Part shown: positions 1-64,000 of the stretch, one piece after another
How the letters are laid out: each line of letters starts with the position of its first letter
Position numbering within the stretch: position 1 is the stretch's first letter
The notes under the pieces: generated by a model
Databases searched by the model: none
What the model was told of the DNA's origin: nothing
Seen by the model: the letters and a program-made list of their open reading frames with translations, nothing else
Translations under genes and position numbers: made by a program
Source: Candidatus Altimarinota bacterium
GTDB lineage: Bacteria; Patescibacteriota; Gracilibacteria; BD1-5; UBA2023
Length of the DNA: 64,000 nucleotides
Direction: 5' to 3'
NCBI GenBank assembly: GCA_028277205.1
Contig: JANQGT010000004.1
Coordinates: 40,348 to 104,347, forward strand

Positions 1-744
1 CGGCAGCATGGGGATCACCTGCAGCCCCAGATAGACCGAGGTCGCGCGCTCCAGTGCAGAGGCATCAAGCAGTGTTTTTTCGCGGACGTAGTGAGAGACG
101 TCGGCGATATGCACGCCGAGCTCGTAGTCACCGTTCTCGAGACGTTTGACATGGATGGCGTCGTCGAGATCTTTCGCATCCGCACCGTCGATCGTATACA
201 CCCACTCACCCCGAAAATCCGTACGATCGGACACGTCGTCCGGTCGTGACAGTGCCTCTGCCTCACGCAGGACCGCATCCGAAAAGGCACGGGGAATTTT
301 GGCGCGAGAGAGGATCATCTCCTCCTCCAGACCCGGATCGCCCTCGCGCCCGAGGATACGGATGATACGCGCCGTATTGTGCCGGATATCGCGTGAGACC
401 TCGATGACGACGATGTCTCAGACTCGCACTCACTGCAGCAGCTCACTCGACAGGCGAATATCATTTCGCTCGCCCAGATCCACGAGTCGCGCGATATATC
501 TCCCCTGTCGATCCGTGTGGATTTTTGCCACGAGATGCTCTCATCCGCGCTCGACTATGCGACGAATGCGTCCCTCCTGTTTGCGATTTCCGCGGGCGTT
601 TTTCAGGATCTCGACCTCGACGCGATCTCCCGGGAGCGCTCGACGGACGAGGTGCGCGGGAATGTGTATCATCGTGCGATCATCACACTCCACCGTCGCG
701 TACCGCTCGATCTTTTGGCGAAATATTCAGAATACTGTCGACAT
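1..744 (-). CDS. rnr: Ribonuclease R / RNase II family exoribonuclease, N-terminal 248 codons (gene runs off the left edge)
   Basis: The minus frame from ATG 744..742 reads ...TIDGADAKDLDDAIHV...GVHIADVSHYV...ALERATSVYL..QVIPMLP (RNB-domain motifs). It needs 4 in-frame TGA read as sense and is absent from the standard-code track. Confidence 0.85.
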
Positions 745-813
745 ATCGTACAAAATGGCAAAGAGCGCCATTGTATGATAAACTGTCTGCAAAACAAATC
801 CCGAATATCCGCA

Positions 814-2349
814 ATGACCCCGGAAACCGCCCTCGTTCCCGTAAAAACCTATGTCTCCTTTGAGACAGAAGGAGACGACATCCGTCGTCAAAATCTCTAT
901 ATCCTCTCGGGCATTCTCGGGTTTATCTGGATTTTTTTTCATTTTCTTGCGGTCTTTTTTTTCGGACTGGTACTGGAGTCGGCGCTCCTGGTAGGGATAT
1001 TTCTCTGACTCGGAAATCTGGTGGCGCTCCTAGTCGACATTCCCGTCGGCGTCATCCAGCGCTATGCGAGTGCGCGATTTTTGTTTGTGATCGGGGCGTG
1101 CTGTATATTTATCGCGTCACTCGTATTTTTGAAATTCATCTACTTTCTGCCGCCGTCGGATGCCTCCACCGGAGAGCTTGCGACGAGCGTGATAGCGTTT
1201 TTCACCACCGATCTTTTCAATATCCTGCTGCTACTGCTGGCAGCTGTCTGCTACGGACTGGCAAAAGAAATCAACGACGTGACGATCCTGACGTATATCC
1301 TCAATAATTCGGATCCCTCGGAATACGCGAAAATCATCTCCCGAAACAGTATCGCCACGGGTATCGGCTCGTTTGCCGGATTGGTCGTTTCGGGCTTTAT
1401 CATCCCATTTGATCAGCTTGGCGCCGTGCTGGGACTCATCACCGCGATATGCGCCATGTTTGTTTTTTTGGTCAGGTTTTTTGATAATCCGCATGCGACG
1501 CTGCATGTCTCCGATCTCTCTCAGCTCAAACTCATAATCCAAAAACAAACCGTGGAAAAAATACGAGACTTTGCGGTATCGCAGGTGAAAAAAGTCGAGA
1601 TCGCAGAGCTCGCAAAGGCAGGCAATATTCTCTTTTTGCGACCGCTACGGGCAAAGACATTCACAGGATTTTCAGAGATCATCCAGGAAACGAAAAGTGC
1701 CATGACCGTGACACTGCGAGTCCTCTTCGAGCAAAGGCGCAATTTCACGCTCCTCTGGATTTTCGCCGTCATTCTCTGCTTTGGATTTTGGGATACGTTT
1801 GTCGCGACATTTCAGATCGAATTTCTCAATAAACTCCTAGAGCTCAATCACGACAATGTCCTCGTCAGAAGTCAGCTCTTGAGCGGGTATCTGCTACTGG
1901 GACTCCTGATCATACCGGTATTCGCACTGCAGAGTTTTTTCATAAAGCTCTCGAAAACATTTGGCGTGTTTTTGATAGTCGTGTCGGGAATGCTGCTTTC
2001 CGCAGTATCCATCCTGCTTTTCGGGCTTTCGACGGGACTCGAGTTCGTGGTGCTGTTTTGACTGCTCAATAGCTTTGGATACGCCGCGGCGATGCCGCTT
2101 GCGCAGGCGACATTTCTGGATACGTACAATACGCACTACAGCGAAAAATTTGCCCTGAAAGAAATCGACTCGAATGCCTCGGCGGCTCCCCTGAAAATGC
2201 TTTTGAATTTCGCGAATATCGTCGGACTCGTACTGGGATGAGCGCTCGTGACGATCATCGGATTCAATACGTTTTTTACCATCTTCGGACTCATACTTTT
2301 CGCGCTCTTCGTCGCGAGTGTCGTCCGTCGATCCGACATTCGTCTATAG
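814..2349 (+). CDS. MFS-type membrane transporter
   Basis: Same-frame pieces (tail of ORF 517..1008, ORF 1021..2061, then on to TAG 2347..2349) join across three TGA. The product has about 12 hydrophobic helices with a long central loop and an MFS motif-A-like LVDIPVGVIQRYASARF. The start (ATG 814) is uncertain. Confidence 0.6.
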
Positions 2350-2353
2350 GGCA

Positions 2354-3307
2354 TTATCACCTCGTGATGCGAATTCCCGCGGTACTCCAGATCTCGGATT
2401 CGACAGCGTGCAGGTCTTCTTCGGCGTGCTCTCCCTTGAGGAGGATGCTTCCCAAAAATTCCCCCGCTCGTCGCCGTATATCGTCCGGATCGTGATGGAG
2501 GATCGTGCTTGTGTGTTTGCGAGTCATGAGGATGGAGGACAGACGGTGCATCGTCTTGCGGACTTTCGTCTCGCTTTTCGCTGTCGTGAAAATCTGAATA
2601 TACCCGCCATACGGCGGATATCCGAATGCTCTGCGTACCGCGAGCGTACGACGAAAAAAATCGCGATAGCTCCCCTGCAGCAAATCCAAAATCACGGGAT
2701 GCCGCGGAAAACGAGTCTGGATGATCACACGAGCGATCCGCTCTGAGAGCAGCCGGACATCCAGGTAGACACGCTCCTCGGTATCGTACTCGGCAAATGA
2801 CAGCTCGCTCTCGAATACCGGAAACACCACGAGGTCGATATTACCGATGGGCGCATTTCGCAGGCGTCGCGTCCCGACGAATACCGTCGAGTGAAGTGGA
2901 TAGATACCTCATATCTCCTCGACATCGCGATCCAGGCGGATGATATTCGCATGGGGAAATTCGCGTGCGAGGCGTGTCTCTATCGCCTGCGTCCCGATCC
3001 CCACCCGCTCAAATCAGACACCGCCGCACGCACGACACGAAGGGGTGTCGACCTGCGTATACCCGCAGTGATGACAGAGCAGGCGCCAGATCGGCTTTTC
3101 GTGCAGGGTGAGGGTGGCATCGCAGCGCGGACACCGGAGCGTAGTACCGCAGTCCGAGCACACGAGTGCGGACGCACTCCCCCGACGATTGTGATACACG
3201 AGCACATTACCACCGGCAGCAATGGTACTACCTATGGCGTCCAGTGTCTGCGGACTGAATGGCAAGAGGTGCGCGGGCAGTAGTGAGAGATCGACGACAT
3301 GGATCAT
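2354..3307 (-). CDS. priA: Primosomal protein N' (PriA), C-terminal half only (Zn-finger, helicase C-lobe, C-terminal domain); N-terminal Walker-A lobe absent
   Basis: ORFs 3014..3307 and 2357..2830 are in one frame and join across TGA. The sequence NRRGSASALVCSDCGTTLRCPRCDATLTLHEKPIWRLLCHHCGY is the PriA Cys-rich insert. The upstream frame closes at the pilin stop, so no N-terminal extension is possible. The stop is TAA 2354..2356. Confidence 0.7.
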
Positions 3308-3339
3308 ACTGACAGTATACTCTCACTCTCCCGATGGAC

Positions 3340-3362
3340 AAAAAAATCCCGGAAGACCGGGA
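3340..3362 (-). terminator. Rho-independent terminator after the pilin gene
   Basis: On the minus strand: TCCCGG-TCTT-CCGGGA followed by T7, about 25 nt after the pilin stop. Confidence 0.65.
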
Positions 3363-3385
3363 TCGTGCTGAAAAGGGAGTAGGCA

Positions 3386-4048
3386 TTAGTTGCCGCAAGG
3401 CATGATGGGCATGTATGTAACAGATCACGATTGCGCATTCGTCACTCCGGTGGATGTCGCACAGCCAGTCGCTAAGGCGGTTCCGGCTACTGTCACCTGC
3501 GTATCGATTCCTGCTGTGGTACGGACGCCGAGCTCGAGACGACTGTCGTCTTTCGTACCTCCTGCTGATGTCGGCGTCGCCGTTCAGCCGTTATCATCAT
3601 CGAATGCCTTGGAGTCGACATTTCCCACATTTTCAAATGCGGTGGAAACCTCAAATGCTCCCTGTGTGATATTATTGTCATCCGGTGTGACATTGTAGAC
3701 ATAGCCACAGGGGACATCTGCCGGATCACTCTGAAGGGAGTGTTGTACGCACGACTCTCAGAGCTTTGGATCGCGGGGAATCCTGGAGGCGTATCGGATG
3801 ATCCCTCCCGTCCCGGTGATACCGTTTTGCGTATTGTCCCCCGGAGGATATACCGCAAAGTCCTGATAGTACTGCTCTATGGCGCTTTGCATTGCCTTGA
3901 TATCGCTGATACGCGTAGTATCGCGAGACTTTTGGATCTGCGAGGTAAATGTGGCAGTGGCTCCCGTCGCGAGAATACCGATGATGGTGATGACCACCAA
4001 AAGCTCAATGAGGGTGAAACCGGAAGATTTTGAAGAGAAGCGAAACAT
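3386..4048 (-). CDS. Type IV pilin / pseudopilin-like protein with prepilin N-terminal methylation motif
   Basis: The N-terminus is MFRFSSKSSGFTLIELLVVITIIGILA (G|FTLIE class III signal). ORF 3758..4048 continues across three TGA to TAA 3386..3388, giving 220 aa. Confidence 0.85.
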
Positions 4049-4224
4049 GGAAAGGCGGGATTAGAAACGAGAGAATCGTGATGAAATAATAGTGAGCGAG
4101 GACCCGGCGAGCTGGAGTACAGTATAAAACCGTTTCGAGAAAATGGAAATTATTTTTCTCTGTACGTTTGTCCGAAAAGTGGTATTTGCATACATTTCCT
4201 CTCGGACACTTCCATGATATGGTA

Positions 4225-6219
4225 TTATTTATCGTATGTCAAACTGTTTTTCTCACTCTCGCGAATGTCCTCGCGCACTGTCTCTACCAGCTCCAGATCA
4301 CGAAAATCGGCGACCCGCAGCTCCGGCAGTCCGCTCTGCCGCACACCGTACACCTCGCCCGGACCCCGCAGTGCGAGATCAGTCTCCGCAAGCTCGAAGC
4401 CGTCCTGTGTCGACTCTATGGCAGCGAGGCGCTCGTTTTTTTGCTCGGTCGTGGAAAACAGGTAGCAGTACGACTGATGCGATCCGCGCCCGACCCGCCC
4501 GCGAAACTGATGCAGCTGCGACAGTCCAAATCGCTCTGCACCCTCGATGCACATGACGGTGGCATTCGGATTATCGACGCCGACCTCTACGACGGAGGTA
4601 CTGGAGAGGATGTCGATATCTCCCCGGTTGAATGCGTCGATGATATCCCGCTTTTCCTGGCTGGACAGGCGCCCGTGCAGGAGTCCGATACGCCGATTTG
4701 AAAATATCTCGGAAAGTCGCTCGAATGTCTGTGTGGCACTCGCGACCTCCAGTTTTTCGCTGTCCTCGACGAGCGGGGAGATCCAGTAGACCTGCCGTCC
4801 GCTCTCGATCTCGCGGTCGATCCAGCGGTGTGCGCGCTCGCGCTCGGACGCGGGGATCACCGCCGTGTGGATGAGCTTTCGACCGGCAGGATACTCATCC
4901 AGGATCGAGAGATCCTGATCGCCGTAGAGCGTGATGGTGAGCGTACGGGGAATGGGTGTGGCGGTCATGGAGAGCACGTGCGGATAGACATGCGAATCCG
5001 AGAGTGACTCATCCGCAAAGCTGTCCTCGAGGCGTTTTCGCTGATCCACGCCAAATCGGTGCTGCTCGTCGATGATGGCGTAGACGAGCCTGTGAAATCT
5101 GACATCCTCCTGGATGAGCGCGTGCGTACCAAATATGATATCGGTCTCATGATTTGAGAGGCGCATTTTGGCGTCTTGTTTTTCGCGGGCGGTCATTCAT
5201 CCCACCAGCAGATCACTGCGGACACCGAGGGGAAATCCCAGTGCCTCGAATCCCTCGAAATGCTGACGAGCTAAAATCTCCGTCGGCGCCATCACCGCGA
5301 CCTGTCCGCCCGACTCCAGGATCGCATGCAGTCCCGTCGCAAATGCGACTGCCGTCTTTCCGGTGCCGACATCTCCCTGCAGGAGGCGATACATCGCCCG
5401 ATCGCCCGCCATGTCCTGCAGGATCTGGTAGCAGACTTTTTTTTGCGTCGTGGTAAATGTATAGGAAAAATGCCCAAGAATCGCTTTCATACGCTCGGCG
5501 CTCAGCGGGATAGAGACAGTGCGTCCGCGAGTCACGTCCGTATGCAGTTCGCGCTTTTTCGCATGCTCCGACTGGACGGTGTAGAGCTCCTCGTATGCGA
5601 GCATCCCGCGCGCCCTATCCGCATCCTCCCGCGATGCGGGAAAATGGATCGTCTCGACCGCCTCCGCCTTTGTCGGAAAATCGTGTTTGCGGCGAATATA
5701 TTCGGACAGTATATCGGACAGTCCGGAAATATGCGATCGCACCAGCGGCATTTTTTCGGCGATCCAGTATCCGGGCACGGTATTGACGTCGCTGTATATC
5801 CCCTCCAGTCCGGACGAGTGATCGATATGCGATATATCCGGCGAGACAAACGAGAGCTTTGAGTACTGATACCTCGCCTTGCCATGGAGGACGACCATAC
5901 TCCCCGGCTGAAATTTTCTGGTCATGCCCCGCTGCCCAAACCACACCGCCTCGGCATATATCCCGTCCGCATCGCGGATGACAGCTTTCTGCAGGAGCTT
6001 GCCCGTGCGCGTGCGCTCCTCTGTCAGCGTCTCGATCATCACTCGCATCGTATTGGCTTCTTTGAGATTTATAGCGAAAAAATGCTCGACGACATTGGTC
6101 TTGTCTTTGTAGTCACGCGGATACAGCGCCAAGAAATCCTCGACGGTTTGGACTCCCGCATCGCCGAGTTTTTTGATATGGCGGGATGTGGTTTTGAGGA
6201 GTGTAGGAGTGAGATGCAT
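4225..6219 (-). CDS. recG: ATP-dependent DNA helicase RecG
   Basis: ORFs 5197..6219 and 4225..5196 abut in frame at TGA 5197..5199. Motifs seen: GDVGTGKT, DEQHRFG, MTATPIPRT, HQFRGRVGRG. Confidence 0.95.
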
Positions 6220-6524
6220 ACGATACTTCGCGATTTTACGGGCGCCATTGTACGCAGGGATATGAAAAAAGTACAGCGAACGGAAGTTCTTTCCCGTCTC
6301 TTTAGCGAATGCGTATGAGTCCGAAACAGTTTTGACATGCTATCATGGGCTATGGTGATGAAACGATTGTTTGCAGCGTCCTCCTCGCGCCTGCGTCCAA
6401 ACATTCGAGTCGTGTCCGGGTACGATCGATATCGAAATGTATTGTCTTTTTGTCGATTCCTATTAGGATACGTGACTATACTGCATTGTTTTCAGTTTAG
6501 TGTCTCTGTAATCACTATCCAGCC

Positions 6525-7784
6525 ATGATCGACCTCAAACTCCTGCGCGCCGATCCCGAGTCCATGCGCGACACGCTGGTACGTCGGTACGTCGATTTCG
6601 ATCTCGACGCGTTTCTCGCACTCGACGAGCGCCATCGCATGATGAAAAGTCAAATCGACGAAAAAAAACACGAGCAGTCGCAGGCATCCGATCGCGACAG
6701 TGCCCGCGCGCTGAAAGAGGAAATCCGAACGCTCGAAGAAGCATACAAAACCCTCTCTGATGAGCACACACGCCTCTGGAAAGAGCTGCCGAATTTCCTG
6801 GATCCAGACACACCGATGGGTCCGGACGAGGAGTCAAACGAAGTCATACGCACAGTCGGCGAGCCGCGTGTGTTTGATTTTGCTATAAAAGATCATGAGG
6901 AGATCGGCGTCGCGCGCGGCTGGATCGACAAAGAGGCGGCGGCAAAGGTATCGGGATCGCGATTTGCGTATCTGTACGGCGAGCTCGTGATGTTGCAGCG
7001 CGCACTGTCAAATTATGTTTTTGACATCCTGACATCGCGCGAAGCGCTGCGCGCCATCATCGATCATGCGGGCATCGACGCGTCCGATGCGCCGTTTATC
7101 CCCGTCAATCCGCCCATCATCGTCAATCAGGAAACCCTGGACAAGATGGGGCGCCTGCATCCGACGGAGCAGCGCTATATGCTGCACGATCAGGGACAGG
7201 TGCTCATCGGGAGCGCGGAGCACTCGCTCGGACCCATCCCGATGGATCGGATATTCGAGGAGTCGGAGCTACCCCTGCGGTACGTCGCGGAGACGCCGGC
7301 ATTTCGGGGAGAGGCGGGCACCTACGGCAAAGACATGCGCGGAATCCTGCGCATGCACCAGTTTGACAAAATCGAGATGGAGATTTTCTCTGCACCAGAG
7401 GACGCAGAGCAGGAGCACGCGCTCTGCATCGCGATACAGGAGCACGTCACCGCATCACTCGGCATCCCGTACCGTCTGGTACGAAACGCCTCCGGGGACG
7501 CGGGATCCATGGACTACCGCCAGTACGATATAGAGGTATGGCTCCCATGACAGCAAAAATACCGCGAGACCCACACCGCCGACTACATGACAGACTATCA
7601 GGCGCGTCGGCTGGGTATTCGCGTACGTCGGCAGACCGGAGAAAAACAGTATGTGCACATGGTCGATGCCACCGCCGTATCGCAGCGTCCGCTCATCGCC
7701 ATCCTCGAAAACTACCAAAACGAAGACATGACCGTGAGTGTGCCAGAGGTGCTCGTACCGTATCTTGGAAAAGAGGTGATGTAG
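6525..7784 (+). CDS. serS: Seryl-tRNA synthetase
   Basis: ORFs 6525..7550 and 7587..7784 share a frame across one TGA. The product has an N-terminal coiled-coil arm and a class II core (FRGEAGTYGKDMRGILRMHQF). The stop is TAG. Confidence 0.9.
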
Positions 7785-7981
7785 GAAGCGCGCCTCACCC
7801 CAAAGATCAGCCATCACCCCGAGTTCGTACGATTTTTCATTCATTTCTGTACGTCATGGAGTTTTTTGGGTCATGGGAGAGAAGTGTATAAACTTCAAAT
7901 TTCCGCTGCATTCAAAGCAAGATTTCGTCGAGATACGGCGCTGTAGCTCTCTCGAGAAATGAATTTTTCTAGATGAATAAT

Positions 7982-8095
7982 CCCCAGCCGATAGACAGGG
8001 GGCTTTTATCGCCCTGCGGGCGAATTTCAAGCTGCGTTCGTCCTCACTGTCGTTCGGATGCTCTCCATCCACCGGTTAGTAAACCGGTGGTTTTT
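7982..8095 (+). repeat. Structured intergenic element, copy A (family of 3; candidate ncRNA or composite terminator)
   Basis: The core GGGGGCTTTTATCGCCCTGCGGGCGAATTTCAAGCTGCGTTCGTCCTCACTGTCGTTCGGATGCTCTCCATCCACCGGTTAGTAAACCGGTGGTTTTT is nearly identical to 56336..56435 (+) and 31862..31960 (-). It lies about 200 nt 3' of serS. Confidence 0.7.
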
Positions 8096-8210
8096 CGAAA
8101 GGAATGCATAAAGAGGGCGTTTTGCATTTTATGTCAATAGCCTCTAACACATGCCGCCGTCGCAATAACGACTGCGACTATAAAAGACACTAAAAAATTT
8201 CAGCCACTCC

Positions 8211-8609
8211 CTACCGCACCCGAAACAGATAATAGAGCCACTTTTCCTCATGACTCATCCCCGTCGTCGGGGATATTTCGGTCGGTGTCTCTACGATATG
8301 TCGCAGTGTGTCGTATTCTTCTCCCGCTCGGGACTCCTCCTCGGAGACGAGCACGATGACTTCCTCGCCGGGATTTTGTCGGTTTTGCGTTTCTTTGGCG
8401 ACACGGTCGATATAGGCGTTCGTGTGGATATATGCCAGATGTTCGCGTTTTTGCTCTATTTTCTTGCCCAGCTCATTATTTTGTGCTATGATGGATGTCA
8501 TGTACGTCTCGATCTCATAATCGCGATACGCATACAGCAGTATGAGATACGTCTCATACACGATGATCGCGAGCAGAAACGCGAGAATGTATTTGAACCG
8601 GCGATCCAT
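8211..8609 (-). CDS. Septum formation initiator (FtsB/DivIC family)
   Basis: Single N-terminal TM helix, then a coiled coil, then NAYIDRVAKETQNRQNPGEEVIVL, which is typical of the family. Confidence 0.7.
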   Translation of the reverse strand: MDRRFKYILAFLLAIIVYETYLILLYAYRDYEIETYMTSIIAQNNELGKKIEQKREHLAYIHTNAYIDRVAKETQNRQNPGEEVIVLVSEEESRAGEEYDTLRHIVETPTEISPTTGMSHEEKWLYYLFRVR

Positions 8610-8679
8610 ACAGATGCGTTATCCCACAAATACAGTATACACAAAGCGATAAAAATCCTATCTTTTTTGCCGCTTTTTT

Positions 8680-10179
8680 ATGTCCGTCCGCCCACTCGCA
8701 TTCGCCGCACTGATAGCCATTCTCCTGTTTTGAGGAGTGTGTATGTGGTATATGCATACGCGCGCAGAGGTGCTTCAGGCACTGGAAACTCAGGACGCCT
8801 ATGTCGTGCTCACGCAGGGGCGTGGTCTGCTCGTACGCGGGAGTCCCGCACCACTCTCGGTCGGCGTGCCGGAGACGCTCGAGGAGGGGGACATCGTCCG
8901 CACGCTCGGAGACTCTCTTGCGACGATCGCATGGCCCGATGGGAGCGTGAGCCGCATTGATCAAAACTCGGTCGTACGCATCGACACGCTGGAGTATCAG
9001 CCCGAGACGTCGTTTTTCGACATATTCTTTATCCTCGAAAAAGGCGCAAGCTGGACAAACGTCACAAGCTATCTGCGCGGCGAGAGCCAGTTTCGTCAGG
9101 GGATCGGCGGAAAAGACGTCGTGGCGAGTGTACGCGGAACGGTCTTTGCCGTGGACGTCGAGGACGAGTACGTCTACACGGCATCTCACGCCGTCGAGCT
9201 CGCGAATGCCGAGGGAGCGGTCAGTCTCATTCCCCAGGGAAGCGCGATGGACTTTCTGTCATTTCAGCAGGTGTACGACTCCGTCCTGGACGACCAGTGG
9301 AAAACCCTCAATGAACAGGCGGATCTGGAATACATCAATGAAAAAATCCAAGCCACAAAATCGAGACTGGAAGCCGTATACGGAAGCAATAGCGTGATAG
9401 ACGGCATCTATGATTTCATCGATCGGGTATTTGTCGCGGCAGGCATCGTAAAAGAGCGAACGATAGCCGGCGAATATGATCCCGTAGCGCTCGTGCGGGA
9501 CGTCGGCGAAATCGTCATAGACGGAGACATCGAGGCGCTCGCCGACTGGTACAATGATACGATCGGACGATTCAACATCACGGACAATGAAATATCCGAC
9601 GAGTACTATCAGGCGCTTTTGAATCTGTATGAAGAACTGCATTTTATCGATGAAACACCCGAACAACTGGCGGCAAAGGGAGCGCTGCGAGAGATGGTGG
9701 TAGAGACCGCTCCAGAAGAAGAGCAAGCCGAACTGAGTACCGACTTTGCTCAATTTTCCCTCTATGATGCACTCTCCGCAGAGGAGCTCGGAGACTCTGA
9801 AGTCGCGCAAATGCTCGCGACGGACATGACGCAATTTCTCTGATCCGAAGAAGACTACACCCTCATCCGAAAATACTACGAGGGACTTTCCGATGAGGAT
9901 CTCGAACAATTCAACACTGTCATGAACTCAGTACGACTCGGAGGCGAGGAAATACTGCAGGTACTCCAGTCGGAGAGTCTCTCCGAACAGATACTGCAAA
10001 ATCTGGGCGAAAACCGACAGCAAATCCTGGAAAGCCTCGATCGTCGCATCGGCGAGGCGCTCGACGAGCTGAGAGACAGAAATCTCAAAGACGAGATCAC
10101 AAATACGGCGGAAGACGTCATCAACGAACTCTGAGAAGAGAGTCTGCTCGACACCATAAAAAACACCATATCCAAATAA
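8680..10179 (+). CDS. Membrane-anchored FecR-domain protein
   Basis: ATG 8680 gives an N-terminal anchor, MSVRPLAFAALIAILLF. The FecR-like beta region reads ATIAWPDGSVSRIDQNSVVRID...VRGTVFAVDV. The gene joins across three TGA to TAA 10177..10179. Confidence 0.65.
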
Positions 10180-10182
10180 ATC

Positions 10183-12294
10183 ATGATCCCGGTTTTTTCG
10201 AGATCCTCTAGCTCCTGGATAAAAAATGCCCTGCTCGTCGCCTGTATCGTGACACTCGTCGCCTGGTGAACAGTAGTCGGGATTTCCGCACTTTTCGGGA
10301 CGTTTTTCATATCGCTCAATCTCACGTACCGAGACTTCCTTTTGACAGCCGACTCATACGATCCGAGTCGAGCTACGCAGACGATCGTCATCGTCGAAAT
10401 CGATGACGAGACGCTCCAGGATCCGGAGCGCGGGGGACTCGGGCGATGGCAGGAATTTCGGCGGGAGTGGTACTCCCGAGCAGTCGAAAATCTCATCGCC
10501 GACGGCGCGGCGGTGGTGGGACTCGATGTGCTCTTATCAGAGCCGTCGCGTGATGAGGGTGACGATATCCGCCTCGAAAACACGCTCGGCATCCACAGCG
10601 ATCAAGTTGTCCTCGGTTTTTTCGCAGGCAGAGACAAACAAACAAGCATTTTCCCGCTTGAGATTTTCTCTGATGCGACCCGGAGCATAGGATTTTTCAA
10701 TCAAAAACCCCATCCAGTCAACCGAACCATCTACACCACCGAGACACACCGGATGCTCGCAAACAGTCTCTACGAGAGCTTTCCGATCGCGCTACTGCGG
10801 CGCTACTACGAGCGAGGATTTGGTCTGTCCGATACTCTCTCGGCAGCCAGAAAACACGACAGTCGCAGCTACACGCTTTTTGAAAATGACTTTGTCGCGA
10901 CATCCGTCCCGTACGCATCGTACAATTCTCGATCGTTTTTCTTTCGTCCGAAATGACCGGGCACATTCGAGCGAATTTCATTTCGCGACGTGCTCTCGCG
11001 AGACTATCCACGCTCGGTCGTAGAGGATAAAATCGTCCTCATCGGCGCCACCGCGACCGCACTGCAGGACGAGCACCCCACCGCCATCGGCAGAATCCCC
11101 GGCGTCTACATCCACGCGAGCGGACTCGCCACCATCCTCACAAAGTCATATCTTGTCCTATTGGACACCTGGATCGAGCATATTTGACTTTTGATATTTT
11201 TATTTCTCATCGCGAGTCTGGGCATCATATTGCGCAGTCTCTTGCTCTTTACGGGGATTGTCGTGCTTCTTTTGGGGGGATTTTTCTTTGGTTCGCTCGC
11301 ACTCGCAGGGCATACCGGATTTCTCATCGCGCACACGATCGAGACGCTTTTGGGCGTTCTCTTCACGCTCGTAGGTGTCAGCCTCTATCGCTATATGTAC
11401 GAGGATGCAGGACGTCGGGTACTGCAGGAGGCACTCTCGCAATACCTGGCAAAAGACCTCGTCATTCACGTCCTGGACAACTACGAATCGGTAAAACTCG
11501 GAGGAACCCGCCGGGAAGTGACGAGCTTTTTCTCGGATATCGAGGGATTTACGACCATGGCGGAGCACCGCGAACCAGAAGAACTCGTGCGTTTTCTGAG
11601 CATCTATCTCAAGGAAATGTCCGACATCATCATTGCAAAAAAATGATTTGTCAATAAATATGAGGGCGATGCGATCATGGCGCTCTGGGGAGCGTTTTCG
11701 CCGAAATCCGAAGATCCGTTTGACGCGTGTGAGGCGGCACTCCTCCAGCAGGAAGCCATCGAAGAGCTCAATGCCGGAACATTCGCCCGATTCGGACTCG
11801 CGGTCAAAACGCGAATGGGAATCAACTGCGGTTCTGCGATCGTCGGAAATATCGGAAGCCTCGGAAAGAAAATCGAGTTTACGGCGCTCGGGGACTCGGT
11901 CAACATCGCCGCGCGCCTGGAGAGCGCCAACAAAATATACAAGACAACCATCCTCATAAGCGAAGCCGTCGCCGATATCGTCCGCGATGTCATGATGCTC
12001 CGGCGTCTGGACAGGCTGCGACTGCGGGGAAAAAATCAATTTGTGCGAGTATACGAGCTAGTGGGACGTCGCTCGGAGGTAGACGAGGATACCCGGGATT
12101 TTTGTCAAAAATTCGACGAGGCGATGAGTATCTACGACGCTGGAAATTTTTCCGAGGCGGCAGAGTGGTTTGAGATCCTCCTACGTCTACGCGGCGATGA
12201 TGGACCGACCAAGCTCTTTCTCTCGCGATCGGTAGCACTGCGCGATGATCCGCCCGAATCATGGGACGGCACAGTCGATGCTTTGGAAAAATAG
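10183..12294 (+). CDS. CHASE2-sensor class III adenylate/guanylate cyclase
   Basis: Five same-frame pieces (10183.., 10342..10956, 10990..11187, 11191..11646, 11677..12294). The product has an N-terminal TM helix, a periplasmic CHASE2-like region, 3 TM helices and a cyclase core (FFSDIEGFTTMAE ... EFTALGDSVNIAARLES). It starts 3 nt after the FecR-protein stop. Confidence 0.8.
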
Positions 12295-12352
12295 GATTGC
12301 ATTTTATGCGGATCGTGATAGGATTGAGAGTTGTTTTTTTACCAAAAATTTT

Positions 12353-12691
12353 ATGGCAGACACACAGGACGCAGCAATCGAAACCACCTCGACCGATACA
12401 TTCGAACAAGACATCGCCGAGGGCGTGGCTATAGTCGACTTTTGGGCGGAGTGGTGCGGACCCTGCCAGATGATGCTCCCCCGTCTACAGCAGGTCGCGG
12501 GACAGCTGGACGGTCGGGCGCGCGTGATGAAGCTGAATGTGGACGATGATCCCGAGATCGCACAAAATTTTCGCATCATGAGCATTCCGACGATCCTCGT
12601 CTTCAAAGATGGCAAGCCCGTCGAACAATTCGTAGGCGTACAAGAAGTCGATGCACTCGTCGCGGCAGTGGAAAAGCATCTCGCCGCGTAA
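12353..12691 (+). CDS. trxA: Thioredoxin
   Basis: WCGPC active site within VDFWAEWCGPCQMM, plus the MSIPTILVFKDGKPV motif. Confidence 0.95.
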   Translation: MADTQDAAIETTSTDTFEQDIAEGVAIVDFWAEWCGPCQMMLPRLQQVAGQLDGRARVMKLNVDDDPEIAQNFRIMSIPTILVFKDGKPVEQFVGVQEVDALVAAVEKHLAA

Positions 12692-12700
12692 TCGTCACAA

Positions 12701-13252
12701 ATGAAAATCTATCTCGCCGGCAGCATCCCAAAGGGTGCGGAGGAGGCGAAAGAGTTTGAAAACTGGCGCGTCGCGTACACGGACATTTTACAGATGGCGA
12801 GTCCGCAGATCGAGACGATAGACCCCGACGAGCATACGATGCATGAGGGAGATCAATTTCTGGTATTCGGATGTGACTGCGCGGATATCGCCTGCGCCGA
12901 TCTGGTCGTCGTCAATGCCGAGATGCGCATGGGTGTCGGGACGAGTCAGGAGATGTGCGTGGCAAAATACTATGAAAAACCGGTCATCGTCGTGCTGCCG
13001 CGCGATACCTATCATCGCCGATCGCATGTCCGATTTCGAAAGTGAAGTGAACCGGTAGCGGACTGGATCCATCCGTTTCTCTTCGGATTTTCCGATGTCA
13101 TCGTCGCCTCGCGCGAGCATCTGCCCGAAGCACTGAAAGCCATCAAAACACGACCGACGAAGACAATGGCGATCGTTGAGGCAGCGGCACAGTTTGCAAA
13201 GACCGGGGGGAGTACCGCCCCCCGGGACGCGGCTCCCGTATTGATCGGGTAG
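12701..13252 (+). CDS. Nucleoside 2-deoxyribosyltransferase-like protein
   Basis: MKIYLAGSI..., ADLVVVNAE..GVGTSQEMCVAKYYEKPVIVV match the family pattern. One TGA is read through to TAG 13250..13252. Confidence 0.5.
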
Positions 13253-13435
13253 GGGTTTGTCCCTGTCAGCGCAGAGTGTGATTATTTTTTCGATACAGCT
13301 CTCCCCGCGAGACGAAAAAATTTTTCGCGCTTGAGTCTTATTCATACGTATTATCGGACGCAGACAGCTTTCCAGAGCTCATCAATAGCGCCAAAAACTT
13401 TGAGAGAAAAGACGACATGCTATTTTTCAGCTGCC

Positions 13436-16000
13436 CTATCTCGCCACCCGATCTACCGAAAACTCACGTAAAAACTCAGCAAGCAACGGGGGCGGACGAC
13501 GAATGGCGCGCGTCGAGTAGTCGACGACGACCCCGACAGACAGCGCCTCGTACGACGTCTCGCCGCGGATATACGTCCGGCTCTCGACGAGCGGCGCACT
13601 CTCACCAAAGAGCGACCCATCCACGATCAGCCGATTGGAGGTATCGCCGGGAGCCCGGATCTGTCCCGAAAGCGCGAGGTAGACCCCCGCGATACGAGAG
13701 ACGGCGGGATCGATGATGATATCTCCCCGCTTGACGATAAACGCATAGCTCGAGTCTTGGCTGTTTTCGATATCTCCATCTATGTACAGATCGCCATCCT
13801 CGACGATGATAGTGCGGACATCTGAAAGCGTCATACCCTGCAGCAAGAGATCGCCGCTCGAGTGAATCCGGATATTTTCGCGATCCGCGAGAGCGGGCAA
13901 CAGCGTATCAAACTGGCTCGCAGAGCCGATGACACTCGCAGGCGAAGAGGACGCTCCGACGGTATTTGTACTGCGCTCAAATTCATTTTGCTCCTGCGAG
14001 ATCTCGGCACTGATGCGATACTGCGTATCCGCATCGACGACTCCCGCATGCGAGAGCGACGAGAGATTTTTTCCGAGTCCGAAATTACCCGTACGCGCGG
14101 CGACACTCGTAAAGTTTCCACTCTGAAGTCAATCAATGAATTGCTGCGTCGAGACATTGCCCGGATCAAAATTGAGGTATCACACGTCGTATCCCGCCTC
14201 ACGTGCGAGGTATCCGCCACCGCCGTTCGTACTCGCGATAGCACTGCGAGCGACTCGCACCTGGATCGGCTCCTGCAGGTATCCCAGCTCGAGGAAAAAC
14301 GAGCTCGAATTCGTATCGCGATAGGGATCCGAGAGAGAGGCGGTATTTCCCCGCATGCTCTCGACACCCGATTCATTACCGGAAAAGAGATCGACCCGGA
14401 ACGCCGGAGTGCTCATCGTGATCGTCTTGCAGTAGTCGGTGTCGGTATTTTGTATAGCGCCGTCATTGTCCCGCAGGCAGGCGAGCCGGCTTTGGAGAGC
14501 AAATGGAAACGATCGAGCAAATGTGAGCGTCGCTCCGGAGCGAAATACCGGCACGTCATTCCCGACGATCACCCGGAAATCCGAGAGATCCGAGGCGCCC
14601 GATCCCGGATGCGTCAGCAGAAAATCTCATGGAAACTGTCCGGGATTTGTAGAAAATGTGAGCGAACACGACGACGAACATCCCGGGTGAGCGGCATCGC
14701 ATTCCTCGCCGTGACGCGACTGGACGACGCCGTCTCCGCAGTAGGTACAGTCACTGCGGCACTGCGGGAGCAATCCCGGCTCGCACGCCTCTCCGGTCTG
14801 GACGATACCATCTCCGCAAAATCCTCATCCGCTTCATCATCCGAGTGCGGTCAGCAAACCTCCTCCCGGATTCGAAGCATAGGTAGCGCTACAGTTTCCG
14901 CCGGCGGGACTGCCGTTACATGCCCAGGTATACTGAATAGTTCCGTTTGAGCCGGGTGGATTTTCGATGAAATCATGGACAGCGGTCGATCCGGCAGCAC
15001 AGAGCCCGGGTGTCGCACTGGTGATCGGCGAGGAAATAAGACCGGTCGTAAATCCGGCGAGACACTGCGCGCCTCCACCGCCCGGAGAGTACGTCGCCGT
15101 GCACGATCCGCCGACGGCGCTGCCATTACATGCCCAGGTGTACACCGTGGAGCCTCCGGCGGAGTTGACCGTGAAATTTTGGACGGGACCGGTCTGACAG
15201 AGTCCGCCACTGGCAGCGGTGAGCGTCACCGGGACCGAGCCAACCGTATTTCCCGGAATGCACTGAGCACTCGTAGTCGTCGTCGTACAGGTCGCGGAGC
15301 ACCCGGAGCCAGCCACGCCATTTTGCGCACCGAGGTCGCACTGCTCCTGCGGAGAGTCTAGGACACCGTCTCCGCACCATGCGGTGTAGAGATTTACACA
15401 CTCGACATGCCGGCGGGGAGGTGGGATATTTGCATATTTTCGTCAAAAGAATGTATACGGCTGACCATTATTGAGAATCGTGAGAAGCGTCCTTCCATCC
15501 GAAAGAGTGCTCTCGGATGCACGCCAATATCGAAACTCTCCGAAACCGGAAACATTATTTTCTCCAAACGAAGGAATAGAATACCGAAGATCATACACTA
15601 TACGTCCTGCTATATCATTTCGATTTGCGGGATGCGTGGTAAAGCGCAATCCACGCACATTGAAAATGAGTATTTCATTCACACCCGGAGGAATAAAATT
15701 TGAGCTCGGCTTTGTGTCGGTCGACACCTGAAAATTCGTATCAATATTTCCTCCGACATTTTGGAGGATCGCATTCGAGTATATGTAGGAAAAAACGATC
15801 TCCGGGGAGCTGCCACCAGTACGGCGAAAAAAATCCCAGCTGTCAAATCGTTCTCCCACGTACACCCGATCAGATATGCACACCTCACACGCGTGTCCGC
15901 CCGTATCAAATCCGCTACATGATGCATCGACGAAAGCGATGCCGGAAAACATGAATACTACTGCTGCTAAAAATCGAGCGGAGTTCCTGACGTATTTCAT
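13436..16000 (-). CDS. Large secreted protein (854 aa) with cysteine-rich CGDG(V/I)(V/L)Q..EECD repeats and tandem YTWACNGS modules
   Basis: ORFs 15443..16000, 14837..15316, 14180..14572 and 13436..13900 are all in one frame, and the gaps contain only TGA. Signal peptide MKYVRNSARFLAAVVFMFSGIAFVDA. The repeats resemble the Myxococcus-type cysteine-rich repeat. Confidence 0.75.
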
Positions 16001-16131
16001 GATGTCTGAGGACTACTGAGAGAATCGGAAGTATGTTGTTTTTGGGTACGCTGATCCGAGGCAGTGTCCGTAACCGTCGGCGAACATGCGGACAAAAACA
16101 CGAGCACGATCGTCACCACAATATATTTCAT
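15967..16131 (-). CDS. Putative small lipoprotein (54 aa)
   Basis: MKYIVVTIVLVFLSAC carries a lipobox (LSAC). With table 25 it reads through the TGA that overlaps the start of the next gene. It is too short for the ORF track. Confidence 0.3.
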
Positions 16132-16184
16132 CAGTCATTGTAATAAAAACTACATAAAAGGCAAATTGATAATATTCTTAATAT

Positions 16185-19100
16185 TTAGAATGTCGTTCCT
16201 CCTCATCCCGCTGGCGCTTCTCCCGGACTCACACCGGCTTTAGGAGCTGTTGCTCCGCCTGCTTCTCATTGTGACGGCAGATCCGATGGTGGGTCCGATG
16301 GTGGGTCCGATGGCGGGGAGTCCGATTCACCTGAGGCGACTTGTTTGGTTTCGTCATCGAGATCTATCCCTCTGGCAACTCCGAGTCCGAAATTTCGTCC
16401 CACCGCCCGAAGCGTATACGGCTGTACCGTCAGTCCTTTTTGGATGGGGACGATCTCATTTCGGATTTGAAAATTCGAGATCAGGAGCGCGTCATTCGCG
16501 CAGTCTCCCCACTTCGCGTAGGCGATGTCAAAGGAGATCGTATCGTCTGAAGTATTTTTCATCGCAGCGATGAGTGCCTCTCTCTCCATACCCGTCAACT
16601 GTACGAGCGCCGCTATGAAGTGATCCGGAAGCGCGTCGACGAGTGTCTCGCGGACGGTGGCATCGTCAATGGGGTGCATAAACGGTCCGTCTGCTCCCGG
16701 GAGCTTCGCAAGCTCGATGGATCCGGATATCGGCATCATACCGCGATGGACGAGCTCTCCACCCTCTACCATGCTCGATACTGGAAAGGCAATGGCATTT
16801 TCATTCGAAAGCGTCGTGGACTCGGTATAGGTCGCATCTTTCGCCGCTTCGTTGAATGCATCTTGTGCTTCCTGGATAACACTCTCAGGAATTCCCTGCT
16901 TTGCTAAATACTCGCGAAATACGCGCTGGCGCTGATAGGCTTTATTTGTATGTCCGAGCGATGTATCGAATGTCGCGACACTCATCTGCAGGAGAATATA
17001 CTGCTGCGCCAGATTTTCATTCATGTCCTCCGGTACATGTCGGAGTGGATTTTCTCCCTCCAGAATCCTATCCAGTCGAGCGATGTTTGCCCGTCCGAGC
17101 TGACTGACAATGCGCTGAATCGCGTCAGTATGCTCCTCCTGCGTTACACCGATTTTTCCTCGATCATTGAGGCTGTGCATATAGCGAGAGTAGACAGACT
17201 CGAGGATAGCTCGTTTGAGGGTATCGGCATTCTGATCTGCCTCTATCGCTGTGAAGGCAGCGCTCACGCCATCCGCACCGGCAAATGCTCTATACTGTCA
17301 TCTTCTTCCGTTCACGAGCTGCATGAATCGATCCCATGCATTCCCCAGTTTGCTCGGATTATTTGCCTGTGCGACGATGAGATCCTGGAGATCTCCATCG
17401 CGTCCACCCCGGTCGATATGCTCACGCAGTGCAGATCGGATCGTGCGATAGTCATCATTATCGAGGATTTCTTTCGTCTCGAGTGTCTGCATCGCCTGCG
17501 TCTCCGAGAGCGTCGGAGCCGTGACGATTTTCCTGTCTGACTCATCCCAGCTGTCGGGGATACCCTGATGATCCGACCGATCATAGACAAATGCTCCGCG
17601 TCCGTCCGTACGCGCCCGCTCGATATACAGGACACTGCGACGATATTCGCCGTCATACATCGTCGCGACGAAGAGTTGTTCTTCTTCGGCGCCGGTGATA
17701 TAGTACCCATCCTTACCCTCGTATATCTGCACGCCTGTACTCGCTGGTGCACGATCTATAGCACCGATTTCATCAAATGGGAAATAGTACGCCTGGGTTC
17801 CGCCAATCTCTACGTAGTTGTGCGCTCGCATCTCAAATGGCTTTGTCGTGAGTCCCGCCTCGATCTCCTGGTGGCGCGTGCTCTGCATACGCTGGTAAAT
17901 CGCGTCCGTCTGCTCTATATTCAGCGCTCCTGCGACGATGAGCGCTACCGTCCCGATACCGCCCGTCGCGAGTATGGACGCGAGTCCGACTCCGAATCCG
18001 ACACCGATATTTACGCCCGAGAGACGCAGTCCCTCGTTTTCCTCTGTCAGATTCGCTTTGTACCATGCGGTGATGGCGAGACCGATACGTTTATACAGTG
18101 CTTCTTTTTCCTCTTGACTTCCACTGCTATCGACCCCGATATCATGTGCGACTCTTTTCATGAGTTCGATGATTTCCTTAAATCCATCCTTATCCTCATC
18201 CGAGACTGATACACCCTCGAAGTTGTCTCTTTCATCATCCGCGAGATTTATAGCGATTTGCTCCATCACCCCTCCAAATGCCGCAGACTGCCGCTCGATA
18301 GCGGGATTTTTTTCATGAGCCATGAATGAAACACCCCCTCCAACATCAAATATGCTCGCCGCCGCACTCACCGTCACTCGCGCATCGGAAGGTAAATCTT
18401 TGAAATACGACTGCTCATCTCCCCAAGACCACTGCGCCAGATCCTGAGAGATCACGGCGAATGGAATAAAATTCATGAGACCAGCCGTACCATGTCCTCC
18501 TTCCCACAGTTCCCAGCTTTTCGAAACGCCGATTCCCGGTATGTTATTGAAAAAACCAATTTGGAGGCTGTCAAACCAGAGATCCAACTGCTCAATATCT
18601 ATGGATGCACCAGCACTCACTCCGTCCGGTCAAAACATGACTCCGGCGAATTCCAAAAAGAGTATAGAGAAGAATTTCGTTTGCTCGGCTTCGCTCGATA
18701 TTTTATCAAGGATCTCTCTTACATTTTGATGTTCTCCAGCAGTTTGCTTGAACCTATTCCATTTATCTTCTCCGATTTTGTTGATTATTTCATCCGCGAT
18801 CTGACCATCGCGAATCTTCATCTCCTCATGATACTTTCCCGATCGTCCCGCCTCCATCGCCGCGATACCGCCGAGTGCCGCGTGCGTCAGGTAGTAGCGC
18901 GCAAATTTTGTGCATGCCCGCTCCCTCTTGCTTGCATCTTGCCAGTCACTCACCTGAACGTCCGCCCGATTCATCAATGCTACAAACTCATCGACACTCA
19001 TCCGGATGAGTCGATCATACACGGCATTTTCCGTACCGGCGGCGTGATCGTCTCCGTCCGAGAGATCGCCATCGCGATCGAAATCACAGAGATCTCGCAC

Positions 19101-21713
19101 CATCCTGGAGTAGTTTGTATATCTTCCTTCCGCTTCTTTATCGCGGACGACACCCAGGAGAAAGAGATCAAACGCAATGACCTGCACCTCATCTCCATGC
19201 CAAAAATTATCATTGAAATTAAGTTTGCTCAATAAAAATGCTTTTGTCTCATCATAGGTAGCCCGACGAAATGTATTGTACAGTTCGCGTACTTGCTGGA
19301 GCGACATGTCCCGGATCGCGTCAAATGCTTCGCGATTTCCGCTCCAGTCCAGCCACTCGACCTCTCCCGTCTCGACGCTGTCGATACTGGGGATTTCTGT
19401 GCGTGGCGCATCCGAGAGAGATCTCATACGATCGAGCGCCGATCACTCCACCGGCACAGAGCGAAATCTCGATACAGCTTCTCGGCTCGGTCACGGGGTA
19501 GGTCGTGTAGGTATCGATGGGGCGACAGATGCAGGGGGTGTGGGTCGTACCGCCTCGGCTCCGGTCTGCGCTCCGGATTTCGCGGCATATGCCGCGAAAA
19601 GGGCTTTGTAAGTTATTTCTCCGGGCGCGCCGTCAACAGATCCGGCTGTTCCCCGCTGTGCCGTCTGGAATCTGCGAACGGCATTTTTCGTATTCGTACC
19701 AAAAACTCCATCAATCTTTCAATCCGCCGGAGGAAATCCGAGCGCCGTAAGCATCGTCTGGACAGCTTTGATATAGGATCTGCTTCTGATGAGTTCGGAA
19801 TACCTTGCGCTCTCTACCGTCTGCAGGAAAGAGCGATATTCTTGGATTTTGGGGTTGACTGGTGCAGCTTCGGCTCGCCCTCCCTGTACAGGATCCTCGC
19901 TATCACCATTATGTCTATCGATACCACCAAATATTCCGGAAATTGCTGCAGTCGGAATGCCCATTCCTAAAAGCGTTTCTCTAAAAGTAATCCTGTTTGC
20001 TCGATAATTCGGGTCGCTCTGAGAGAGTCTCCGAAGGGTGCTATCAGACAGAGGTAGATCAATAAGTTTCCATCAATAATTGGGAATGCGAAATTGAAGA
20101 ACTATATTCAATTTGTTGTTGTCTTCTCTTTCTACTTCTGCGAATGTCTCGTCTTGTGCAATCCTCTCTGGTATCTCAAACCTCGCCAGATCCGCCGCGA
20201 GTGCTTGCTCGAATGTCGATTTTTCTGTTTCGGTTAGCTCGCCAGATCCGGGAGCCGCAGGCACCTCTGACGCAAAAAGCCCTTCGATGTGATCAATAGT
20301 CGCCTGTCGCGTGATCGGTCCTATCACGCCGTCAATATCATTTCCTGAAAGATTCACGCGAGATTGCATGTCCCGAACTTTGGCTCTTGTTGAATTTTGA
20401 TACACCTCTAAAATCGTCGTAAGCGTCGAAACAAGATTCTCTCGTCAATCTTTTGCTGCATTGAGCGCATCCTCGATATAGCGCTTGGTCAGGGAATTAT
20501 CTGTATCATTTTCGATACTCGATCTGCTCACTCGGATAGCAGATCACGCATCTCGTTCCCGCTCCCATCTTCTATGTATCTCTAGAGCACTACGGACGAT
20601 CGTCGTCCGACTATCATTATCCATAGTATTTCTATTCCGAACAAGTCTCCTCTGCAATCCCTCTATCGCCTGCATGTCTGCTACGGTCGCATAGGGTTGA
20701 CGCTGGATACCATCTCTTCACATCTCGTACAGACCCGAGAGATAGGCAAATGTGCTTTCATTTGAGGCTACGACAACTCTCGCATCTATGTCGCTGGATC
20801 CCATCTTCGAATAGTCGGGAATTTCTCCGGGAGTCACTCCTGCCGGTGGCCTACCCACCCCCGTCCCTGTGCCCGGCATCGTCCATGTCTGTTCATTTTC
20901 TATGTCCCTTGCGAGATAGTACAGCATATTTGAATACGTATCCCTATCCAATCTTCCACTCGGAACGAAAGGCGCTGCAGCTTGTTCCGTAGTCATTCTT
21001 CTGGCATTCCTATGCAGATTTTGCTGCAGTGCCGATATACTCTCTTGTGATGGATTTGGGGCTGTGACGATACCATAAATAGCCCTGATATTTTCTCTTC
21101 GTGCACTCCCGTCTCTCGCATTATCGGTAGCGAGCGAAAGTATGGCCTGTATATTATGACGGACGTGCGTATCGTCGACTATGAGATCTATCGCATCTCC
21201 GACATCCAAAGTGGACTCGGGTATTTTATTTATATCAATCTTGATAATGTGCTTGAAAATCTCTTCTTGTTTTTTCTTGATAATCTTCCAATCAATGAAG
21301 TACTGAGCAATCTGATTCTTTGCGGCTTGTTCGGCATTTTCCGACGCTTCGGATATTTTATCACCATCCCCATCATAAACACGTGCACGTGCCTGGGTAC
21401 CTCCCGATGAGTCGGACGAATCGGCTATGCGCACGAGAGCATCGAGGATTCTTTCGCCTGCTCGCGGTTCGACAGCCTGTGACCATGATTGCACATCTAT
21501 CGCCGCCTGAAGTGCGCCTACTTTTTTTCTCACTTCATTTGTGATATTTTGTCGATCCACATCCATCGCCTCGAGAAGTCTCCGCGCTTCAGCAGAGGAG
21601 ATTTTTTTGCCCTCTTCACTATCATCAGCGGTGATCTGTTCAAACACTCTCTCTATATGAGTCTGGTCTCCTCTTTCCGGACCATCCATTCTATTATTGT
21701 TCCTTGTTGCCAT
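16185..21713 (-). CDS. Giant protein (1842 aa) with no signal peptide, two peptidoglycan-binding-like repeats and a Gly-zipper hydrophobic segment
   Basis: ORFs 20718..21713, 20073..20405, 19719..19964, 18630..19427, 17298..18620 and 16266..17267 share one minus frame. I translated every gap and found only TGA (11 in total), with no TAA or TAG until TAA 16185..16187. Confidence 0.8.
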
Positions 21714-21769
21714 ATTTGTGTATAAAAAAAGTACAGCGCCTCCAGATTACCCTATATTTTTCACGAATG

Positions 21770-21796
21770 CAAAAAAAGAAAGAGTCTTCTCTTTCT
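21770..21796 (-). terminator. Rho-independent terminator between the small Gly/Arg-rich gene and the giant gene
   Basis: AGAAAGAG-loop-CTCTTTCT forms an 8-bp stem with T-runs on both strands (T7 on the minus strand). Confidence 0.6.
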
Positions 21797-21843
21797 TTTT
21801 CTTTCGAGCCTGCAAATACTAGATATCAGACTCGAGATGAGTA

Positions 21844-22326
21844 CTAGAGTCTATGAGATGCTCAGATTGTGAATCCGGATAGTCCTTTTCCTGATTGGGG
21901 TCATCCTCTTCTTTCTTGACTCAGAGATCGTCTTAGTGTCTCCTCCAATTGACGCAGATCAACTCTGTCGGCAGCGCCACCGAATCGAGGGACAGTATTG
22001 AAGCGAGGATCACCTCAAAGATTTCCGGTCGCTCTCTGAGAAAATCCTCCGTAGGGTTCTCCTCGACCATCACGACGATTGAGTTGTTGGGCGGTCTGCA
22101 TCATCCCATCCACCCCGAGACTTCCCCGAGTCTCGACACCGAGCGCCGCACGCTCTGCGTCCATCGCTTCTCGGAGGGCGCTCTGTGCTTTGGTGCGACC
22201 CTCTATTCCCGCGCCATCAAGTCGATTGTTCACCTCTGCATTTCCCGCACGTAGTCCGCTCAGACGATCTGCGGGGGATGCTGATTGCTCGAGAGCTGCC
22301 GCGCTCTCCGGTCCTCCTGTTGCCAT
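21844..22326 (-). CDS. Hypothetical Gly/Arg/Ala-rich, probably disordered protein (160 aa)
   Basis: ORF 22015..22464 extends across three TGA to TAG 21844..21846. I chose the start at MATGGPES (22326); an upstream start at 22377 is possible. Confidence 0.4.
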
Positions 22327-22548
22327 AAAAATGATATAAAGAGTAGAAATGCGATCGAAGCAATATCGATACGACATGACTACTCTATCAGAGTTTTTTT
22401 CATACTGCAAATTTTTTGTCAAATCTGCTTTCTCATTTTCCACGCGAGAAGCGTGGAGATGCATATCCTGACGATCAAAGCGGTCAAATCAAGACAACTG
22501 CCGCTTGATAATTTTGCCGTGTGCTATCGCGATAGAAAAGAAGTATCC

Positions 22549-23262
22549 CTATGCCCGACGTCGCAATACCAGTACCAGCACAGCGGCGAGTACGAGCGCC
22601 GCGAGCAAGATCGCGAGCATCTCGGGACCGGTCTCCGGTCGCGTCACATCCTCTGGTGTCGGCTCCGGTGTGGGCGTCGCAGCGACCTCTACCTCCGCCT
22701 GAAAGACGACACACTCATTGTGCACGCGGCTCGCGCTCTCGGTAGCGTCCTCCATGATGACGGAGTGCGTGAGCGGAAAGACCATCATGGCGACGGGCTG
22801 TCCGTCCTCTACGTCTGTCTCGGTGAGTGTATAGTTTGCGGTCGGCTCGCTCTCAAACAGTGTAACCGTCTCTCCCGCAAGCAGCTCAAACTCCTGATCT
22901 CCCTCGCGTGTCAGCGACTCGACCCATATGAGATCCGAGCCAAAATTCCAAAATGCGTCCGGATCCTCGGGATTCGCGATGATGCGCGTCTCACCCGAGA
23001 GCGGATGGATCGTCGGAAAGTCCTGAAGTCCCTCGTAGATGATCTGACTCTCATCCATGACATTCGTCCAGGTATCGAAAAAGTCCGTCTTTCGCTCTCC
23101 GACCTCCCAGCTGCCACCCTCAAAACACTGACTGCACGAATACGGAGTAAAATACTCGGCATCACAGGCGATCTCGGGAAACTGTCCGACCTGAGCGCTC
23201 GCGACCGAGACGAGCGAGAGAGCAGCAACGATCCCAGCTCCGGAGAGAAGTACTGTACGCAT
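22549..23262 (-). CDS. Secreted protein with LPXTG-like (RPETG) C-terminal sorting signal
   Basis: The signal peptide is MRTVLLSGAGIVAALSLVSVASA. The C-terminus is PETG-PE + LAILLAALVLAAVLVLVL + RRRA, matching the tripartite layout of sortase substrates. Confidence 0.65.
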   Translation of the reverse strand: MRTVLLSGAGIVAALSLVSVASAQVGQFPEIACDAEYFTPYSCSQCFEGGSWEVGERKTDFFDTWTNVMDESQIIYEGLQDFPTIHPLSGETRIIANPEDPDAFWNFGSDLIWVESLTREGDQEFELLAGETVTLFESEPTANYTLTETDVEDGQPVAMMVFPLTHSVIMEDATESASRVHNECVVFQAEVEVAATPTPEPTPEDVTRPETGPEMLAILLAALVLAAVLVLVLRRRA

Positions 23263-23332
23263 AAAGAGAAATTAAGAGAAAATAAACCTCAGGCGACATT
23301 GTAGCGCGAGTGTCAGCATTTGTCAAAAATCT

Positions 23333-23360
23333 TTGCGCGAAAATCAAAACCGTTTATACT
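23333..23360 (+). promoter_or_regulatory. Candidate sigma70-type promoter for frr
   Basis: TTGCGC-16 nt-TATACT, about 35 nt upstream of the frr ATG. Confidence 0.3.
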
Positions 23361-23393
23361 TTTCACGCGCATTTTTATCCTCAAAATCACTCT

Positions 23394-23939
23394 ATGCCAG
23401 CCTCCATCGACGCCGATATCGAGCGTGTGCTTACTCATTTGAAAAACGAATTTGCAAAGCTGCAGACCGGTCGCGCCTCTCCCGCACTCGTGGAGGATAT
23501 GCGCGTGAGCGCCTACGGCGCGAGCCAGCCGCTCAGAAATGTCGCGAGTGTCAGCACTCTGGATCAGCAGACACTCTCCATTTCTCCGTGGGACAAATCC
23601 CTCCTCCGAGACATCGCCGGCGCCATCACCGCCTCGGGACTCGGGCTCAATCCGCAGGACAACGGCGAGACCATCATGCTGAAAATCCCCGCACTGACAG
23701 AAGAGCGCCGTCGCGAGCTCGTAAAATATGCGAAAAAACTCGCGGAAGAAGCGAAAGTCGGAATACGATCGGTGCGTCAGGATGCGATAAAACAGATAAA
23801 AGCACGCGAGACGGCGAAAGAGATCGGCGAAGATGCGGCGCGAGATGAGGAGACGGCGATACAAAAGAAAATCGACGAGACAGGAAAAACCATCGACGAC
23901 ATGACAAAAAAGAAAGAGGAGGAAATCATGAAAGTGTAG
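23394..23939 (+). CDS. frr: Ribosome recycling factor
   Basis: LKNEFAKLQTGRASPALVEDMRVSAYG...LNPQDNGETIMLKIPALTEERRRELVK. Confidence 0.95.
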   Translation: MPASIDADIERVLTHLKNEFAKLQTGRASPALVEDMRVSAYGASQPLRNVASVSTLDQQTLSISPWDKSLLRDIAGAITASGLGLNPQDNGETIMLKIPALTEERRRELVKYAKKLAEEAKVGIRSVRQDAIKQIKARETAKEIGEDAARDEETAIQKKIDETGKTIDDMTKKKEEEIMKV

Positions 23940-24137
23940 ACTTCGGTGAAAGAAGAAATTGACAAGAAAGAAGAGAATATAATAATGCGCAAAGCACTCT
24001 CGTCTGATTTTCATACGCTGTCGTATGGAGTGCACACAGAGTCTCGCACGAAAATTCATCGAACGACATGCGTGCGAGATCGTAGGGCATTTTGGAGTTT
24101 AGTTGGCGTTTTCACGATCCATTCCGACCGATACGAC

Positions 24138-24596
24138 ATGCTTCCCTCTTCCCGACTCCGCCTTTTTCTCAGCTGCAGTCTGACACACGCAGGCGACGAA
24201 TTTCGTGCGTTTATCGGACAGTTGCGAGCAGAGCTCTCACGATCTTTCGAGCTCAATGAATGGTACACGGGAAACGGGGGCACGATCTCCGGGTCTGAAT
24301 CCGCCGATGAATGCCACAAGGTTTTTCGATACAATGTCGATCAGCTTTTGCATTCGCATGGCGTACTCGCCGAAGCCTCCCATGCATCCACGGGTGTCGG
24401 AGTCGAGATCGCCCTCGCCCTCGCTCAAAATATCCCCGTACTCGCCGTCGCCCGCCGGGACGCCCGCGTCTCGTCCTTTATTCGCGGAATAGACAGCGAG
24501 CTTTTTTTCTTTGCGTTTTACGATGCTATCGACGACATACTCCCCCTCGTCCATGACCGCCTCCTCCAGCAGATGAGCGCTTCACGAGTTTCTTAG
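24138..24596 (+). CDS. Nucleoside 2-deoxyribosyltransferase-like protein (second paralogue)
   Basis: The C-terminal half, HGVLAEASHASTGVGVEIALALAQNIPVLAV, fits the family. The start is uncertain: the ORF is open from 23946 and ATG 23985 is also in frame. Confidence 0.4.
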   Translation: MLPSSRLRLFLSCSLTHAGDEFRAFIGQLRAELSRSFELNEWYTGNGGTISGSESADECHKVFRYNVDQLLHSHGVLAEASHASTGVGVEIALALAQNIPVLAVARRDARVSSFIRGIDSELFFFAFYDAIDDILPLVHDRLLQQMSASRVS

Positions 24597-27500
24597 CTGC
24601 CTCCCCACACTCCCGCAGCACACTGTCGCCTCCCGCACCGGAGACGCTTTTTCGCGTGCACTGCTCATCCTGCGCACACTCTCAGAGCATCCGCGTGTGA
24701 TCCTGTTTTTCGCCACGACGGATGATCGCGTGCGATTTAGCTGACTTTTCACTGCACTGAAAAAACCGGTTATTTCCATCGCGACCCGGGAAGACGCGGC
24801 ACTGTTTCGTCTGTCGCAGACGGGATGGTTTACGGCGGAGTACGCTTTGCTTCGCGCCACCATGCCGACCACGGACGAGTGCGAACGCATCCATCTGGCA
24901 GTGCGACGGGGCGACAGCACGGGTCTGCGCGCTATGATAGACCGGCTGATCAGTCTGGGCTATACGCACGATCCGAGCGTCGGCACACCCGGTACGTACC
25001 GGCAGGAGGGAGACGCGCTGCATATCTGGGGATACGGCGATATCAGCCCCTCCATCGTGAGCTTTTGGGGAGACGAGGTGGATGATATTTTAGAGAAATG
25101 AACCGGTCTCGACGATACCCTGCACTCGCGAAAAACCGGGATATTCCCATGCTCCCCGGACTTTTCGACGTCAGAGCTTTTTTTGGCGGATACGATCCAG
25201 GAGTCCACACTCAAAGAGCTCTCGGACTGGACGTGCGTGTACGTGGACGCGGAGTTTTTCCCGGGTTTTCCGGTACTGCGCCGGCAGTCGAGCGAGTGGT
25301 ACGCTCTCGCGGAATTTCCCGACGAATCAGTGGACATGGGTATCCGCCCGCTCACCATCGACTCGACGCAGGCACTGGGCGAATACCTGGACACCGCATG
25401 AGCATCACTCTTTTTTCACACGCATCACCCCCGAAATCTCGAGCGATTTTTGGAATATGCCGGAAAATCCTCTACGGCAAACCGGGTACTGTCTCTGAGC
25501 ATACCGGGAAAGATCGAGAGCTTTTCCCTGAAAAACCGGCACGCACTCATCGCCGACGACATCCTCTCACCCCTGCTTGCGCGACCGAGACGACGGGAGC
25601 GATCGGCGGGAGATTTTGATCTGCTACTGTCCATAGATGCGGGAGACTGCGTCGTACACGCCGATCACGGCATCGGTATCTATGCCGGTCGGGCGATGCG
25701 CAGTGTCGACGCCGTCCAGCGCGAATACATCGAGATCCGGTATGCCGACGGCGACACTCTGCGAATACCGGTAGAGGAGGCGTATCGCCTGACAAAATAT
25801 GTAGGACGCGAGTCGCCGGCGCTCTCCCGACTCGGAGGCAAGGAGTGGAAAAAACACTACGAAAGTGCCGAGCGTGACGCCGAAGAAGTCGCCAAACACA
25901 TCCTGGAAAATCACGCCCGGCGGCAGGTGCAGACCGGTTTTTCGCACGTACCGTTTGTGCAAAAAGAGCGTGAATTTCGTGCGGCGTTTCATGCGCCGCA
26001 TACGCAGGGGCAGGCGCGCGCCATCGACGAAGTACTCTCTGATATGAAAAGTCCCGCACCCATGGATCGGCTGCTCTCGGGCGATGTCGGATTTGGAAAA
26101 ACGGAAGTGGCTATGAATGCGATATACCGAGCGCATCTGAATGGGAAACAGACTATTTTTCTCTCGCCGCTCGTCGTCCTCGCCTCCGATCACTACGATA
26201 CCGCCTGCGAGCGTCTCTCGCCCTTTGGCATGCGCGTGGCGACGCTCACGCGTCTGACATCAAACTCCGAAGCAAAACGAATCCTGAAGTGACTGGAAAC
26301 CGGCGACATTCATCTGGTCATCGGGACGCATCGGCTCCTGTCGGAGGATGTGAAATTCGCAAGTCCGGGTCTGCTCATCGTCGATGAAGAGCATCGTTTC
26401 GGTGTCATGGACAAGGAAAAAATCACCGCCATGAGAGCGAATCTCGACGTCCTCTCGCTCTCGGCGACACCCATTCCCCGCAGTCTCAATTTTGCGCTCT
26501 CAGGCATGAAATCGCTCTCCATCATCGAAAAACCGCCGAAAAAGAAAAAACCGGTCAAGACGCTCATCGCCCCATTTTCCGAGCGCGCGATCGCCGACAG
26601 TGTCCGCACGGAGCGTGCTCGCGAATGACAGATCCTGATCGTCACTCCGCGCATCGCTCACCTGCCGATGCTGCGGGAGATACTGGAGCGAGTGGCACCG
26701 GATATGCGCGTGACGGAGGTGCACGGGCAGCTGCCGGGGACGCTGCTCGAGGATCGAATTCTCGAGTTTCGGCGTATGGAGTCGGAGTGTCTGCTCTCGA
26801 CGACGGTGATCGAAAACGGAGTAAATTTCCTGCGAGCGAATACCATCATCATCGAGTGAAGCGATCATTTCGGGCTCGCGCAGCTGCACCAGCTGCGATG
26901 ACGCGTCGGACGAAAAGACGTCGAGGGACGGTGCCTCCTCTTGTATCCGAGCGAGGGCGTGAGCGCCGATGCGAAAGAGCGACTCTCCACACTCGTACGT
27001 GAGTCGCATCTCGGTGCGGGATTCGAGATCGCGATGCGCGATCTGCAGATCCGCGGAGCGGGAGACATCCTCGGTGTCCGACAGTCCGGCAAGACGCAAG
27101 AAGTCGGAATATCACTGTATCTGAAGCTCCTCGAACAAAAAGTCCGCGAGCTCTCGGAGCGCGATCAGGGCGAGCTATCTGCGGAAAAACCGGTCGAATG
27201 CACCATAGAGCTGCCGATATCCTCGTACATTCCGGACGAGTATTTCGACTCGGAAAGCGACAAGCTCGACTTTTTTCGGGGTCTGGAGGGCGTGGATGAT
27301 GATGCGAGTCTGGAGGCGATGAAAACCCGGTTTTTCGAAGAAAGTGCGTCTGTGCCTGAGACGATCGACAATTTCTTTCTACTCCTGCGTGCGCGACTCG
27401 CGCTCTCGCGACTCGGCATCGAGAGCGTCCGGCAGACATGACAGCACTATATCGTGGACTGGGCAGACGAGCGAAAAACCGCCCAAAACATTCGAGCCTT

Positions 27501-27621
27501 TCTAGAGTGTGATACGCGGCGGCTCGCGGTCGTCGGTGGCGGTATGCGGGTGCGATTCGATATAGGTGATTTTCGGGATGTGAGAGAGTTTGTAGCGTAT
27601 ATCGAAAATAGTCGCCGATAA
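24553..27621 (+). CDS. mfd: Transcription-repair coupling factor Mfd
   Basis: Seven or more same-frame pieces (24847.., 25183.., 25450.., 26350.., 26668.., 26941..). It has the RNAP-interaction (CarD-like) region VVHADHGIGIY, GDVGFGKTEVA, DEEHRFG, SATPIPR, and QLR(TGA)RVGR as motif VI. The stop is TAA 27619..27621. The start (ATG 24553) is inferred. Confidence 0.9.
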
Positions 27622-28220
27622 AACAATCACAAGTATCGAGAGTCGCTTCCTATTGCATTGCGCCAATATCATCTACAGGCGCTGCAAATCTCCTTCGCTG
27701 CACTGGATCAGGAACTCAACCTCAGTCTGTCGCATCGGAGTTTGTCGCATAGTAGTTTCATACAGGTCCCTCAAAAACTGCAGCATCACCCAGGTCCGGA
27801 TGTGTTCAAAAACACAGAATTTTTGCCTTAACGTCTAGCCCTCAGACTATCACATCAGCTCATATTTCCAAAGTCTTGCCAACAGAAGGAGCATAGACGC
27901 TGGAGCGAGAATCGAGCCGAGTTTCGTACAACCAAACCTCTCTCTCAAGGGTTTTCCTCTGGCTTTCCGTGCACCTTTTTTCGGCACCCGTATATCGTCA
28001 CCCTCTTCACCCTCTTCACCCGTCTCATCACGCACCAGACTCGACATACGAGTATCCGAATTTCTCAGGCATAATTTTTAGAGGAAATTATTAAAAATTG
28101 CACGATATGATTTTACTGGAAGCATCCCACAAAAGCAAGCAGAAAACATTGACAAATTCTGAAAATGCCTCGAAGCACGAACGCAAACGCATCACCTATC
28201 GAACCTGAAAAAATCGCCGC

Positions 28221-29135
28221 CTAATCCTCCACCCCGGGATACCGCCGAAACCACGTAAGCTGCCGCTTCGCGTAGTGGCGAGTTTTTTTCTGGATGAGGG
28301 TTTTCGCGTTGTCGAGAGAGCATTTTCCCTGCAGCGCATCCAGGATCTCCCGGTATCCGATCGTATCAAATCCGGGGGCGTCCGGAGCGTGTCCCACCGA
28401 AAGCAGCGTGCGAATCTCGTCGACGAGTCACTCCTCCATCATCGCCTCGACTCGCCGGTCGATACGGGCATACAGTGCCTCCCGATCGCCGTCGTACGGC
28501 GTGTAAAAAAACGTATCGTACACCGGCGTTTGCGATCGGGTCAGCGATCGTCTGCTGATGCCGTACACCTCCAGGAGCTCCAGCGCGCGGATGACGTACG
28601 GATAGCTGCCGGGGTCGATCGTCCGCGCCGTCTCGGGATCGAGGGCGTGGAGTCTGTACCAGAGTGCGAGATTTCCCTCGGTGATGCGCATGGTCTCGAG
28701 GGTGTTTCGATATTCGGGATTTGGCGGAGTCGCCGGCAGCGAAGAATCATACACGACACTGTCGATATAGAGTCCCGTCCCCCCGCAGAGGATGGGGATT
28801 TTTTCGTACTGTCGAGCATGTCGAATCTCATAGAGTGCATCATCCCGATATCGTCCTGCCGAGTAGCGCTCCGACATCGAGAGAAATGATATGAGCAAAT
28901 GCGGCACTCCGCGCATTTCCTCGGGTCGGATGACGCCCGTCCCGATGACGAGATCGCGATACAGCTGCCGAGAGTCCGCACCGATGATGACACCTCCGAC
29001 ATACTCGGCGATATCGAGACTCGCATCAGTCTTTCCGGATGACGTCGGACCGTATACGACGATGAGTTTTCGGTCGCGCGTCCCCTCCGAGAGCCATCGA
29101 TCCAGACGAGAGAATGGGGGATTTTCACTTGGCAT
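28221..29135 (-). CDS. miaA: tRNA dimethylallyltransferase
   Basis: IVVYGPTSSGKTDASL P-loop, and the C-terminal YAKRQLTWFRR follows one read-through TGA. The stop is TAG 28221..28223. Confidence 0.9.
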
Positions 29136-29187
29136 TTTCGGATTTTCGAGTAAGGTTCGATTCCAAATACTACGAAATTTTTCGCCG

Positions 29188-29760
29188 ATGCCAACGCATG
29201 ATGATCTCCTCGGGTCCGCCGAGTGCGTGTTTGAGGGTGTGCTCTGGGATGTATATCAGTGGGAGCAGGAGTTGTTTGACGGATCGTTTTCGACATTTGA
29301 GACCATAGCGCGGAGGATGGGGACCGTCGATATCATCGTGGTTGACGGTGATCGCATCGGCATCACCTATCAGGAGCAGCCGAAAAAGGGGAAATTTTAT
29401 TCGCTGTATGGCGGACGTCTGGAGCCGGGCGAGTCCCCCGAAGAAGGAGCGCGACGAGAGCTGTTGGAAGAGTCGGGGTATGAGGCGTGAGAGCTGGAGT
29501 TGTATAATACCTATAGCTTTTCATCCAGCTGTCGGTGGGAAAATCCGTTTTTCATCGCGCGAGATCTGCGAAAAATCGCCGAGCCAACTCCCGATGCAGG
29601 CGAGCGTATCCAGGCGGTGTGGCTCGACTTCGACGAATTTAGCGATATGATCATCCGGGAAAAAATCCGCACGAATACAAAATTTGCCCTCGAACTCGCA
29701 CGCGCGAAAATCGACGGGGCGTTTAGTCAAGTCCGCAATCATATCCTCTGACACTCATAG
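29188..29760 (+). CDS. NUDIX hydrolase
   Basis: Nudix box GGRLEPGESPEEGARRELLEESG. Two TGA are read through. Confidence 0.8.
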
Positions 29761-29763
29761 ATC

Positions 29764-30168
29764 ATGCACCCTCTCGACGGTATCACTCCTCACCTCGCGC
29801 ATATCGACGACGTGCTCGCCGATCTTCAGACCGAGTCCGACATTCAGGCGTTTGATACCAGAGCGCTTCGTTTCACTGCAAAGCGCGATGGACGGGACGT
29901 CTGACAGGCGCTCCTCTACGTGATCTACAATAACAATCGGGATAAGGTATTCGGATTTCTCAGCGACGTCTATGTCGAGGAGGCGTACCGCGGTGAGGGA
30001 ATCGGGACCGCGCTCCTGCGTGATATGATCGAGACGGCGAAAAAAATCGGCTGCTACAAAATCGTGGGCACCTCTCGATATGAGCGCCCGAAAGTCCATG
30101 CGCTCTACGAACGACTCGGATTTCAAAACTGGGGCGTGGAGTTTCGGATGAATTGTACCGAGGACTAG
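29764..30168 (+). CDS. GNAT family N-acetyltransferase
   Basis: VYVEEAYRGEGIGTALLRDMIETAKKIGCYKI (acetyl-CoA-binding motif A). One TGA is read through. Confidence 0.75.
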
Positions 30169-30764
30169 GCGCTCGGTACGATTTTTATGCGTAGCTCTCT
30201 GCGAAGAAAAGCATCGAGCTCGGTGAGTGTCGCACATGTTTTTTCAAATTCTCCTTTTTCTACAAAGAGCTTGGTCTGCGGTCGTCTTCTTTCGCGCGTG
30301 CCGACGACGCGAACACCTCCATCCACAAAAGAGATGTGGATCTTGTCAAAGATATAGGGATTATTGAAACTTCGATTGAACGCATTCCAGTAAATATCTA
30401 TCGTAAACTGTACCTCCGCTGCCTCCATCGGTATGCTTGATACATTCGTCGTCACATTTGCGATCATGCCGACGATACCGAGATCCGCATTGATATCGGC
30501 AATATGCCTGCGAAAATATAGCGCAAACATATCCCGAATCGGATCAAATCGTTCCTGAAATCGCCGAACAGCTTCGGCGCTGCGCTCCTGCTCGATCAGT
30601 CACTGCAGTATTTCTCTATCCGGCATCGCCAATGCTTCTCACTCAGATCGCTCGATAAAATCGTCCAGGGCTTTTCGCAGCTCGCACCGATCGCATTCTT
30701 GTTGTTCTCAGGGACTGTCGGCGGACATGGGCGTCTCGTCCGTACGAAATCTTTTTTTGTCCAT
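30165..30764 (-). CDS. Hypothetical protein (199 aa)
   Basis: ORF 30165..30530 extends in frame across three TGA to ATG 30764. No motif recognised. Confidence 0.45.
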
Positions 30765-30827
30765 AAACTGAAATGAAGCAAATATATTCAATGCTTCATA
30801 ATAACAGTTTATTCGAATTTTGTAAAA

Positions 30828-31697
30828 TTATCATTCTGCAATCCGTCTGCACAAAAACTCCCGAAACTCCTCTCCCAGATCCTCCCGTTCGAGCGCGAAA
30901 TCCACCGTCGCCTTTAGAAATCCGAGCTTGTCGCCGGTATCGTACCGGCGTCCCTCGATGGTGAGCGCATGGACGTTTTGCTCTTTCTTGACCAGGAGTG
31001 CCAGCGCATCCGCGAGTCGCAGCTCTCCCCCCTCGCTGCGTCCGCAGGACTCGAGCGCATCAAATATTTCCGGGGTGACGACGTATTTTCCGATGACGCC
31101 GCGCCGTGATGCAGTCTCTGTCGACTTTGGCTTTTCCAGTAGTCGCAGCACGCGGGCGAGAGTACCCGATCCCTGCGTCTCGACGATTCCGTAGCTATGG
31201 ACTTTTGCATCCGGGATGGCCTCCGTCGCGACGACGCATCCGAGTGTCCGCTCATACGCATTGATGATTTGCTTTGCCGCGGGCACCGCTCCCCGTACGA
31301 GATCATCCCCGAATAGCACGAGAAACGGACTCTCCCCCACAAACTGGCGCGCCCGCAGGATAGCATCACCGTCTCCGCGCGGGATGGGCTGGCGGACGTA
31401 GGCGATATTTGCCAGGGTCGAGACGCGCTCCACGAGCGCGAGCTCTGCGGTTTTCCCCTTTTCCACGAGGGTGTGTGACAGCTCAAACGAGTGATCGAAA
31501 TGATCCTCGATAGAGCGCTTTCCGCGTCCGGTGACGATGACGATGTCGGTGATCCCCGAGGCGACCGCCTCCTCTACCAGATACTGGATGACGGGCGTAT
31601 CCACGATGGGCAGCATTTCTTTCGGTTGGGCTTTCGTCGCAGGGAGAAATCGAGTACCGAATCCCGCAGCGGGTATGACGCAGGTAGTGATGGACAT
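30828..31697 (-). CDS. galU: UTP-glucose-1-phosphate uridylyltransferase
   Basis: IPAAGFGTRFLPATKAQPKEMLPIVD..., VEKP motif (LLEKPK). It ends ...IAE-TGA-TAA. Confidence 0.9.
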
Positions 31698-31861
31698 AAA
31701 AAAATCATGCAAAAAAATCTGCACGTATACTAATGAAAAATCCGCAAAATCACGAAAATCATACAATCAAAATGGCTCAATTATGTTTATCGCGAGTCTG
31801 GATGTATGATGATATTGAGGTTTTTGGCGATCACTTATCCCCCCCTTTATAAATTCCACCG

Positions 31862-31976
31862 AAAAACCACCGGTTTACTAACCGGTGGATGGAGAGTATC
31901 CGAACGATAGTGAGGACGAATGTAATTCGAAACTCGCCCGCAGGGCGATAAAAGCCCCCGGTCTACCGACCGGGGG
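31862..31976 (-). repeat. Structured intergenic element, copy B (inverted relative to A and C)
   Basis: The reverse complement matches copies A and C over about 95 nt. The leading hairpin is CCCCCGGTC-GGTA-GACCGGGGG. It lies about 165 nt 3' of the minus-strand SLT-domain gene. Confidence 0.7.
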
Positions 31977-32141
31977 TTGTTTACAATCTGCGCACCATAC
32001 GAATCTCGAAATATTGCTTCGCCTGCCTCCCTGTAAAGTGTGAATGTCGTTTTGAAGATCATCGCTTCAATCACACGAGAGTCTCGATGTTTCTGCCCTA
32101 TGCGAGACGTACTGATCAGGAAAAGCTCGCATCAATCAAGA

Positions 32142-33737
32142 CTACTGCGCACGGGCATTGTCCGTCCACTGACTCGCTCCATAGTACGCCGCGGCGACAT
32201 CCATATAGTCGTCCACAGTCTGGACACTCGCCATACCGGGCATGCCGTGGTTGGCGCGCTTGGCTGCCTCGAGATTTTTTTGGGAAAATGCCGGACCGGT
32301 GTGATAGAGCACCATGGCACGTCCCCACATTCCTTCCGCCTGGGGTCTTTCATACATCTCGGCGAGGTACGCGGCGGTCGCGATGATCTGGTGGATGGGA
32401 TTTTCACGTTCGAGGTCTCCCGATTTGATTGCTTCGATTTCTTCTTCGCTCAATACCGGTTTGCCATCCTGTCCCTCGGGGACGGTGGAGAGCGCCGAGA
32501 AATCCGCACTGGCAAATCGATTTGGCACTCCTCCCGATGCGAGTCATTCCCATGTGCCGTCGATGATCTGTCCCAGTCCGTACGCCGATGAATTCGGATT
32601 TTTTACATGAGGGCGAAATGCACTTTCCTTATAAAACAGCTGCAACAGCAAACCCTGCGGAATGCCGAGATGACCGCATACAAATTCGACTGTCTCCCCA
32701 TACGGCGACGTATTCATAAATGCTTCCTTGTTCTCGGCGGCAGCCTCGGGCGATGTATAGTATTCGCTGGCTCGTGCGTCGATGGATGCGCTCGTCGGCG
32801 GTGCACCGCGATGCACGGCAGCGCGTCCGAGCTGGATATTTCCCCGCAGCGCGCTAAGCTGCTCTCGGCCGGTGGCGGTATCCGGTCCGCGCATCTCGAC
32901 CACGCTCACCGTCTGTCCGTGCGACAGCATCGCCGGGACCTCGCTGCCAGCACGATAGTATCCTGGCTCGGGTGTGGCACTGTAGACAAACGCCTCTCCG
33001 TCGATACTGATGCGCGAAGCCCCGGTATCCAGCAGGAGTTGACTCGCGGGAAAATTTCCATTCGCGCTCGACTCCGGACCGAGATTGACCCGAAAACTGC
33101 TTCACTCCGAGAGATTTTCCCGCCTGAAAGCCCTGCCAGGCTTGTCGGGATCGCGCATGAGCACGGACGACAGATCCGCACCCGAGAGCATGAGCGCCGA
33201 GAGATCATCGGCAGTCAGCGCCTCAAATGATGCGACGACCTCACGGGTTTCCTCACCGGTCTCGGGATCGACACGGGTTTTTTCCAGTAATCGCACTGCC
33301 TCGTCCGATCCGGATCTCGAAAGACGCAGGAGCGCCTCGACGCGCGCTTTCGCATCATGCGCCTCGAGCATCGCCCGGCGCAGCGCATCAAGACTTTCGG
33401 CAGACTCCGGTTGTTCTTGTGTTGATTCACTCATCGACTCCGCACCCGTTCCCGCTTCACGTTTGCCTCGAAATGGATCCATTTCCTCATCACGACGTCG
33501 TGCCGCTATTTCACTCTCGGTGGCGTGCTCGGCTCATTCATACTCGGCGGTCGTTCTTTGCGCCGTACTGGTCGCGTTTTGCAGTCGCTCGCCGTGCTTC
33601 TCTCGAAGTTTCTCACGGATTTCCGCGACTTTTTGTTGTTCGGGGGTTGTCGGAGCTTTCGGCGCATCAAAGCGTTCAACCGATACCGGACGTTCACGTT
33701 TCGTCTCTGTGACGGGAGCGTTTGGAGTCTCTGCCAT
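32142..33737 (-). CDS. Lytic transglycosylase (SLT) domain protein with a long charged N-terminal region and no signal peptide
   Basis: Four same-frame ORFs (33534..33737, 33102..33482, 32544..32930, 32142..32528) join across three TGA. The SLT signature is LLLQLFYKESAFRP...SSAYGLGQIIDGTW. Confidence 0.7.
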
Positions 33738-33794
33738 GATAGTATCGTCGGTGAAAAAATCAGATAAATTATGTCTTTGTATTCACAATTGTCG

Positions 33795-35483
33795 CTACAC
33801 CATAGGCGGCTGCGATGGCTGTGTGAGTGTCCAGACGTGCTCACCGATAGCGCGGATGCCGCCCTGGATGTCGCGGTGCATGAGTGTGATGGTCTCTTCG
33901 CGAGAGAGGCTCGGATCATAGAGCTTTGCAAATGTCTCGGCTCCGCCCCGCTGGCTCTGGATATAGCCAAAATGCGTAAGCAAATCCTTTTGCGCTGCGG
34001 GGAGATTTTCCGCATCCTCATGAGAGAGATTGACCATATCGGCTCCCGCATGCAGACAGTCGAGATATTTTCTCATGGAGGACTCTGGCGTACTGTCGAG
34101 ACCGCCGATCTGAAATGTCCCGATATTGTACCCGCTTCTCGGGTCGGGATTTCGTCGCCCGAAGACGAAAGCACCCTCGTGGTATCCGAGCGCGATCATG
34201 CGGGCGATACCGATACCCGATTCGTTTCCGTATTGTTTTTCAAATGCTATGAGCAGATCTGTCGCCGGACCCTCACCAAATACCGCTTCCGCCGCCGCTT
34301 TTCGTCCCTCGTAGTCGAGGTCGCCGACGGCATGTACCGCACGGATCGCCTCGGGCGATGCCGGGATTCCGAGCTTTCACTCCGCCGTCAGCTTCTTTGC
34401 GCGCTCGGCGATTTCACGATCATACTGGCTGTCCGTCAGCGGCTCGCCACCATTTGCCATCGTATCCCACATCCGCAGAGTGTCGGCGCGCTCACGGGAT
34501 CGCTCATCGTACAAACGAAGATCGTCCTCGTCGATCTCCCGCATTTCTCGAATCTCGATGCGCATCCCGTGAAATATCGGGAGGTATGCAAAATTGCCCG
34601 AGGAAATATCGTAGTATCCCGGTCGTTTTCCGGCGGTGGGCATCTGGGAGACACCGAGTGCCGCAAAGACTTTTCGATCAAGATCGGGATTTCCGGAGAT
34701 ACGAACCCCGACCCGATCACCGATGCGTACCGAGAGCACCGTCGGTGGTAGGATGTCTCCGGCGCCGATTTGCGCGTTTATTGCTTCGTTATTTCCGAAA
34801 TTTGTGACGAGCGTATCGCCGACTGCGAGACTTTGCGAAGTCGGTGTTTCCCGACGCCTCGCTCCCTCATACACCGTCAGAAATCGCACGAGATCCACAC
34901 CCGCGCGATCACGCAGCGCTCCGATATCGGACGCGAGCAGTGCTTCGAAATTTTCGCGCTCGGCAAGAAGCTCGCGTGCCTCGGGAGTCCCGGAGAGATT
35001 TTTATGAAAGCGAAATCGCGCCTCGCGATGCCATGCCATATCTGCCTCGAGGGCGCGTACTTCGATCGCATCGATGCGCTGCGTGATCGCCCGGAGTGCA
35101 GTCGAGAGCCGTGATCGGACCTCCGCTATATCCAGTCTATCGGAGACCCCTTTCCCGATCAGCCATTCCATAAATCCCGGCTCGAAATCCCGAAGCGTTT
35201 CTCTTAGTGCTGCAAGCGCCTCCTGCGCCTCCAGTCGCGCGTCGAGCTCCTCCAGAGCACGCTCCAGTTGCTCCCGCTGTTTACGCAGTCCGGCACTTTC
35301 CGCAAGCGGTTCTCGTGAGATCTCCGCCATTGCTCTCGCACCATGGAGTCTTCACTCCTGATCGGAATCGAGACCCTCGAATACTTTGCTCTCCGCAAAC
35401 CAAGAAGGTGGAGTCTCTTGGACAGAAGACAGAGCTTCTCTCTCGTCAACTCCCTCGGGAACACCCGCCTGTACTGCTGCCAT
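33795..35483 (-). CDS. Hypothetical protein (562 aa), no signal peptide, co-oriented with the SLT gene
   Basis: ORFs 34377..35330 and 33795..34199 join in frame across TGA. The N-terminus may be ATG 35483 (via TGA 35352) or ATG 35330. Confidence 0.55.
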
Positions 35484-35631
35484 ATGCTGTATGAGATAAT
35501 AGTGTGTTTGAAAATGCGTTTTCACTCTATCAGATATTTTTGAGGATTGCAAAAAAACACACTCGGCGCGCTTGTCATTTTACCCCGAGATGATACAATG
35601 CAGACTCATTCCCGTCTCTCAAATCTCTACC

Positions 35632-36411
35632 ATGCTTGCGATCCGCGATCTCGACGTCGCAGTGGGCGATCATACCGTCCTCTCCGATATAGAGCTCACA
35701 CTCCCGACGTGAGAGCTGTATTTTCTCATCGGAAAAAACGGCAGTGGAAAAAGCTCGCTCGCGCTCGCGGTCATGGGACATCCCCGCTACGAGATCATGC
35801 GCGGATCCATCACGCTCGGCAGCGAACCGATACACAATCTCCCTGCGGACGAGCGGAGTGCGCGCGGATTGTTTTTGTCGTTTCAGCATATCCCGGAGAT
35901 CCCCGGTATCCGCCTCGGCGAGTACCTGCGCACTATCGTAAATACCAGGATGAAACGGGACGATCCGGACGCAAAAGAGATCACTCCTTTCGTCTTTTCA
36001 CGCATGGTGCGTCCGCATCTGTCGGCGCTCGAGATTTCCGAGTCGTTTCTGGATCGGGATTTGCACGTCGGATTTAGCGGTGGAGAAAAGCGAAAAATCG
36101 AGTTTTTGCAGATGCGACTGCTGTCCCCATCGATCGTGATACTCGACGAGCTTGATTCCGGGCTCGACGCGCACGCACTGCAGACCATCGCCGAGCTCGT
36201 CACCGATGCGCGCAGTCCCGATACGACATTCTTGGTCATTTCGCACAATTTCGAGCTCCTAGATCGCCTGACTCCGGACCGGGTTGTTTTCATGGAGGCG
36301 GGACGCATCACCGGTATCGGAGGCAGAGAGCTGACCGACCGTCTGCGCGAAAATCAGCACAGTATCCAGCATCGCGACGAAAGCGAGATCACCGATTCGA
36401 TGCCGGTATAA
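35632..36411 (+). CDS. sufC: Fe-S cluster assembly ATPase SufC
   Basis: The Walker A motif GKNGSGKSS follows one TGA. ABC signature FSGGEKRK, Walker B ILDELDSGLD. Confidence 0.9.
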
Positions 36412-36425
36412 CACTATACAGTCCA

Positions 36426-37853
36426 ATGAACACCCCGGCAAGCATACTCGAAAAACCGGTATTTTCCGGTATATCCCGAAAATTATTTGATACGCGCGAC
36501 GATGTGTCGTATCGCGACGAGCTCTCACCCGGTCTCGATGAGTCGGTCGTCCGGCAAATCTCGGCGGCAAACGATGAGCCGGAATGGATGCTGGCACATC
36601 GCCTGGAGTCACTTCGGATTTTTCATGAAAAGCCGCTTCCGACGTGGGGTCCCGATCTCTCCGGTCTCGATCTCGGTGCTATCTGCTATCATGCCCGCGC
36701 CAGAGAAACCCGGGCAAATACGACCAGCTGGGATGACGTTCCGGAGAAAATCCGCGCGACATTCGACCGGCTCGGCATCCCAGAGGCAGAGCGCCGCATC
36801 CTGGCGGGTGTCGGCGCGCAGTACGACAGCGAGGCGGTGTACCATTCTCTCAAACAAGAGCTGCGAGACAAGGGCGTGATTTTCACGGATATGAGCATCG
36901 CCCTGCGAGAGCATGAAGAACTGGTACGACGATATTTCATGCGGTGCGTGCCGATGCACGATCACAAATTTGCGGCGCTCCATGGAGCGGTATGGAGCGG
37001 CGGGACATTTCTCTACGTGCCCGCGGGAGTGGTCATCGGCGAGCCTCTGCAGGCGTATTTTCGTATGAATGCGCGCGCCGGCGGACAATTCGAGCATACC
37101 CTCATCATCGCGGAAAAAGACTCGAGCGTCCACTACATCGAGGGATGCAGCGCCCCGAAATACGGCACGAGCTCGCTGCACGCGGGTCTAGTGGAGATCT
37201 TCGTCTGAGAGCGTGCGCACGTCCGCTACTCATCGGTGGAAAACTGGAGCGCGGATACGTACAATCTGAATACGAAACGAGCGCTCGTGGCAGACGACGC
37301 CTCGATAGAATGGGTGGGAGGAAATCTCGGCTCGGGCGTGACGATGCTCTATCCGTGCTCGGTGCTAAGGGGAGACCGATCGCGATCCAGCCATATCGGC
37401 ATCGCCGTCGCAAATGCTGGACAGCACACGGACACAGGCGCAAAGGTCATCCATATCGGACGCGATACGCGCTCGCGAGTGCTTTCAAAATCGCTCTCCA
37501 AAGCCGGAGGTATCTCGCTGTACCGCGGACTCCTGGATATAAAGCCGACTGCCGAAAACGCGGTCAGTGAAGTCCAGTGCGACGGACTGCTCCTGGACGA
37601 CATATCGCAAAATAATGCCTATCCCGATATCCGCGTACAAAACGCCACGGCGACAGTCGCACACGAGGCAACGGCGGGACGTCTGTCGGAGGAGATCCTG
37701 TTTTATCTGCAGAGTCGGGGACTCTCCGAGCTGCAGGCGCGCACGATGATCGTAAATGGCTTTCTGAGTCCCATCGTCTCCGAATTACCGCTTGAATACG
37801 CGGCGGAAATGAATATCCTCATCGCCATGGAAATGGAAGAGAGCGTCGTGTAG
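36426..37853 (+). CDS. sufB: Fe-S cluster assembly scaffold SufB
   Basis: ORFs 36426..37208 and 37236..37853 are in frame across TGA. Motifs: HYIEGCSAP, GRDTRSRVLSKS, HEATAGRLSEE. Confidence 0.9.
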
Positions 37854-37890
37854 CGCTCGTGCCTTTACTCCTGCATTCAGCTGACGTACA

Positions 37891-38346
37891 ATGGAAGACA
37901 TTCATCCCATCAAAGATTTCGTATTTCCCCCCATCGTCGATCTGCCGCCGTGAGCCTGGATGATCCTGGTGATCGTGATAGTATGTGTCGTGATCTCGTC
38001 AGCGCGGTGGCTTTTCCCGCTGCGTGCCCGCATCCTGACGACGAGTGATTTCATCCCGCTGTCCGTCATCCGCGAGCGCTATCTGGCAAAGCTGGCACGC
38101 ATACCCGACGATCATGTGCAAATGCTCGAGTCCGTACACCGTCTGGTACGCGCCTATCTCGCGGAGAGTCGGCACTATCCGAGTGCGCTGTCGCGCACCG
38201 GACGGGAGATGCGCGTCCTGTCCCAGAGCCAGTCGGTTCGCCGATTTGAAGAAGTGTATACCGCAAGTCGATTTGACGATACCCCTCTCGACGAGGAGGG
38301 GAGACGACGGTTTCGGCGGATGGCGGAGGATATCATCCTCCAGTAG
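37891..38346 (+). CDS. DUF4381-like small membrane protein
   Basis: MEDIHPIKDFVFPPIVDLPP(TGA)AWMILVIVIVCVV, the family-typical N-terminus plus one TM helix. Confidence 0.45.
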
Positions 38347-38512
38347 ACGGTATCAATCGGAAAACCCCATCAGAAGCGAATCCACTGTAGAATCGTGCAG
38401 TATATCCTATTTGAGGCATATACCGAGATTCGTATCTATCACCGCATTCATACGAAAATCGCAGTCCTCTCGGCATGAGAAACGGAAGGGCGTGATGAAT
38501 TCGAGGGGCAAT

Positions 38513-39682
38513 CTATCGAGTGCTCATGTCATTTTCCTCCCACACCCGCCACGCCTCCAGACGACGCAGATCCGATTTTAGGTCGTAGCCGACGAGTCTG
38601 TCATAGCCGAGTAGCAAATCGATCATTTCGGAAAATCGGGGATTTTCAGGGGTGGCGGTGTACGCCGTCTGCGGCGCAGTCATGACGACCACACCGGAGA
38701 GCGAGAGTCCATTTCCCCATGTGGCGAGGGCGATGTGGGATTTTTCATGAGCTGATTGCCGTATATGCGCGATGATACGCGCGTCAATCTCGCGTACGGC
38801 GATCCCGAGCGATGCGAAATCCGCAAGAGATGAAACCCGATCTCCCGGGATGAGCGAGCGAAACTCCAGTGACTCCAAAAATGCGATCGTCTCCGCGGAC
38901 TCCGTCGCCTCCGGACCGGGAGCGGCATAGTCTGACAGCTCGCAGGAAACCGGGACACGCACGTCGATCGTCGCCAGACGCTTCGAGAGAAATGCCTGTG
39001 CCTCGTACGCAGCAAGCATATCCCGGGTTTTCCCGGGAATGTCGTCGAGATTCGCATAGATATTTTCCAGGCTGCCGTACTCGCCGATCAGCACCGCCGC
39101 CTTTTTCGGTCCGATACCGGGGACGCCCGGGATATTGTCCGAGCTGTCACCGACGAGCGAGAGAAAATCCACGATGAATTCCGGCGCAACTCCAAATTTT
39201 TTCTCGGCGTCGGCGTATCCGAAAATCTGCGATTTCATCGGATCGTAGATGCGCACCCCGTCTCAGACAAACTGAAACAGGTCTTTATCCGAAGAGAGAA
39301 TGCGAATCTCGATACCGGATTTTTGGCACTGCGTGGCAAGCGTCCCGATAATATCGTCCGCCTCGTAGCCGTCCACCGACAGCACGCGAATGCCGAGCAC
39401 TCCAAGAAGCTGAAGTAAAAGCGACTCCTGCACGCGCAGATTGTCGGGCATGCGATCACGTGTACCCTTATAGTCGGGGGAGATGTCCGTACGAAAATTT
39501 TTTCTGCTGTCAAATACAACGACGAGCCCATCGGGACGCTCCTCCCGCAGGATGCGAAACAACACGCGAGCGAGTCCGAATACGGCATTTACGACGCGTC
39601 CGTCGCTGGTCGTAAACTCCGGCACGGCGTGAAAAAGCCGGTAGAGAAAGTGATGTCCGTCGAGGATATACAGTCGCGCCAT
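38513..39682 (-). CDS. DNA polymerase I N-terminal fragment: 5'-3' exonuclease (FEN) plus a degenerate, truncated 3'-5' exo-like region; no polymerase domain
   Basis: LYILDGHHFLYRLFHA, GYEADDIIGTLA, VGDSSDNIPGVPGIGPKKA (H3TH). It ends at a genuine TAG 38513..38515 after ...LVGYDLKSDLRRL. Confidence 0.8.
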
Positions 39683-39749
39683 ACGAAAAAACTCCCGAAT
39701 ACGGGAGTCAGTGTAGGGAGAAAAAGACGGAAGACAAGAGCAGTGAAAA

Positions 39750-40532
39750 TTACTCTTCTGAACAACTCGCATTTCGTTCTAAATAACTCGCATTTCGTCA
39801 TGTCAGCAGCTCTACACGTTCATCCGCTGAAAGATCGTCATAATCAGTATACATCGGCTCGTCTCATGCCCACCATGTGATTTTCATACCTTCTGTTTTC
39901 GCTCACTGCATAGTGACTTCATCGAAGGTCGCATCGACAAAATCCGAACCTCACAAATCCGCACCGGCAAAAGAGACAGAGACGAGCTCCGCTCTCCGGA
40001 AAATCGCCCCATGAAAAGAAGCCATCTCTCACGAAGCATTGACATCCTGTAAAAAAGCATCGGTAAAATCCGCGCCTCAAAAATCACCCGCCAGTCTCGT
40101 ATCCCATATCACAGCACCACAGAATCTCGTCTTCCTACAATTACACCCCGAGAGGTCCAGTCCATCGAGAACGAAACGACTCAGATCACATCATGAAAAG
40201 TCTTGTCAAGGCTCAATTGTACAAAGTCGAATATATACATAAGGACTCATCTGTCTCATCTGCAAAGCCTCTGCAAGATCCTGCGCCACGATAGGATTAC
40301 ACGGACTGCTTCATGGCGTTGCCTGCATTTCCATTTCTCATCATTGATCTTCGTTTGTCACATCTATTTTATCTATATCATCCATACCTCCGAATCATGT
40401 CATAATATCACGATACATCGCAGCATCCATCGCACTTGCCACATGCATTGTTAGCACCCAGCATCCTCAAGATCCTGGATTTGTATCGCCAAGCATATTC
40501 GCTCACCCGTCGAACCCATCTAAAACAGTCAT
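39750..40532 (-). CDS. Pentapeptide-repeat protein (visible only with UGA=Gly)
   Basis: The minus frame reads QDFSGCDLSRFVLDGLDLSGCNCRKTRFCGAVIWDTRLAGDFGGADFTDAFLQDVNASGEMASFHGAIFRRAELVSVSFAGADLGGSDFVDATF, with 14 TGA. The stop is TAA 39750..39752. The N-terminus is uncertain (ATG 40532, 40259 or 40250). Confidence 0.65.
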
Positions 40533-40598
40533 GAAAAGTAAAGATAAAGAGTATATTAAATGGCACTCTAGGGACTTTTCCGTGCGTGTCAAATTTTT

Positions 40599-42404
40599 TT
40601 ATTTCCCTCCTTTCTTGCGTTCATGCTCCTTTAGATACTTCTTTCGCAGACGGATATTCTCGGGGGTGATCTCCACATACTCGTCGTCGGCGATGTAGTC
40701 GAGCGCGTCCTCCAGCGTCATTTTTCTGATGGGGGTCAGACGCACCGCCTCGTCCGATCCGGACGCGCGCATATTCGTCAGTTGTTTTGCTTTCATGGGA
40801 TTGACGACGAGATCGCTTCATTTCAGGTGTTCGCCGATGATCATCCCCTCGTAGACCTCCGTCCCCGGCTCGATGAAAAGCGGTCCACGCTCCTCGAGAT
40901 TCCAGAGTGCGTACGCCGTCGACGTCCCCGTAAATCCGCTGATGAGCGAGCCGACTTCGCGCTTTGCGATGTCGCCGCGGTACTCGTCGTATCGCGCAAA
41001 TGAGCTGTACATGATCCCCTCTCCCTTTGTCTCGATGGTGAATACCGTCCGAAATCCGAGCAGTCCCCGCGTCGGCACCTCGAATCGCAGGGTCGTATTC
41101 ACACCATCCGATTGCATGTCTTGTACGATTCCCTTGCGTTTTCCCAGGTGCTCCATGACCGTCCCGCTCATCGCCTCGGGGACGATGATCGTCACGGACT
41201 CTATCGGCTCCAGGCGCTTGTGATTTTCCTCATGATAGATCACCTGCGGCGATCCGACCTGCAGCTCGTAGCCCTCGCGCCGCATTCCCTCGATGAGTAC
41301 CGACAGGTGCAGCTCTCCGCGTCCCGAGACCATGTATGTATTTTCCCCTGCATCAAAATCAACCTGCAGTCCCACATTCATCTCGAGCTCGCGCTCCAGG
41401 CGTTCGCGGATATTTCGCGATGTTACGTATTTTCCCTCCTTTCCCGCGAATGGCGAGTCATTGACCGTGAATTCCATTTTCAGTGTCGGCGGATCGATGG
41501 TGATGGCGGGCAGCGGCTCGGCATCCGGATCCGTCGTGATCGTCTCTCCTACGAAAATATCTGCGATCCCCGCGATCGTCACGATGTCGCCGGGAGCCGC
41601 CTCGGAAGTCTCCATTTTTTTGAGTCCCAGAGAGGTGAGCACCTTTGAGATTTTTGCATTTCTGCGATTGCCGTCATTGTCGATGACGGTGACCTGTTGT
41701 CCGGTTTTAGCGCTTCATTCGTACACGCGTCCGATCCCCATTCGCCCCAAAAAATTGTCATACGCGAGACTCGCGATCTGCATCCGGAGGGGCTTTTCCA
41801 CGTCGTTTGGTGCCTCGGGGACGTGTGCGAGGATCGTCTCAAACAGCGGCGAAATATCCCTTCGTTCGTCGGTGATCTCCCGCACGGCGATGCCGTCTCT
41901 CGCGATCGCGTATACGATGGGGAAATCAAGCTGCTCGTCTGTCGCCCCGAGCTCCGCAAAAAGATCGAATACTTCATTGATCACCTCATCGGGACGGGCG
42001 GTTGGTTTGTCGAGTTTATTGACCACGACGATCGGTCTGAGTCCGAGAGCGAGTGCTTTTCGCAGGACAAATTTCGTCTGAGGCATCGGACCCTCGTACG
42101 CATCCACGATCAGGAGTGCCCCATCCACCATCCGCAGTACGCGCTCCACCTCGGATCCAAAGTCCGCGTGCCCGGGAGTATCCACGATATTGATCTTTGT
42201 CTCGGCGTGCATGACCGCGGTATTTTTCGCGTAGATGGTGATACCGCGCTCGCGCTCCTGTGCGTCCGAATCCATGACGCAGATGTCCACCTGCTCGTTT
42301 TCACGAAATACGCCGCTTTGTTTCAGCAGGGCGTCGACGAGTGTCGTCTTTCCGTGGTCGACGTGGGCGATGATGGCGATATTTCGGATGGGGGTCGCGG
42401 GCAT
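40599..42404 (-). CDS. typA: Translational GTPase TypA/BipA
   Basis: [29 protein letters not shown]. Three same-frame ORFs join across two TGA. Confidence 0.95.
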
Positions 42405-42683
42405 TTTGGGAGAAAAATTATTGACAGGAGAGGGAGTATACGAATTTCATGAGAGTTTCAAAAGTTTTAGCACGACAGGGGTTTTTGCATACTCGCCTTG
42501 GATCAATTCGTACCTTTGAATTTTCAATCACATTCTCAACTCCATATATATACAGTGAATAATTCCAGCCGGTGGCAGAGGGCTTTGCGGAGGAGGTATG
42601 GACGATACTTCGTCCCGATTATTATGTGCTGGTCATACGCATCGGCAAAGTTCAACGCAAAGCCATTGTATAGAAAACCGATA

Positions 42684-42770
42684 CTTGCAAAACCCGCAAT
42701 ATTTCGTAGTATCGCCTTTTCGTTTTCAGCCCGCCCGTCATGAAATTCGCGCTCGTCCAGGGGAGTATGA
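42684..42770 (+). repeat. 87-bp direct repeat, left copy (promoter + 5'UTR + first 10 codons of the FMN-reductase gene, ending in a dead stub)
   Basis: It matches 43424..43510 with 4 mismatches. It contains TTGCAA-16-TAGTAT (42685..42712) and ATGAAATTCGCGCTCGTCCAGGGGAGTATGA. The stub reads MKFALVQGSMSHKI then stop. Confidence 0.85.
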
Positions 42771-42825
42771 GTCACAAAATATAATCTTTCATCATAGATG
42801 ATTTATGATAGAATGAATATGGTCA

Positions 42826-43422
42826 ATGTTGAAAGGTATTGACTGGGAAAGAGTAGTAATAGTCTGTGCCTTTATCTCATCAGCTGCGGCAGCTGCGTCT
42901 GCATATCTTTCCTTGGAAAATACAAAAATCACAATCAAAAAGTGGGAAAATGAAAGAGAGAAAGATCGTCCGTATTTTAGCGTACAGAATGCAATAATCG
43001 AAGGATCAGATCAGCAATGTTATAGGATAATTATCCCTTGTCATAATTTTGGTACCATCCCTGCACTGGATATTTCATGGAAAATATTTCTCATCGGTCA
43101 TGATTTTCGGTCTTGTATTCAAGATATCGAATCGTGTATCTATAAAAGCAATATTGCTCCAACGATGCCTTTCAAGCTTGTACTTGATAATTTTCAATTT
43201 CAAATATCCGAATCAGTAGTTCTTATTCATTGATTTTTTCTTGTACTGCAAATACAGTATACATCCTTTTTTCATGAGAAACAGTATTTACAAGAAATAT
43301 ATCTCAAATGGAACGGGGGACGAAAAGAAAATATAATGATGAATTTAGCAAACGTATCATACGAGGAGGGCATCAAGATAGATCGGTACCTGAAAAACAG
43401 AAGCCTACAGCAGACAGGATAA
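42826..43422 (+). CDS. Hypothetical single-pass membrane protein (198 aa) encoded on the AT-rich insert
   Basis: ORF 42826..43233 continues through one TGA to TAA 43420..43422, which is 1 nt before the right repeat. N-terminal TM helix VVIVCAFISSAAAAASAYLSL. Confidence 0.5.
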
Positions 43423-43423
43423 C

Positions 43424-43510
43424 CTTGCAAAACCCGCAATATTTCGTAGTATCGCCTTTTCGTCTTCAGCCTATCCGTCATGAAATTCGCGCTCGTCCAG
43501 GGGAGTATGA
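43424..43510 (+). repeat. 87-bp direct repeat, right copy (functional promoter and start of the FMN-reductase gene)
   Basis: See the left copy. TTGCAA-16-TAGTAT lies at 43425..43452. Confidence 0.85.
43425..43452 (+). promoter_or_regulatory. Candidate promoter of the FMN-reductase gene (duplicated at 42685..42712)
   Basis: TTGCAA-16 nt-TAGTAT, 28 nt upstream of ATG 43480. Confidence 0.4.
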
Positions 43511-44007
43511 ATCCGCACTCAAATACCGCGCTCCTCTGCGGTGAGATCAGAAATACTCTCCGAGAGCGAAATATCGATCATAGGTATTTCGATCTGAGAG
43601 AGCACGACTTTCCTATGGCGGGAGATTTTGGAGAGTATGGTCAAAACATTGCGAATATTCGTACGCAGTTTGGTGAGTGTTCGCACTTTCTCTTCGCCTT
43701 TCCGATTTATAATTATTCGGTCTCAGGTCCGTTTATGAATTTTCTCAATCTCATCGGTGACAAGCATGTTTTTGATATGAAGCCGTTTGGTATCATCGGT
43801 GTGAGTAGCGGCATTCGTTCGTGGCTCTCGGAGTACGACCTCGCAAAGCCCCTCGTGCTGCACGAGGGCGCGATCGCAGTCGGACCCATCGTGCACGCGT
43901 GGGCGGAGGATTTTCAGGATGTCGGCATCGGAAATCCGAAAGTCCTCGAAAAAGCGAACGAGCTCATAGACCGGCTCTCACGTCTCGATATTCGCCAGGG
44001 CGCATAG
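43480..44007 (+). CDS. NAD(P)H-dependent FMN reductase family flavoprotein
   Basis: MKFALVQGSMNPHSNT...FLFAFPIYNYSVSGPFMNFL matches the family pattern. Confidence 0.65.
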   Translation: MKFALVQGSMNPHSNTALLCGEIRNTLRERNIDHRYFDLREHDFPMAGDFGEYGQNIANIRTQFGECSHFLFAFPIYNYSVSGPFMNFLNLIGDKHVFDMKPFGIIGVSSGIRSWLSEYDLAKPLVLHEGAIAVGPIVHAWAEDFQDVGIGNPKVLEKANELIDRLSRLDIRQGA

Positions 44008-44032
44008 TCTCACTTTTTACTACATTTTTCGT

Positions 44033-47000
44033 ATGACATCCTTTCCTCCCGTCGATCCGAAGCAATCATTTTGGCAGCTGCAGCAGGAAATCCTCGAATA
44101 CTGGAAACAACACGACACCTTTCGTCGGTCGATAGAAACCCGGTCTGCCGACAATGCATACCGGTTTTACGACGGTCCGCCGTTTATCACGGGGACACCA
44201 CACTACGGGAGCCTGCTGTCCAGTATCGTCAAAGACGTCGTCGGGCGCTACTGGACGATGCGCGGCAAGCGCGTGGAGCGCGTGTGGGGCTGGGACTGTC
44301 ACGGCGTCCCCATCGAGCAAAAAGTGCAAAAATCCCTCGGCATCGAGACGAGTCGCGAGATCGAGGATCGGGTGGGTATCGAGCGATTTATCGAGGAGTG
44401 CTACCGCTACACCCGCGACACCTCCGCCGAGTGGAGCTGGTATATAGACAATATCGGACGATGGGTCGATCTCGCGGGAGCGTACCGCACGATGGATCAG
44501 GACTATATGGAGTCGGTGCTCTGGGTATTTCGGACGCTGTGGGAGCGCGGACATATCTACGAGGGAAAGCGCGTCTCGCTCTACTCTACGGCGCTCTCGA
44601 CGCCCATTTCAAATTTTGAGGTGGCGATGGACAACTCGTACGCCGAGGCAAATGATCCGGCGATTACAGTCGCATTCGATCTGTCGGTCAACTGACCAGA
44701 GTGGGAAAATACCTACGCGCTCGCCTGGACGACGACACCGTGGACGATCCCGGCAAATATGGCACTTGCGATCAATAAGAATGTCGAATATGTCGAGGTG
44801 GCACTACATGATGAAAAATATGCTCGAAACAATCGGGAAGCGTGGTTCATCGTCGCAAAAAACCGGGTCGATATAGTGTTTCATGGGAGAGAATACACAG
44901 TGAAAGAAGGAATCGCATCCGAAAAGCTCATCTGACTGCTTTACACGCCTCCCTTTGATTTTTACGCTGGAAAAACCGGGAATGAAAACGACCACCGCAT
45001 CTATCACGGTGATTTCATCACGGACACGGACGGGACGGGGATCGGGCACGAGGCGCCGGAGTTTGGTGACTATGATTTCGAGCAGATCGCGAAACCCTAC
45101 GGCGTGACAGTCTCGAATGCGCTGGATACAGAGGGGAAATACACGGCGGAAATACCGGACTTTCAGGGGATATTTTATCGGGATGCAAATGATACGATCA
45201 TGCAGCGACTCGCCGAGAAATGACAGCTTTTCAAAAAAGAGAGCATCACGCACCGTGTCGCGTTTTGTCCGCGATCCGGCACACCACTGATCTATAAAGC
45301 GCAAAATTCCTGGTTTGTGGATATCCAGTCGTCAAAACAAAAACTCCTGTCGGAAAACGAAAATATCGACTGGTTTCCCGCACATTTCAAGCACGGAAGA
45401 TTTCAAAAAAGCGTGGAGGCGGCGCCCGACTGGTGCGTCTCTCGTACGCGATACTGGGGAACGCCAATGCCGGTATGGCGCTCGGCGGACGGCTCGGAGA
45501 CGATCGTCGTCGGATCGCGCGACGAGATCATGCAGCTCACGCGGGACGAGGGCATCATCACCAAGATTATCTTCGTGCGACACGGGAGAACCGACTACAA
45601 TGAAAAGAAGTGCTATGACGGCGAGGGAAAGGCGAGACTGACAGATGCAGGACAAAGACAGGCGGAGGAATTTGCAAACGCATTTCGCGATACGGACATC
45701 GACGCAATATATTCATCACCGCTGCAGCGGTGTGTGGATACCGTGACACCGCTTGCAAATGTGAAAAATATGAGCATTCAGACGGATGAGCGCCTGAGCG
45801 AGATGAGCATTCCAGACATACAGGATACCCCGGTAAACTATCGGGATCGACGCTGGAAATACAATCCCCACGAGGGCGGAGAGACCCCCGCAGAAATTTC
45901 CGAGCGATCGATGAAATTTCTACGAGAAGCAATCGCAAGACATCGCGGGCAGACGATCGTGATCTGTACCCATTCAGAGCCGTCCGTGACTATGCGTCTC
46001 GCCATACACCAGGCGGACTACGATACGCGAAAGCCTGAATTTTCACTCACAAACAACCCGAAAAAATCCGGAAAAATGTACGCCGTCGACTATATCTTTT
46101 CCGACGACTGCACGCTCTTTGATCTGCATCGTCCGTATATCGACCGCGTGAAAATCAAAAGTCCGAAAACCGGAAACACTCTCACACGCATCCCCGAGGT
46201 ACTGGATGTCTGGATGGACTCCGGATCGATGCCGTACGCGCAGCTTCATTATCCGTTTGAAAACGAGCAAAAGATGGAGGCGAGCTTTCCCGCCGATTTC
46301 ATCGCGGAGTACGTGGGACAGGTGCGCGCGTGGTTTTATCTCATGCATGTGGTGAGCACGCTTTTGTTTGATTCGCCTGCATTTTTGCATGTCATCGTCA
46401 CCGGCGTCATCTATGGAAACGACGGTCGGAAAATGAGCAAGAGCTTTCAAAACTATCCCGATCCCCGAGCCACGATCGAAAAATACGGCGCCGATCCCAT
46501 CCGGTTTTACACGCTTTCGAGTCCGCTTCTTTCAGGGGGCGATATCAATTTTTCGGAGGACGGCATCATCGACGCGACGAAGCGCATCATCCTCCCTCTC
46601 TGGAATGCGTACTCGTTTTTCACCACCTATGCGAATATCGACGGGTGGACGTCAGAGAGAGGAGAGACGATATTCGTACGGCACGGAGAGACGCATGAAA
46701 ATGCCGAAAAGAAGCTCAACGGAGGAGCCGACGACAGTCCGCTCAACGAGACGGGACAAACGCAGGCAACAGAGGCGGGAAAGCGACTGGCACTCGAGGG
46801 AAAAGCGTTTGATCTCATCATCACCTCACCGAAAATACGCGCACGAAAAACCGCCGAGAGCATCGCGCAGGAGACCGGGTATACCGGAGAGATTCTTGTC
46901 GAGTCGGGATTTATCGAGCAGGACTATGGTCGATACCACGGCATGACACACGAACAAATCAAGGCAGAGTACCAGCAAACACACTGACACCTCGACCACT

Positions 47001-48298
47001 GGACGAGCGCATATCGGGAAAATGAAACGGAGCCGTTTGATGATTTCGTCGATCGAGTCGTATCCGCATACGAGCGCATCCAGTCCCAGCACCCTGAGAA
47101 AAATATCCTGATCGTCGCCCACGGTGGGACGCTGCGCGCGCTGCGGTATCGATTTTACGGACTCTCCAGAGAGGAGGGAGTCTACGGACAGTACGGCTAT
47201 GCAAACTGCGAGATCATGCCGCTGCCGCGACGAGCACTCGGAAATATCCTGGACACATGGCTCATCACAAAATCTCAGCGGATGATCCGGACGGTCAATG
47301 AGGCATTTGAATCGTACAATATCCCCGTCGCCGCCAGGGCGATTTCCACATTTCTCGATGAGCTGACAAACTGGTATATTCGTCGATCACGCCGGCGATT
47401 TTGGCGATCGGAAAACGACACGGACAAACAGGAGGCATACGAGACGCTCTACTCGACACTCGTCGATCTCGTACGCGTCATGGCGCCGCTCACTCCATTT
47501 ACGAGTGAATATATCTATCGCGCGCTCACGGGACGCGAATCCGTCCACCTCGATCTCATACCGCAGCACAATAACGCACGAATCCTCACCGGGATCGAGT
47601 CCGCCATGGACACGACACGATCGGTCGTCGCTCTCGGTCTCGCCCTGCGCGCCCGCAAAAAAATCCGCGTCCGCCAACCTCTGCGATCCATCACGATCGC
47701 CGTCGATCTGGATGCGTACTATCTGGATATCATCCGCGAAGAGCTCAATGTCAAGGAAGTAAAGTTCGCTCGCGCCGAGACCATAGCCCAGCGCATCGGA
47801 AAGCCGAATGCCCGTCTGCTCGGCGCAAAGCTCGGCTCTGCAGTGCAGGAGGTGATTCGCCTCGCAAAAGCGGGACAATTTACCGAAAACGCCGACGGCA
47901 CGATCGCGGTCGGAGAGTACGCGCTTGCACAGGATGAGTTTGAAATCGTCTACGAACCCCTGGATGATAATGACAATGTAGAGTGAGACGGGACGACCGT
48001 CATCGCCATGGATCTGGATATCGACGAGGCGCTGGCGCGGGAGGGTGCGGCGCGCGATCTGGTACGAGCGGTGCAGGATCTGCGAAAAGAAGCGGGGTAC
48101 GAGGTGTCGGATCGGATAGCGCTTGCGATCACAGACAAAGACGGACATGGCGATATCGGGACACTCGTAGCCGAGCATAAAGACTATATCGAGACGGAGA
48201 CGCTGTCGGAGATAGTGGAGCGTATGAGCAGCCCCGATAAACAAGCACCCATCGTCATAGACGCGATAGAGTACACCCTCACCGTCGCGAAACGATAG
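44033..48298 (+). CDS. ileS: Isoleucyl-tRNA synthetase (type 2) with two inserted histidine-phosphatase-like domains (1421 aa)
   Basis: One frame runs 44033..48298 with 5 TGA; I translated the 44696..45316 gap explicitly. IleRS motifs: TGTPHYGS (HIGH), [76 protein letters not shown]. The two inserts carry [10 protein letters not shown]...CTHSEP and [10 protein letters not shown]...[11 protein letters not shown]. Confidence 0.9.
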
Positions 48299-48314
48299 GA
48301 AGCGTGAAAATCAT

Positions 48315-48342
48315 TTGACCTCGTCTGTTTTTTTCATACAAT
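48315..48342 (+). promoter_or_regulatory. Candidate promoter of rpmH-rnpA-yidC
   Basis: TTGACC-16 nt-TACAAT, 38 nt upstream of the rpmH ATG. Confidence 0.5.
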
Positions 48343-48380
48343 TTCTCGCGTTTCACGCATATTTTTTGATACGAAATGTC

Positions 48381-48623
48381 ATGCTCTCGCCATTCAAGAA
48401 ACGAAAGCGCCTGCGGACACACGGCTTTCTCTCGCGATCGACGACACCCGGAGGACGAAAGGTCCTGAAATCCCGCCGGCAAAAGTGACGGCACGAGCTC
48501 GTGGTCTCCTACCCAAAGCGCTACCAGACCGTCAAGGGAAAATCAAAACTGCACATCGTCGCAGGTGGGACGGCACGCGTCGTGATGTCAGCGGGATCAA
48601 ACGAGCGATTTCGACCGGAATAA
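48381..48623 (+). CDS. rpmH: 50S ribosomal protein L34 with a C-terminal extension of about 35 aa
   Basis: MLSPFKKRKRLRTHGFLSRSTTPGGRKVLKSRRQK(TGA)RHELVVS... The TGA sits at the conserved KGR glycine. The first TAA or TAG in frame is 48621..48623. Confidence 0.8.
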
Positions 48624-48651
48624 TGCTCGTGCTTTCCATTTTGCAGCACGC

Positions 48652-48999
48652 ATGATCGCGAAACGATACCGGCTCCGAGAGCGCGAAATCAAAAAGGTTT
48701 TACGCAGTGGAAAGCCTTTTTTTTCATCTGTCCTCAGAGCGGACGTCCGCCCAAATCGCCTGCATCACGCCCGATTTGCCCTCATCCTGTCGGCAAAACA
48801 CGTCGCCTGAAGCGTCCAGAGAAATTTTTTTCGGCGGCGGTTTTACGCTGCGATGGCGAGTGTCCGGGACGCCCGATGACTCGACATCGTGGTACGCGCC
48901 AAAAAATGAGTGAAGCTCGATCGGCGATCCGCCGTGTCCCGCGAGCAATTCGATGCCAGCATAGCTACGCTTCTTTCCGCCATTTTCTCGGCATTCTAA
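48652..48999 (+). CDS. rnpA: Ribonuclease P protein component
   Basis: MIAKRYRLREREIKKVL...AGSVQRNFFRRRF (RNR motif). Three TGA are read through. It sits in the canonical rpmH-rnpA-yidC order. Confidence 0.8.
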
Positions 49000-49020
49000 T
49001 CCATCAGCCGCATCATCCGA

Positions 49021-50280
49021 ATGGGAAATCAAAAACTCCTCAATATCCTGCTCGTCGCGTTGGTCGCATTACTGCTCGCAAATTTGTTTTTTGCGCCGGA
49101 CGCCCGGGAGACGGATATCCCTGCAAACGCTCTCACTCTGGACGCAAGCTCGCGCGAGTACACCATCCCCGAGCTGCCGACGGTGAATATCACCAATACG
49201 ACAGGCGAATCCGTCGCCATAGACGTCTGCGACGATCTCGCTATCGAGCTCGACGGGCGCACGCTCTCGGAGCTTCCGGAGGATTTTTGTATCGAGCTTG
49301 CCATCACTGCAGAGAGTCAAGCAACGATCCCATTCGAGCCGCTTGCTCCGCTGTTCGAGCGTGAGGGGGTCTTTACTCTAAAGCTCGAGACCGGCGACCA
49401 GTTTTCGGCGGCGACGTTTTCTACCGAGCCGGCAGGATCGATTCATGCGTTTTTTCGCACCATCCTCTATGCCCCGATTTACAATGCGTTTGTATTTCTC
49501 ATCGATCTGTTTCCAAATCATTCACTCGGTCTCGCCATCATCGCCGTGACGATCGTCATCCGCATCGTCCTGCTCGTACCGCAGCATCAGATGCTCGTAA
49601 ATGCTCGACGGATGCAGACCGTCCAGCCGAAAATCCAGGAGCTTCGGGAGCGCTACGCCGATGATCAGGCAAAACTCGGCATGGAGCTCATAGAGCTCTA
49701 TAAGCGCGAGAAGATCAATCCCGTCGGATCGTGCCTGCCGCTCATCATCCAGATGCCCATACTCATCATCCTCTACTCGGTCATCCTGCACATAGACTCA
49801 CCGACGAATGCGTATTTTCTCTATCCGACGCTCTCGGATTTTGATACGACCTCCATCAATACCGAATTTCTGGGGCTCGATCTCGCGGGTATCGGCGGGA
49901 CGGGCGCTATCGTACTGGGGCTCTTGGTCGGCGTGCTGCAGTGGCTGCAGATATACTTTTCTCTGCCGAGCACTCCCGCATCCGAAGAACAGCAGAAAGC
50001 CAAAGAAAAAGACAATGACGCATCATCAAACGACAGCGCGTCCATGATGCCCGATCCCGCACTCATGAGCCGCGCGATGCTCTGGGGACTGCCGCCGGTC
50101 ATCGCCGTCTCCGTCTCGTTTTTCCCGCTGGGAGTGGGTGTGTACTGGCTGGTCAATACGATTTTCATGATCATGCAGCAGCTCGTGGTCAATCTGCGCG
50201 ACCGCGCAAAGCCGCTCCCTGCCGGAGTGGAAATCGTAGAAACACAGTGAAAAAACAAGAAGCGAAAAGTGAAAGCATAG
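49021..50280 (+). CDS. yidC: Membrane protein insertase YidC
   Basis: LAIIAVTIVIRIVLLVPQHQM...MQTVQPKIQELRERY...EKINPVGSCLPLIIQMPILI. It ends ...ETQ-TGA-KNKKRKVKA-TAG. Confidence 0.9.
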
Positions 50281-50303
50281 CACCCTTCACAGAAAGTATC
50301 CGA

Positions 50304-50336
50304 AATCCTCTTTACTCTTCGCAAAGAGGATTTTTT
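50304..50336 (+). terminator. Rho-independent terminator after yidC
   Basis: AATCCTCTTT-9 nt-AAAGAGGATT forms a 10-bp stem running into T6. Confidence 0.7.
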
Positions 50337-50489
50337 GCAAGCAGCAGGCGTCGAGTTTCAGCTATGCTCTCTTTCGTACGGATGTATTGTCCCGATAGAC
50401 GGAAAATCACGCTATTTGCTCTATGCGGTCTTGTTATTTTTCACTGAGTATCTACAATGCTCTCAAAAGTACTAACGATCCAAAATTTC

Positions 50490-51356
50490 ATGAAAGCACA
50501 TCTGATCGCTCTCGTCATCATCACCAAGCTGTTTCTTGTTGCGTGTGCCGTCGACAGTGAGATACACGATGATCTCGCAGACAGCCCGACGAATGCACGG
50601 GAAAATACCACGATAGAAGACTGATCCTACGAAAAAACCGGTATTTCCTCTATCGAAAATGTCGCAGACTGCGATGCGAGTCAGTACGATTTGGACTGCG
50701 ACATGACAAAATTTTTAGAGGAAACCGTGGCATGGACGACTCGATCAAACGCGAGAAATTTTTGTGCGTATGATATCCTCGACACTCAGGACAGTGCTGT
50801 ATATTTACAGGTTTTTTGCGAAGAGTTTTATCCTCAAGACGAAAAAATTCTCTGTCCCGATGAGGCGTCTCGAAAGCACTGTTTTATGAGTAAAGACGAC
50901 AATAAAGAGGCATGCCGACAGCAATGCGACATTCAAAAAGTCAGCCCCTATCTCACAACGGGAAGTGCGATATCCGTCCCGGTGAAAATCACTCGGGAAA
51001 ATGGAAATTTTAGTATCTGGATGCCACGGGACGGCAGTGGCTATACAAAAGATCTCAAAGAGCATTTTAGCCCGGAAGCTCATGAAAAACTACGAAGTAT
51101 CAGTGGGATACCTCAAAGACACATCTACATCGAACGGGCGGAAAAACATTTTGGCGTTGGCGTTCCCTTTGATATCGCCGAAGAAATGGGACAGTCCTGC
51201 AGCACTCACGATGAATGCGCAATACTGCCGATGAATTACGCTACTCGCTCCAGCTGCCCCTACGAAGTGCAGTGTCGGGCAAATCAATGCGTAATCGGCT
51301 GCTACGATTTTACCGACTACACGGACTTTCCCGAGATCAAAAACACTTTCGAATAG
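50490..51356 (+). CDS. Cysteine-rich putative lipoprotein (288 aa)
   Basis: [19 protein letters not shown] has a lipobox. It joins ORF 50691..51356 in frame across one TGA. The mature part contains many Cys. Confidence 0.6.
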
Positions 51357-51474
51357 ACTGAAAATTTTCTCTGGTGTGAAAGGGATTTGAACGCTCTGTC
51401 GGCACATTCGCCCCTGCATCCGCATGCGCTCGACCGGTCGGATGCACGCTCTCTGCGCACGATGCCTCCCTGAG

Positions 51475-51496
51475 AAAAAACTGCCCGAAAGGGCAG
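51475..51496 (-). terminator. Rho-independent terminator after tRNA-Leu
   Basis: Minus strand: CTGCCC-TTTC-GGGCAG followed by T6, 15 nt after the tRNA 3' end. Confidence 0.7.
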
Positions 51497-51510
51497 TCGT
51501 CGTATCCGTC

Positions 51511-51595
51511 TGGTGCGGAGGGGGGGACTTGAACCCCCACGGATTGCTCCACACGCCCCTCAAGCGTGCGTGTCTACCAATTCCACCACCACCGC
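51511..51595 (-). tRNA. tRNA-Leu (anticodon GAG), class II with long variable arm, CCA encoded
   Basis: GCGGTGG TG GTGG AATTGGTAGA CAC G CACGC TTGAGGG GCGTG TGGAGCAATCCGT GGGGG TTCAAGT CCCCC CCTCCGC A CCA. There is one U-U mismatch in the acceptor stem. Confidence 0.85.
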
Positions 51596-51854
51596 AAAAA
51601 TTTTCGGGTGGGAAAATTATAGGGGTTTTTTTGATTTTTCAAATGTTTTTCGCGGGAGATAGTCGTATAGTCTCCCATCAGTATCAAAGCCCTGGAAATA
51701 CGCGCGAGTGTCCGCAATCCGGACTCGGGTAGAGTGAAGAAGGTTTTATACACAAGTGACGCATGCCTATCACGCAGTTTGCACAGGCATGCATGGCAAC
51801 ATGTGCAAAAAATCCCGAAAACAAACCGGGCACACCGAGGTGACTATATAAACA

Positions 51855-52745
51855 TTACTCCTCCAAAAGTCCCTCCACGATTTTCTCATTGCGCTTCCAT
51901 TTCGGCAGGTGCTTCACCCGCAGCGCCAAAAATATCGGTCGGTCGAAAATAGCCTCCAGATCCAGGCGCGCGGCAGTGCCGACCTCGGTGAGAAACGCTG
52001 CCTTTTTTCCGATGATGATCGCTTTTTGCGATTCGCGCTCCACGTAGATATAGGCGAGGATTCGCAGTCGACCGGTTTCATCTTCGTCGATCTCCACCGT
52101 CTCGACGTAGATGCTGTACGGCAGCTCTTCTTCCAGACGGGCAAAGAGCTTTTCGCGCACGATCTCGGACACGCGCGTGTACATGTCCTGATCGGTGTAG
52201 ACATCCTCTTCGTAGAGAAATGGGGCGCGCTCCAGGTGGGGGCGCAGCGCCTCGATGACCCGGTCAAAACCGGTCTTTTCAATACTCGAAACCGGTATGG
52301 CATCGGGAAAGTCTCACATATCGACTCGAGACGGCAGATCCGTTTTTGAAAAAATCCGGACTACGGGCGTCGAAACCCGGGACAGGACAGTGCGAATATT
52401 TTGCTCCTCCGCGCCGACCGGTCTGGAGCTGTCGATGAAATGCAGGATGGCATGCGATCGCGAGAGCGATTTGAGGGCGTGCCGGTTTACTGCGGCGTTC
52501 CACCGGTCTCATCCCTCGTGTATCCCGGCAGTATCCAAAAAGATGATCTGCATATCCCGGGTCGTGTAGATACCGCGCGTCGTCTTTTGGGTCGTTTGCG
52601 GCTTGTCGGAGACGATGGACGCCTTTTCGCCGAGCAGTGTATTCAAAAATGTCGACTTGCCGGCATTCGGACGCCCTACGAGCGCGACGAATCCTACGAG
52701 GCGTTCGCGATGCGTATCATGAGCATTATTTTCGAGTATTCACAT
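51855..52745 (-). CDS. era: GTPase Era
   Basis: [25 protein letters not shown]. The C-terminal KH domain is ORF 51855..52184. Three TGA are read through, including codon 2. Confidence 0.85.
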
Positions 52746-52750
52746 GGTGT

Positions 52751-53017
52751 CTATTTTCATGATCATACCACTCGACGCGCCGCATGCACCCGCTCCGCAA
52801 GAAGCTCGCTCGCACGAATGGGCGAGACTCGGGAGGCGATCGTATCGTCAAATACGACATTCGGACCCTCTCTGCACTGATTGCGACACAGACACTCGCC
52901 GATATCCATTTCCATATCGGGAAAAAACTTTTTTCGATCGTTTTCGAGTCGGCGGATGATATAGGCAGAAAATCGCTCTCGACACGCCTTTCCCGTGCAT
53001 ACGGAGATCCGGATCAT
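52751..53017 (-). CDS. Thioredoxin-like [2Fe-2S] ferredoxin-domain protein
   Basis: MIRISVCTGKAC...IGECLCRNQCREGPNVVF shows the C-x4-C ... C-x3-C pattern. Confidence 0.55.
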
Positions 53018-53027
53018 GCTCTTTGGA

Positions 53028-54353
53028 TTATGAGGCAAACTCGCCGACGTGCTCTGTATGCTCGTATACGAAGTGCTCAGCGCGAATCTCGCGCACCGCA
53101 CCCTTATTGACAGTGGCGGCGGTCAGTCGTATCTCGTGCGCCGTCCCGGAGATCGTCACAGTCTCTCCCTCCTGCGGAAATCGCGCAAGCTCCGACAGCA
53201 GCACATAGCTCACCGGCTCCCCGCGAAACAGCTCATCGAGCGCGATATCCGAGCTGTCGAGTTTGAATTCATCGAGTACGTCGTCTATCGACACGCCCCC
53301 CTGGACGATGATCGATCCGTCCGACTGCAGAGCGATTTCCTGCGCCTCTTTATCCGTCTCGTCCTGGATATCGCCGAATACCTCCTCGATGACATCCTCG
53401 AGCGTGACGATGCCCGCCACGCCGCCGTGCGCATCCATGAGGAGCGCGATGTGTTTTCGTGATTTTTGAAAGGTCTCGAATATCGTATCAAGCGGCTGAG
53501 TGATGGGTGCTTTGATGATTTTTTCGAGCCTCAGATCGCGCAGGCGCATATGTCCGCGTCATTGCGCTTTATGAAAAAAGGCACTTCGCAGCGTGATAAC
53601 GAAATCGACGTCATCATGCGAACGATCATAGACGGGCAGACGAGAGTGCGAGAGCGAGAGAAATCGATCACAGACTTCGTCGATCGTCGAGTCGATGTGT
53701 ACGAAATTGACCCGCACGCGCGGTGTCATGATCGCTTCGGCTTCGGTTTCACCCAGATCAAGCAAATTTTTGAGCTGACGATGCTCGTCGTCCTCCACCG
53801 CACCGTGTTTGTGGGACAGATCGATAAACGCCTCGAGCTCCTCGCTCGTCATCATCGTCCCGAGTCGATGCGTTCCAAAGAGCCAGCTTACCCCCTTTAG
53901 GAGTCACTCCAGGATGACACTGACCGGAAACAGTACCACCATCAGCACGGCATATACGGGCGCCACTGCGAGCGATATGGTGTCGCTGTATTTCGATGCG
54001 AGGGATTTCGGGGTAATCTCTCCAAACATGAGGATGAGAAACGTCACGATCCCCGTGGCGATCGCGATGCCGTACTCGCCCGGGAGGGCGAGCGACTCCG
54101 CGAGTGCGAGCGCGCTCACCGTCGCAAGCGCCGACGCCGCGACATTGACGAGATTATTTCCGATGAGGATCGTGATGAGCAGACGATCGGGATTGGCACG
54201 CAGCCGCGAAAGCAGCCGTCCGCGCCATCCTCCGGTCTTCGCAAGCGACTGTACTTTGTGCGCGGAGAGCGTCATGAGCGCGAGCTCCGTCCCCGAGAAA
54301 AACGCCGAGAGTACGAGCAGTCCGAGAAAAATCGAAAGAGAAACAGGATCCAT
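53028..54353 (-). CDS. CNNM/HlyC-CorC family transporter (DUF21 + CBS pair + CorC_HlyC)
   Basis: Three same-frame ORFs (53904..54354, 53559..53855, 53028..53549). FFSGTELAL, GEITPKS, MTPRVRV, GIVTLEDVIEEVFGDIQDE. Confidence 0.85.
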
Positions 54354-54598
54354 GCTACAGGTGAAATGTCCGCATTATATGAATATGCGCAAAAAAAGAA
54401 AGTGGCTGCAGTCGGACGTCCCCATATAGCATAGCGATGGACGTACAGCGAACGACGGAACATGTGAACGAGTCAAGACAATTCGTATCATGCCTATCGA
54501 TCCGCACAATCACGAATACGGCGACATCGCAGCGAAAACGGTATATCATCCCGTATACGCTAAAAACAAGTATCGTGAAGTATGCCGGATGCACACCT

Positions 54599-54626
54599 TT
54601 GACTCCCGAACGATTTTTTATACAAT
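54599..54626 (+). promoter_or_regulatory. Candidate promoter of tRNA-Gly(UCA)
   Basis: TTGACT-16 nt-TACAAT. The -10 box ends 11 nt before tRNA position 1. Confidence 0.5.
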
Positions 54627-54637
54627 GCATCGCACCT

Positions 54638-54716
54638 GCGGGGGTAACTTAAATGAGCGAGAGTGCTGAGGCTTCAACCCTCGGATGTGCGGGTTCAAAC
54701 CCCGTCCCCCGCTCCA
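54638..54716 (+). tRNA. tRNA-Gly with anticodon UCA (UGA decoder)
   Basis: GCGGGGG TA ACTT..GAGT G CTGAGG CTTCAAC CCTCGG ATGT GCGGG TTCAAAC CCCGT CCCCCGC T CCA. The anticodon TCA lies at 54674..54676. G1:C72, C2:G71, G3:C70 and U73 are the bacterial glycine identity set. Confidence 0.85.
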
Positions 54717-54893
54717 CTGCCGGCGCGCGCGCCAAAACAAACGATGGCGAAAGTCGCAACGCACCCTGAAAAATACACGATCGACTGCAGAGTCCCGAGT
54801 ACAAAAATCTGCTTTGATTTTTGAAAAAAATCTCTATACTCGTTGCACTCGATTTATTTTCTGTTTAGATACTTCGGGTAGGCTTTGTCGAAC

Positions 54894-54971
54894 GGCGGAT
54901 GTAGTTCAGTCGGTTAGAACACCAGACTGTGAATCTGGATGTCGTGGGTTCGAATCCCATCATTCGCCCCA
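54894..54971 (+). tRNA. tRNA-His (anticodon GUG) with encoded G-1
   Basis: G GCGGATG TA GTTC AGTCGGTTA GAAC A CCAGA CTGTGAA TCTGG ATGTC GTGGG TTCGAAT CCCAT CATTCGC C CCA. Confidence 0.9.
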
Positions 54972-55007
54972 TTTTCCCATACGCTTTATTTCCTAACCCT
55001 ACGCGAT

Positions 55008-56309
55008 ATGGCACCCACTGTAGAGAAAGATTTCGGACCGATCGTCAGTGAAATGGAACCCATCAAAAAAATCTCTGTCGGAGACGTCGTGCGATGACGT
55101 GCGATCCTCGTGACAGATCGGATGATTTTGGTGGATATAGACGGGCAGTTTACCGGGATTATTTCCGGTTCGCATCTGCACTCGTCACTCGAGGACGTCT
55201 CGCAAATCACCGTCGGATCCGAGATAGAGTCGATCGTCATCGAAGAAGACGAAGAGGCGGGACTCATCATCCTCTCACTGCGAAAGGCAAGTCAGGCACG
55301 ACTCATCGAGCGCCTGCATCAAAACTTTGATACGAAAGAAATCATCACCGTCATACCAAACGAGGCAAACAAAGGCGGACTGCTGATCGATCTCGACGGT
55401 ATCAAAGGATTTATCCCGGTCTCGCAGCTGACTCCCATGAACTATCCGCGCGTCGAGGGCGCGAACACCGAGAAAATCCTCGAGCACCTGCGGGGACTCG
55501 TCGGCAAGCCTTTCAAGGTACGGGTCATCAATGTCGACGATAATGGTCGAAAGATTATTTTCTCTGAAAAAGCAGCGATCGAGGAGCAGCGGATGACCGC
55601 GCTCTCGAAGCTCAAGGTCGGCGACACGGTCGACGGTGTCGTCAGCGGTATTCTCACGTACGGACTTTTTGTCACGTTTGAGGGACTGGAGGGACTGGTA
55701 CACGTCAGCGAAATCGACTGGGGACACGTCAGCGATCCGTCAAAATTTGCAAAAGTCGGCGATCATATGAAGGTCCAGGTCATCGGCATCGAGCAGGAAA
55801 AGATCAGCCTCTCTATCAAGCGCCTGAAGAAAAATCCCTGGGACGATCTCGCCGAGCGCTACAAAGAGGGCGACGTGGTGAAAGCGCCCGTCGTGAAGAT
55901 CTCGCAGTTCGGGATATTTCTGGAGCTCGCGGGCGGTGTCAATGGACTCGTGCATCTCTCCGAGATATCGCACGAGCCGGTCGAAAATATGGAGGATATC
56001 GTGCGCATCGGCGATGAGGTCGAGGCAAAGATCATCGCATTTGATCTGTCGGCAAAGCGGATAGGACTCTCCATGAAAGCCCTCGTGGAAGCACCGGAAG
56101 ACACATCGCAAACAGCAGCCGAGGAGACAATCAAAGAGCAAAAATCTGAAATCGAAGCGGAAGGCGAAAGCGCGAAGATCACGACCACAAAGCGCACAAA
56201 ATCAAAAAAATCCGAGCAAAAGACAGATGAGCCGATACAGGAGCAGCCGAGAGCGGCAAATGAAAACGAAGCCCCCTCGGAGACACCGGAGCAAGCCAAG
56301 GCGGCATAA
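55008..56309 (+). CDS. rpsA: 30S ribosomal protein S1 (four S1 domains, acidic/lysine-rich tail)
   Basis: ATG 55008 joins ORF 55110..56309 across TGA (GDVVR-G-RAILV). Repeated G..V.G.V......G.FV....G..GLVH.SE modules. Confidence 0.9.
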
Positions 56310-56319
56310 TGAGTAAACT

Positions 56320-56435
56320 CCCCCCTGTCTACTGACAGGGGGCTTTTATCGCCCTGCGGACGAATTTCAAACTGCGTTCGTCCTCACTATCGTTCGGATA
56401 CTCTCCATCCACCGGTTTAGTAAACCGGTGGTTTT
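56320..56435 (+). repeat. Structured intergenic element, copy C
   Basis: It begins 10 nt after the rpsA stop. The leading hairpin is CCCCCTGTC-TACT-GACAGGGGG + CTTTTAT, followed by the conserved core ending CCACCGGTTTAGTAAACCGGTGG + TTTT. Confidence 0.7.
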
Positions 56436-56700
56436 GCGGAGGGAGTATCATGGAGATACGCGCATAGTGTCGAGAGACCTGTCCGTACATTCTCAAAACA
56501 TTTTGATATCTATACAAACACGACACGCTCCAGTCCGGAGCGTGTTTTCAGCGTGTATGCGGGGCTGTTTTCGTGAGTGTGTTTTTGCATTTGAAAGCAC
56601 AAAAATTTTCATACAATGCAGAGCACTGCAGACAGCACGAATACGCGTAGCTGTTTGGGCATCGTCTATCTTTTTCGGATATTTCATACCAGTCATCCCC

Positions 56701-57327
56701 ATGATCGACACCCTCCTCTCGTGGCTTGCATTTTTGACAGAGCAGATCACCTACACCACGATATTTGTGATGATGGCGCTCGAGGCGTCACTCGTACCGT
56801 TTCCCTCCGAGGTGGCGATGATACCGGCAGGCTATCGCGCATCACTTGGAGAGCTTGATTTCATGCTTGCATTCGCAGCGGGAATGGCGGGAGTGTTTGT
56901 CGGCTCGACATTCAACTATCTGCTAGGACGCTACGTCGGACGCGAGTGTATTTTACGCTTTGGAAAATACTTTCTCATCTCGCGTGAATCATACGAAAAA
57001 TCCGAGCGCCTCTTTGCAAAAAACGCGATCCTCTACACCTTTGTCGGGCGACTCATCCCGGCGGTGCGGCAGCTTATTTCCATCCCCGCGGGCATGGCGC
57101 GGATGCGCTACGATCTCTTTCTTGCGACGACGATGGCGGGTGCCGGGATATGGCTTTTGATCCTCATGTGGCTCGGATATGCATTCGGAGAAAATCAAGA
57201 GCGCATAGAGCAGTACCTGCACATCATCGTCTGAGGCATCGTGGCGGCAGTCGCAGTCGGCGCTATCGTCTGGTACGCCATACGCGCGAGACAGACCCGA
57301 CAGCATACCGACGCTCGCATTCGCTAG
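56701..57327 (+). CDS. DedA/SNARE-associated family membrane protein
   Basis: FVMMALEASLVPFPSEV..., FVGRLIPAVRQLISIPAGMARM. One TGA is read through to TAG 57325..57327. Confidence 0.8.
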
Positions 57328-57356
57328 CGGCGACACATACGAACAAGTAACGAATT

Positions 57357-58529
57357 TTATCGAGGAGAGACGCTGTCTCTGATGAGCTCTGCAAGCGCGT
57401 CGATACTGTGCTGCAGGCTAAATGATGCTGATGCAAGCAAGCGCGCGCAATCCCGATACGACTCGATATCCTGAAAAATCCGCTCTATCGCACGGGCGTA
57501 CTCCTCCGGCGCAGGCGAGTCGCAGACGATACCCGCACCCGTCTTGTCGATCTCGGGCATATTGCATGCCGAGGAGACGACCGCCGGCGTCCCGACCGCG
57601 AGTGATTCGACGACCGCCATGGGCAGCCCCTCACTGTACGATGAGAGGATCAGCACGTCAAATGCACGCAGATACGCATATTTTTTCTCGCCAAAGGCGC
57701 TCGGATGCCAGACGATTTTTTTCGTGATGTCGAGGGACTCTGCCAGATTTTCCAGCCGAGTGCGCTCTGCCGGATCATCGGGACCGACGATGTGAAACTG
57801 CCAAACATGTCGCTCATGATCCAGTCGCGCAAATGCCGAAAGCGCGATATCGAGCCCTTTGACGGGATGGATGCGCCCCAGAAAACCGACGATGCGCACA
57901 TCCGTACCGATATCGAGCGATCAGCGCGCACGAGCACGATCGATATCCGGTATGGTATCGGGATCAATGGCATTTGGAAATATCGTGACTCGGGCGCGCG
58001 ACGAGATGGTTTTCACCTCTTTCGCCTCCTGAGCGTGCAGGGCGAGGACGCACTCCGCAGCACTAAATATACTCTCGCTCATCCGCAGGAGCAATCGTTT
58101 TATCCGCATATGACGCATGCGGATGCGCACAGGACTGAGCGCGCCGTGCGGCACGAGAAAATAGGGAATGCGATGCTGTCGAGCGAGACGAGCACCCCAA
58201 AGCGTCAACATCGTATACACATCATGGATGAATATCGCATCATAGCGCGATATATGCTCCCGGAGCCAGCGAGAAAATCCCCGGGGCAGGTAGAGATTAT
58301 ACCGGTTGGCGAGCCGGTTTGAGACATTGGAAAATCGAAAAATCTCCACTCTGTCACGCCATTCGTGCGAGACGGGATGACGACTCGCCGCATCGAGCAC
58401 GTCCGTCGTCGCGACCGTGACGGTATATCCGCGCTTTGAAAGCTCGCGCGCATGCGACTCCGCTACCGCCACGATCCCGCCGTAGGCATAGGCGGGCGCG
58501 TAAAATGGAGTGATGATGAGGATATTCAT
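57357..58529 (-). CDS. Family 4 (GT-B) glycosyltransferase
   Basis: MNILIITPFYAPAYAYGGI... and the C-terminal SYSEGLPMAVVESLAVGTPAV (E-x7-E region). Two ORFs join across TGA. Confidence 0.8.
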
Positions 58530-58771
58530 AGACTGCGAAGAAACAGTTTTCACAATCATGATACGCACATCTCGCGCAAAATCACATTTCTACGCCTTTT
58601 TTTCAAGTAGGAATGCACTCTCGAAAAGACGAAGCGTGAAGGAAGTATCGTTTTTGAAAGCCATCGCCTCATCGCTACATGCGTATGCTCGCTGTTTGAT
58701 TTTAGTATGAGGAGTTTTTGAAATCCTGCATCGGACAATCTGCTAAAACATGCCGAAAGCTCCAAACGAAA

Positions 58772-60655
58772 CTACCGTATACGCGACGAAGATATCCCGA
58801 TAAATCGCCGCTCTCCCATTCATGATCGCGCGAGCGCCACGACAAACATTCGCGAGATGAAAAACGCGACGAGGAGGCTTGCGACGATCCCGATACCGAG
58901 CATGAGTCCAAATCCTTTTATGAGGCTCACACCGAAGATAAAGAGGATGAGCGCGCTCGCAAGCGAGGTGAGATGCGAATCCCAGATGGTCGCCCACGAT
59001 CGTTCGAATCCCATGCCCACCGCTTTCGGGCGAGCGGTTCATCGTCGCAGCTCTTCTTTTATCCGCTCGAATATCAGGATATTCGCATCGATGGCGAGAC
59101 CGATGGAGAGGATGAGTCCCGCGATGGACGCGAGCGTCAGCACCACACCAAACCACTTTGCGACGGCAAGCAGGAGGAGTGTATAGATGACGAGCGCAAA
59201 TCCGGCAAACAATCCCGATACGCGATAGACGACAATGAGAAAAACGAGAATGACGACGAGTCCGACGATACCGGCGATCATGACGACCGAGAGAGAATCC
59301 TCACCGATTTTCGCGTCGACGGTGCGCTCACTGGAGAGGTAGATGGGTGCCGGGACGATACCGGTTTTGATGTCGTTTGCGAGCTTTGCGGCGCTCTCCG
59401 GCGTATACTGCCCCGTGATGACGGCGCGTCCGTCGGGGATGGTCTCGTTTACCGTCGGCGCCGTCACGAGCTCTCCTCCGACGAATATCGCGATCTGCTC
59501 GCCTGTCAGACGCTGTGTGAGCTCTCGGAAAATTTCGGCTCCCTCGTCATTGAAAAACAGATCCACCTGCGGCTGAAATGTCGGCGAGTAGCTGACGCTC
59601 GTATTGATGAGATAGCGATCATTTAGGATGCGTCCCTGGGAGTCGCGCGCTGGTTTCCACTCGCTCGCTGCCGCGCTGATGAAAAGCGCCTCGTAGGTAT
59701 ACACGCGCTCGACGGCATTCGCAGTGTCCGCATCGCTCACTCACGGCTCCGCCGGTGTTTCGTCGGCTCAGATGTGCGACTCGTCCGATGTCTCTACAGT
59801 CCCCGCATCGTTTTCGTCCTCAGTGTTTTCGACTGGGCGATCGTCGATCTGGGAAAAAGAGACGATGACATACCCCTCGTCGTTTCCTCCCTGCACGAGA
59901 TTTCCCTGACTGTCCAGCGACAGCACGGTCTGCCGGGTCGCGAGCCTCGGCTCGCCGAGATAGCCGGACTGCACCGACTCCGCCCCGGAAAATGCGACGG
60001 ACTGCGGCAGCTGGTCCAGCGTCCCCGTCCCGGTAAAATACTCGACATTTTCATACTGATCCTGATATTTATTTCCCACGATCGCAAACGCCATGCCATC
60101 ATCCGCGATCTCGGCATGAGCGCGATCCGCAAGCTCTCGGCGCTCTGTCCGGTCTTCTTCGCTCGGATTATCGTTTCACTCGCGAAACTCGAGCTGGACG
60201 ACGCGTCCGATAGTTTCCTTTGCTTGCTCGATAAATGCGGCATTTTGCGCTCGTCGCTCCTCCTCACTGAGATCCGCTCCGTCGGCACGTGCGACGGGGA
60301 TCTGCACGATGATGTGCTGCTCTCCCGCATAGCTCGCGCTCTGGATGGTCGGCTCGGCGGTACCGAGCGCATTGACGCGGGGCTCGATGATGGATTTCAG
60401 TCCCTCTACGACATCACCCTCGTCATAGTCGGCACCCGAGCGCGCCAGCTCTGAAAAGTCGACGCGATAATCAAGCTCCACACCCCCCTGTAGATCGAGT
60501 CCCAGCTTGTAGGGTGATGCCAGAAATTCGGGGACGTCCACCTCTACGACATGCCACGGAAAGGCGTACGCAAGAAGCAAAAGAAAGAAAACGGCGATCG
60601 CCGCGAGTCGAATCCAGATATGACGCATACGCGAGTATTGATCGTAAAAAGGCAT
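58772..60655 (-). CDS. secD: Protein translocase subunit SecD (no adjacent secF)
   Basis: ORFs 60176..60655, 59768..60094, 59039..59740 and 58820..59020 are in one frame. LGLDLQGGVEL, and the 6-TM C-terminal half with LSIGLAIDANILIFERIKEE. The stop is TAG 58772..58774. Confidence 0.85.
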
Positions 60656-60765
60656 TATAAAAAGAAATCACGAAAGACAAGGGAAACTGTGTCGTATTTC
60701 ACGAGTGAATGCGGCGAGCGTACAGAAAACTCTTTTCGTACGATCGACCAAACAGGGACGATACG

Positions 60766-62391
60766 CTAATCGGCAGACGAGCTGTCTCTCAGATGCTCCC
60801 AGAGCGTCCGCGCGCGCTCATGATACTCATCGAGATCGAGCGTCCGTGCAAACGCGGCACGCGCCTCCCGAAGGTCTGAAAGCTGCAAACACGCCAGTCC
60901 GTAGTCGTACCAGAGCGACGGCGAGCTGTCATCGGTACGCAGCCCGGTAGAAAAATAGCGCCTCGCCTCACGAAATCGCCCTCGCGCATAGTACCAGGCA
61001 CCGAGTCCCCGATGGGCGTCGGTATGCGCCGGATGGAGACTGAGTGTCGTCTCAAAGCGAGTATGTGCAGCGTCATCGTTTCCGAGAGCGATTTCGATTT
61101 TCGCCTGCAAAAAATGAATGCCCGCCGAGCGAGGCTCCATGATGAGCGCGTGCTCGGCAAGCGCGTGGGCGTCGAACCACTGTTTTTCCTGCGCATATGC
61201 CGAGGCGATATTTGAAAGCATCTGAAAGACAATTCCCGTATCCGAGCGCATCGGACGGGCGTATGTTTGGTGTTTTTCAAATCCCGGGATATCGAGCGCC
61301 TCGTATCCGAAAGCCGCCGGATCACTATTTGCAAGTATGATCGGAGCCACGAAATTTGTCGGGTCGAGGTACCGCGTCGTCCCGCCGAGATCAACGCGGA
61401 TCGCCGAATGTCCTACCATATCGAGCAGGGTGTGCGGGATGTCTTCGAGCGCGAGAAATGTGTGCACGAGCAGTGATTTTCCCACGCAGCCCATGTGTTT
61501 CGTCTCGAGTATTTCCGGTACTCAGACCGAGACGTCGTCCGTCCACGGATACGCCGCCACCTCCACGACGAGCCTTCGCAGGAAAAAATCAATGGCGTGA
61601 GTGTCCAGATGCTTTTGTCGTAGACGCGAACGCACCGACGAGAGTGCCCGAGCGAGCACCACGGGGCGAACACGAAGCGATCATCGGTCGACCCGGATCG
61701 TCTGCTGCATGCCCAGAGTCACGGCATCCGCGATCGACTCATCGTACTCTCCACGTGAAAATGTCCGCATGTGCGTGCGAAGCATAGACCGAGTCCGGAC
61801 GGTCGCGACCGCATAAAATTCGCGCAGTATCGTCTCGGCGAGACTGGCATCCGACATAGAGACGATCATGCATTCGTCCAGATCATCGAGCCGCTCGCGA
61901 AGAAGCGACAGCTGCCCCCGAGTCGCATCCAGCACATCATGCGCGAGTGTATTTTTTTGATACTCCGAATGAGTGTGCAGTCGCGCATCGAGGCGATCCT
62001 GCAGACGTATCAGCGCACGCAGTCATTGTTTGAGGGATTTCGAGGGAGGAGCGCTGGACCGAAGCAGTGCTAAAAATATATTTTTCCACTCATCGATCGC
62101 CTGTCGAATCCGCATCAGCGCCCGGAGTCCGAGCGCGTCAGTATCGCTGCGGCACACCGTGTCCAGTAAAATATCCGGCAGATCGCGTATGCGCGATCAC
62201 TCGGGCAAGACGAGCAGCGAGCCGTCAATCGCAGTGCGCGATTTTCGCATGCTGTGGTAGTCGCTTCGCGATATCGTCCGCACCTCGGAAAACCCCATCG
62301 CCCGACACCACCGGAGAAATGGCTTTTTGTGCATCTCATCCAAAAATGGCGTCTCGACAGAAAGGGGGCGTTCGATAGGCGTCAGCGTCAT
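60766..62391 (-). CDS. Helical N-terminal region + transglutaminase-like Cys-protease core + C-terminal TPR repeats (541 aa)
   Basis: ORFs 62197.., 61681..61935 and 60766..61494 are in one frame, and I translated the gaps (TGA only). The candidate Cys/His/Asp core is HMGCVGKS...GHSAIRV...YLDPTN. TPR-like repeats: GLGAWYYARGRFREARRYF. Confidence 0.6.
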
Positions 62392-62419
62392 CAGGAGGAC
62401 ATGAGACAGAAATATTCGA

Positions 62420-63115
62420 TTAGCCTCGGTTTTTATTGTTTCGTCAGTGGCGCATCCTCGCCTGTCCGATGATACTGTCATCGATGAAAATGCGGATAAA
62501 ATCCTCCCCCCGAAAGACAAGACGCTTTGCGATCGTCACGGGCGATATTCGCTCCATTGCCATCAAAAGCGCGAGATATTCACGCGCTTTGAGGATATCA
62601 TCGGGAATCATGATCGCCGAGATCATCCCCGAGTTTACGGCTGCGAGACACGAGCGCGCATGATGCGGCTCGCGAAACGGCGGGATAATCGTACGAGCAT
62701 CGGCATGAGAGTAGAGATCTTTATAGCAAAACAACAGGTGCTCGATATGCACGGCAAGCGAAACAGGGGCATCCTCGGGGACACGATAGCGATTTTGAAA
62801 ATCGCAGAAATACCCGAGCGCATCATATCGACTGCGTACGAGATCGATGATCCCACTCGTCGATACACCCGCGATCATGACGCGATCCAGAGTGCTTGTC
62901 GCGTCATATGCAGCTATTTCCGATGTTTCCGGATATTCGGCGCTTCGCAGCTTTGGATCGCAGGAAGCGTCTATATCGGTGTTTTTATGACTTTCGAGCC
63001 ACTGACGCATATCAAAAATTTTTCCGGTACGACGACTCGGCACCGAAAACACCCAGCCCCGCTGGGACGTTTGATCCGGTATTTCCACGATACGATCCGG
63101 CAGTACCCGTTTCAT
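62420..63115 (-). CDS. Hypothetical protein (231 aa)
   Basis: This is the internal ATG of ORF 62444..63229, 2 nt after the upstream gene's TAG. It ends ...RMRH-TGA-RNNKNRG-TAA. No motif recognised. Confidence 0.5.
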
Positions 63116-63117
63116 GC

Positions 63118-63777
63118 CTATTCTTCGTCCGGCACTACTCGGGCTCCTGCATTTTCCTCCGCCTGCCGAAGCAGCGTACGATACGCCCGCATCGCCTTTT
63201 GCGCTTTTTGTTCGTCTCCTTTTTTTCACCAGATCTCAGCGACACGCTGGAGATAGGTAAAATCACCGATCTCCCTCACGAGAATATCGAGCCGTGCGAG
63301 CGCGAGATCATACGCCTCGACCTTTTCATAGAGTGTCGCCATGAGCCCCAAAAGCTCGGAATTATTGTCAATGTTGTCTTCATAGTGGATTTCGAGTACG
63401 CGGATCGCCTCGCCGGTCTGCCCGAGCGCCTCATGCAGGCGGGCTTTTTCGATCTGGCGGGCTATCAGATTTTCGCGTGATTCGATGCGCGTGCCGCCTC
63501 ACTCCTCTGATTCGAGCAGCTCGTCCAATCTCGCCTGAAATTTTCATAGCTGTTCGTCGGAATATGTCGGCTCATAGGTGATATCGTACAGCTCGGGATT
63601 TGTATCGGAGACCCGCTCTCGAAACAGTGCATCCTCGACACCATCCGTATCCCGAGAATCTGGCACCGTATTGGTATCCTCGATATTTCGAGAAATGTAG
63701 TCGTACATGTACGCCGTCCCGAGGATGGCGATAGCAATGGCGAGGATGATACCGAAAAGGGAAGGAGTTGATTTCAT
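63118..63777 (-). CDS. Membrane-anchored helical-repeat (TPR-like) protein (219 aa)
   Basis: MKSTPSLFGIILAIAIAILGTAY is the TM anchor. ORF 63544..63945 continues in frame across three TGA to TAG 63118..63120. Confidence 0.5.
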
Positions 63778-63835
63778 AAACGCTGGTAAAAAGCCTATCG
63801 AGTATACCCCCTGCGAAGAAAAAAACAAGCACAAC

Positions 63836-63862
63836 AAAACCCCCTCCAAAGAGGGGGTTTTT
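63836..63862. terminator. Bidirectional rho-independent terminator
   Basis: AAAA-CCCCCTC-CAAA-GAGGGGG-TTTTT. Confidence 0.7.
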
Positions 63863-63886
63863 GTGAGCGAGTCTCTCAAAGAGAGA

Positions 63887-64000
63887 TTATCGCTGGATTG
63901 ACTGGGACGAGATGATGTCTGTTCCCGATGTGAGGAAGAGATCATTCGTGTAGTCGTCGGAGCTATTGCTGTGCGATGTCGCAGTCTGATCAGACCAGAC
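63887..64000 (-). CDS. 3' end (37 codons) of an unidentified gene entering from the right edge
   Basis: An open minus frame runs to TAA 63887..63889, followed by two hairpins and the terminator. There is too little sequence to identify it. Confidence 0.25.
   Translation of the reverse strand, partial: VWSDQTATSHSNSSDDYTNDLFLTSGTDIISSQSIQR

Follow-up and report, generated by a model that had tools for sequence, protein, structure and literature searches.

SPRITE, a non-coding repeat of less than 200 bp in S. pneumoniae, combines a terminator-like hairpin with a U-rich tract and is present in about 30 copies within one species group (PMC3049150). Its terminal inverted repeats are rudimentary, no target duplication is identifiable and no IS matches it, and its copies are strongly enriched between convergent genes and lie near gene 3' ends, where co-option as a terminator was proposed by the authors (PMC3049150). 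By the features compared below, SPRITE appears to be the closest described analogue of a repeat found in a window of 64,000 nt from Candidatus Altimarinota bacterium (GCA_028277205.1, JANQGT010000004.1:40,348-104,347), whose assembly comprises 1.06 Mb in 52 contigs, is 93% complete and uses genetic code 25 (UGA = Gly). The reading favoured here, to which a probability of about 0.6 is given, is that of a lineage-specific dispersed non-coding repeat, a SPRITE- or MITE-like selfish element that is tolerated or co-opted as an intrinsic terminator; most likely it is a known kind of element, new only for this Gracilibacteria lineage.

Extent and members of the repeat family

The three copies in the window were recovered by a repeat finder, with one pairing direct, two inverted and identities of 87-91%, at the positions and on the strands given in the initial annotation (7982-8077 against 56322-56417 at 91%; inverted, 7976-8097 against 31860-31981 at 89%), and only a few substitutions separate them across the core in alignment. 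The element had been described as three copies of ~115 nt with a core of ~95 nt, of which the recurrence held, whereas both length and number proved too small: alignment of 12 genome copies set the ends of a unit of ~140 nt, 5'-GTAAAC ... TTTATAA-3', and BLAST, nhmmer and a covariance model concordantly found a far larger family in the 1.06-Mb genome, with 10 full copies, one truncated copy, five longer variants of 265 to ~340 nt and several decayed relics (Table 1, in which other contigs of the assembly are numbered C1 upwards). The boundaries are base-exact at 12 unrelated loci, with a column identity of ~0.58-0.7 within 25 nt inside either end and of 0.27, the random level, 25 nt outside. 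The consensus ends TAAACTCCCCC and GGGGGAATTTA match as inverted repeats at 10 of 12 positions, single copies matching worse, and the GC content of the element is 50-55%. No target-site duplication was found, the 25-nt flanks of the 12 copies being without matching short direct repeats; a TA or TAA duplication of the IS630- or IS5-like kind was rejected as incompatible with the position of the inverted repeat, in addition to the unmatched flanks.

The end modules occur in differing combinations among copies. The variants of 300-340 nt were observed to carry the GTAAAC-hairpin 5' module of the 265-nt variants, a common AT-rich interior of ~200 nt and individual hairpin/T-run/G-run ends, and one of them adjoins a decayed short copy (C2:20700-21240). 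The 251-nt interior of the long variant gave just short AT-rich chance matches in relatives. Just past the 3' end of three copies (window 8096-8125, C39:2560-2590 and C1:23250-23275) lies the motif GCGTTTTTGC(T)ATTTT or the palindrome TTGCATAAAATGCAA, which is not part of the repeat in the remaining copies. Other repetitive sequence was noted as a 90-nt direct repeat in the window (42684-42773 and 43424-43513; 94%, 740 nt apart, repeat finder) and, unrelated to the element, as repeat-dense stretches with up to 48 self-hits at C39:23864-25521, C43:11652-12746, C5:1-1029, C10:1-1443 and C17:9547-9930.

Within the window, copy A has a diverged 5' end (GAATAATC in place of GTAAAC) and copy B a diverged 3' tail (GCGGAGGGAGTATCAT). 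The genes initially named upstream of the three copies, serS, rpsA and an SLT-domain gene, are correct once UGA is read as Gly under code 25; apparent frameshifts in serS and the SLT gene were an artefact of table 11, and table 25 gave single intact ORFs with full domain coverage.

Table 1. Coordinates of the repeat family, its parts in the window and the genes upstream of the window copies (positions without a contig label refer to the window)
Feature	Position	Strand	Remarks
Copy A, whole unit	7971..8111	+	nhmmer E=7e-43, CM 146 bits
Copy A, first hairpin CCCCAGCC..ACAGGGGG + CTTTT	7982..8007	+	Least perfect among first hairpins
Copy A, C/U-rich conserved core CGTCCTCACTGTCGTTCGGATGCTCTCCATCC	8039..8070	+	4/30 columns variable, 10 copies
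Copy A, second hairpin CCACCGGTTAGTAAACCGGTGG + TTTTT	8069..8095	+	Matches intrinsic-terminator pattern
Copy B, whole unit	56311..56451	+	nhmmer and covariance model
Copy B, first hairpin CCCCCTGTCTACTGACAGGGGG + CTTTT	56321..56347	+	Terminator-like
Copy B, second hairpin CCACCGGTTTAGTAAACCGGTGG + TTTT	56409..56435	+	
Copy C, whole unit	31847..31986	-	nhmmer and covariance model
Copy C, first hairpin CCCCCGGTCGGTAGACCGGGGG	31955..31976	-	Terminator-like
Copy C, second hairpin CCACCGGTTAGTAAACCGGTGG then TTTTT	31867..31888	-	
serS (seryl-tRNA synthetase)	6525..7784	+	Code 25, one UGA=Gly; 186 nt upstream of copy A
rpsA (ribosomal protein S1)	54939..56309	+	Code 25; stop codon 1 nt before copy B
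SLT-domain (lytic transglycosylase-like) gene	32142..33788	-	155 nt upstream of copy C
Full copies outside the window	C1:23097, C18:5967(-), C39:2428, C39:35874, C17:39619, C47:6040, C36:3726		139-147 nt
5'-truncated copy	C2:133333(-)		
265-nt variants	C5:3391, C3:18606		Both termini common to short unit, interior differs; mutually 98% identical
~300-340-nt variants	C27:~2125-2456, C2:128031-128330, C2:20700-21010		Unit's 5' module and equivalent 3' hairpin/T-run/G-run module
Diverged relics	C2:25699, C2:21109, C20:19368, C37:35585, C25:13837; tail remnant just left of C3 copy		

Terminator-like hairpins and the conserved core

Each unit runs from GTAAAC through a C-rich hairpin followed by CTTTT and a spacer of ~65 nt, the last part of which is a strongly conserved C/U-rich 30-mer, to a second hairpin followed by TTTTT and a G-rich/AT-rich tail (CGGGGGAATTTATAA). 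Both hairpins are GC-rich, appear homologous to one another and are followed by a T-run on the same strand. The G/C hairpin with U-tract at the front and the terminator hairpin at the end, both described at the outset, were present in a terminator pattern scan (copy A at 8069-8090 followed by TTTTT, copy B at 56321-56342 followed by CTTTT, copy C at 31976-31955 and 31888-31867), and for the three window copies the scan flagged nothing else terminator-like in the stretch from the upstream stop codon to the element. Downstream of serS, rpsA and the SLT gene, the element hairpins precede any other terminator-like structure, and the element probably now serves all three genes as a terminator. Native terminators of like form exist in the host genome, for example CCCCCGCGATCGCGGGGGTTTTATCG after a gene on C16, and also in a relative. 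A further hairpin, of 10 bp without mismatch (ACACGCTCC-AGT-GGAGCGTGT) and followed by TTTT, lies ~70 nt beyond the 3' end of copy B at 56523-56545; it may be the terminator that rpsA used before insertion of the element displaced it.

In one subfamily, consisting of copy C, copy C39b and, by inspection, the 265-nt variants, the second hairpin repeats the first in direct orientation; the two agree at 23 of 30 positions in copy C, with none of 2000 shuffles as good, and one of 2000 shuffles was as good for C39b, while copies C1 and B were not significant. The RNAalifold consensus holds 35 pairs, three of them with compensatory double changes, all within the two terminal hairpins; two of these three are unique to single copies (C17 and C36), and at least three compensatory pairs were reached by 8 of 500 column shuffles. 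Pairing in the second hairpin has been kept through two independent compensatory changes. The two internal helices originally proposed did not survive: GGRCGAA/TTCGTCC has an A.C mismatch in five of 10 copies and no compensatory change, and GGAT/ATCC overlaps the first two bases of the terminal hairpin, such that both cannot form fully. Single-copy folds of the spacer are mutually discordant, its internal helices are without compensatory change, and compensatory support across the whole molecule, as in a structured functional RNA, was absent from the consensus and single-copy folds. Both strands of the unit fold about equally well, as expected of hairpin DNA. A helix closing the unit end to end was rejected as an RNA feature, the complementarity not being maintained copy by copy in an alignment judged by eye.

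Pairwise identity over the whole unit is 71-91% (mean 81.5%) and very uneven, at 73% for the 5' end and first hairpin, 85% for the first half of the spacer, 96% for the 30-mer CGTCCTCACT.TCGTTCGGAT.CTCTCCATCC, 87% for the second hairpin and 61% for the 3' tail. Conservation peaks in the 30-mer that immediately precedes the second terminator: four of its 30 columns vary, against 69 of 119 elsewhere (p=7e-6). The final ~15 nt of this 30-mer recur in the 265-nt variants and the C27 variant, and G018, a genome of another genus, has a similar motif. Such a distribution of identity is the reverse of the classical MITE pattern, in which the ends are best kept, and suggests that the 30-mer may have a sequence-specific role beyond termination or TIR-dependent transposition.

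Termination alone leaves the conservation of the 30-mer unexplained, which is the main reason for keeping a second reading, an unlikely one in our judgement, in which the copies form a multicopy small-RNA or 3'-UTR-derived RNA family and their dispersal is secondary. The mRNA would end at, or leak through, the weak first terminator with its four U, the stretch of ~75-95 nt to the second terminator would accumulate, and its single-stranded core (CCUCACU ... CUCUCCAUCC) would act by binding a protein or by base-pairing to purine-rich ribosome-binding sites. Known 3'-UTR-derived small RNAs carry a seed, then a terminator hairpin, then a U-tail, and the unit shows this layout; the conserved 30-mer with its persistence in the variants, the maintained pairing of the second hairpin and the constant sense orientation of the copies to the upstream gene also speak for such an RNA. 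Set against these are the discordant middle folds, the lack of an Rfam match, size variants with truncated and decayed copies, which are typical of selfish repeats, and the absence of the family from 203 related genomes of the order, which would be unexpected for a conserved regulator. Further, no promoter-like site between the two terminators of the window copies met the scan criteria; an independent small RNA is disfavoured because it would need a promoter, and none was evident there. The initial annotation had offered an independently terminated small RNA or a composite 3'-UTR module, and the evidence divides these: the module at 3' ends agrees with the co-oriented upstream genes and is compatible with the data, whereas the independently terminated RNA gene does not agree with the missing promoter.

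Placement, distribution and the search for a partner transposase

Background genes were called with a strand-discriminating codon model self-trained on code-25 ORFs, which assigned 18 of 19 Pfam-verified genes to their correct strand and yielded 468 tandem, 104 convergent and 103 divergent spacers. Among the 12 full or 265-nt copies, six lie in convergent and five in tandem spacers, none is divergent and one is unclear (the C1 copy, in a poorly coding low-GC region), giving a convergent share of 6/12, compared with 15% among spacers overall (p=0.005). Divergent spacers hold just two members of the family, the truncated copy and a decayed one in which the second hairpin lacks three pairs. All five tandem copies are sense to both neighbours, and the annotation is robust in three of these cases: rpsA with a VTT/DedA-type gene downstream (copy B), the SLT-domain gene followed by a nucleotidyl-transferase gene, both on the minus strand (copy C), and CorA followed by a glycosyl-transferase. 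Copy A stands in a convergent spacer, between serS and a minus-strand 132-aa ORF. The co-oriented upstream gene reported for the window copies extends to every confidently annotated copy (serS, rpsA, SLT, ManC, SecF, thioredoxin-reductase-like, CorA and histidine kinase), a relation that is automatic for copies between convergent genes. The gap between upstream stop codon and element ranges from -6 to several hundred nt, and two flanking genes, one an unknown ORF on C17 and the other the opposite-strand FtsK at C39:36007, end on a terminal TAA of the element. GC skew on the element strand, a weak signal in this fragmented assembly, is positive for five and negative for seven of 12 copies; the orientation of the element follows the neighbouring gene and shows no evident link to GC skew or to the regional coding strand.

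As first proposed, the element is not a named RNA family, Rfam being without a match at gathering thresholds. Rfam gave only three tRNAs on the whole window and, for copy B at E up to 10, two noise matches of 15-19 bits against thresholds of 52-80. BLAST of the consensus, first against 41 relatives and then against 204 genomes of the order (203 others) in 54 genera, found the host genome only, and the covariance model gave three weak matches only in 88 other genomes of the family. The weak matches in G091 and G010 were rejected as generic AAAA-hairpin-TTTT terminators. Motif matches in G022 and on the host's own contig C26 were rejected as isolated 17-mers without extended similarity. The third covariance-model match, a stretch of G018 (C2:3918-4045; L033:1501-1625), is collinear with the element over ~100 nt at ~70% identity; it is single-copy, has its own terminal hairpin and lies in a convergent spacer between two terminators, next to a LysM-peptidase gene, and the orthologous spacer of the host (after the LysM-peptidase gene, C44) is without the element. 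It is possibly, though doubtfully, a distant relative of the element. The same stretch is also spanned by an 81-aa ORF. Exact element patterns were absent from the genome, metagenome and viral contig collections, phage and plasmid records gave no blastn match, and no sequence from the same species was present in any collection searched. After the closest rpsA in the protein collection (82% aa) stands a plain terminator, and the element is absent.

MITE-like behaviour had been named by the initial annotation as an observation that would speak against an RNA element, and it was found in the dispersed copies, sharp boundaries, size variants, truncation and decay and restriction to one genome, but not in a random orientation relative to genes. 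A search of the 93%-complete assembly for six transposase families found no intact partner for the element, an absence that is weak evidence; MAG assemblies often lose IS copies. DDE_3, DDE_Tnp_1 and IS110 gave no match in the assembly, and a match to the TnpB / Cas12f zinc ribbon was rejected as the ribbon of a prolyl-tRNA-synthetase-like gene (C20:~5000-6300, L028:1081-2364, minus strand), in which a CxxC...CxxC zinc ribbon is inserted. The single rve match is an IS3-type gene (C1:19812-20705), 2.4 kb from the copy closest to the consensus; it was rejected as a partner, no element-like ends having been found around it. The region C1:19800-26572 is of low GC (38-44%) and holds this sole rve gene, a ParE-like toxin with a small upstream partner, small helix-turn-helix genes and an element copy, and the termini of contig C1 carry inverted repeats of ~330 nt, both joining contig C41. 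For Y1_Tnp (PF01797), an N-terminal remnant of 32 positions (MKYRKASHAIYDCRYHSV*KTEYRR, C22:25930-26025) scored 17 bits against a cut-off of 23 bits; the HUH motif is absent there in every frame and the rest of the gene is unrecognisable. In its motif ..YHSV*KTEYRR.. a TGA (Gly in the host code) stands where the family usually has Trp. Possibly this remnant is a relic from a donor of another code, or, at 17 bits, chance.

With regard to movement, single-strand transposition of the HUH/Y1, IS200/IS605-like type would fit better than a cut-and-paste DDE transposase, a lean that follows from the lack of a target-site duplication, the poor terminal inverted repeats, the directly repeated subterminal hairpins and the conserved subterminal block. 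In its specific form, this becomes a third reading, in which a non-autonomous IS200/IS605-type (PATE/REP-like) element would move as ssDNA; its Y1 (HUH) transposase would recognise both subterminal hairpins and place the element 3' of a short target, GTAAAC. The hairpins at both ends are similar in sequence and direct, not inverted, the conserved hexamer is at the left boundary only, and no target-site duplication is seen, all of which speak for this form; the conserved block just 5' of the right hairpin has the position of the guide sequence in IS608, which is located just 5' of its right hairpin, and the weak Y1_Tnp remnant can be counted on the same side. The assembly nevertheless contains no intact Y1 transposase or TnpB, the remnant falls short of its cut-off and is without the HUH motif, the hairpin similarity is significant in one subfamily only, and the T-runs after both hairpins are already accounted for by a terminator role. 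Further, the orientation of the copies appears to track the neighbouring gene rather than GC skew, with which the mechanism would predict a link. Taken together, this specific form seems to us more unlikely than the small-RNA family.

A probable terminator-bearing repeat and its relation to known systems

The unit has been copied to many unrelated places, and from this dispersal alone we infer mobility, no empty site or insertion polymorphism having been seen. The non-autonomous mobile-repeat reading draws on the base-exact ends in unrelated spacers, the three size classes with shared termini, the nesting, truncation and decay, and the restriction to one genome. In the mechanism that we favour, both hairpin/T-run modules would act as Rho-independent terminators on the sense strand, and because they would terminate transcription, copies would survive only at sites that tolerate or profit from such a stop, namely behind genes and facing the oncoming polymerase, above all between convergent genes, whereas promoter-side copies would be truncated or decaying. 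The 3'-end placement, convergent enrichment, sense orientation in tandem spacers and lack of intact promoter-side copies are what selection would leave for a sequence that stops transcription in one direction. Several observations stand against the favoured reading: neither a target-site duplication nor a partner transposase was found, the terminal inverted repeats are weak, agreeing at 10/12 consensus positions, conservation is lowest towards the ends (61-73%) and reaches 96% in the internal 30-mer, and the sense orientation in tandem spacers is a matter of five cases.

The unit is not coding, as initially stated: indels shift every frame, and no frame or start codon is shared across copies. 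Nor is it CRISPR, the copies not being regularly spaced and Rfam giving no match, and integron attC sites and tRNA-derived SINEs were likewise rejected together with CRISPR on the grounds of housekeeping host genes, irregular spacing and the lack of any tRNA or Rfam match. A bolder version of the small-RNA reading, less probable again than either alternative discussed so far, is that the element multiplies a small regulatory RNA, each copy yielding from the 3' end of a host mRNA an RNA of ~75-95 nt with the invariant C/U-rich core CGUCCUCACU.UCGUUCGGAU.CUCUCCAUCC followed by a terminator hairpin. The core would either base-pair to Shine-Dalgarno-like purine tracts or act by titrating an RNA-binding protein; if true, a streamlined CPR bacterium would possess a multicopy post-transcriptional regulator tied to housekeeping genes (serS, rpsA, secF). 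In the least probable reading the unit is a non-mobile terminator cassette of the host, and segmental duplication or gene conversion has carried it from one gene 3' end to another. This could account for hairpins resembling native terminators such as CCCCCGCGATCGCGGGGGTTTTATCG on C16 and for end modules combined differently among copies, which suggests recombination, but it is opposed by boundaries base-identical at 12 unrelated loci, three size classes sharing termini, nested or adjacent copies, one copy whose neighbours in a low-GC island are a ParE toxin and an IS3-type gene, and the prior homology that gene conversion requires at each site.

For annotation, it matters that a repeat supplies the terminator-like signal nearest to the 3' ends of serS, rpsA, secF and further genes, which bears on calling gene ends and operons and on comparing 3' UTRs. 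Under the favoured reading of a selfish repeat used as a terminator, terminator-bearing selfish DNA would be present in a recoded candidate-phyla-radiation genome of ~1.1 Mb, where non-essential DNA is expected to be scarce. The near-invariant 30-nt core stands out, and, if its sequence-specific role is true, could be an entry point to RNA-level regulation in Gracilibacteria, of which, to our knowledge, almost nothing is known.

Of the properties by which a MITE is recognised, that of a short (<~500 bp), non-coding, multicopy sequence with defined ends was found here (10 full copies of 139-147 nt plus variants). Like the classical MITEs Correia/NEMIS of Neisseria, RUP and ERIC (PMC10969869), the Gracilibacteria element is of small size, has dispersed intergenic copies with strong secondary structure, size variants and decayed copies, and may affect neighbouring transcripts (PMC10969869). 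However, classical MITEs have well-kept, pairing terminal inverted repeats and a target-site duplication (TA in Correia and RUP), whereas this element has an inverted repeat of 10/12 at its least-conserved ends and no duplication. With REP/BIME and IS200/IS605-derived elements (PMC3333891, PMC2817692, PMC3733652) it shares GC-rich extragenic hairpins at gene 3' ends, the lack of a target duplication, hairpins at both ends in apparently the same orientation and proposed roles in termination and mRNA stability; REPs, in contrast, are 20-40 nt long, occur in hundreds of copies, with alternating orientation inside BIMEs, and have a RAYT gene alongside, compared with a unit of 140 nt in ~15-20 copies and no intact Y1 gene. 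SPRITE differs in that it is AT-rich and belongs to Firmicutes, whereas the present element is of 50-55% GC in a code-25 host, and no sequence kinship is claimed; SPRITE also forms one long 18-bp stem, compared with two tandem hairpin/T-run modules, and the Gracilibacteria element has in addition a highly conserved, unstructured C/U-rich core and longer variants sharing its termini. What it holds in common with SPRITE is the combination of a small dispersed repeat with a terminator-like fold, enrichment between convergent genes, no identifiable duplication or IS partner, and a narrow host range.

Follow-up and report, generated by a model that had tools for sequence, protein, structure and literature searches.

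In this work we identify positions 16185 to 21713 of the window (the whole 64,000-nucleotide stretch of DNA that was analysed) as a single genuine protein-coding gene, read with UGA as glycine (code 25), in a Gracilibacteria-class CPR bacterium. Alignment and profile comparisons place its product, hereafter the giant protein, in an unnamed and rapidly evolving family of 1,000-1,500-aa proteins distributed across Gracilibacteria, of which it is a divergent member with an enlarged N-terminal part. The explanation that best accounts for our results is that of a real code-25 gene encoding an enlarged member of this family that is associated with the cell envelope together with its exported neighbours, to which we assign a probability of roughly 0.55.

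The joined frame runs from 21713 to 16185 on the minus strand and comprises 1,843 codons, specifying 1,842 residues and a terminal TAA at 16185-16187. Under the standard code it is resolved into six ORFs, all on the minus strand and all in the same frame (20718-21713, 20073-20405, 19719-19964, 18630-19427, 17298-18620 and 16266-17267). A previous sequence-only reading had proposed that these ORFs and the gaps between them form one frame broken by TGA only, and this is what we find: the gene contains 11 in-frame TGA codons (332, 390, 423, 547, 665, 741, 757, 1028, 1472, 1816 and 1837) and not one internal TAA or TAG in 1,842 codons, as compared with an expectation of 62 from base composition (P of none ~1.5e-27) and with 37 and 39 in the other two frames of the same strand. 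The joined frame also obtained the top codon-usage score of the six frames in 17 of 18 blocks of 100 codons each. The competing view, in which the region holds a number of distinct ORFs or a pseudogene in decay and the open frame is an artefact of treating TGA as sense, can draw on the six standard-code ORFs and on the public gene calls, where segment 17298-18620 is entered as a separate 440-aa protein (P0001), but is refuted by the stop-free frame, by recoding that is genome-wide, by homologues that align collinearly across UGA codons, by UGA codons situated at conserved Gly positions, and by a UGA density (6.0 per 1,000 codons) that is typical for genes in the window; we leave it next to no chance.

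Only when TGA is counted as a sense codon does the window become 91% coding. A tRNA with anticodon UCA (54638..54716, plus strand) carries G1-C72, C2-G71, G3-C70 and U73, which are glycine identity elements, while its ARAGORN label, SeC, derives from the anticodon alone; judged by these elements it is a UGA-decoding tRNA-Gly, which makes the giant frame readable. At the positions of TGA codons 702 and 793 in the neighbouring mfd gene, all 46 standard-code homologues have Gly and none has Trp. In the giant gene itself, UGA codon 1028 falls on an invariant Gly column of the homologue alignment and UGA codon 665 aligns with a Gly of phiKZ gp144. Given the glycine identity of the tRNA(UCA) and the occurrence of TGA on invariant Gly columns of both Mfd and the giant's homologues, the whole window was read with UGA as Gly. 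The best relatives of Mfd are Gracilibacteria/Patescibacteria MAGs at identities of <=50%, in agreement with the earlier assignment of this DNA to a code-25 Gracilibacteria-type CPR bacterium. Recoding of UGA to Gly is textbook knowledge for Gracilibacteria and Absconditabacteria (cited in PMC11452946). Like the giant gene, code-25 genes of these lineages contain in-frame UGA read by tRNA-Gly(UCA), and long ones are fragmented by standard-code gene callers just as the giant gene was in P0001; in the recoding itself there is no difference between them.

An exhaustive search of 1.84 billion representatives returned four relatives of the giant protein, all residing in TGA-recoded loci. Protein P0002 of locus L081 aligns collinearly with giant residues 766-1831 (blastp E 9e-109) across three UGA codons, and an upstream piece of this orthologue matches, through its residues 43-163, a conserved hydrophilic region at the giant N-terminus (aa 36-145; 21279..21608, minus strand; blastp E 3e-4). 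The L081 orthologue adjoins an HK97-type capsid gene. Because P0002 is collinear, the N-terminus is matched upstream of it, and a Pfam domain spans UGA codon 665, we treat the giant as one protein rather than as a set of pieces. A link to the wider family, here termed X, was not found by HMMER alone; when the giant was compared by hhalign with 10 syntenic Gracilibacteria MAG proteins, the result was a probability of 98.2% and an E-value of 5.3e-14 over 729 columns, against 0.022 over 21 columns for the reversed control. The giant and X share a Cys-x-Asn motif and a Pro/Thr/Gly-rich tail.

Family members follow a common layout, in which a signal-less hydrophilic N-terminus with an amphipathic helix leads into a helical region and a Gly-rich beta core, followed by a mid-protein hydrophobic segment, a C-terminal domain with the invariant Cys-x-Asn, and a Pro/Thr/Gly-rich disordered tail. 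In the giant, the N-terminal region contains the amphipathic motif ...SSAEARRLLEAM..., a similar motif being present in the relative at L084. The conserved family module (aa 766-1790; 16344..19418, minus strand), delimited by blastp to P0002, the family alignment and hhalign to X, comprises in order the helical region, the beta core, the hydrophobic segment and the C-terminal domain, which is of alpha/beta type, and includes the core domain covered by alignment A1 (aa 997-1365; 17619..18725, minus strand), the site of the UGA codon 1028 Gly column. The hydrophobic, Gly-rich segment (aa 1232-1266; 17916..18020, minus strand; Kyte-Doolittle 2.06) is a candidate membrane anchor whose position is kept in 13 of the 15 family members. 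The Cys-x-Asn motif occurs as WGDCAND (16491..16511, minus strand) and is invariant in all 14 aligned members, and every member ends in a tail like that of the giant, which is of low complexity and rich in Pro, Ser, Gly and Thr (aa 1791-1842; 16188..16343, minus strand). The giant protein as a whole is long, helical and acidic. AF2 models of it were of low confidence (pLDDT ~50), including the hydrophobic segment, and Foldseek with these models returned no match, so that the fold level lends no support.

Among the family members tested, the giant is the only one to have gained a lineage-specific insertion of ~620 aa (aa ~146-765; 19419..21278, minus strand) with one complete and one partial PG_binding_1 domain. 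This region, which is AT-richer, has a low GC3 (0.44) and contains 7 of the 11 UGA codons, shrinks to ~165 aa in the L081 orthologue and is missing in the other homologues. The complete domain (aa 646-705; 19599..19778, minus strand) lies exactly where a PG_binding_1 pattern had been recognised in the sequence-only reading, and scores 54.9 bits (E 9.8e-15) against a gathering cut-off of 23 bits for Pfam PF01471; the match covers profile positions 3-57 of 57, with the core DG-x-FG-x-x-T, and spans UGA codon 665. With further support from PDB alignments, PHROG endolysin families and NCBIfam PG_bind_siph/SleB, the profile evidence confirms a bona fide PG_binding_1 domain, for which wall binding is a putative function. 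The same reading spoke of PG-binding repeats and held the second to be weaker; the latter is correct, but the second copy is a half-domain (aa 436-471; 20301..20408, minus strand; 18.7 bits, E 0.002, profile positions 24-56 of 57) that falls under the Pfam cut-off when scored alone, and both elements are confined to the insertion. Since no other family member tested carries a PG_binding_1 domain, it cannot define the function of the family. Residues 646-705 fit the 57-position profile as do the modules of endolysins and spore-cortex lytic enzymes (e.g. phiKZ gp144, SleB and a Streptomyces Zn DD-peptidase); in contrast to these enzymes, no catalytic domain is fused to the module, which sits in the middle of an 1,842-aa protein with no export signal.

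The base composition of the gene raises the issue of its origin. Its 5' third (19900-21713) is richer in AT, as had been noted before, with a GC content of 0.469 compared to 0.526 for the remainder, and the GC3 of the gene (0.50) is below that of all other long genes in the window (0.59-0.70). This low GC3 could point to a phage- or mobile-element-derived protein (tape measure, ejection or conjugation protein) residing in an island, as could the capsid gene beside the L081 orthologue and the combination of a Gly-rich hydrophobic segment with a wall-binding module, which recalls some tape-measure and ejection proteins; resemblance to a phage tape measure had indeed been suggested. However, PHROG matches are restricted to endolysin families within the PG-binding domain, with none outside it, tblastn against 50,697 phage genomes and a search of IMG/VR each returned 0 matches, and integrase, tail or portal genes are lacking nearby. 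The flanks are instead formed by housekeeping genes (thioredoxin, frr and mfd), and the same slot is filled in many Gracilibacteria genomes. Like tape-measure and ejection proteins with muralytic or wall-binding modules, the giant is long and mostly helical and combines a hydrophobic, Gly-rich stretch with a module directed at the wall, but it is without sequence, profile or context links to phages, and its gene is chromosomal, syntenic and lineage-wide. A phage or mobile origin is largely refuted by these searches, the flanks and synteny, and we regard it as highly improbable.

Genomic context bears on where the protein may act. Across Gracilibacteria the family keeps to a fixed slot near frr-mfd: the gene immediately after it encodes a Sec-exported Cys-rich repeat protein, while a small surface protein bearing a sortase-like sorting signal is usually encoded upstream. 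In the window the downstream partner (cysrich; 13436..16000, minus strand) is an 854-aa Sec-signal protein with Cys-rich acidic repeats (TIGR02232, 34.8 bits) and a conserved C-terminal domain of ~430 aa that is devoid of annotation; homologues of this partner immediately follow those of the giant in L086 (E 1e-83), L084, L002, L003, L015, L017 and L018. The upstream member (surf237; 22549..23262, minus strand), of 237 aa, carries a signal peptide; at its C-terminus RPETG, a hydrophobic stretch and an RRRA tail together form a look-alike of a sortase-type sorting signal, with a weak NPXTG match (E 0.083). It is conserved next to frr in 25 related loci. The full order frr / surf237 / X / cysrich is shared by the window and L002, L003, L015, L017 and L018, with the X-cysrich pair also present in L084 and L086. 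The giant gene thus stands among genes for surface proteins, both neighbours having clear signal peptides, which accords with the earlier suggestion of a surface role. These signal peptides, the PG_binding_1 score above cut-off and the hydrophobic segment retained across the family, together with a weak SLT transglycosylase motif in a divergent neighbour of the giant's relative at L084 and the giant surface proteins of the sister lineage Vampirococcus (PMC8080830), make the envelope the probable site of action. Here the giant would be held by its internal hydrophobic segment and, along with the two exported neighbours, belong to the cell-surface or host-contact machinery of an epibiotic cell, and in this lineage it may be tethered additionally to peptidoglycan, either its own or that of a host. 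This placement draws on gene adjacency, which is no proof of common function.

A further consideration is how such a protein would reach the envelope. By hydropathy, a Sec-type N-terminal signal is found neither in the giant nor in any of the 15 family members; in the giant, no stretch of 12 residues among the first 50 exceeds a hydropathy of -0.01, compared to 2.3-2.5 in its two signal-peptide neighbours. The hydrophilic N-terminus described previously is borne out by this measure, but the hydrophobic segment at aa 1232-1266 had gone unmentioned. The giant ends in ...APAGGGGTTF, with neither the hydrophobic nor the basic tail of a sortase-type C-terminus. Non-classical export or injection is possible, the other options being anchorage through the conserved internal segment, or a cytoplasmic protein in which the three-helix fold of PG_binding_1 has been repurposed. 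An internal segment acting as an ordinary N-in signal-anchor would leave the PG-binding domain on the cytoplasmic side; the flanking charges fit no single orientation decisively.

The last of these options corresponds to a cytoplasmic or membrane-peripheral scaffold that has no contact with the wall and serves, for example, to organise how the surface proteins encoded alongside it are exported or anchored, with the PG_binding_1-like bundle as a protein-protein module. The universal lack of signal peptides is most simply read as placing the 1,200-aa N-terminal region in the cytoplasm, and the giant is suitably long, helical and acidic. Moreover, PG_binding_1 is a three-helix bundle of generic type; its wall binding is termed putative, and the same fold also serves as the non-wall-binding prodomain of matrix metalloproteases. 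Nevertheless, the domain scores far above its cut-off with the wall-binding domains of endolysins and SleB as nearest relatives, Pro/Thr-rich tails are usual for wall-spanning linkers, and the cluster partners are exported, such that we consider a scaffold unlikely while giving it some weight.

Alternatively, the giant could be an attack or effector protein, as the sequence-only reading had suggested, leaving the cell by a non-Sec route to reach the surface or the interior of a host or prey cell. Its PG-binding domain would then target the prey wall and its hydrophobic, Gly-zipper-like segment enter the membrane. In line with this, signal peptides are absent from all 15 members although the neighbours possess them, the disordered C-terminal tail could be a secretion signal, and Gracilibacteria are thought to be host-dependent (PMC11452946). 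PG_binding_1 is known also from phage lysins and the T6SS protein VgrG3 (PDB 4nso), and signal-less toxins of the LXG/T7SS and VgrG3 types likewise have a hydrophilic helical N-terminus. However, Pfam, NCBIfam and PHROG searches of the giant yielded no toxin, hydrolase or known secretion-signal domain, with LXG, WXG, PAAR, VgrG and Rhs domains unmatched in Pfam and NCBIfam, and neither secretion-system nor immunity genes are found nearby. Furthermore, it is the C-terminal 1,000 aa that are conserved, the reverse of polymorphic toxins with their variable tips, the PG-binding domain is limited to the giant alone, and the gene, syntenic by frr-mfd, looks vertically inherited in the manner of a structural core component. 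Positive evidence for an effector is therefore lacking, and we rate this role as rather improbable.

A bolder reading is that the X family and its Cys-rich partner lie at the heart of a so far unrecognised apparatus for cell contact that is specific to Gracilibacteria; in it, a 1,000-1,800-aa protein would be exported without Sec, perhaps via the conserved N-terminal helix or the disordered C-terminal tail, to engage a host wall or membrane, the acquired PG-binding domain of the giant being the first visible clue to its target; we offer this as a long shot. Giant membrane or surface proteins of 1,392-4,163 aa have been described in Vampirococcus lugosii, a CPR predator of the sister lineage, and the gene reported here resembles them in being very large, lineage-specific, from a code-25 CPR bacterium and with an inferred surface or host-contact role (PMC8080830). 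The Vampirococcus giants, predicted to be membrane-localised, contain adhesion domains (WD40, PKD, integrin and fibronectin), whereas the X family lacks an N-terminal signal and any known domain other than the acquired PG_binding_1.

In this lineage recoding is commonplace, and a long ORF would not by itself be remarkable in a CPR genome. The family has been invisible to annotation because standard-code gene calling shredded it in public databases; once reassembled, it is lineage-wide, syntenic, rapidly diverging, without a known domain of its own, and tightly linked to two exported surface proteins, and one of its members has acquired a domain for wall binding even though the family as a whole lacks an export signal. 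If the giant is cytoplasmic, it would be just another hypothetical protein whose domain name misleads; if it is exported, this would suggest that monoderm CPR bacteria have an export route as yet unknown. Together these features provide a concrete handle on how uncultivated Gracilibacteria may build their surface or touch their hosts.

We show that the 1,842-aa open reading frame on the minus strand (hereafter the giant; residue numbers refer to it) is one gene read with genetic code 25, its translation from 21713 to 16185 running through 1,842 sense positions to a terminal TAA. The sequence-only reading had joined six ORFs and the gaps between them into a single frame, with only TGA in the gaps. 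All six standard-code ORFs do fall in this frame, which holds 11 TGA (codons 332, 390, 423, 547, 665, 741, 757, 1028, 1472, 1816 and 1837) and no TAA or TAG in 1,842 codons, against ~62 expected from regional base composition (P(none) ~1.5e-27) and 37 and 39 present in the remaining two frames of the strand. A codon log-likelihood model whose training set was the window's other long genes ranks it first of six frames in 17 of 18 consecutive 100-codon windows, and its UGA density (6.0 per 1,000 codons) is ordinary. A pseudogene was rejected, there is little room for an artefact as the explanation, and the original observation was correct and carefully made.

The genetic code of the window as a whole is code 25. 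With TAA and TAG as sole stops, non-overlapping ORFs occupy 91% of it; the standard code yields short, fragmented ORFs. A tRNA with anticodon UCA at 54638-54716 (+) is labelled tRNA-SeC by ARAGORN owing to that anticodon, but its acceptor stem (G1-C72, C2-G71, G3-C70) and discriminator U73, the bacterial glycine identity set, are of tRNA-Gly type and therefore mark it as the code-25 UGA decoder. Opposite TGA codons 702 and 793 of the neighbouring Mfd, 46 of 46 standard-code bacterial homologues have Gly, and no TGA position of Mfd falls opposite Trp. Within the giant, the column of UGA 1028 is Gly in all five homologues, and the wall-binding domain of phiKZ gp144 has a Gly opposite UGA 665. 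Code 25 is known from Gracilibacteria and Absconditabacteria (PMC11452946), and UGA recoding itself is already known biology. Among 185,579 species genomes, Mfd finds its best relatives in Gracilibacteria/Patescibacteria MAGs, at no more than 50% identity; the organism is therefore a fairly deep-branching member of the Gracilibacteria class. A further effect of reading TGA as sense is a set of long antisense or off-frame ORFs, rich in Arg and Ser, that contain many TGA and have negative codon scores; those at 12429-13199, 22809-24059, 28196-29524, 36679-38370 and 52220-53599 are artefacts, not to be called genes. Both the UCA tRNA and the tRNA-His that follows it (54895-54971) are overlapped by long 'ORFs' that are spurious.

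Direct relatives were recovered through an exhaustive HMMER search of 1.84 billion representatives with the longest UGA-free piece of the giant (residues 1029-1471), which returned the query piece itself, deposited at NCBI as a 440-aa code-11 gene call (P0001), and four relatives (P0002 to P0005). A word-indexed search with the full giant had found none, a false negative in view of these matches. Searches with two alignment profiles of the giant's family (A1 and A2) returned known fragments only, and no relatives emerged from a GTDB scan with the giant protein, a metagenome pattern scan with A2 or an IMG/VR scan with A1. P0002 (1,143 aa), from a 327-kb JGI contig (L081), is collinear with giant residues 766-1831 (E 9e-109), spanning UGA 1028, 1472 and 1816. 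The ORF upstream lies in the same frame with one TGA between, and its product matches giant residues 36-145; joined, the two give an orthologue of ~1,364 aa, homologous to the giant at both ends but with a much shorter middle. This collinear alignment across UGA codons rules out the alternative that the giant comprises unrelated separate proteins, and the shorter middle shows that residues ~146-765 are a lineage-specific insertion. The relatives at L084, L085 and L086 are code-11 fragments of 1,000-1,200-aa ORFs with 2-4 in-frame TGA, so that all known relatives of the giant come from TGA-recoded genomes. At L081 7643-9142 (-), adjoining this closest orthologue, is an HK97-type major capsid gene (Phage_capsid_4, E 2e-9), preceded by a scaffold-like, acidic 191-aa protein; no other phage gene turned up within 10 kb, and the pair could be a prophage remnant or encapsulin-like. 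At L084, three large signal-less proteins (672, 1,275 and 621 aa; 2025-9920, -) lie divergent from the homologue, with a type IV pilin gene after them; a weak motif of SLT lytic transglycosylases (ES...GVMQ, E 0.003) occurs in the first, and the other two have Gly-rich hydrophobic segments at the C-terminus.

Re-annotation of the giant's flanks with code 25 and codon scoring places it in a minus-strand block comprising an 854-aa Cys-rich protein, the giant, a doubtful ORF and a 237-aa protein, with a CHASE2-adenylate cyclase (10183-12294; Pfam E 2e-37 and 4e-19), a thioredoxin and a small gene (all +) to the left, and frr and mfd (both +) beyond it. The 854-aa protein (13436-16000, -) has a signal peptide and acidic repeats rich in Cys (TIGR02232); its conserved C-terminal domain, ~430 aa long and ending ...NYSTRA..PPPLL, has no match in Pfam, NCBIfam or PDB. 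The 237-aa protein (22549-23262, -) carries a signal peptide and ends in RPETG, a hydrophobic helix and RRRA, by its sequence a look-alike of a sortase-type sorting signal; its homologues adjoin frr in 25 related loci. An 835-bp AT-rich gap lies 5' of the giant (21714-22548, -), and its sole ORF (21844-22464) is doubtful, with a codon score of ~0 and no homologues. An A/T-rich hairpin followed by a T-run at ~21765-21800 (aagaaagag..ctctttcttttttt) could be a terminator between the giant and the upstream gene, and a GGAGG motif ~27 nt ahead of the giant's ATG is too distant for a classical Shine-Dalgarno. Elsewhere in the window, a type IV pilin (3386-4048, -) with a canonical GFTLIE N-terminus matches, together with the CHASE2-adenylate cyclase, the surface and signalling repertoire described for Gracilibacteria.

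The giant belongs to a wider family and to a conserved gene cluster. In L086 (E 1e-83) and L084, a homologue of the Cys-rich protein comes immediately downstream of the giant's homologue, and Gracilibacteria loci fetched through Mfd (L002, L003, L015, L017, L018 and others) share a recurring order of frr, a 237-aa-protein homologue, X (the giant's syntenic counterpart, a minus-strand ORF of 1,000-1,500 aa) and a Cys-rich homologue. At least 10 Gracilibacteria loci keep the Cys-rich protein next to X, and the X proteins form a BLAST-connected family (n=10). No significant link came from comparing the giant by tblastn with 80 loci anchored on Mfd, or from HMMER profiles against the ORFs of such loci; homology was detected by hhalign with the 10-sequence alignment only (5-sequence giant against 10-sequence X; probability 98.2%, E 5.3e-14, 729 collinear columns, versus E 0.022 and 21 columns for a reversed-sequence control). 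A Sec-type N-terminus is missing family-wide and an internal hydrophobic segment is conserved: a hydrophobic N-terminus is absent from all 15 proteins of the giant family and X, and the single most hydrophobic 19-mer occupies an equivalent mid-protein position in 13 of the 15. A Cys-x-Asn motif, ~60-100 residues ahead of a Pro/Thr/Gly-rich tail, is invariant in the 14 that have a C-terminus. Cluster names for the family read 'hypothetical protein'. Together, hhalign homology, synteny and common features indicate that the giant is the local, enlarged member of an unannotated family that spans the lineage and evolves fast; the check for orthologues and synteny in other Gracilibacteria, proposed from the sequence alone, thus yielded four relatives and the syntenic X family.

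Unique to the giant within this family is one bona fide wall-binding-type domain. Pfam places PG_binding_1 at exactly 19599-19778 (residues 646-705), where a match had been proposed, and covers the whole profile at E 9.8e-15 and 54.9 bits (cut-off 23 bits). The weaker second repeat does match (18.7 bits, residues 436-471), but only the profile's second half, and is sub-threshold alone. Both elements fall within the ~146-765 insertion, and none of the relatives has a Pfam match to PG_binding_1. Matches to this stretch in PDB, PHROG and NCBIfam are wall-binding modules of endolysins, SleB, a Zn DD-peptidase and VgrG3. Outside it, the 1,842 residues gave no match in Pfam, NCBIfam, PHROGs or PDB; the domain was the sole PDB match with the single sequence and with profiles A1, A2 and A5, no further domain was found by Pfam, NCBIfam or PHROGs in the giant, its homologues or neighbours, and self-BLAST found no internal repeats. 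Hydropathy bears out the proposed hydrophilic N-terminus and identifies one strongly hydrophobic, Gly-rich segment (residues 1232-1266), the only one in the protein, with the PG-binding module N-terminal to it. AlphaFold2 models of the P0002 module, from 8 aligned rows, and of the C-terminal domain of the giant, from 3, each reached a mean pLDDT of ~50, the alignments being too shallow, and Foldseek against PDB gave no match below E 0.2; the models suggest no more than a rough outline of helical, beta, helical and alpha/beta regions. A cytoplasmic scaffold, in which the three-helix bundle of the PG-binding domain has been re-used for another purpose, is rather unlikely.

The suggestion of a tape-measure-like protein, and with it any phage or prophage reading, was rejected on profile, phage-genome and flank searches: PHROG matches do not extend beyond the PG-binding domain, neither a tblastn search of 50,697 phage genomes nor an IMG/VR scan for the family gave a match, and no phage or mobile-element genes flank the giant. 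The L081 capsid gene is the only phage-like neighbour of any relative, and a phage origin has little to recommend it. An exported attack protein, delivered by non-classical export or injection as the sequence-only reading had envisaged, is quite improbable; the giant has no toxin, hydrolase, LXG, VgrG or Rhs domain, and its conserved part is C-terminal, unlike that of polymorphic toxins.

The AT-richer 5' third noted earlier is real (GC 0.469 versus 0.526 for the rest). The first 765 codons have a GC3 of 0.42-0.44 and the conserved module one of 0.55, compared with 0.59-0.70 in every other long gene of the window; this fits a rapidly evolving, weakly codon-adapted gene whose N-terminal half has recently grown, and does not suffice for a claim of horizontal transfer. 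Within the window, GC is lowest at 42001-44000 (0.43-0.47 versus a mean of 0.535).

We favour an envelope component, with a probability of roughly 0.55. The giant would act at the envelope together with its two exported neighbours, and wall tethering may have been added in its own lineage. There is no evidence yet for a new mechanism; the giant is a new, domain-augmented variant inside an uncharacterised Gracilibacteria family. As such, it offers a useful handle on CPR surface biology and exemplifies the families that are hidden by code-11 gene calling.

Follow-up and report, generated by a model that had tools for sequence, protein, structure and literature searches.

The ileS gene considered here encodes an isoleucyl-tRNA synthetase (IleRS) that is 394 residues longer than P0045, an insert-free close relative of 1027 aa, which raises the question of what the extra residues are and what they do. 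A sequence-only reading of the locus had noted that the landmarks of a type-2 IleRS stand in their normal order in a protein that is too long, and had placed two histidine-phosphatase domains in different loops; both observations stand. The gene lies in the window, by which we mean the whole 64-kb stretch of DNA that was analysed. The architecture, its wide recurrence, the intact synthetase core and the strict conservation of catalytic residues are observed directly. As a tentative explanation, which we prefer without holding it to be quite probable, the inserted modules may be active phosphohydrolases for small molecules, probably of nucleotide type, for which a class Ia synthetase provides the scaffold.

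The synthetase and its genetic code

The ileS frame is open across 1421 codons save for five TGA codons (221, 301, 397, 985 and 1318), and all of its internal stops are of this kind (Table 1). Codons 301, 397 and 1318 match conserved glycines in the alignment with homologues, and table-4 calls of ileS homologues place tryptophan at invariant glycines. Because TGA falls at conserved glycines and the window encodes a tRNA(UCA) with glycine identity elements, the gene follows genetic code 25 (UGA = Gly), as had been proposed; its TGA codons are decoded by this tRNA. With UGA read as glycine, the organism's working type-2 IleRS would be made as a single chain of ~160 kDa. Public code-11 gene calls split ileS into pieces (P0121), and public mis-annotations of such genes comprise code-11 fragments, 'class I tRNA ligase family protein' and 'alpha/beta fold hydrolase'. 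A link between the modules and recoding was rejected, since standard-code lineages carry modules too. We detected no second ileS within the 64-kb window, and the synthetase core shows none of the decay that the earlier reading had named as a possible objection. The neighbours of ileS (typA, FMN reductase, rnpA and yidC) gave no operon clue to module function, and none of the genes beside the insert-free P0045 is a phosphatase either.

Table 1. Coordinates of the ileS gene, its parts and the tRNA that decodes UGA, numbered from the first letter of the window
Feature	Position	Strand	Description
ileS, type-2 isoleucyl-tRNA synthetase with two inserted phosphatase domains	44033..48298	+	1421 codons, stop TAG
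IleRS N-terminal part, aa 1-504	44033..45544	+	First Rossmann-fold half and CP1 editing domain, ending at YWGTPMPVW
Module B, His_Phos_1 domain, aa 505-694	45545..46114	+	Between YWGTPMPVW and DLHRPYID; catalytic R516, H517 (nt 45581-45583), N523, R566, E590, H647
IleRS middle part, aa 695-872	46115..46648	+	[23 protein letters not shown], second Rossmann-fold half, KMSKS aa 800-804, first anticodon-binding-domain helix with N858
Module E, His_Phos_1 domain, aa 873-1069	46649..47239	+	Loop after first anticodon-binding helix; catalytic R883, H884 (nt 46682-46684), N890, R936, E962, H1030
IleRS C-terminal part, aa 1070-1421	47240..48298	+	Anticodon_1 aa 1074-1219, type-2 C-terminal domain DUF5915 aa 1232-1420
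In-frame TGA codons in ileS	44693..44695 (codon 221), 44933-44935, 45221-45223, 46985-46987, 47984-47986	+	Read as Gly
tRNA, anticodon UCA	54638..54716	+	Gly identity elements G1:C72, C2:G71, G3:C70, U73

Pfam matches to the table-25 translation were tRNA-synt_1 (379 bits), Anticodon_1, DUF5915 and, in two stretches, His_Phos_1. The class I motifs (HIGH-type and KMSKS), the CP1 editing motifs and the type-2 C-terminal organisation are all present: the HIGH-like motif reads PHYGS (aa 56-60), with a serine in the fourth position that is common to all close relatives, and the CP1 motifs WTTTPWT (aa 232-238) and GTGIGHEAP (aa 334-342) are followed by YWGTPMPVW (aa 474-482). The isolated CP1 structures 1wk8 and 1wny align with aa 203-408. 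The best relatives are of type 2 (8wnd, 1e-195; 8c8u, 6e-193), as against 8e-72 for the type-1 enzyme 1ffy, and Foldseek ranked IleRS2 first for the fold. The type-2 identity proposed earlier is thus borne out by motifs in order, by Anticodon_1 and DUF5915, and by IleRS2 and eukaryotic IleRS as the closest enzymes. Like the type-2 IleRS of Priestia megaterium (IleRS2, 8c8u/8c8v), yeast (8wnd) and Thermus thermophilus (1ile), the protein has its parts in the normal order (E-values 1e-195 to 7e-170; fold TMq 0.67-0.71); unlike solved IleRS, it has HYGS as its HIGH motif and carries two phosphatase domains of ~190 aa in loops. The alignment with 8wnd leaves out both inserts (aa 12-504 = 9-493, 695-863 = 497-665 and 1070-1396 = 689-1044), and none of the solved IleRS listed covers the modules in its alignment; the 50 best Foldseek matches are all synthetases, with TMq <= 0.71.

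The two phosphatase modules

Scanned alone, insert 1 matched His_Phos_1 (PF00300) at 126.2 bits (E 1.7e-36) and insert 2 at 155.6 bits (E 1.6e-45), where the Pfam cut-off is 21.7 bits. Both are complete branch-1 domains with the catalytic set intact, their quoted motifs all lie where the earlier reading had put them, and the bounds it gave (45554..46102 and 46652..47224) agree with those of modules B and E. The loops that receive the modules are 3 and ~23 residues long in yeast IleRS. Module B sits just ahead of the second half of the Rossmann fold, and module E starts 15 residues past N858, whose equivalents, Asn660 of yeast IleRS and N647 of P. megaterium IleRS2, touch the anticodon loop in solved complexes. 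AlphaFold2 models of homologues show confident alternating beta/alpha modules, with pLDDT 90-97 across the module in P0092 (same module B subtype) and 85-96 across module E in P0063; whole-protein Foldseek matches listed were synthetases only.

The closest families point to a generic phosphatase rather than a mutase, since the best partial NCBIfam matches were CobC, RNase H/acid phosphatase and PspA, none attaining its cut-off, and the PDB neighbours are PspA (4ij5) and PhoE (1h2e). The modules resemble the branch-1 enzymes PhoE, PspA and CobC in their full RHG...R...E...H set, their length (~190-200 aa) and the alternating beta/alpha secondary structure of the modelled homologues, and differ from them in being embedded in another enzyme and in reaching no equivalog model. 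Across 21 B and 48 E orthologous modules, the catalytic R/H/N/R/H residues are 95-100% conserved and the acid Glu 90-100%, while overall identity is 35% among B modules and 48% among E modules, compared with 66% and 73% for the respective cores. The modules are evolving faster than the synthetase core. From these residues, we infer that modules B and E are both active phosphomonoesterases, in which the histidine of RHG would be the nucleophile. The distal histidine of module B precedes Ser rather than Gly (HSEP), and the module has its own C-terminal tail (D-Y-D-T..K), also found in P0270, a free-standing B-type homologue in Gracilibacteria that adjoins miaA in this single case. A second candidate for a free-standing homologue, P0125, was rejected: it is a piece, cut off by code-11 gene calling, of an IleRS that has modules in tandem.

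Several origins for the modules were considered and rejected. Modules B and E are ~28% identical and each is nearer its own orthologues, which argues against either having been copied recently into the site of the other. Recent insertion by a mobile element or horizontal transfer is contradicted by repeats of 12-21 nt at chance level and by GC of 0.51-0.56 in the modules and 0.52-0.56 in the core; the codon-usage cosine of the modules is slightly lower than that of the core, a difference confounded by amino-acid composition. Inteins are similar in being large in-frame insertions in essential housekeeping genes, but here the inserts are conserved enzyme domains, and we found no Hint or endonuclease Pfam match, no HN[CST] at the C-junctions and no nucleophile pattern, in line with the lack of intein features reported before.

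Recurrence among relatives

Modules were found in 61 of the 108 relatives that could be anchored, at five fixed sites that carry NUDIX/GNAT, His_Phos, Ser_hydrolase, GNAT and His_Phos, respectively. Module-bearing IleRS make up at least 60 protein clusters and occur at 42 of 69 species-level reference loci, and the largest relatives (1971-2165 aa) hold up to 5-6 modules in one enzyme. Across lineages the same families also occupy different positions: NUDIX is found at site A and inside CP1, Ser_hydrolase at C and B, and His_Phos at B, F and E. Some relatives combine NUDIX and His_Phos on one chain, whereas the protein in the window has no NUDIX module. The order of B and E, with conserved junctions, recurs in assemblies from NCBI, JGI, ENA and Logan, among them contigs 394 kb and 683 kb long, which speaks strongly against the mis-join that had been named as a way for the earlier reading to fail. 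Close sister enzymes, all with intact cores, differ in the modules that they carry, which suggests that aminoacylation does not depend on the modules.

Similar inserts (His_Phos, NUDIX, Ser_hydrolase, GNAT, Ham1 and CYTH-like) were found in Dojkabacteria-type IleRS and in the LeuRS of Gracilibacteria, the latter including a C-terminal fusion to a Ham1 ITPase. Specificity of the modules for IleRS was rejected, as LeuRS bears modules too; some host specificity is nevertheless suggested by His_Phos, which is present in IleRS and in none of the 120 LeuRS relatives listed. The CP1 insert of Dojkabacteria-type IleRS has no Pfam match but matches PDB 2fbl/3typ at 1.5e-8, as a homologue of CYTH-like triphosphatases. 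This link runs through NE1496, which we take to be the NeuTTM triphosphatase.

A 2026 survey (PMC13114784) notes that synthetases are favoured as hosts of insertions, and the class Ia CP1 insertion and the appended domains of eukaryotic synthetases are likewise cases of a synthetase hosting extra domains. The known inserts of bacterial synthetases are editing or zinc-binding domains tied to aminoacylation, whereas those found here are catalytic domains of unrelated hydrolases and transferases; one chain can have as many as five or six of them, and lineages differ in whether they carry them. Branch-1 phosphatases are also joined with nucleotide- or nucleic-acid-handling enzymes in mycobacterial MutT1 (N-terminal Nudix and C-terminal RHG phosphatase) and in the RNase H/acid phosphatase NF005567; these are end-to-end two-domain fusions, while the IleRS in the window has loop insertions and lacks NUDIX. 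Our literature search found no description of enzyme modules inside IleRS or LeuRS. The architecture is not a one-off, given its frequency at reference loci and a JGI record already named as a synthetase and mutase in one.

Possible functions of the modules

Under the explanation that we prefer, the modules would most likely be autonomous 'house-cleaning' hydrolases, and the large, essential, constitutively expressed class Ia synthetase would serve as their carrier in a reduced genome, with the making of Ile-tRNA left unaltered. By analogy with MutT1, the phosphatase of relatives that carry NUDIX may perform the second step of a NUDIX-then-phosphatase relay. The modules are old, mostly vertically inherited and repeatedly lost, and those at site B have been exchanged or differentially lost from tandem copies. 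If selection were for co-expression alone, insertion into loops would be a strange way to achieve it, and the start of module E about 15 residues past an asparagine that contacts the anticodon loop likewise sits poorly with a carrier role.

The repeated independent recruitment of the same few families at different sites and in different lineages exceeds what random hitch-hiking would predict and may point to a functional tie between the modules and the chemistry of the synthetase. It is possible, though we would not expect it, that in Gracilibacteria and some other Patescibacteria the class Ia synthetases serve as platforms for several enzymes, whose phosphohydrolase, esterase and acetyltransferase modules work with the synthetase to destroy nucleotide by-products, wrongly made aminoacyl compounds or tRNA ends that have been damaged, where these arise. 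On another reading, which we consider unlikely, the modules would act in cis on by-products of adenylation (Ap4A, Ap3A, adenosine tetraphosphate, AMP or PPi) or on mis-made aminoacyl compounds, as a built-in metabolite-repair stage or extra proofreading. Synthetases form Ap4A from aminoacyl-AMP and ATP, both hosts found (IleRS and LeuRS) are adenylate-making, editing class Ia enzymes, and the convergent recruitment of NUDIX, Ser_hydrolase, His_Phos and CYTH-like modules would suit such a role. IleRS is not a notably strong producer of Ap4A, however, the modules come and go among near-identical cores, and the Ham1 ITPase fused to LeuRS has no obvious tie to adenylate by-products. The suggestion that the inserts work beside the active site of the synthetase loses weight because the same kinds of module also occupy many different positions and appear in LeuRS, among them that C-terminal fusion.

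Defence against inhibitors is a very unlikely role, in which the modules, together with the Ser_hydrolase and GNAT of relatives, would inactivate natural synthetase inhibitors, for example aminoacyl-adenylate mimics or the ester antibiotic mupirocin, on the enzyme that these attack. Natural antibiotics frequently act on IleRS, aminoacyl-nucleotide toxins are acetylated by GNAT enzymes such as MccE, and mupirocin is inactivated by esterases; taken together, the esterase, acetyltransferase and phosphohydrolase modules resemble a detoxification toolkit, and patchy gain and loss would suit an arms race. Mupirocin has no phosphate, though, and the modules are old and mostly vertical rather than recently acquired. 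Type-2 IleRS, moreover, is reported to be mupirocin-tolerant already (PMC10485003).

Slightly less probable still, module E and possibly module B would strip phosphate (for example 2',3'-cyclic, 3' or 2' phosphate left by nucleases) from bound tRNA-Ile. The closeness of module E to N858 and the miaA neighbour of the free-standing B-type homologue are consistent with this, and site B presumably lies in the connective-peptide region near the acceptor arm. No branch-1 histidine phosphatase is known to us to act on tRNA, and the families nearest to the modules are phosphatases of small molecules. The module is also missing from many close relatives whose anticodon-binding motifs are identical, and the adjacency to miaA was seen once.

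That the inserts are catalytically dead pseudo-enzymes, modulating only folding, tRNA binding or partner binding, is highly improbable: their faster evolution and the serine after the distal histidine of module B would fit, but 90-100% conservation of catalytic residues over so many diverged copies would be unexpected. We find it just as hard to credit that they are the cell's glycolytic cofactor-dependent phosphoglycerate mutase (dPGM), despite the JGI name of P0010 ('isoleucyl-tRNA synthetase/bisphosphoglycerate-dependent phosphoglycerate mutase') and weak partial matches to dPGM models in both modules. These matches have N-terminal coverage only and fall far under the equivalog cut-offs (TIGR01258, 33.9 and 59.7 against 81.7; NF010713, 28.9 and 59.0 against 305), with the CobC, PspA and acid phosphatase models scoring higher, and dPGM identity was rejected on this basis. 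The motif RHGxTxxN is of phosphatase type, and modules of ~190 aa are shorter than dPGM. Of the earlier label 'PGAM-like', membership of the branch-1 histidine phosphatase superfamily survives and mutase identity does not. An artefact of chimeric assembly or of gene calling that fused neighbours can be dismissed as next to impossible, since, even in an uncultured genome whose public code-11 calls break the gene apart, both inserts are in frame within conserved IleRS motifs, with no intein motifs, flanking repeats or compositional breaks, and the same order and junctions recur across many independent assemblies.

Bacterial synthetases are textbook cases of conserved architecture, in which catalytic domains unrelated to aminoacylation are unexpected, and here an essential synthetase carries two phosphatases that are predicted to be active. 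Across a whole uncultured lineage such extra modules are the rule rather than the exception, with a parallel set in LeuRS. Because the genes are mis-annotated, metabolic reconstructions may miss or misplace phosphatase, NUDIX, esterase and ITPase functions. Should the modules be autonomous, they would represent a striking genome economy through domain insertion in ultra-small symbionts, and their positions would show protein engineers which loops naturally tolerate insertions. If instead they are coupled to the synthetase, they would constitute a new kind of proofreading or metabolite repair, known in no synthetase.

Phosphatase modules of the window IleRS

The ileS product contains two inserts of the His_Phos_1 family, here called modules B and E, within a synthetase that is itself intact. 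Pfam searches of the translation with UGA read as glycine returned tRNA-synt_1 (379 bits), Anticodon_1, DUF5915, and His_Phos_1 in two stretches, and the closest solved structures were type-2 and eukaryotic IleRS (8wnd, 1e-195; 8c8u, 6e-193), compared with only 8e-72 for the type-1 enzyme 1ffy. Residues 12-504, 695-863, and 1070-1396 align with 9-493, 497-665, and 689-1044 of 8wnd, with gaps exactly at the inserts: module B stands in place of about 3 residues and module E in place of a linker of about 23. Scanned alone, each insert scored so far above the His_Phos_1 cut-off of 21.7 bits that a chance match is excluded. In this IleRS and most Gracilibacteria-type relatives, the class I HIGH motif takes the form HYGS, with serine in fourth position; at two relatives' loci (L037 and L077) it is HYGH, as in yeast.

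Features of the window and of the ileS product
Feature	Residues	Window position	Strand	Remarks
ORF		16185-21713	-	1842 aa under table 25
NUDIX-like stretch		~29380-29649	+	free-standing
GC dip		~42500-43500		between typA and FMN reductase gene
ORF in GC dip		42622-43275	-	8 TGA codons
ileS		44033-48298	+	1421 codons
Motif PHYGS	56-60	44198-44212	+	HIGH-like, synthetase part
Motif WTTTPWT	232-238			synthetase part
Motif GTGIGHEAP	334-342			synthetase part
P0121 fragment		45317-46987	+	556 aa
Module B	505-694	45545-46114	+	His_Phos_1 126.2 bits, E 1.7e-36; catalytic set R516, H517, N523, R566, E590, H647
Motif KMSKS	800-804			synthetase part
Module E	873-1069	46649-47239	+	His_Phos_1 155.6 bits, E 1.6e-45; catalytic set R883, H884, N890, R936, E962, H1030
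Motif [12 protein letters not shown]	1113-1124			synthetase part
tRNA-Leu(GAG)		51511-51595	-	
tRNA, anticodon UCA		54638-54716	+	ARAGORN label 'SeC'
tRNA-His		54895-54971		adjoins tRNA(UCA)

Module B lies in a connective-peptide region, presumably CP3, directly ahead of the second half of the Rossmann fold. Module E starts 15 residues after N858, which in the alignment with solved structures takes the position of yeast Asn660 and Priestia megaterium N647. The yeast residue touches the anticodon-loop backbone (PMC11685878) and N647 of P. megaterium IleRS2 aids reading of A35/U36 (bioRxiv 10.64898/2026.02.03.703510), so module E is attached to the anticodon-binding region.

Among NCBIfam models, the best partial matches of the modules were CobC, RNase H/acid phosphatase, and PspA; neither module reached an equivalog cut-off, and models of cofactor-dependent phosphoglycerate mutase (dPGM) clearly failed. 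These matches point to a generic phosphatase type and not a mutase, making a glycolytic mutase role very improbable. We also rejected an intein, as neither junction had an HN[CST] signature and no Hint-type Pfam match was found. Repeats around the junctions (12-21 nt) were at chance level only, and module GC content (0.51 and 0.56) was in keeping with the core range (0.52-0.56). By every sequence-level comparison the protein is classed with type-2 IleRS and PF00300, and with neither dPGM nor inteins. This bears out a sequence-only reading of the window that had described a type-2 IleRS with two in-frame, PGAM-like histidine-phosphatase inserts free of intein features, at coordinates closely matching ours; 'PGAM-like' stands for the histidine phosphatase type but not in the sense of a mutase.

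The ileS frame ends in TAG and, read with table 11, has five internal stops, all of them TGA (codons 221, 301, 397, 985, and 1318). Three of the five (301, 397, and 1318) match conserved glycines of homologues, table-4 calls of IleRS homologues put tryptophan at invariant glycine positions (e.g., RFWWAPMPVW), and the tRNA with anticodon UCA carries G1:C72, C2:G71, G3:C70, and U73, the glycine identity set. Together, these observations support code 25 for the window genome. Sense TGA codons also occur in most long ORFs of the window besides ileS and, with this tRNA, mark the genome as code 25; the ORF at 16185-21713 has 11 of them and a low-complexity Pro/Ser/Asp-rich C-terminus. In the public protein collection, this ileS is present only as the fragment P0121, a code-11 call between two TGA codons on an NCBI contig of 138 kb. 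This record was apparently annotated under the wrong genetic code, leaving the intact 1421-aa product missing from protein databases.

The neighbors of ileS are typA/bipA, an FMN reductase gene, rnpA, and yidC, with no phosphatase-related gene among them, and the 64-kb window held no second ileS or further His_Phos gene. In the GC dip, which contains a sole ORF, GC content falls to 0.36-0.41, compared with ~0.52-0.58 in flanking genes. The NUDIX-like stretch scored 30.8 bits against an HMM built from the IleRS site-A modules (site A, below), so the genome encodes NUDIX separately, and its IleRS is without that module.

Insertion sites and module combinations among relatives

A whole-protein search returned many Gracilibacteria/Absconditabacteria IleRS clusters with PF00300, along with others containing NUDIX, Ser_hydrolase (PF06821), or GNAT domains and insert-free ones of ~1030 aa. 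Homologues P0001-P0005 (1419-1509 aa) were 50-61% identical over about their full length and had the two phosphatase modules bounded by the same motifs; the closest relative, at locus L005, is likewise 1421 aa (61% identity). At NCBI, one such record goes by the bare name 'class I tRNA ligase family protein', and a JGI record is called 'isoleucyl-tRNA synthetase/bisphosphoglycerate-dependent phosphoglycerate mutase'. Because the architecture recurs across NCBI, JGI, ENA, and Logan assemblies, we exclude a chimeric assembly, and we give next to no credence to an artefact.

Anchoring all search matches on conserved IleRS motifs revealed five discrete insertion sites with a fixed module size at each. 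Among the 108 anchorable proteins, which are cluster representatives and not independent samples, 47 were module-free and 61 had at least one module; 15 module combinations occurred, with B+E in five, window protein included. A one-genome-per-species scan detected modules in 42 of 69 near-full-length relatives and B+E only in eight, including the oral 'Ca. Gracilibacteria bacterium GN02-873', so that the inserts, as the sequence-only reading had proposed looking for, do recur in these lineages. Larger sets were also seen: L037 (1971 aa) has NUDIX, His_Phos, two Ser_hydrolase, and His_Phos modules, confirmed by Pfam, and in L017 (2165 aa) a sixth site, located between the WFY helix and KMSKS, is occupied by an additional His_Phos.

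Insertion sites in IleRS relatives (spacing between flanking motifs, aa)
Site	Flanking motifs	Without module	With module	Module family
A	NDPAITV to WTTTPWT	18	~145-190	NUDIX, rarely GNAT
B	YWGTPMP to DLHRPYID	32/51	210-224	His_Phos
C	DLHRPYID to PEVLDVW	14-16	190-198	Ser_hydrolase
D	MPYAQ to PADF	15	176-178	GNAT
E	YANID to LTNWY	51-58	239-246	His_Phos

Two loci were unusual. L003 (Logan ERR15087792 contig, ~653-1360) has one in-frame TAA/TAG exactly at the junction between its tandem His_Phos pair and the synthetase (...ESEIK*LDLHKPRID...), which may mean that ileS is split, that it is a pseudogene, or that the assembly is wrong here. At site D of P0040/L023 (OZ245768.1, a 1.49-Mb chromosome), a 246-aa in-frame segment matches IS200-like Y1_Tnp (35 bits), a transposase-type domain inside an essential synthetase.

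Conservation and history of the modules

Conservation across 21 B and 48 E modules was 95-100% for the catalytic Arg, His, and Asn, the second Arg, and the distal His, and for the acid Glu it was 90% in B and 100% in E. Mean module identity was only 35% (B) and 48% (E), versus 66% and 73% for the corresponding cores, and this retention of catalytic residues in otherwise diverged modules is a signature of selection on catalysis. For P0092, a 972-aa protein whose B module is of the window subtype, the predicted structure had a mean pLDDT of 84, pTM of 0.82, and module pLDDT of 90-97; in Foldseek its scaffold aligned with IleRS2 and yeast IleRS (TMq 0.67-0.71), and the unmatched part corresponded roughly to the module. 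For the N-terminally truncated P0063, which has an E module, the model was weaker overall (pTM 0.54), with module pLDDT of 85-96.

Modules B and E share ~28% identity, which points to separate old lineages and led us to reject a recent duplication of one into the other site. Module identity rose with core identity (Spearman 0.55 for B and 0.76 for E), and in no case was a module much more similar than its core, so descent is mostly vertical. On a quick neighbor-joining core tree, site E was largely clade-coherent, while sites A, B, and C varied between close sisters (P0005 with B+E and P0013 with E only; P0066 with C only and P0068 with none). Since close sisters do without them, each module is dispensable for the synthetase. 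Several divergent subtypes occupy site B and differ between near-identical cores: P0050 and P0052 have 96% core but 46% module identity, and P0004 and P0005 91% and 41%. Tandem double modules were present at this site in P0087, P0006, and L003, and the pattern is explained either by exchange of cassettes or by tandem states followed by differential loss. A free-standing B-module homologue also occurs in a Gracilibacteria MAG (P0270, MBS9783912.1, 190 aa; L004 6001-6573, GCA_018457335.1), between miaA, the tRNA isopentenyltransferase gene, and clpB and directly downstream of the former; this single adjacency may be coincidence. Alignment of the cluster representative P0126 with module B covers residues 6-183 of 190 at 44% identity and takes in the characteristic C-terminal tail.

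In Dojkabacteria-type IleRS, which are encoded in the standard code, His_Phos_1 is present at site B (70.7 bits); the insertion habit is independent of recoding. Their CP1 editing domain holds a further insert of ~190 aa (L051, L048, and L062, labelled Dojkabacteria/Saccharibacteria) that matches PDB 2fbl/3typ 'NE1496' (E 1.5e-8), presumably NeuTTM, a CYTH inorganic triphosphatase from Nitrosomonas europaea; Pfam CYTH itself did not match this insert. NeuTTM has been considered a possible 'metabolite proofreading' enzyme (PMC3440374). In another lineage, L077 has NUDIX within CP1 and Ser_hydrolase at site B, not site C. With the Dojkabacteria-type placement, this shows that the same few families were recruited independently at different positions.

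As a control, we searched with the LeuRS adjoining ileS on the contig of P0001 (L002 1-2600, -), which under table 25 is a single gene and has an additional ASCH-like segment following RYWGEPIP. Among the 120 LeuRS relatives listed (P0273-P0392), at least 13 had NUDIX, at least 6 Ser_hydrolase, at least 2 GNAT, and at least 7 Ham1-type ITPase modules, and none had His_Phos_1. LeuRS modules occupied their own fixed sites, with NUDIX inside CP1, Ser_hydrolase ahead of the Thr-rich motif, and Ham1 as a C-terminal fusion. One module-bearing LeuRS (P0308, 1167 aa) is named 'alpha/beta fold hydrolase' at NCBI.

Possible roles of the modules

From their complete, conserved catalytic sets and phosphatase type, together with the intact synthetase and their dispensability, we infer that both modules would be active phosphomonoesterases. 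We tentatively favor, at somewhat short of even confidence, that they are autonomous clean-up enzymes for small molecules, probably of nucleotide type, carried on a scaffold that is large, essential, and constitutively expressed. The company they keep (MutT-like NUDIX, Ham1 ITPase, and the CYTH-like triphosphatase homologue) and their varied attachment points, terminal fusion among them, argue for autonomy, as does MutT1, in which a Nudix domain is paired with an RHG phosphatase (PMC11784022). MutT1 is a known His_Phos fusion to a nucleotide enzyme, whereas the window case is an insertion into synthetase loops.

The modules may instead be coupled to synthetase chemistry, removing adenylation by-products or adding proofreading. 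Convergent recruitment of the same families, hosts that are so far only editing class Ia synthetases, and the position of module E beside the anticodon-binding helix are consistent with such coupling, which we consider possible but doubtful. Detoxification of an inhibitor is improbable and action on tRNA marginally more so; that these are pseudo-enzymes is, like the mutase role, very improbable, and other explanations share the small remainder.

Synthetases are known hosts of inserted domains (PMC13114784). The difference here lies in the presence of catalytic hydrolase domains unrelated to aminoacylation in bacterial synthetase loops, in modular, lineage-variable sets. Full-text literature searches found no description of such synthetase inserts, and the IleRS structure and evolution papers PMC11685878 and bioRxiv 10.64898/2026.02.03.703510 do not mention the architecture, though module-bearing sequences are already public, as are the Pfam matches precomputed for them. 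The earlier suggestion that it lacks known precedent holds for the literature searched but not for the sequences, given its recurrence in many Gracilibacteria/Absconditabacteria IleRS. The architecture is surprising from the standpoint of synthetase specialists and easily testable. As modules also occur in other IleRS lineages and in LeuRS, the window protein is one case of a wider habit, in which small hydrolases and transferases of house-cleaning type have accumulated in the class Ia synthetases of this lineage.
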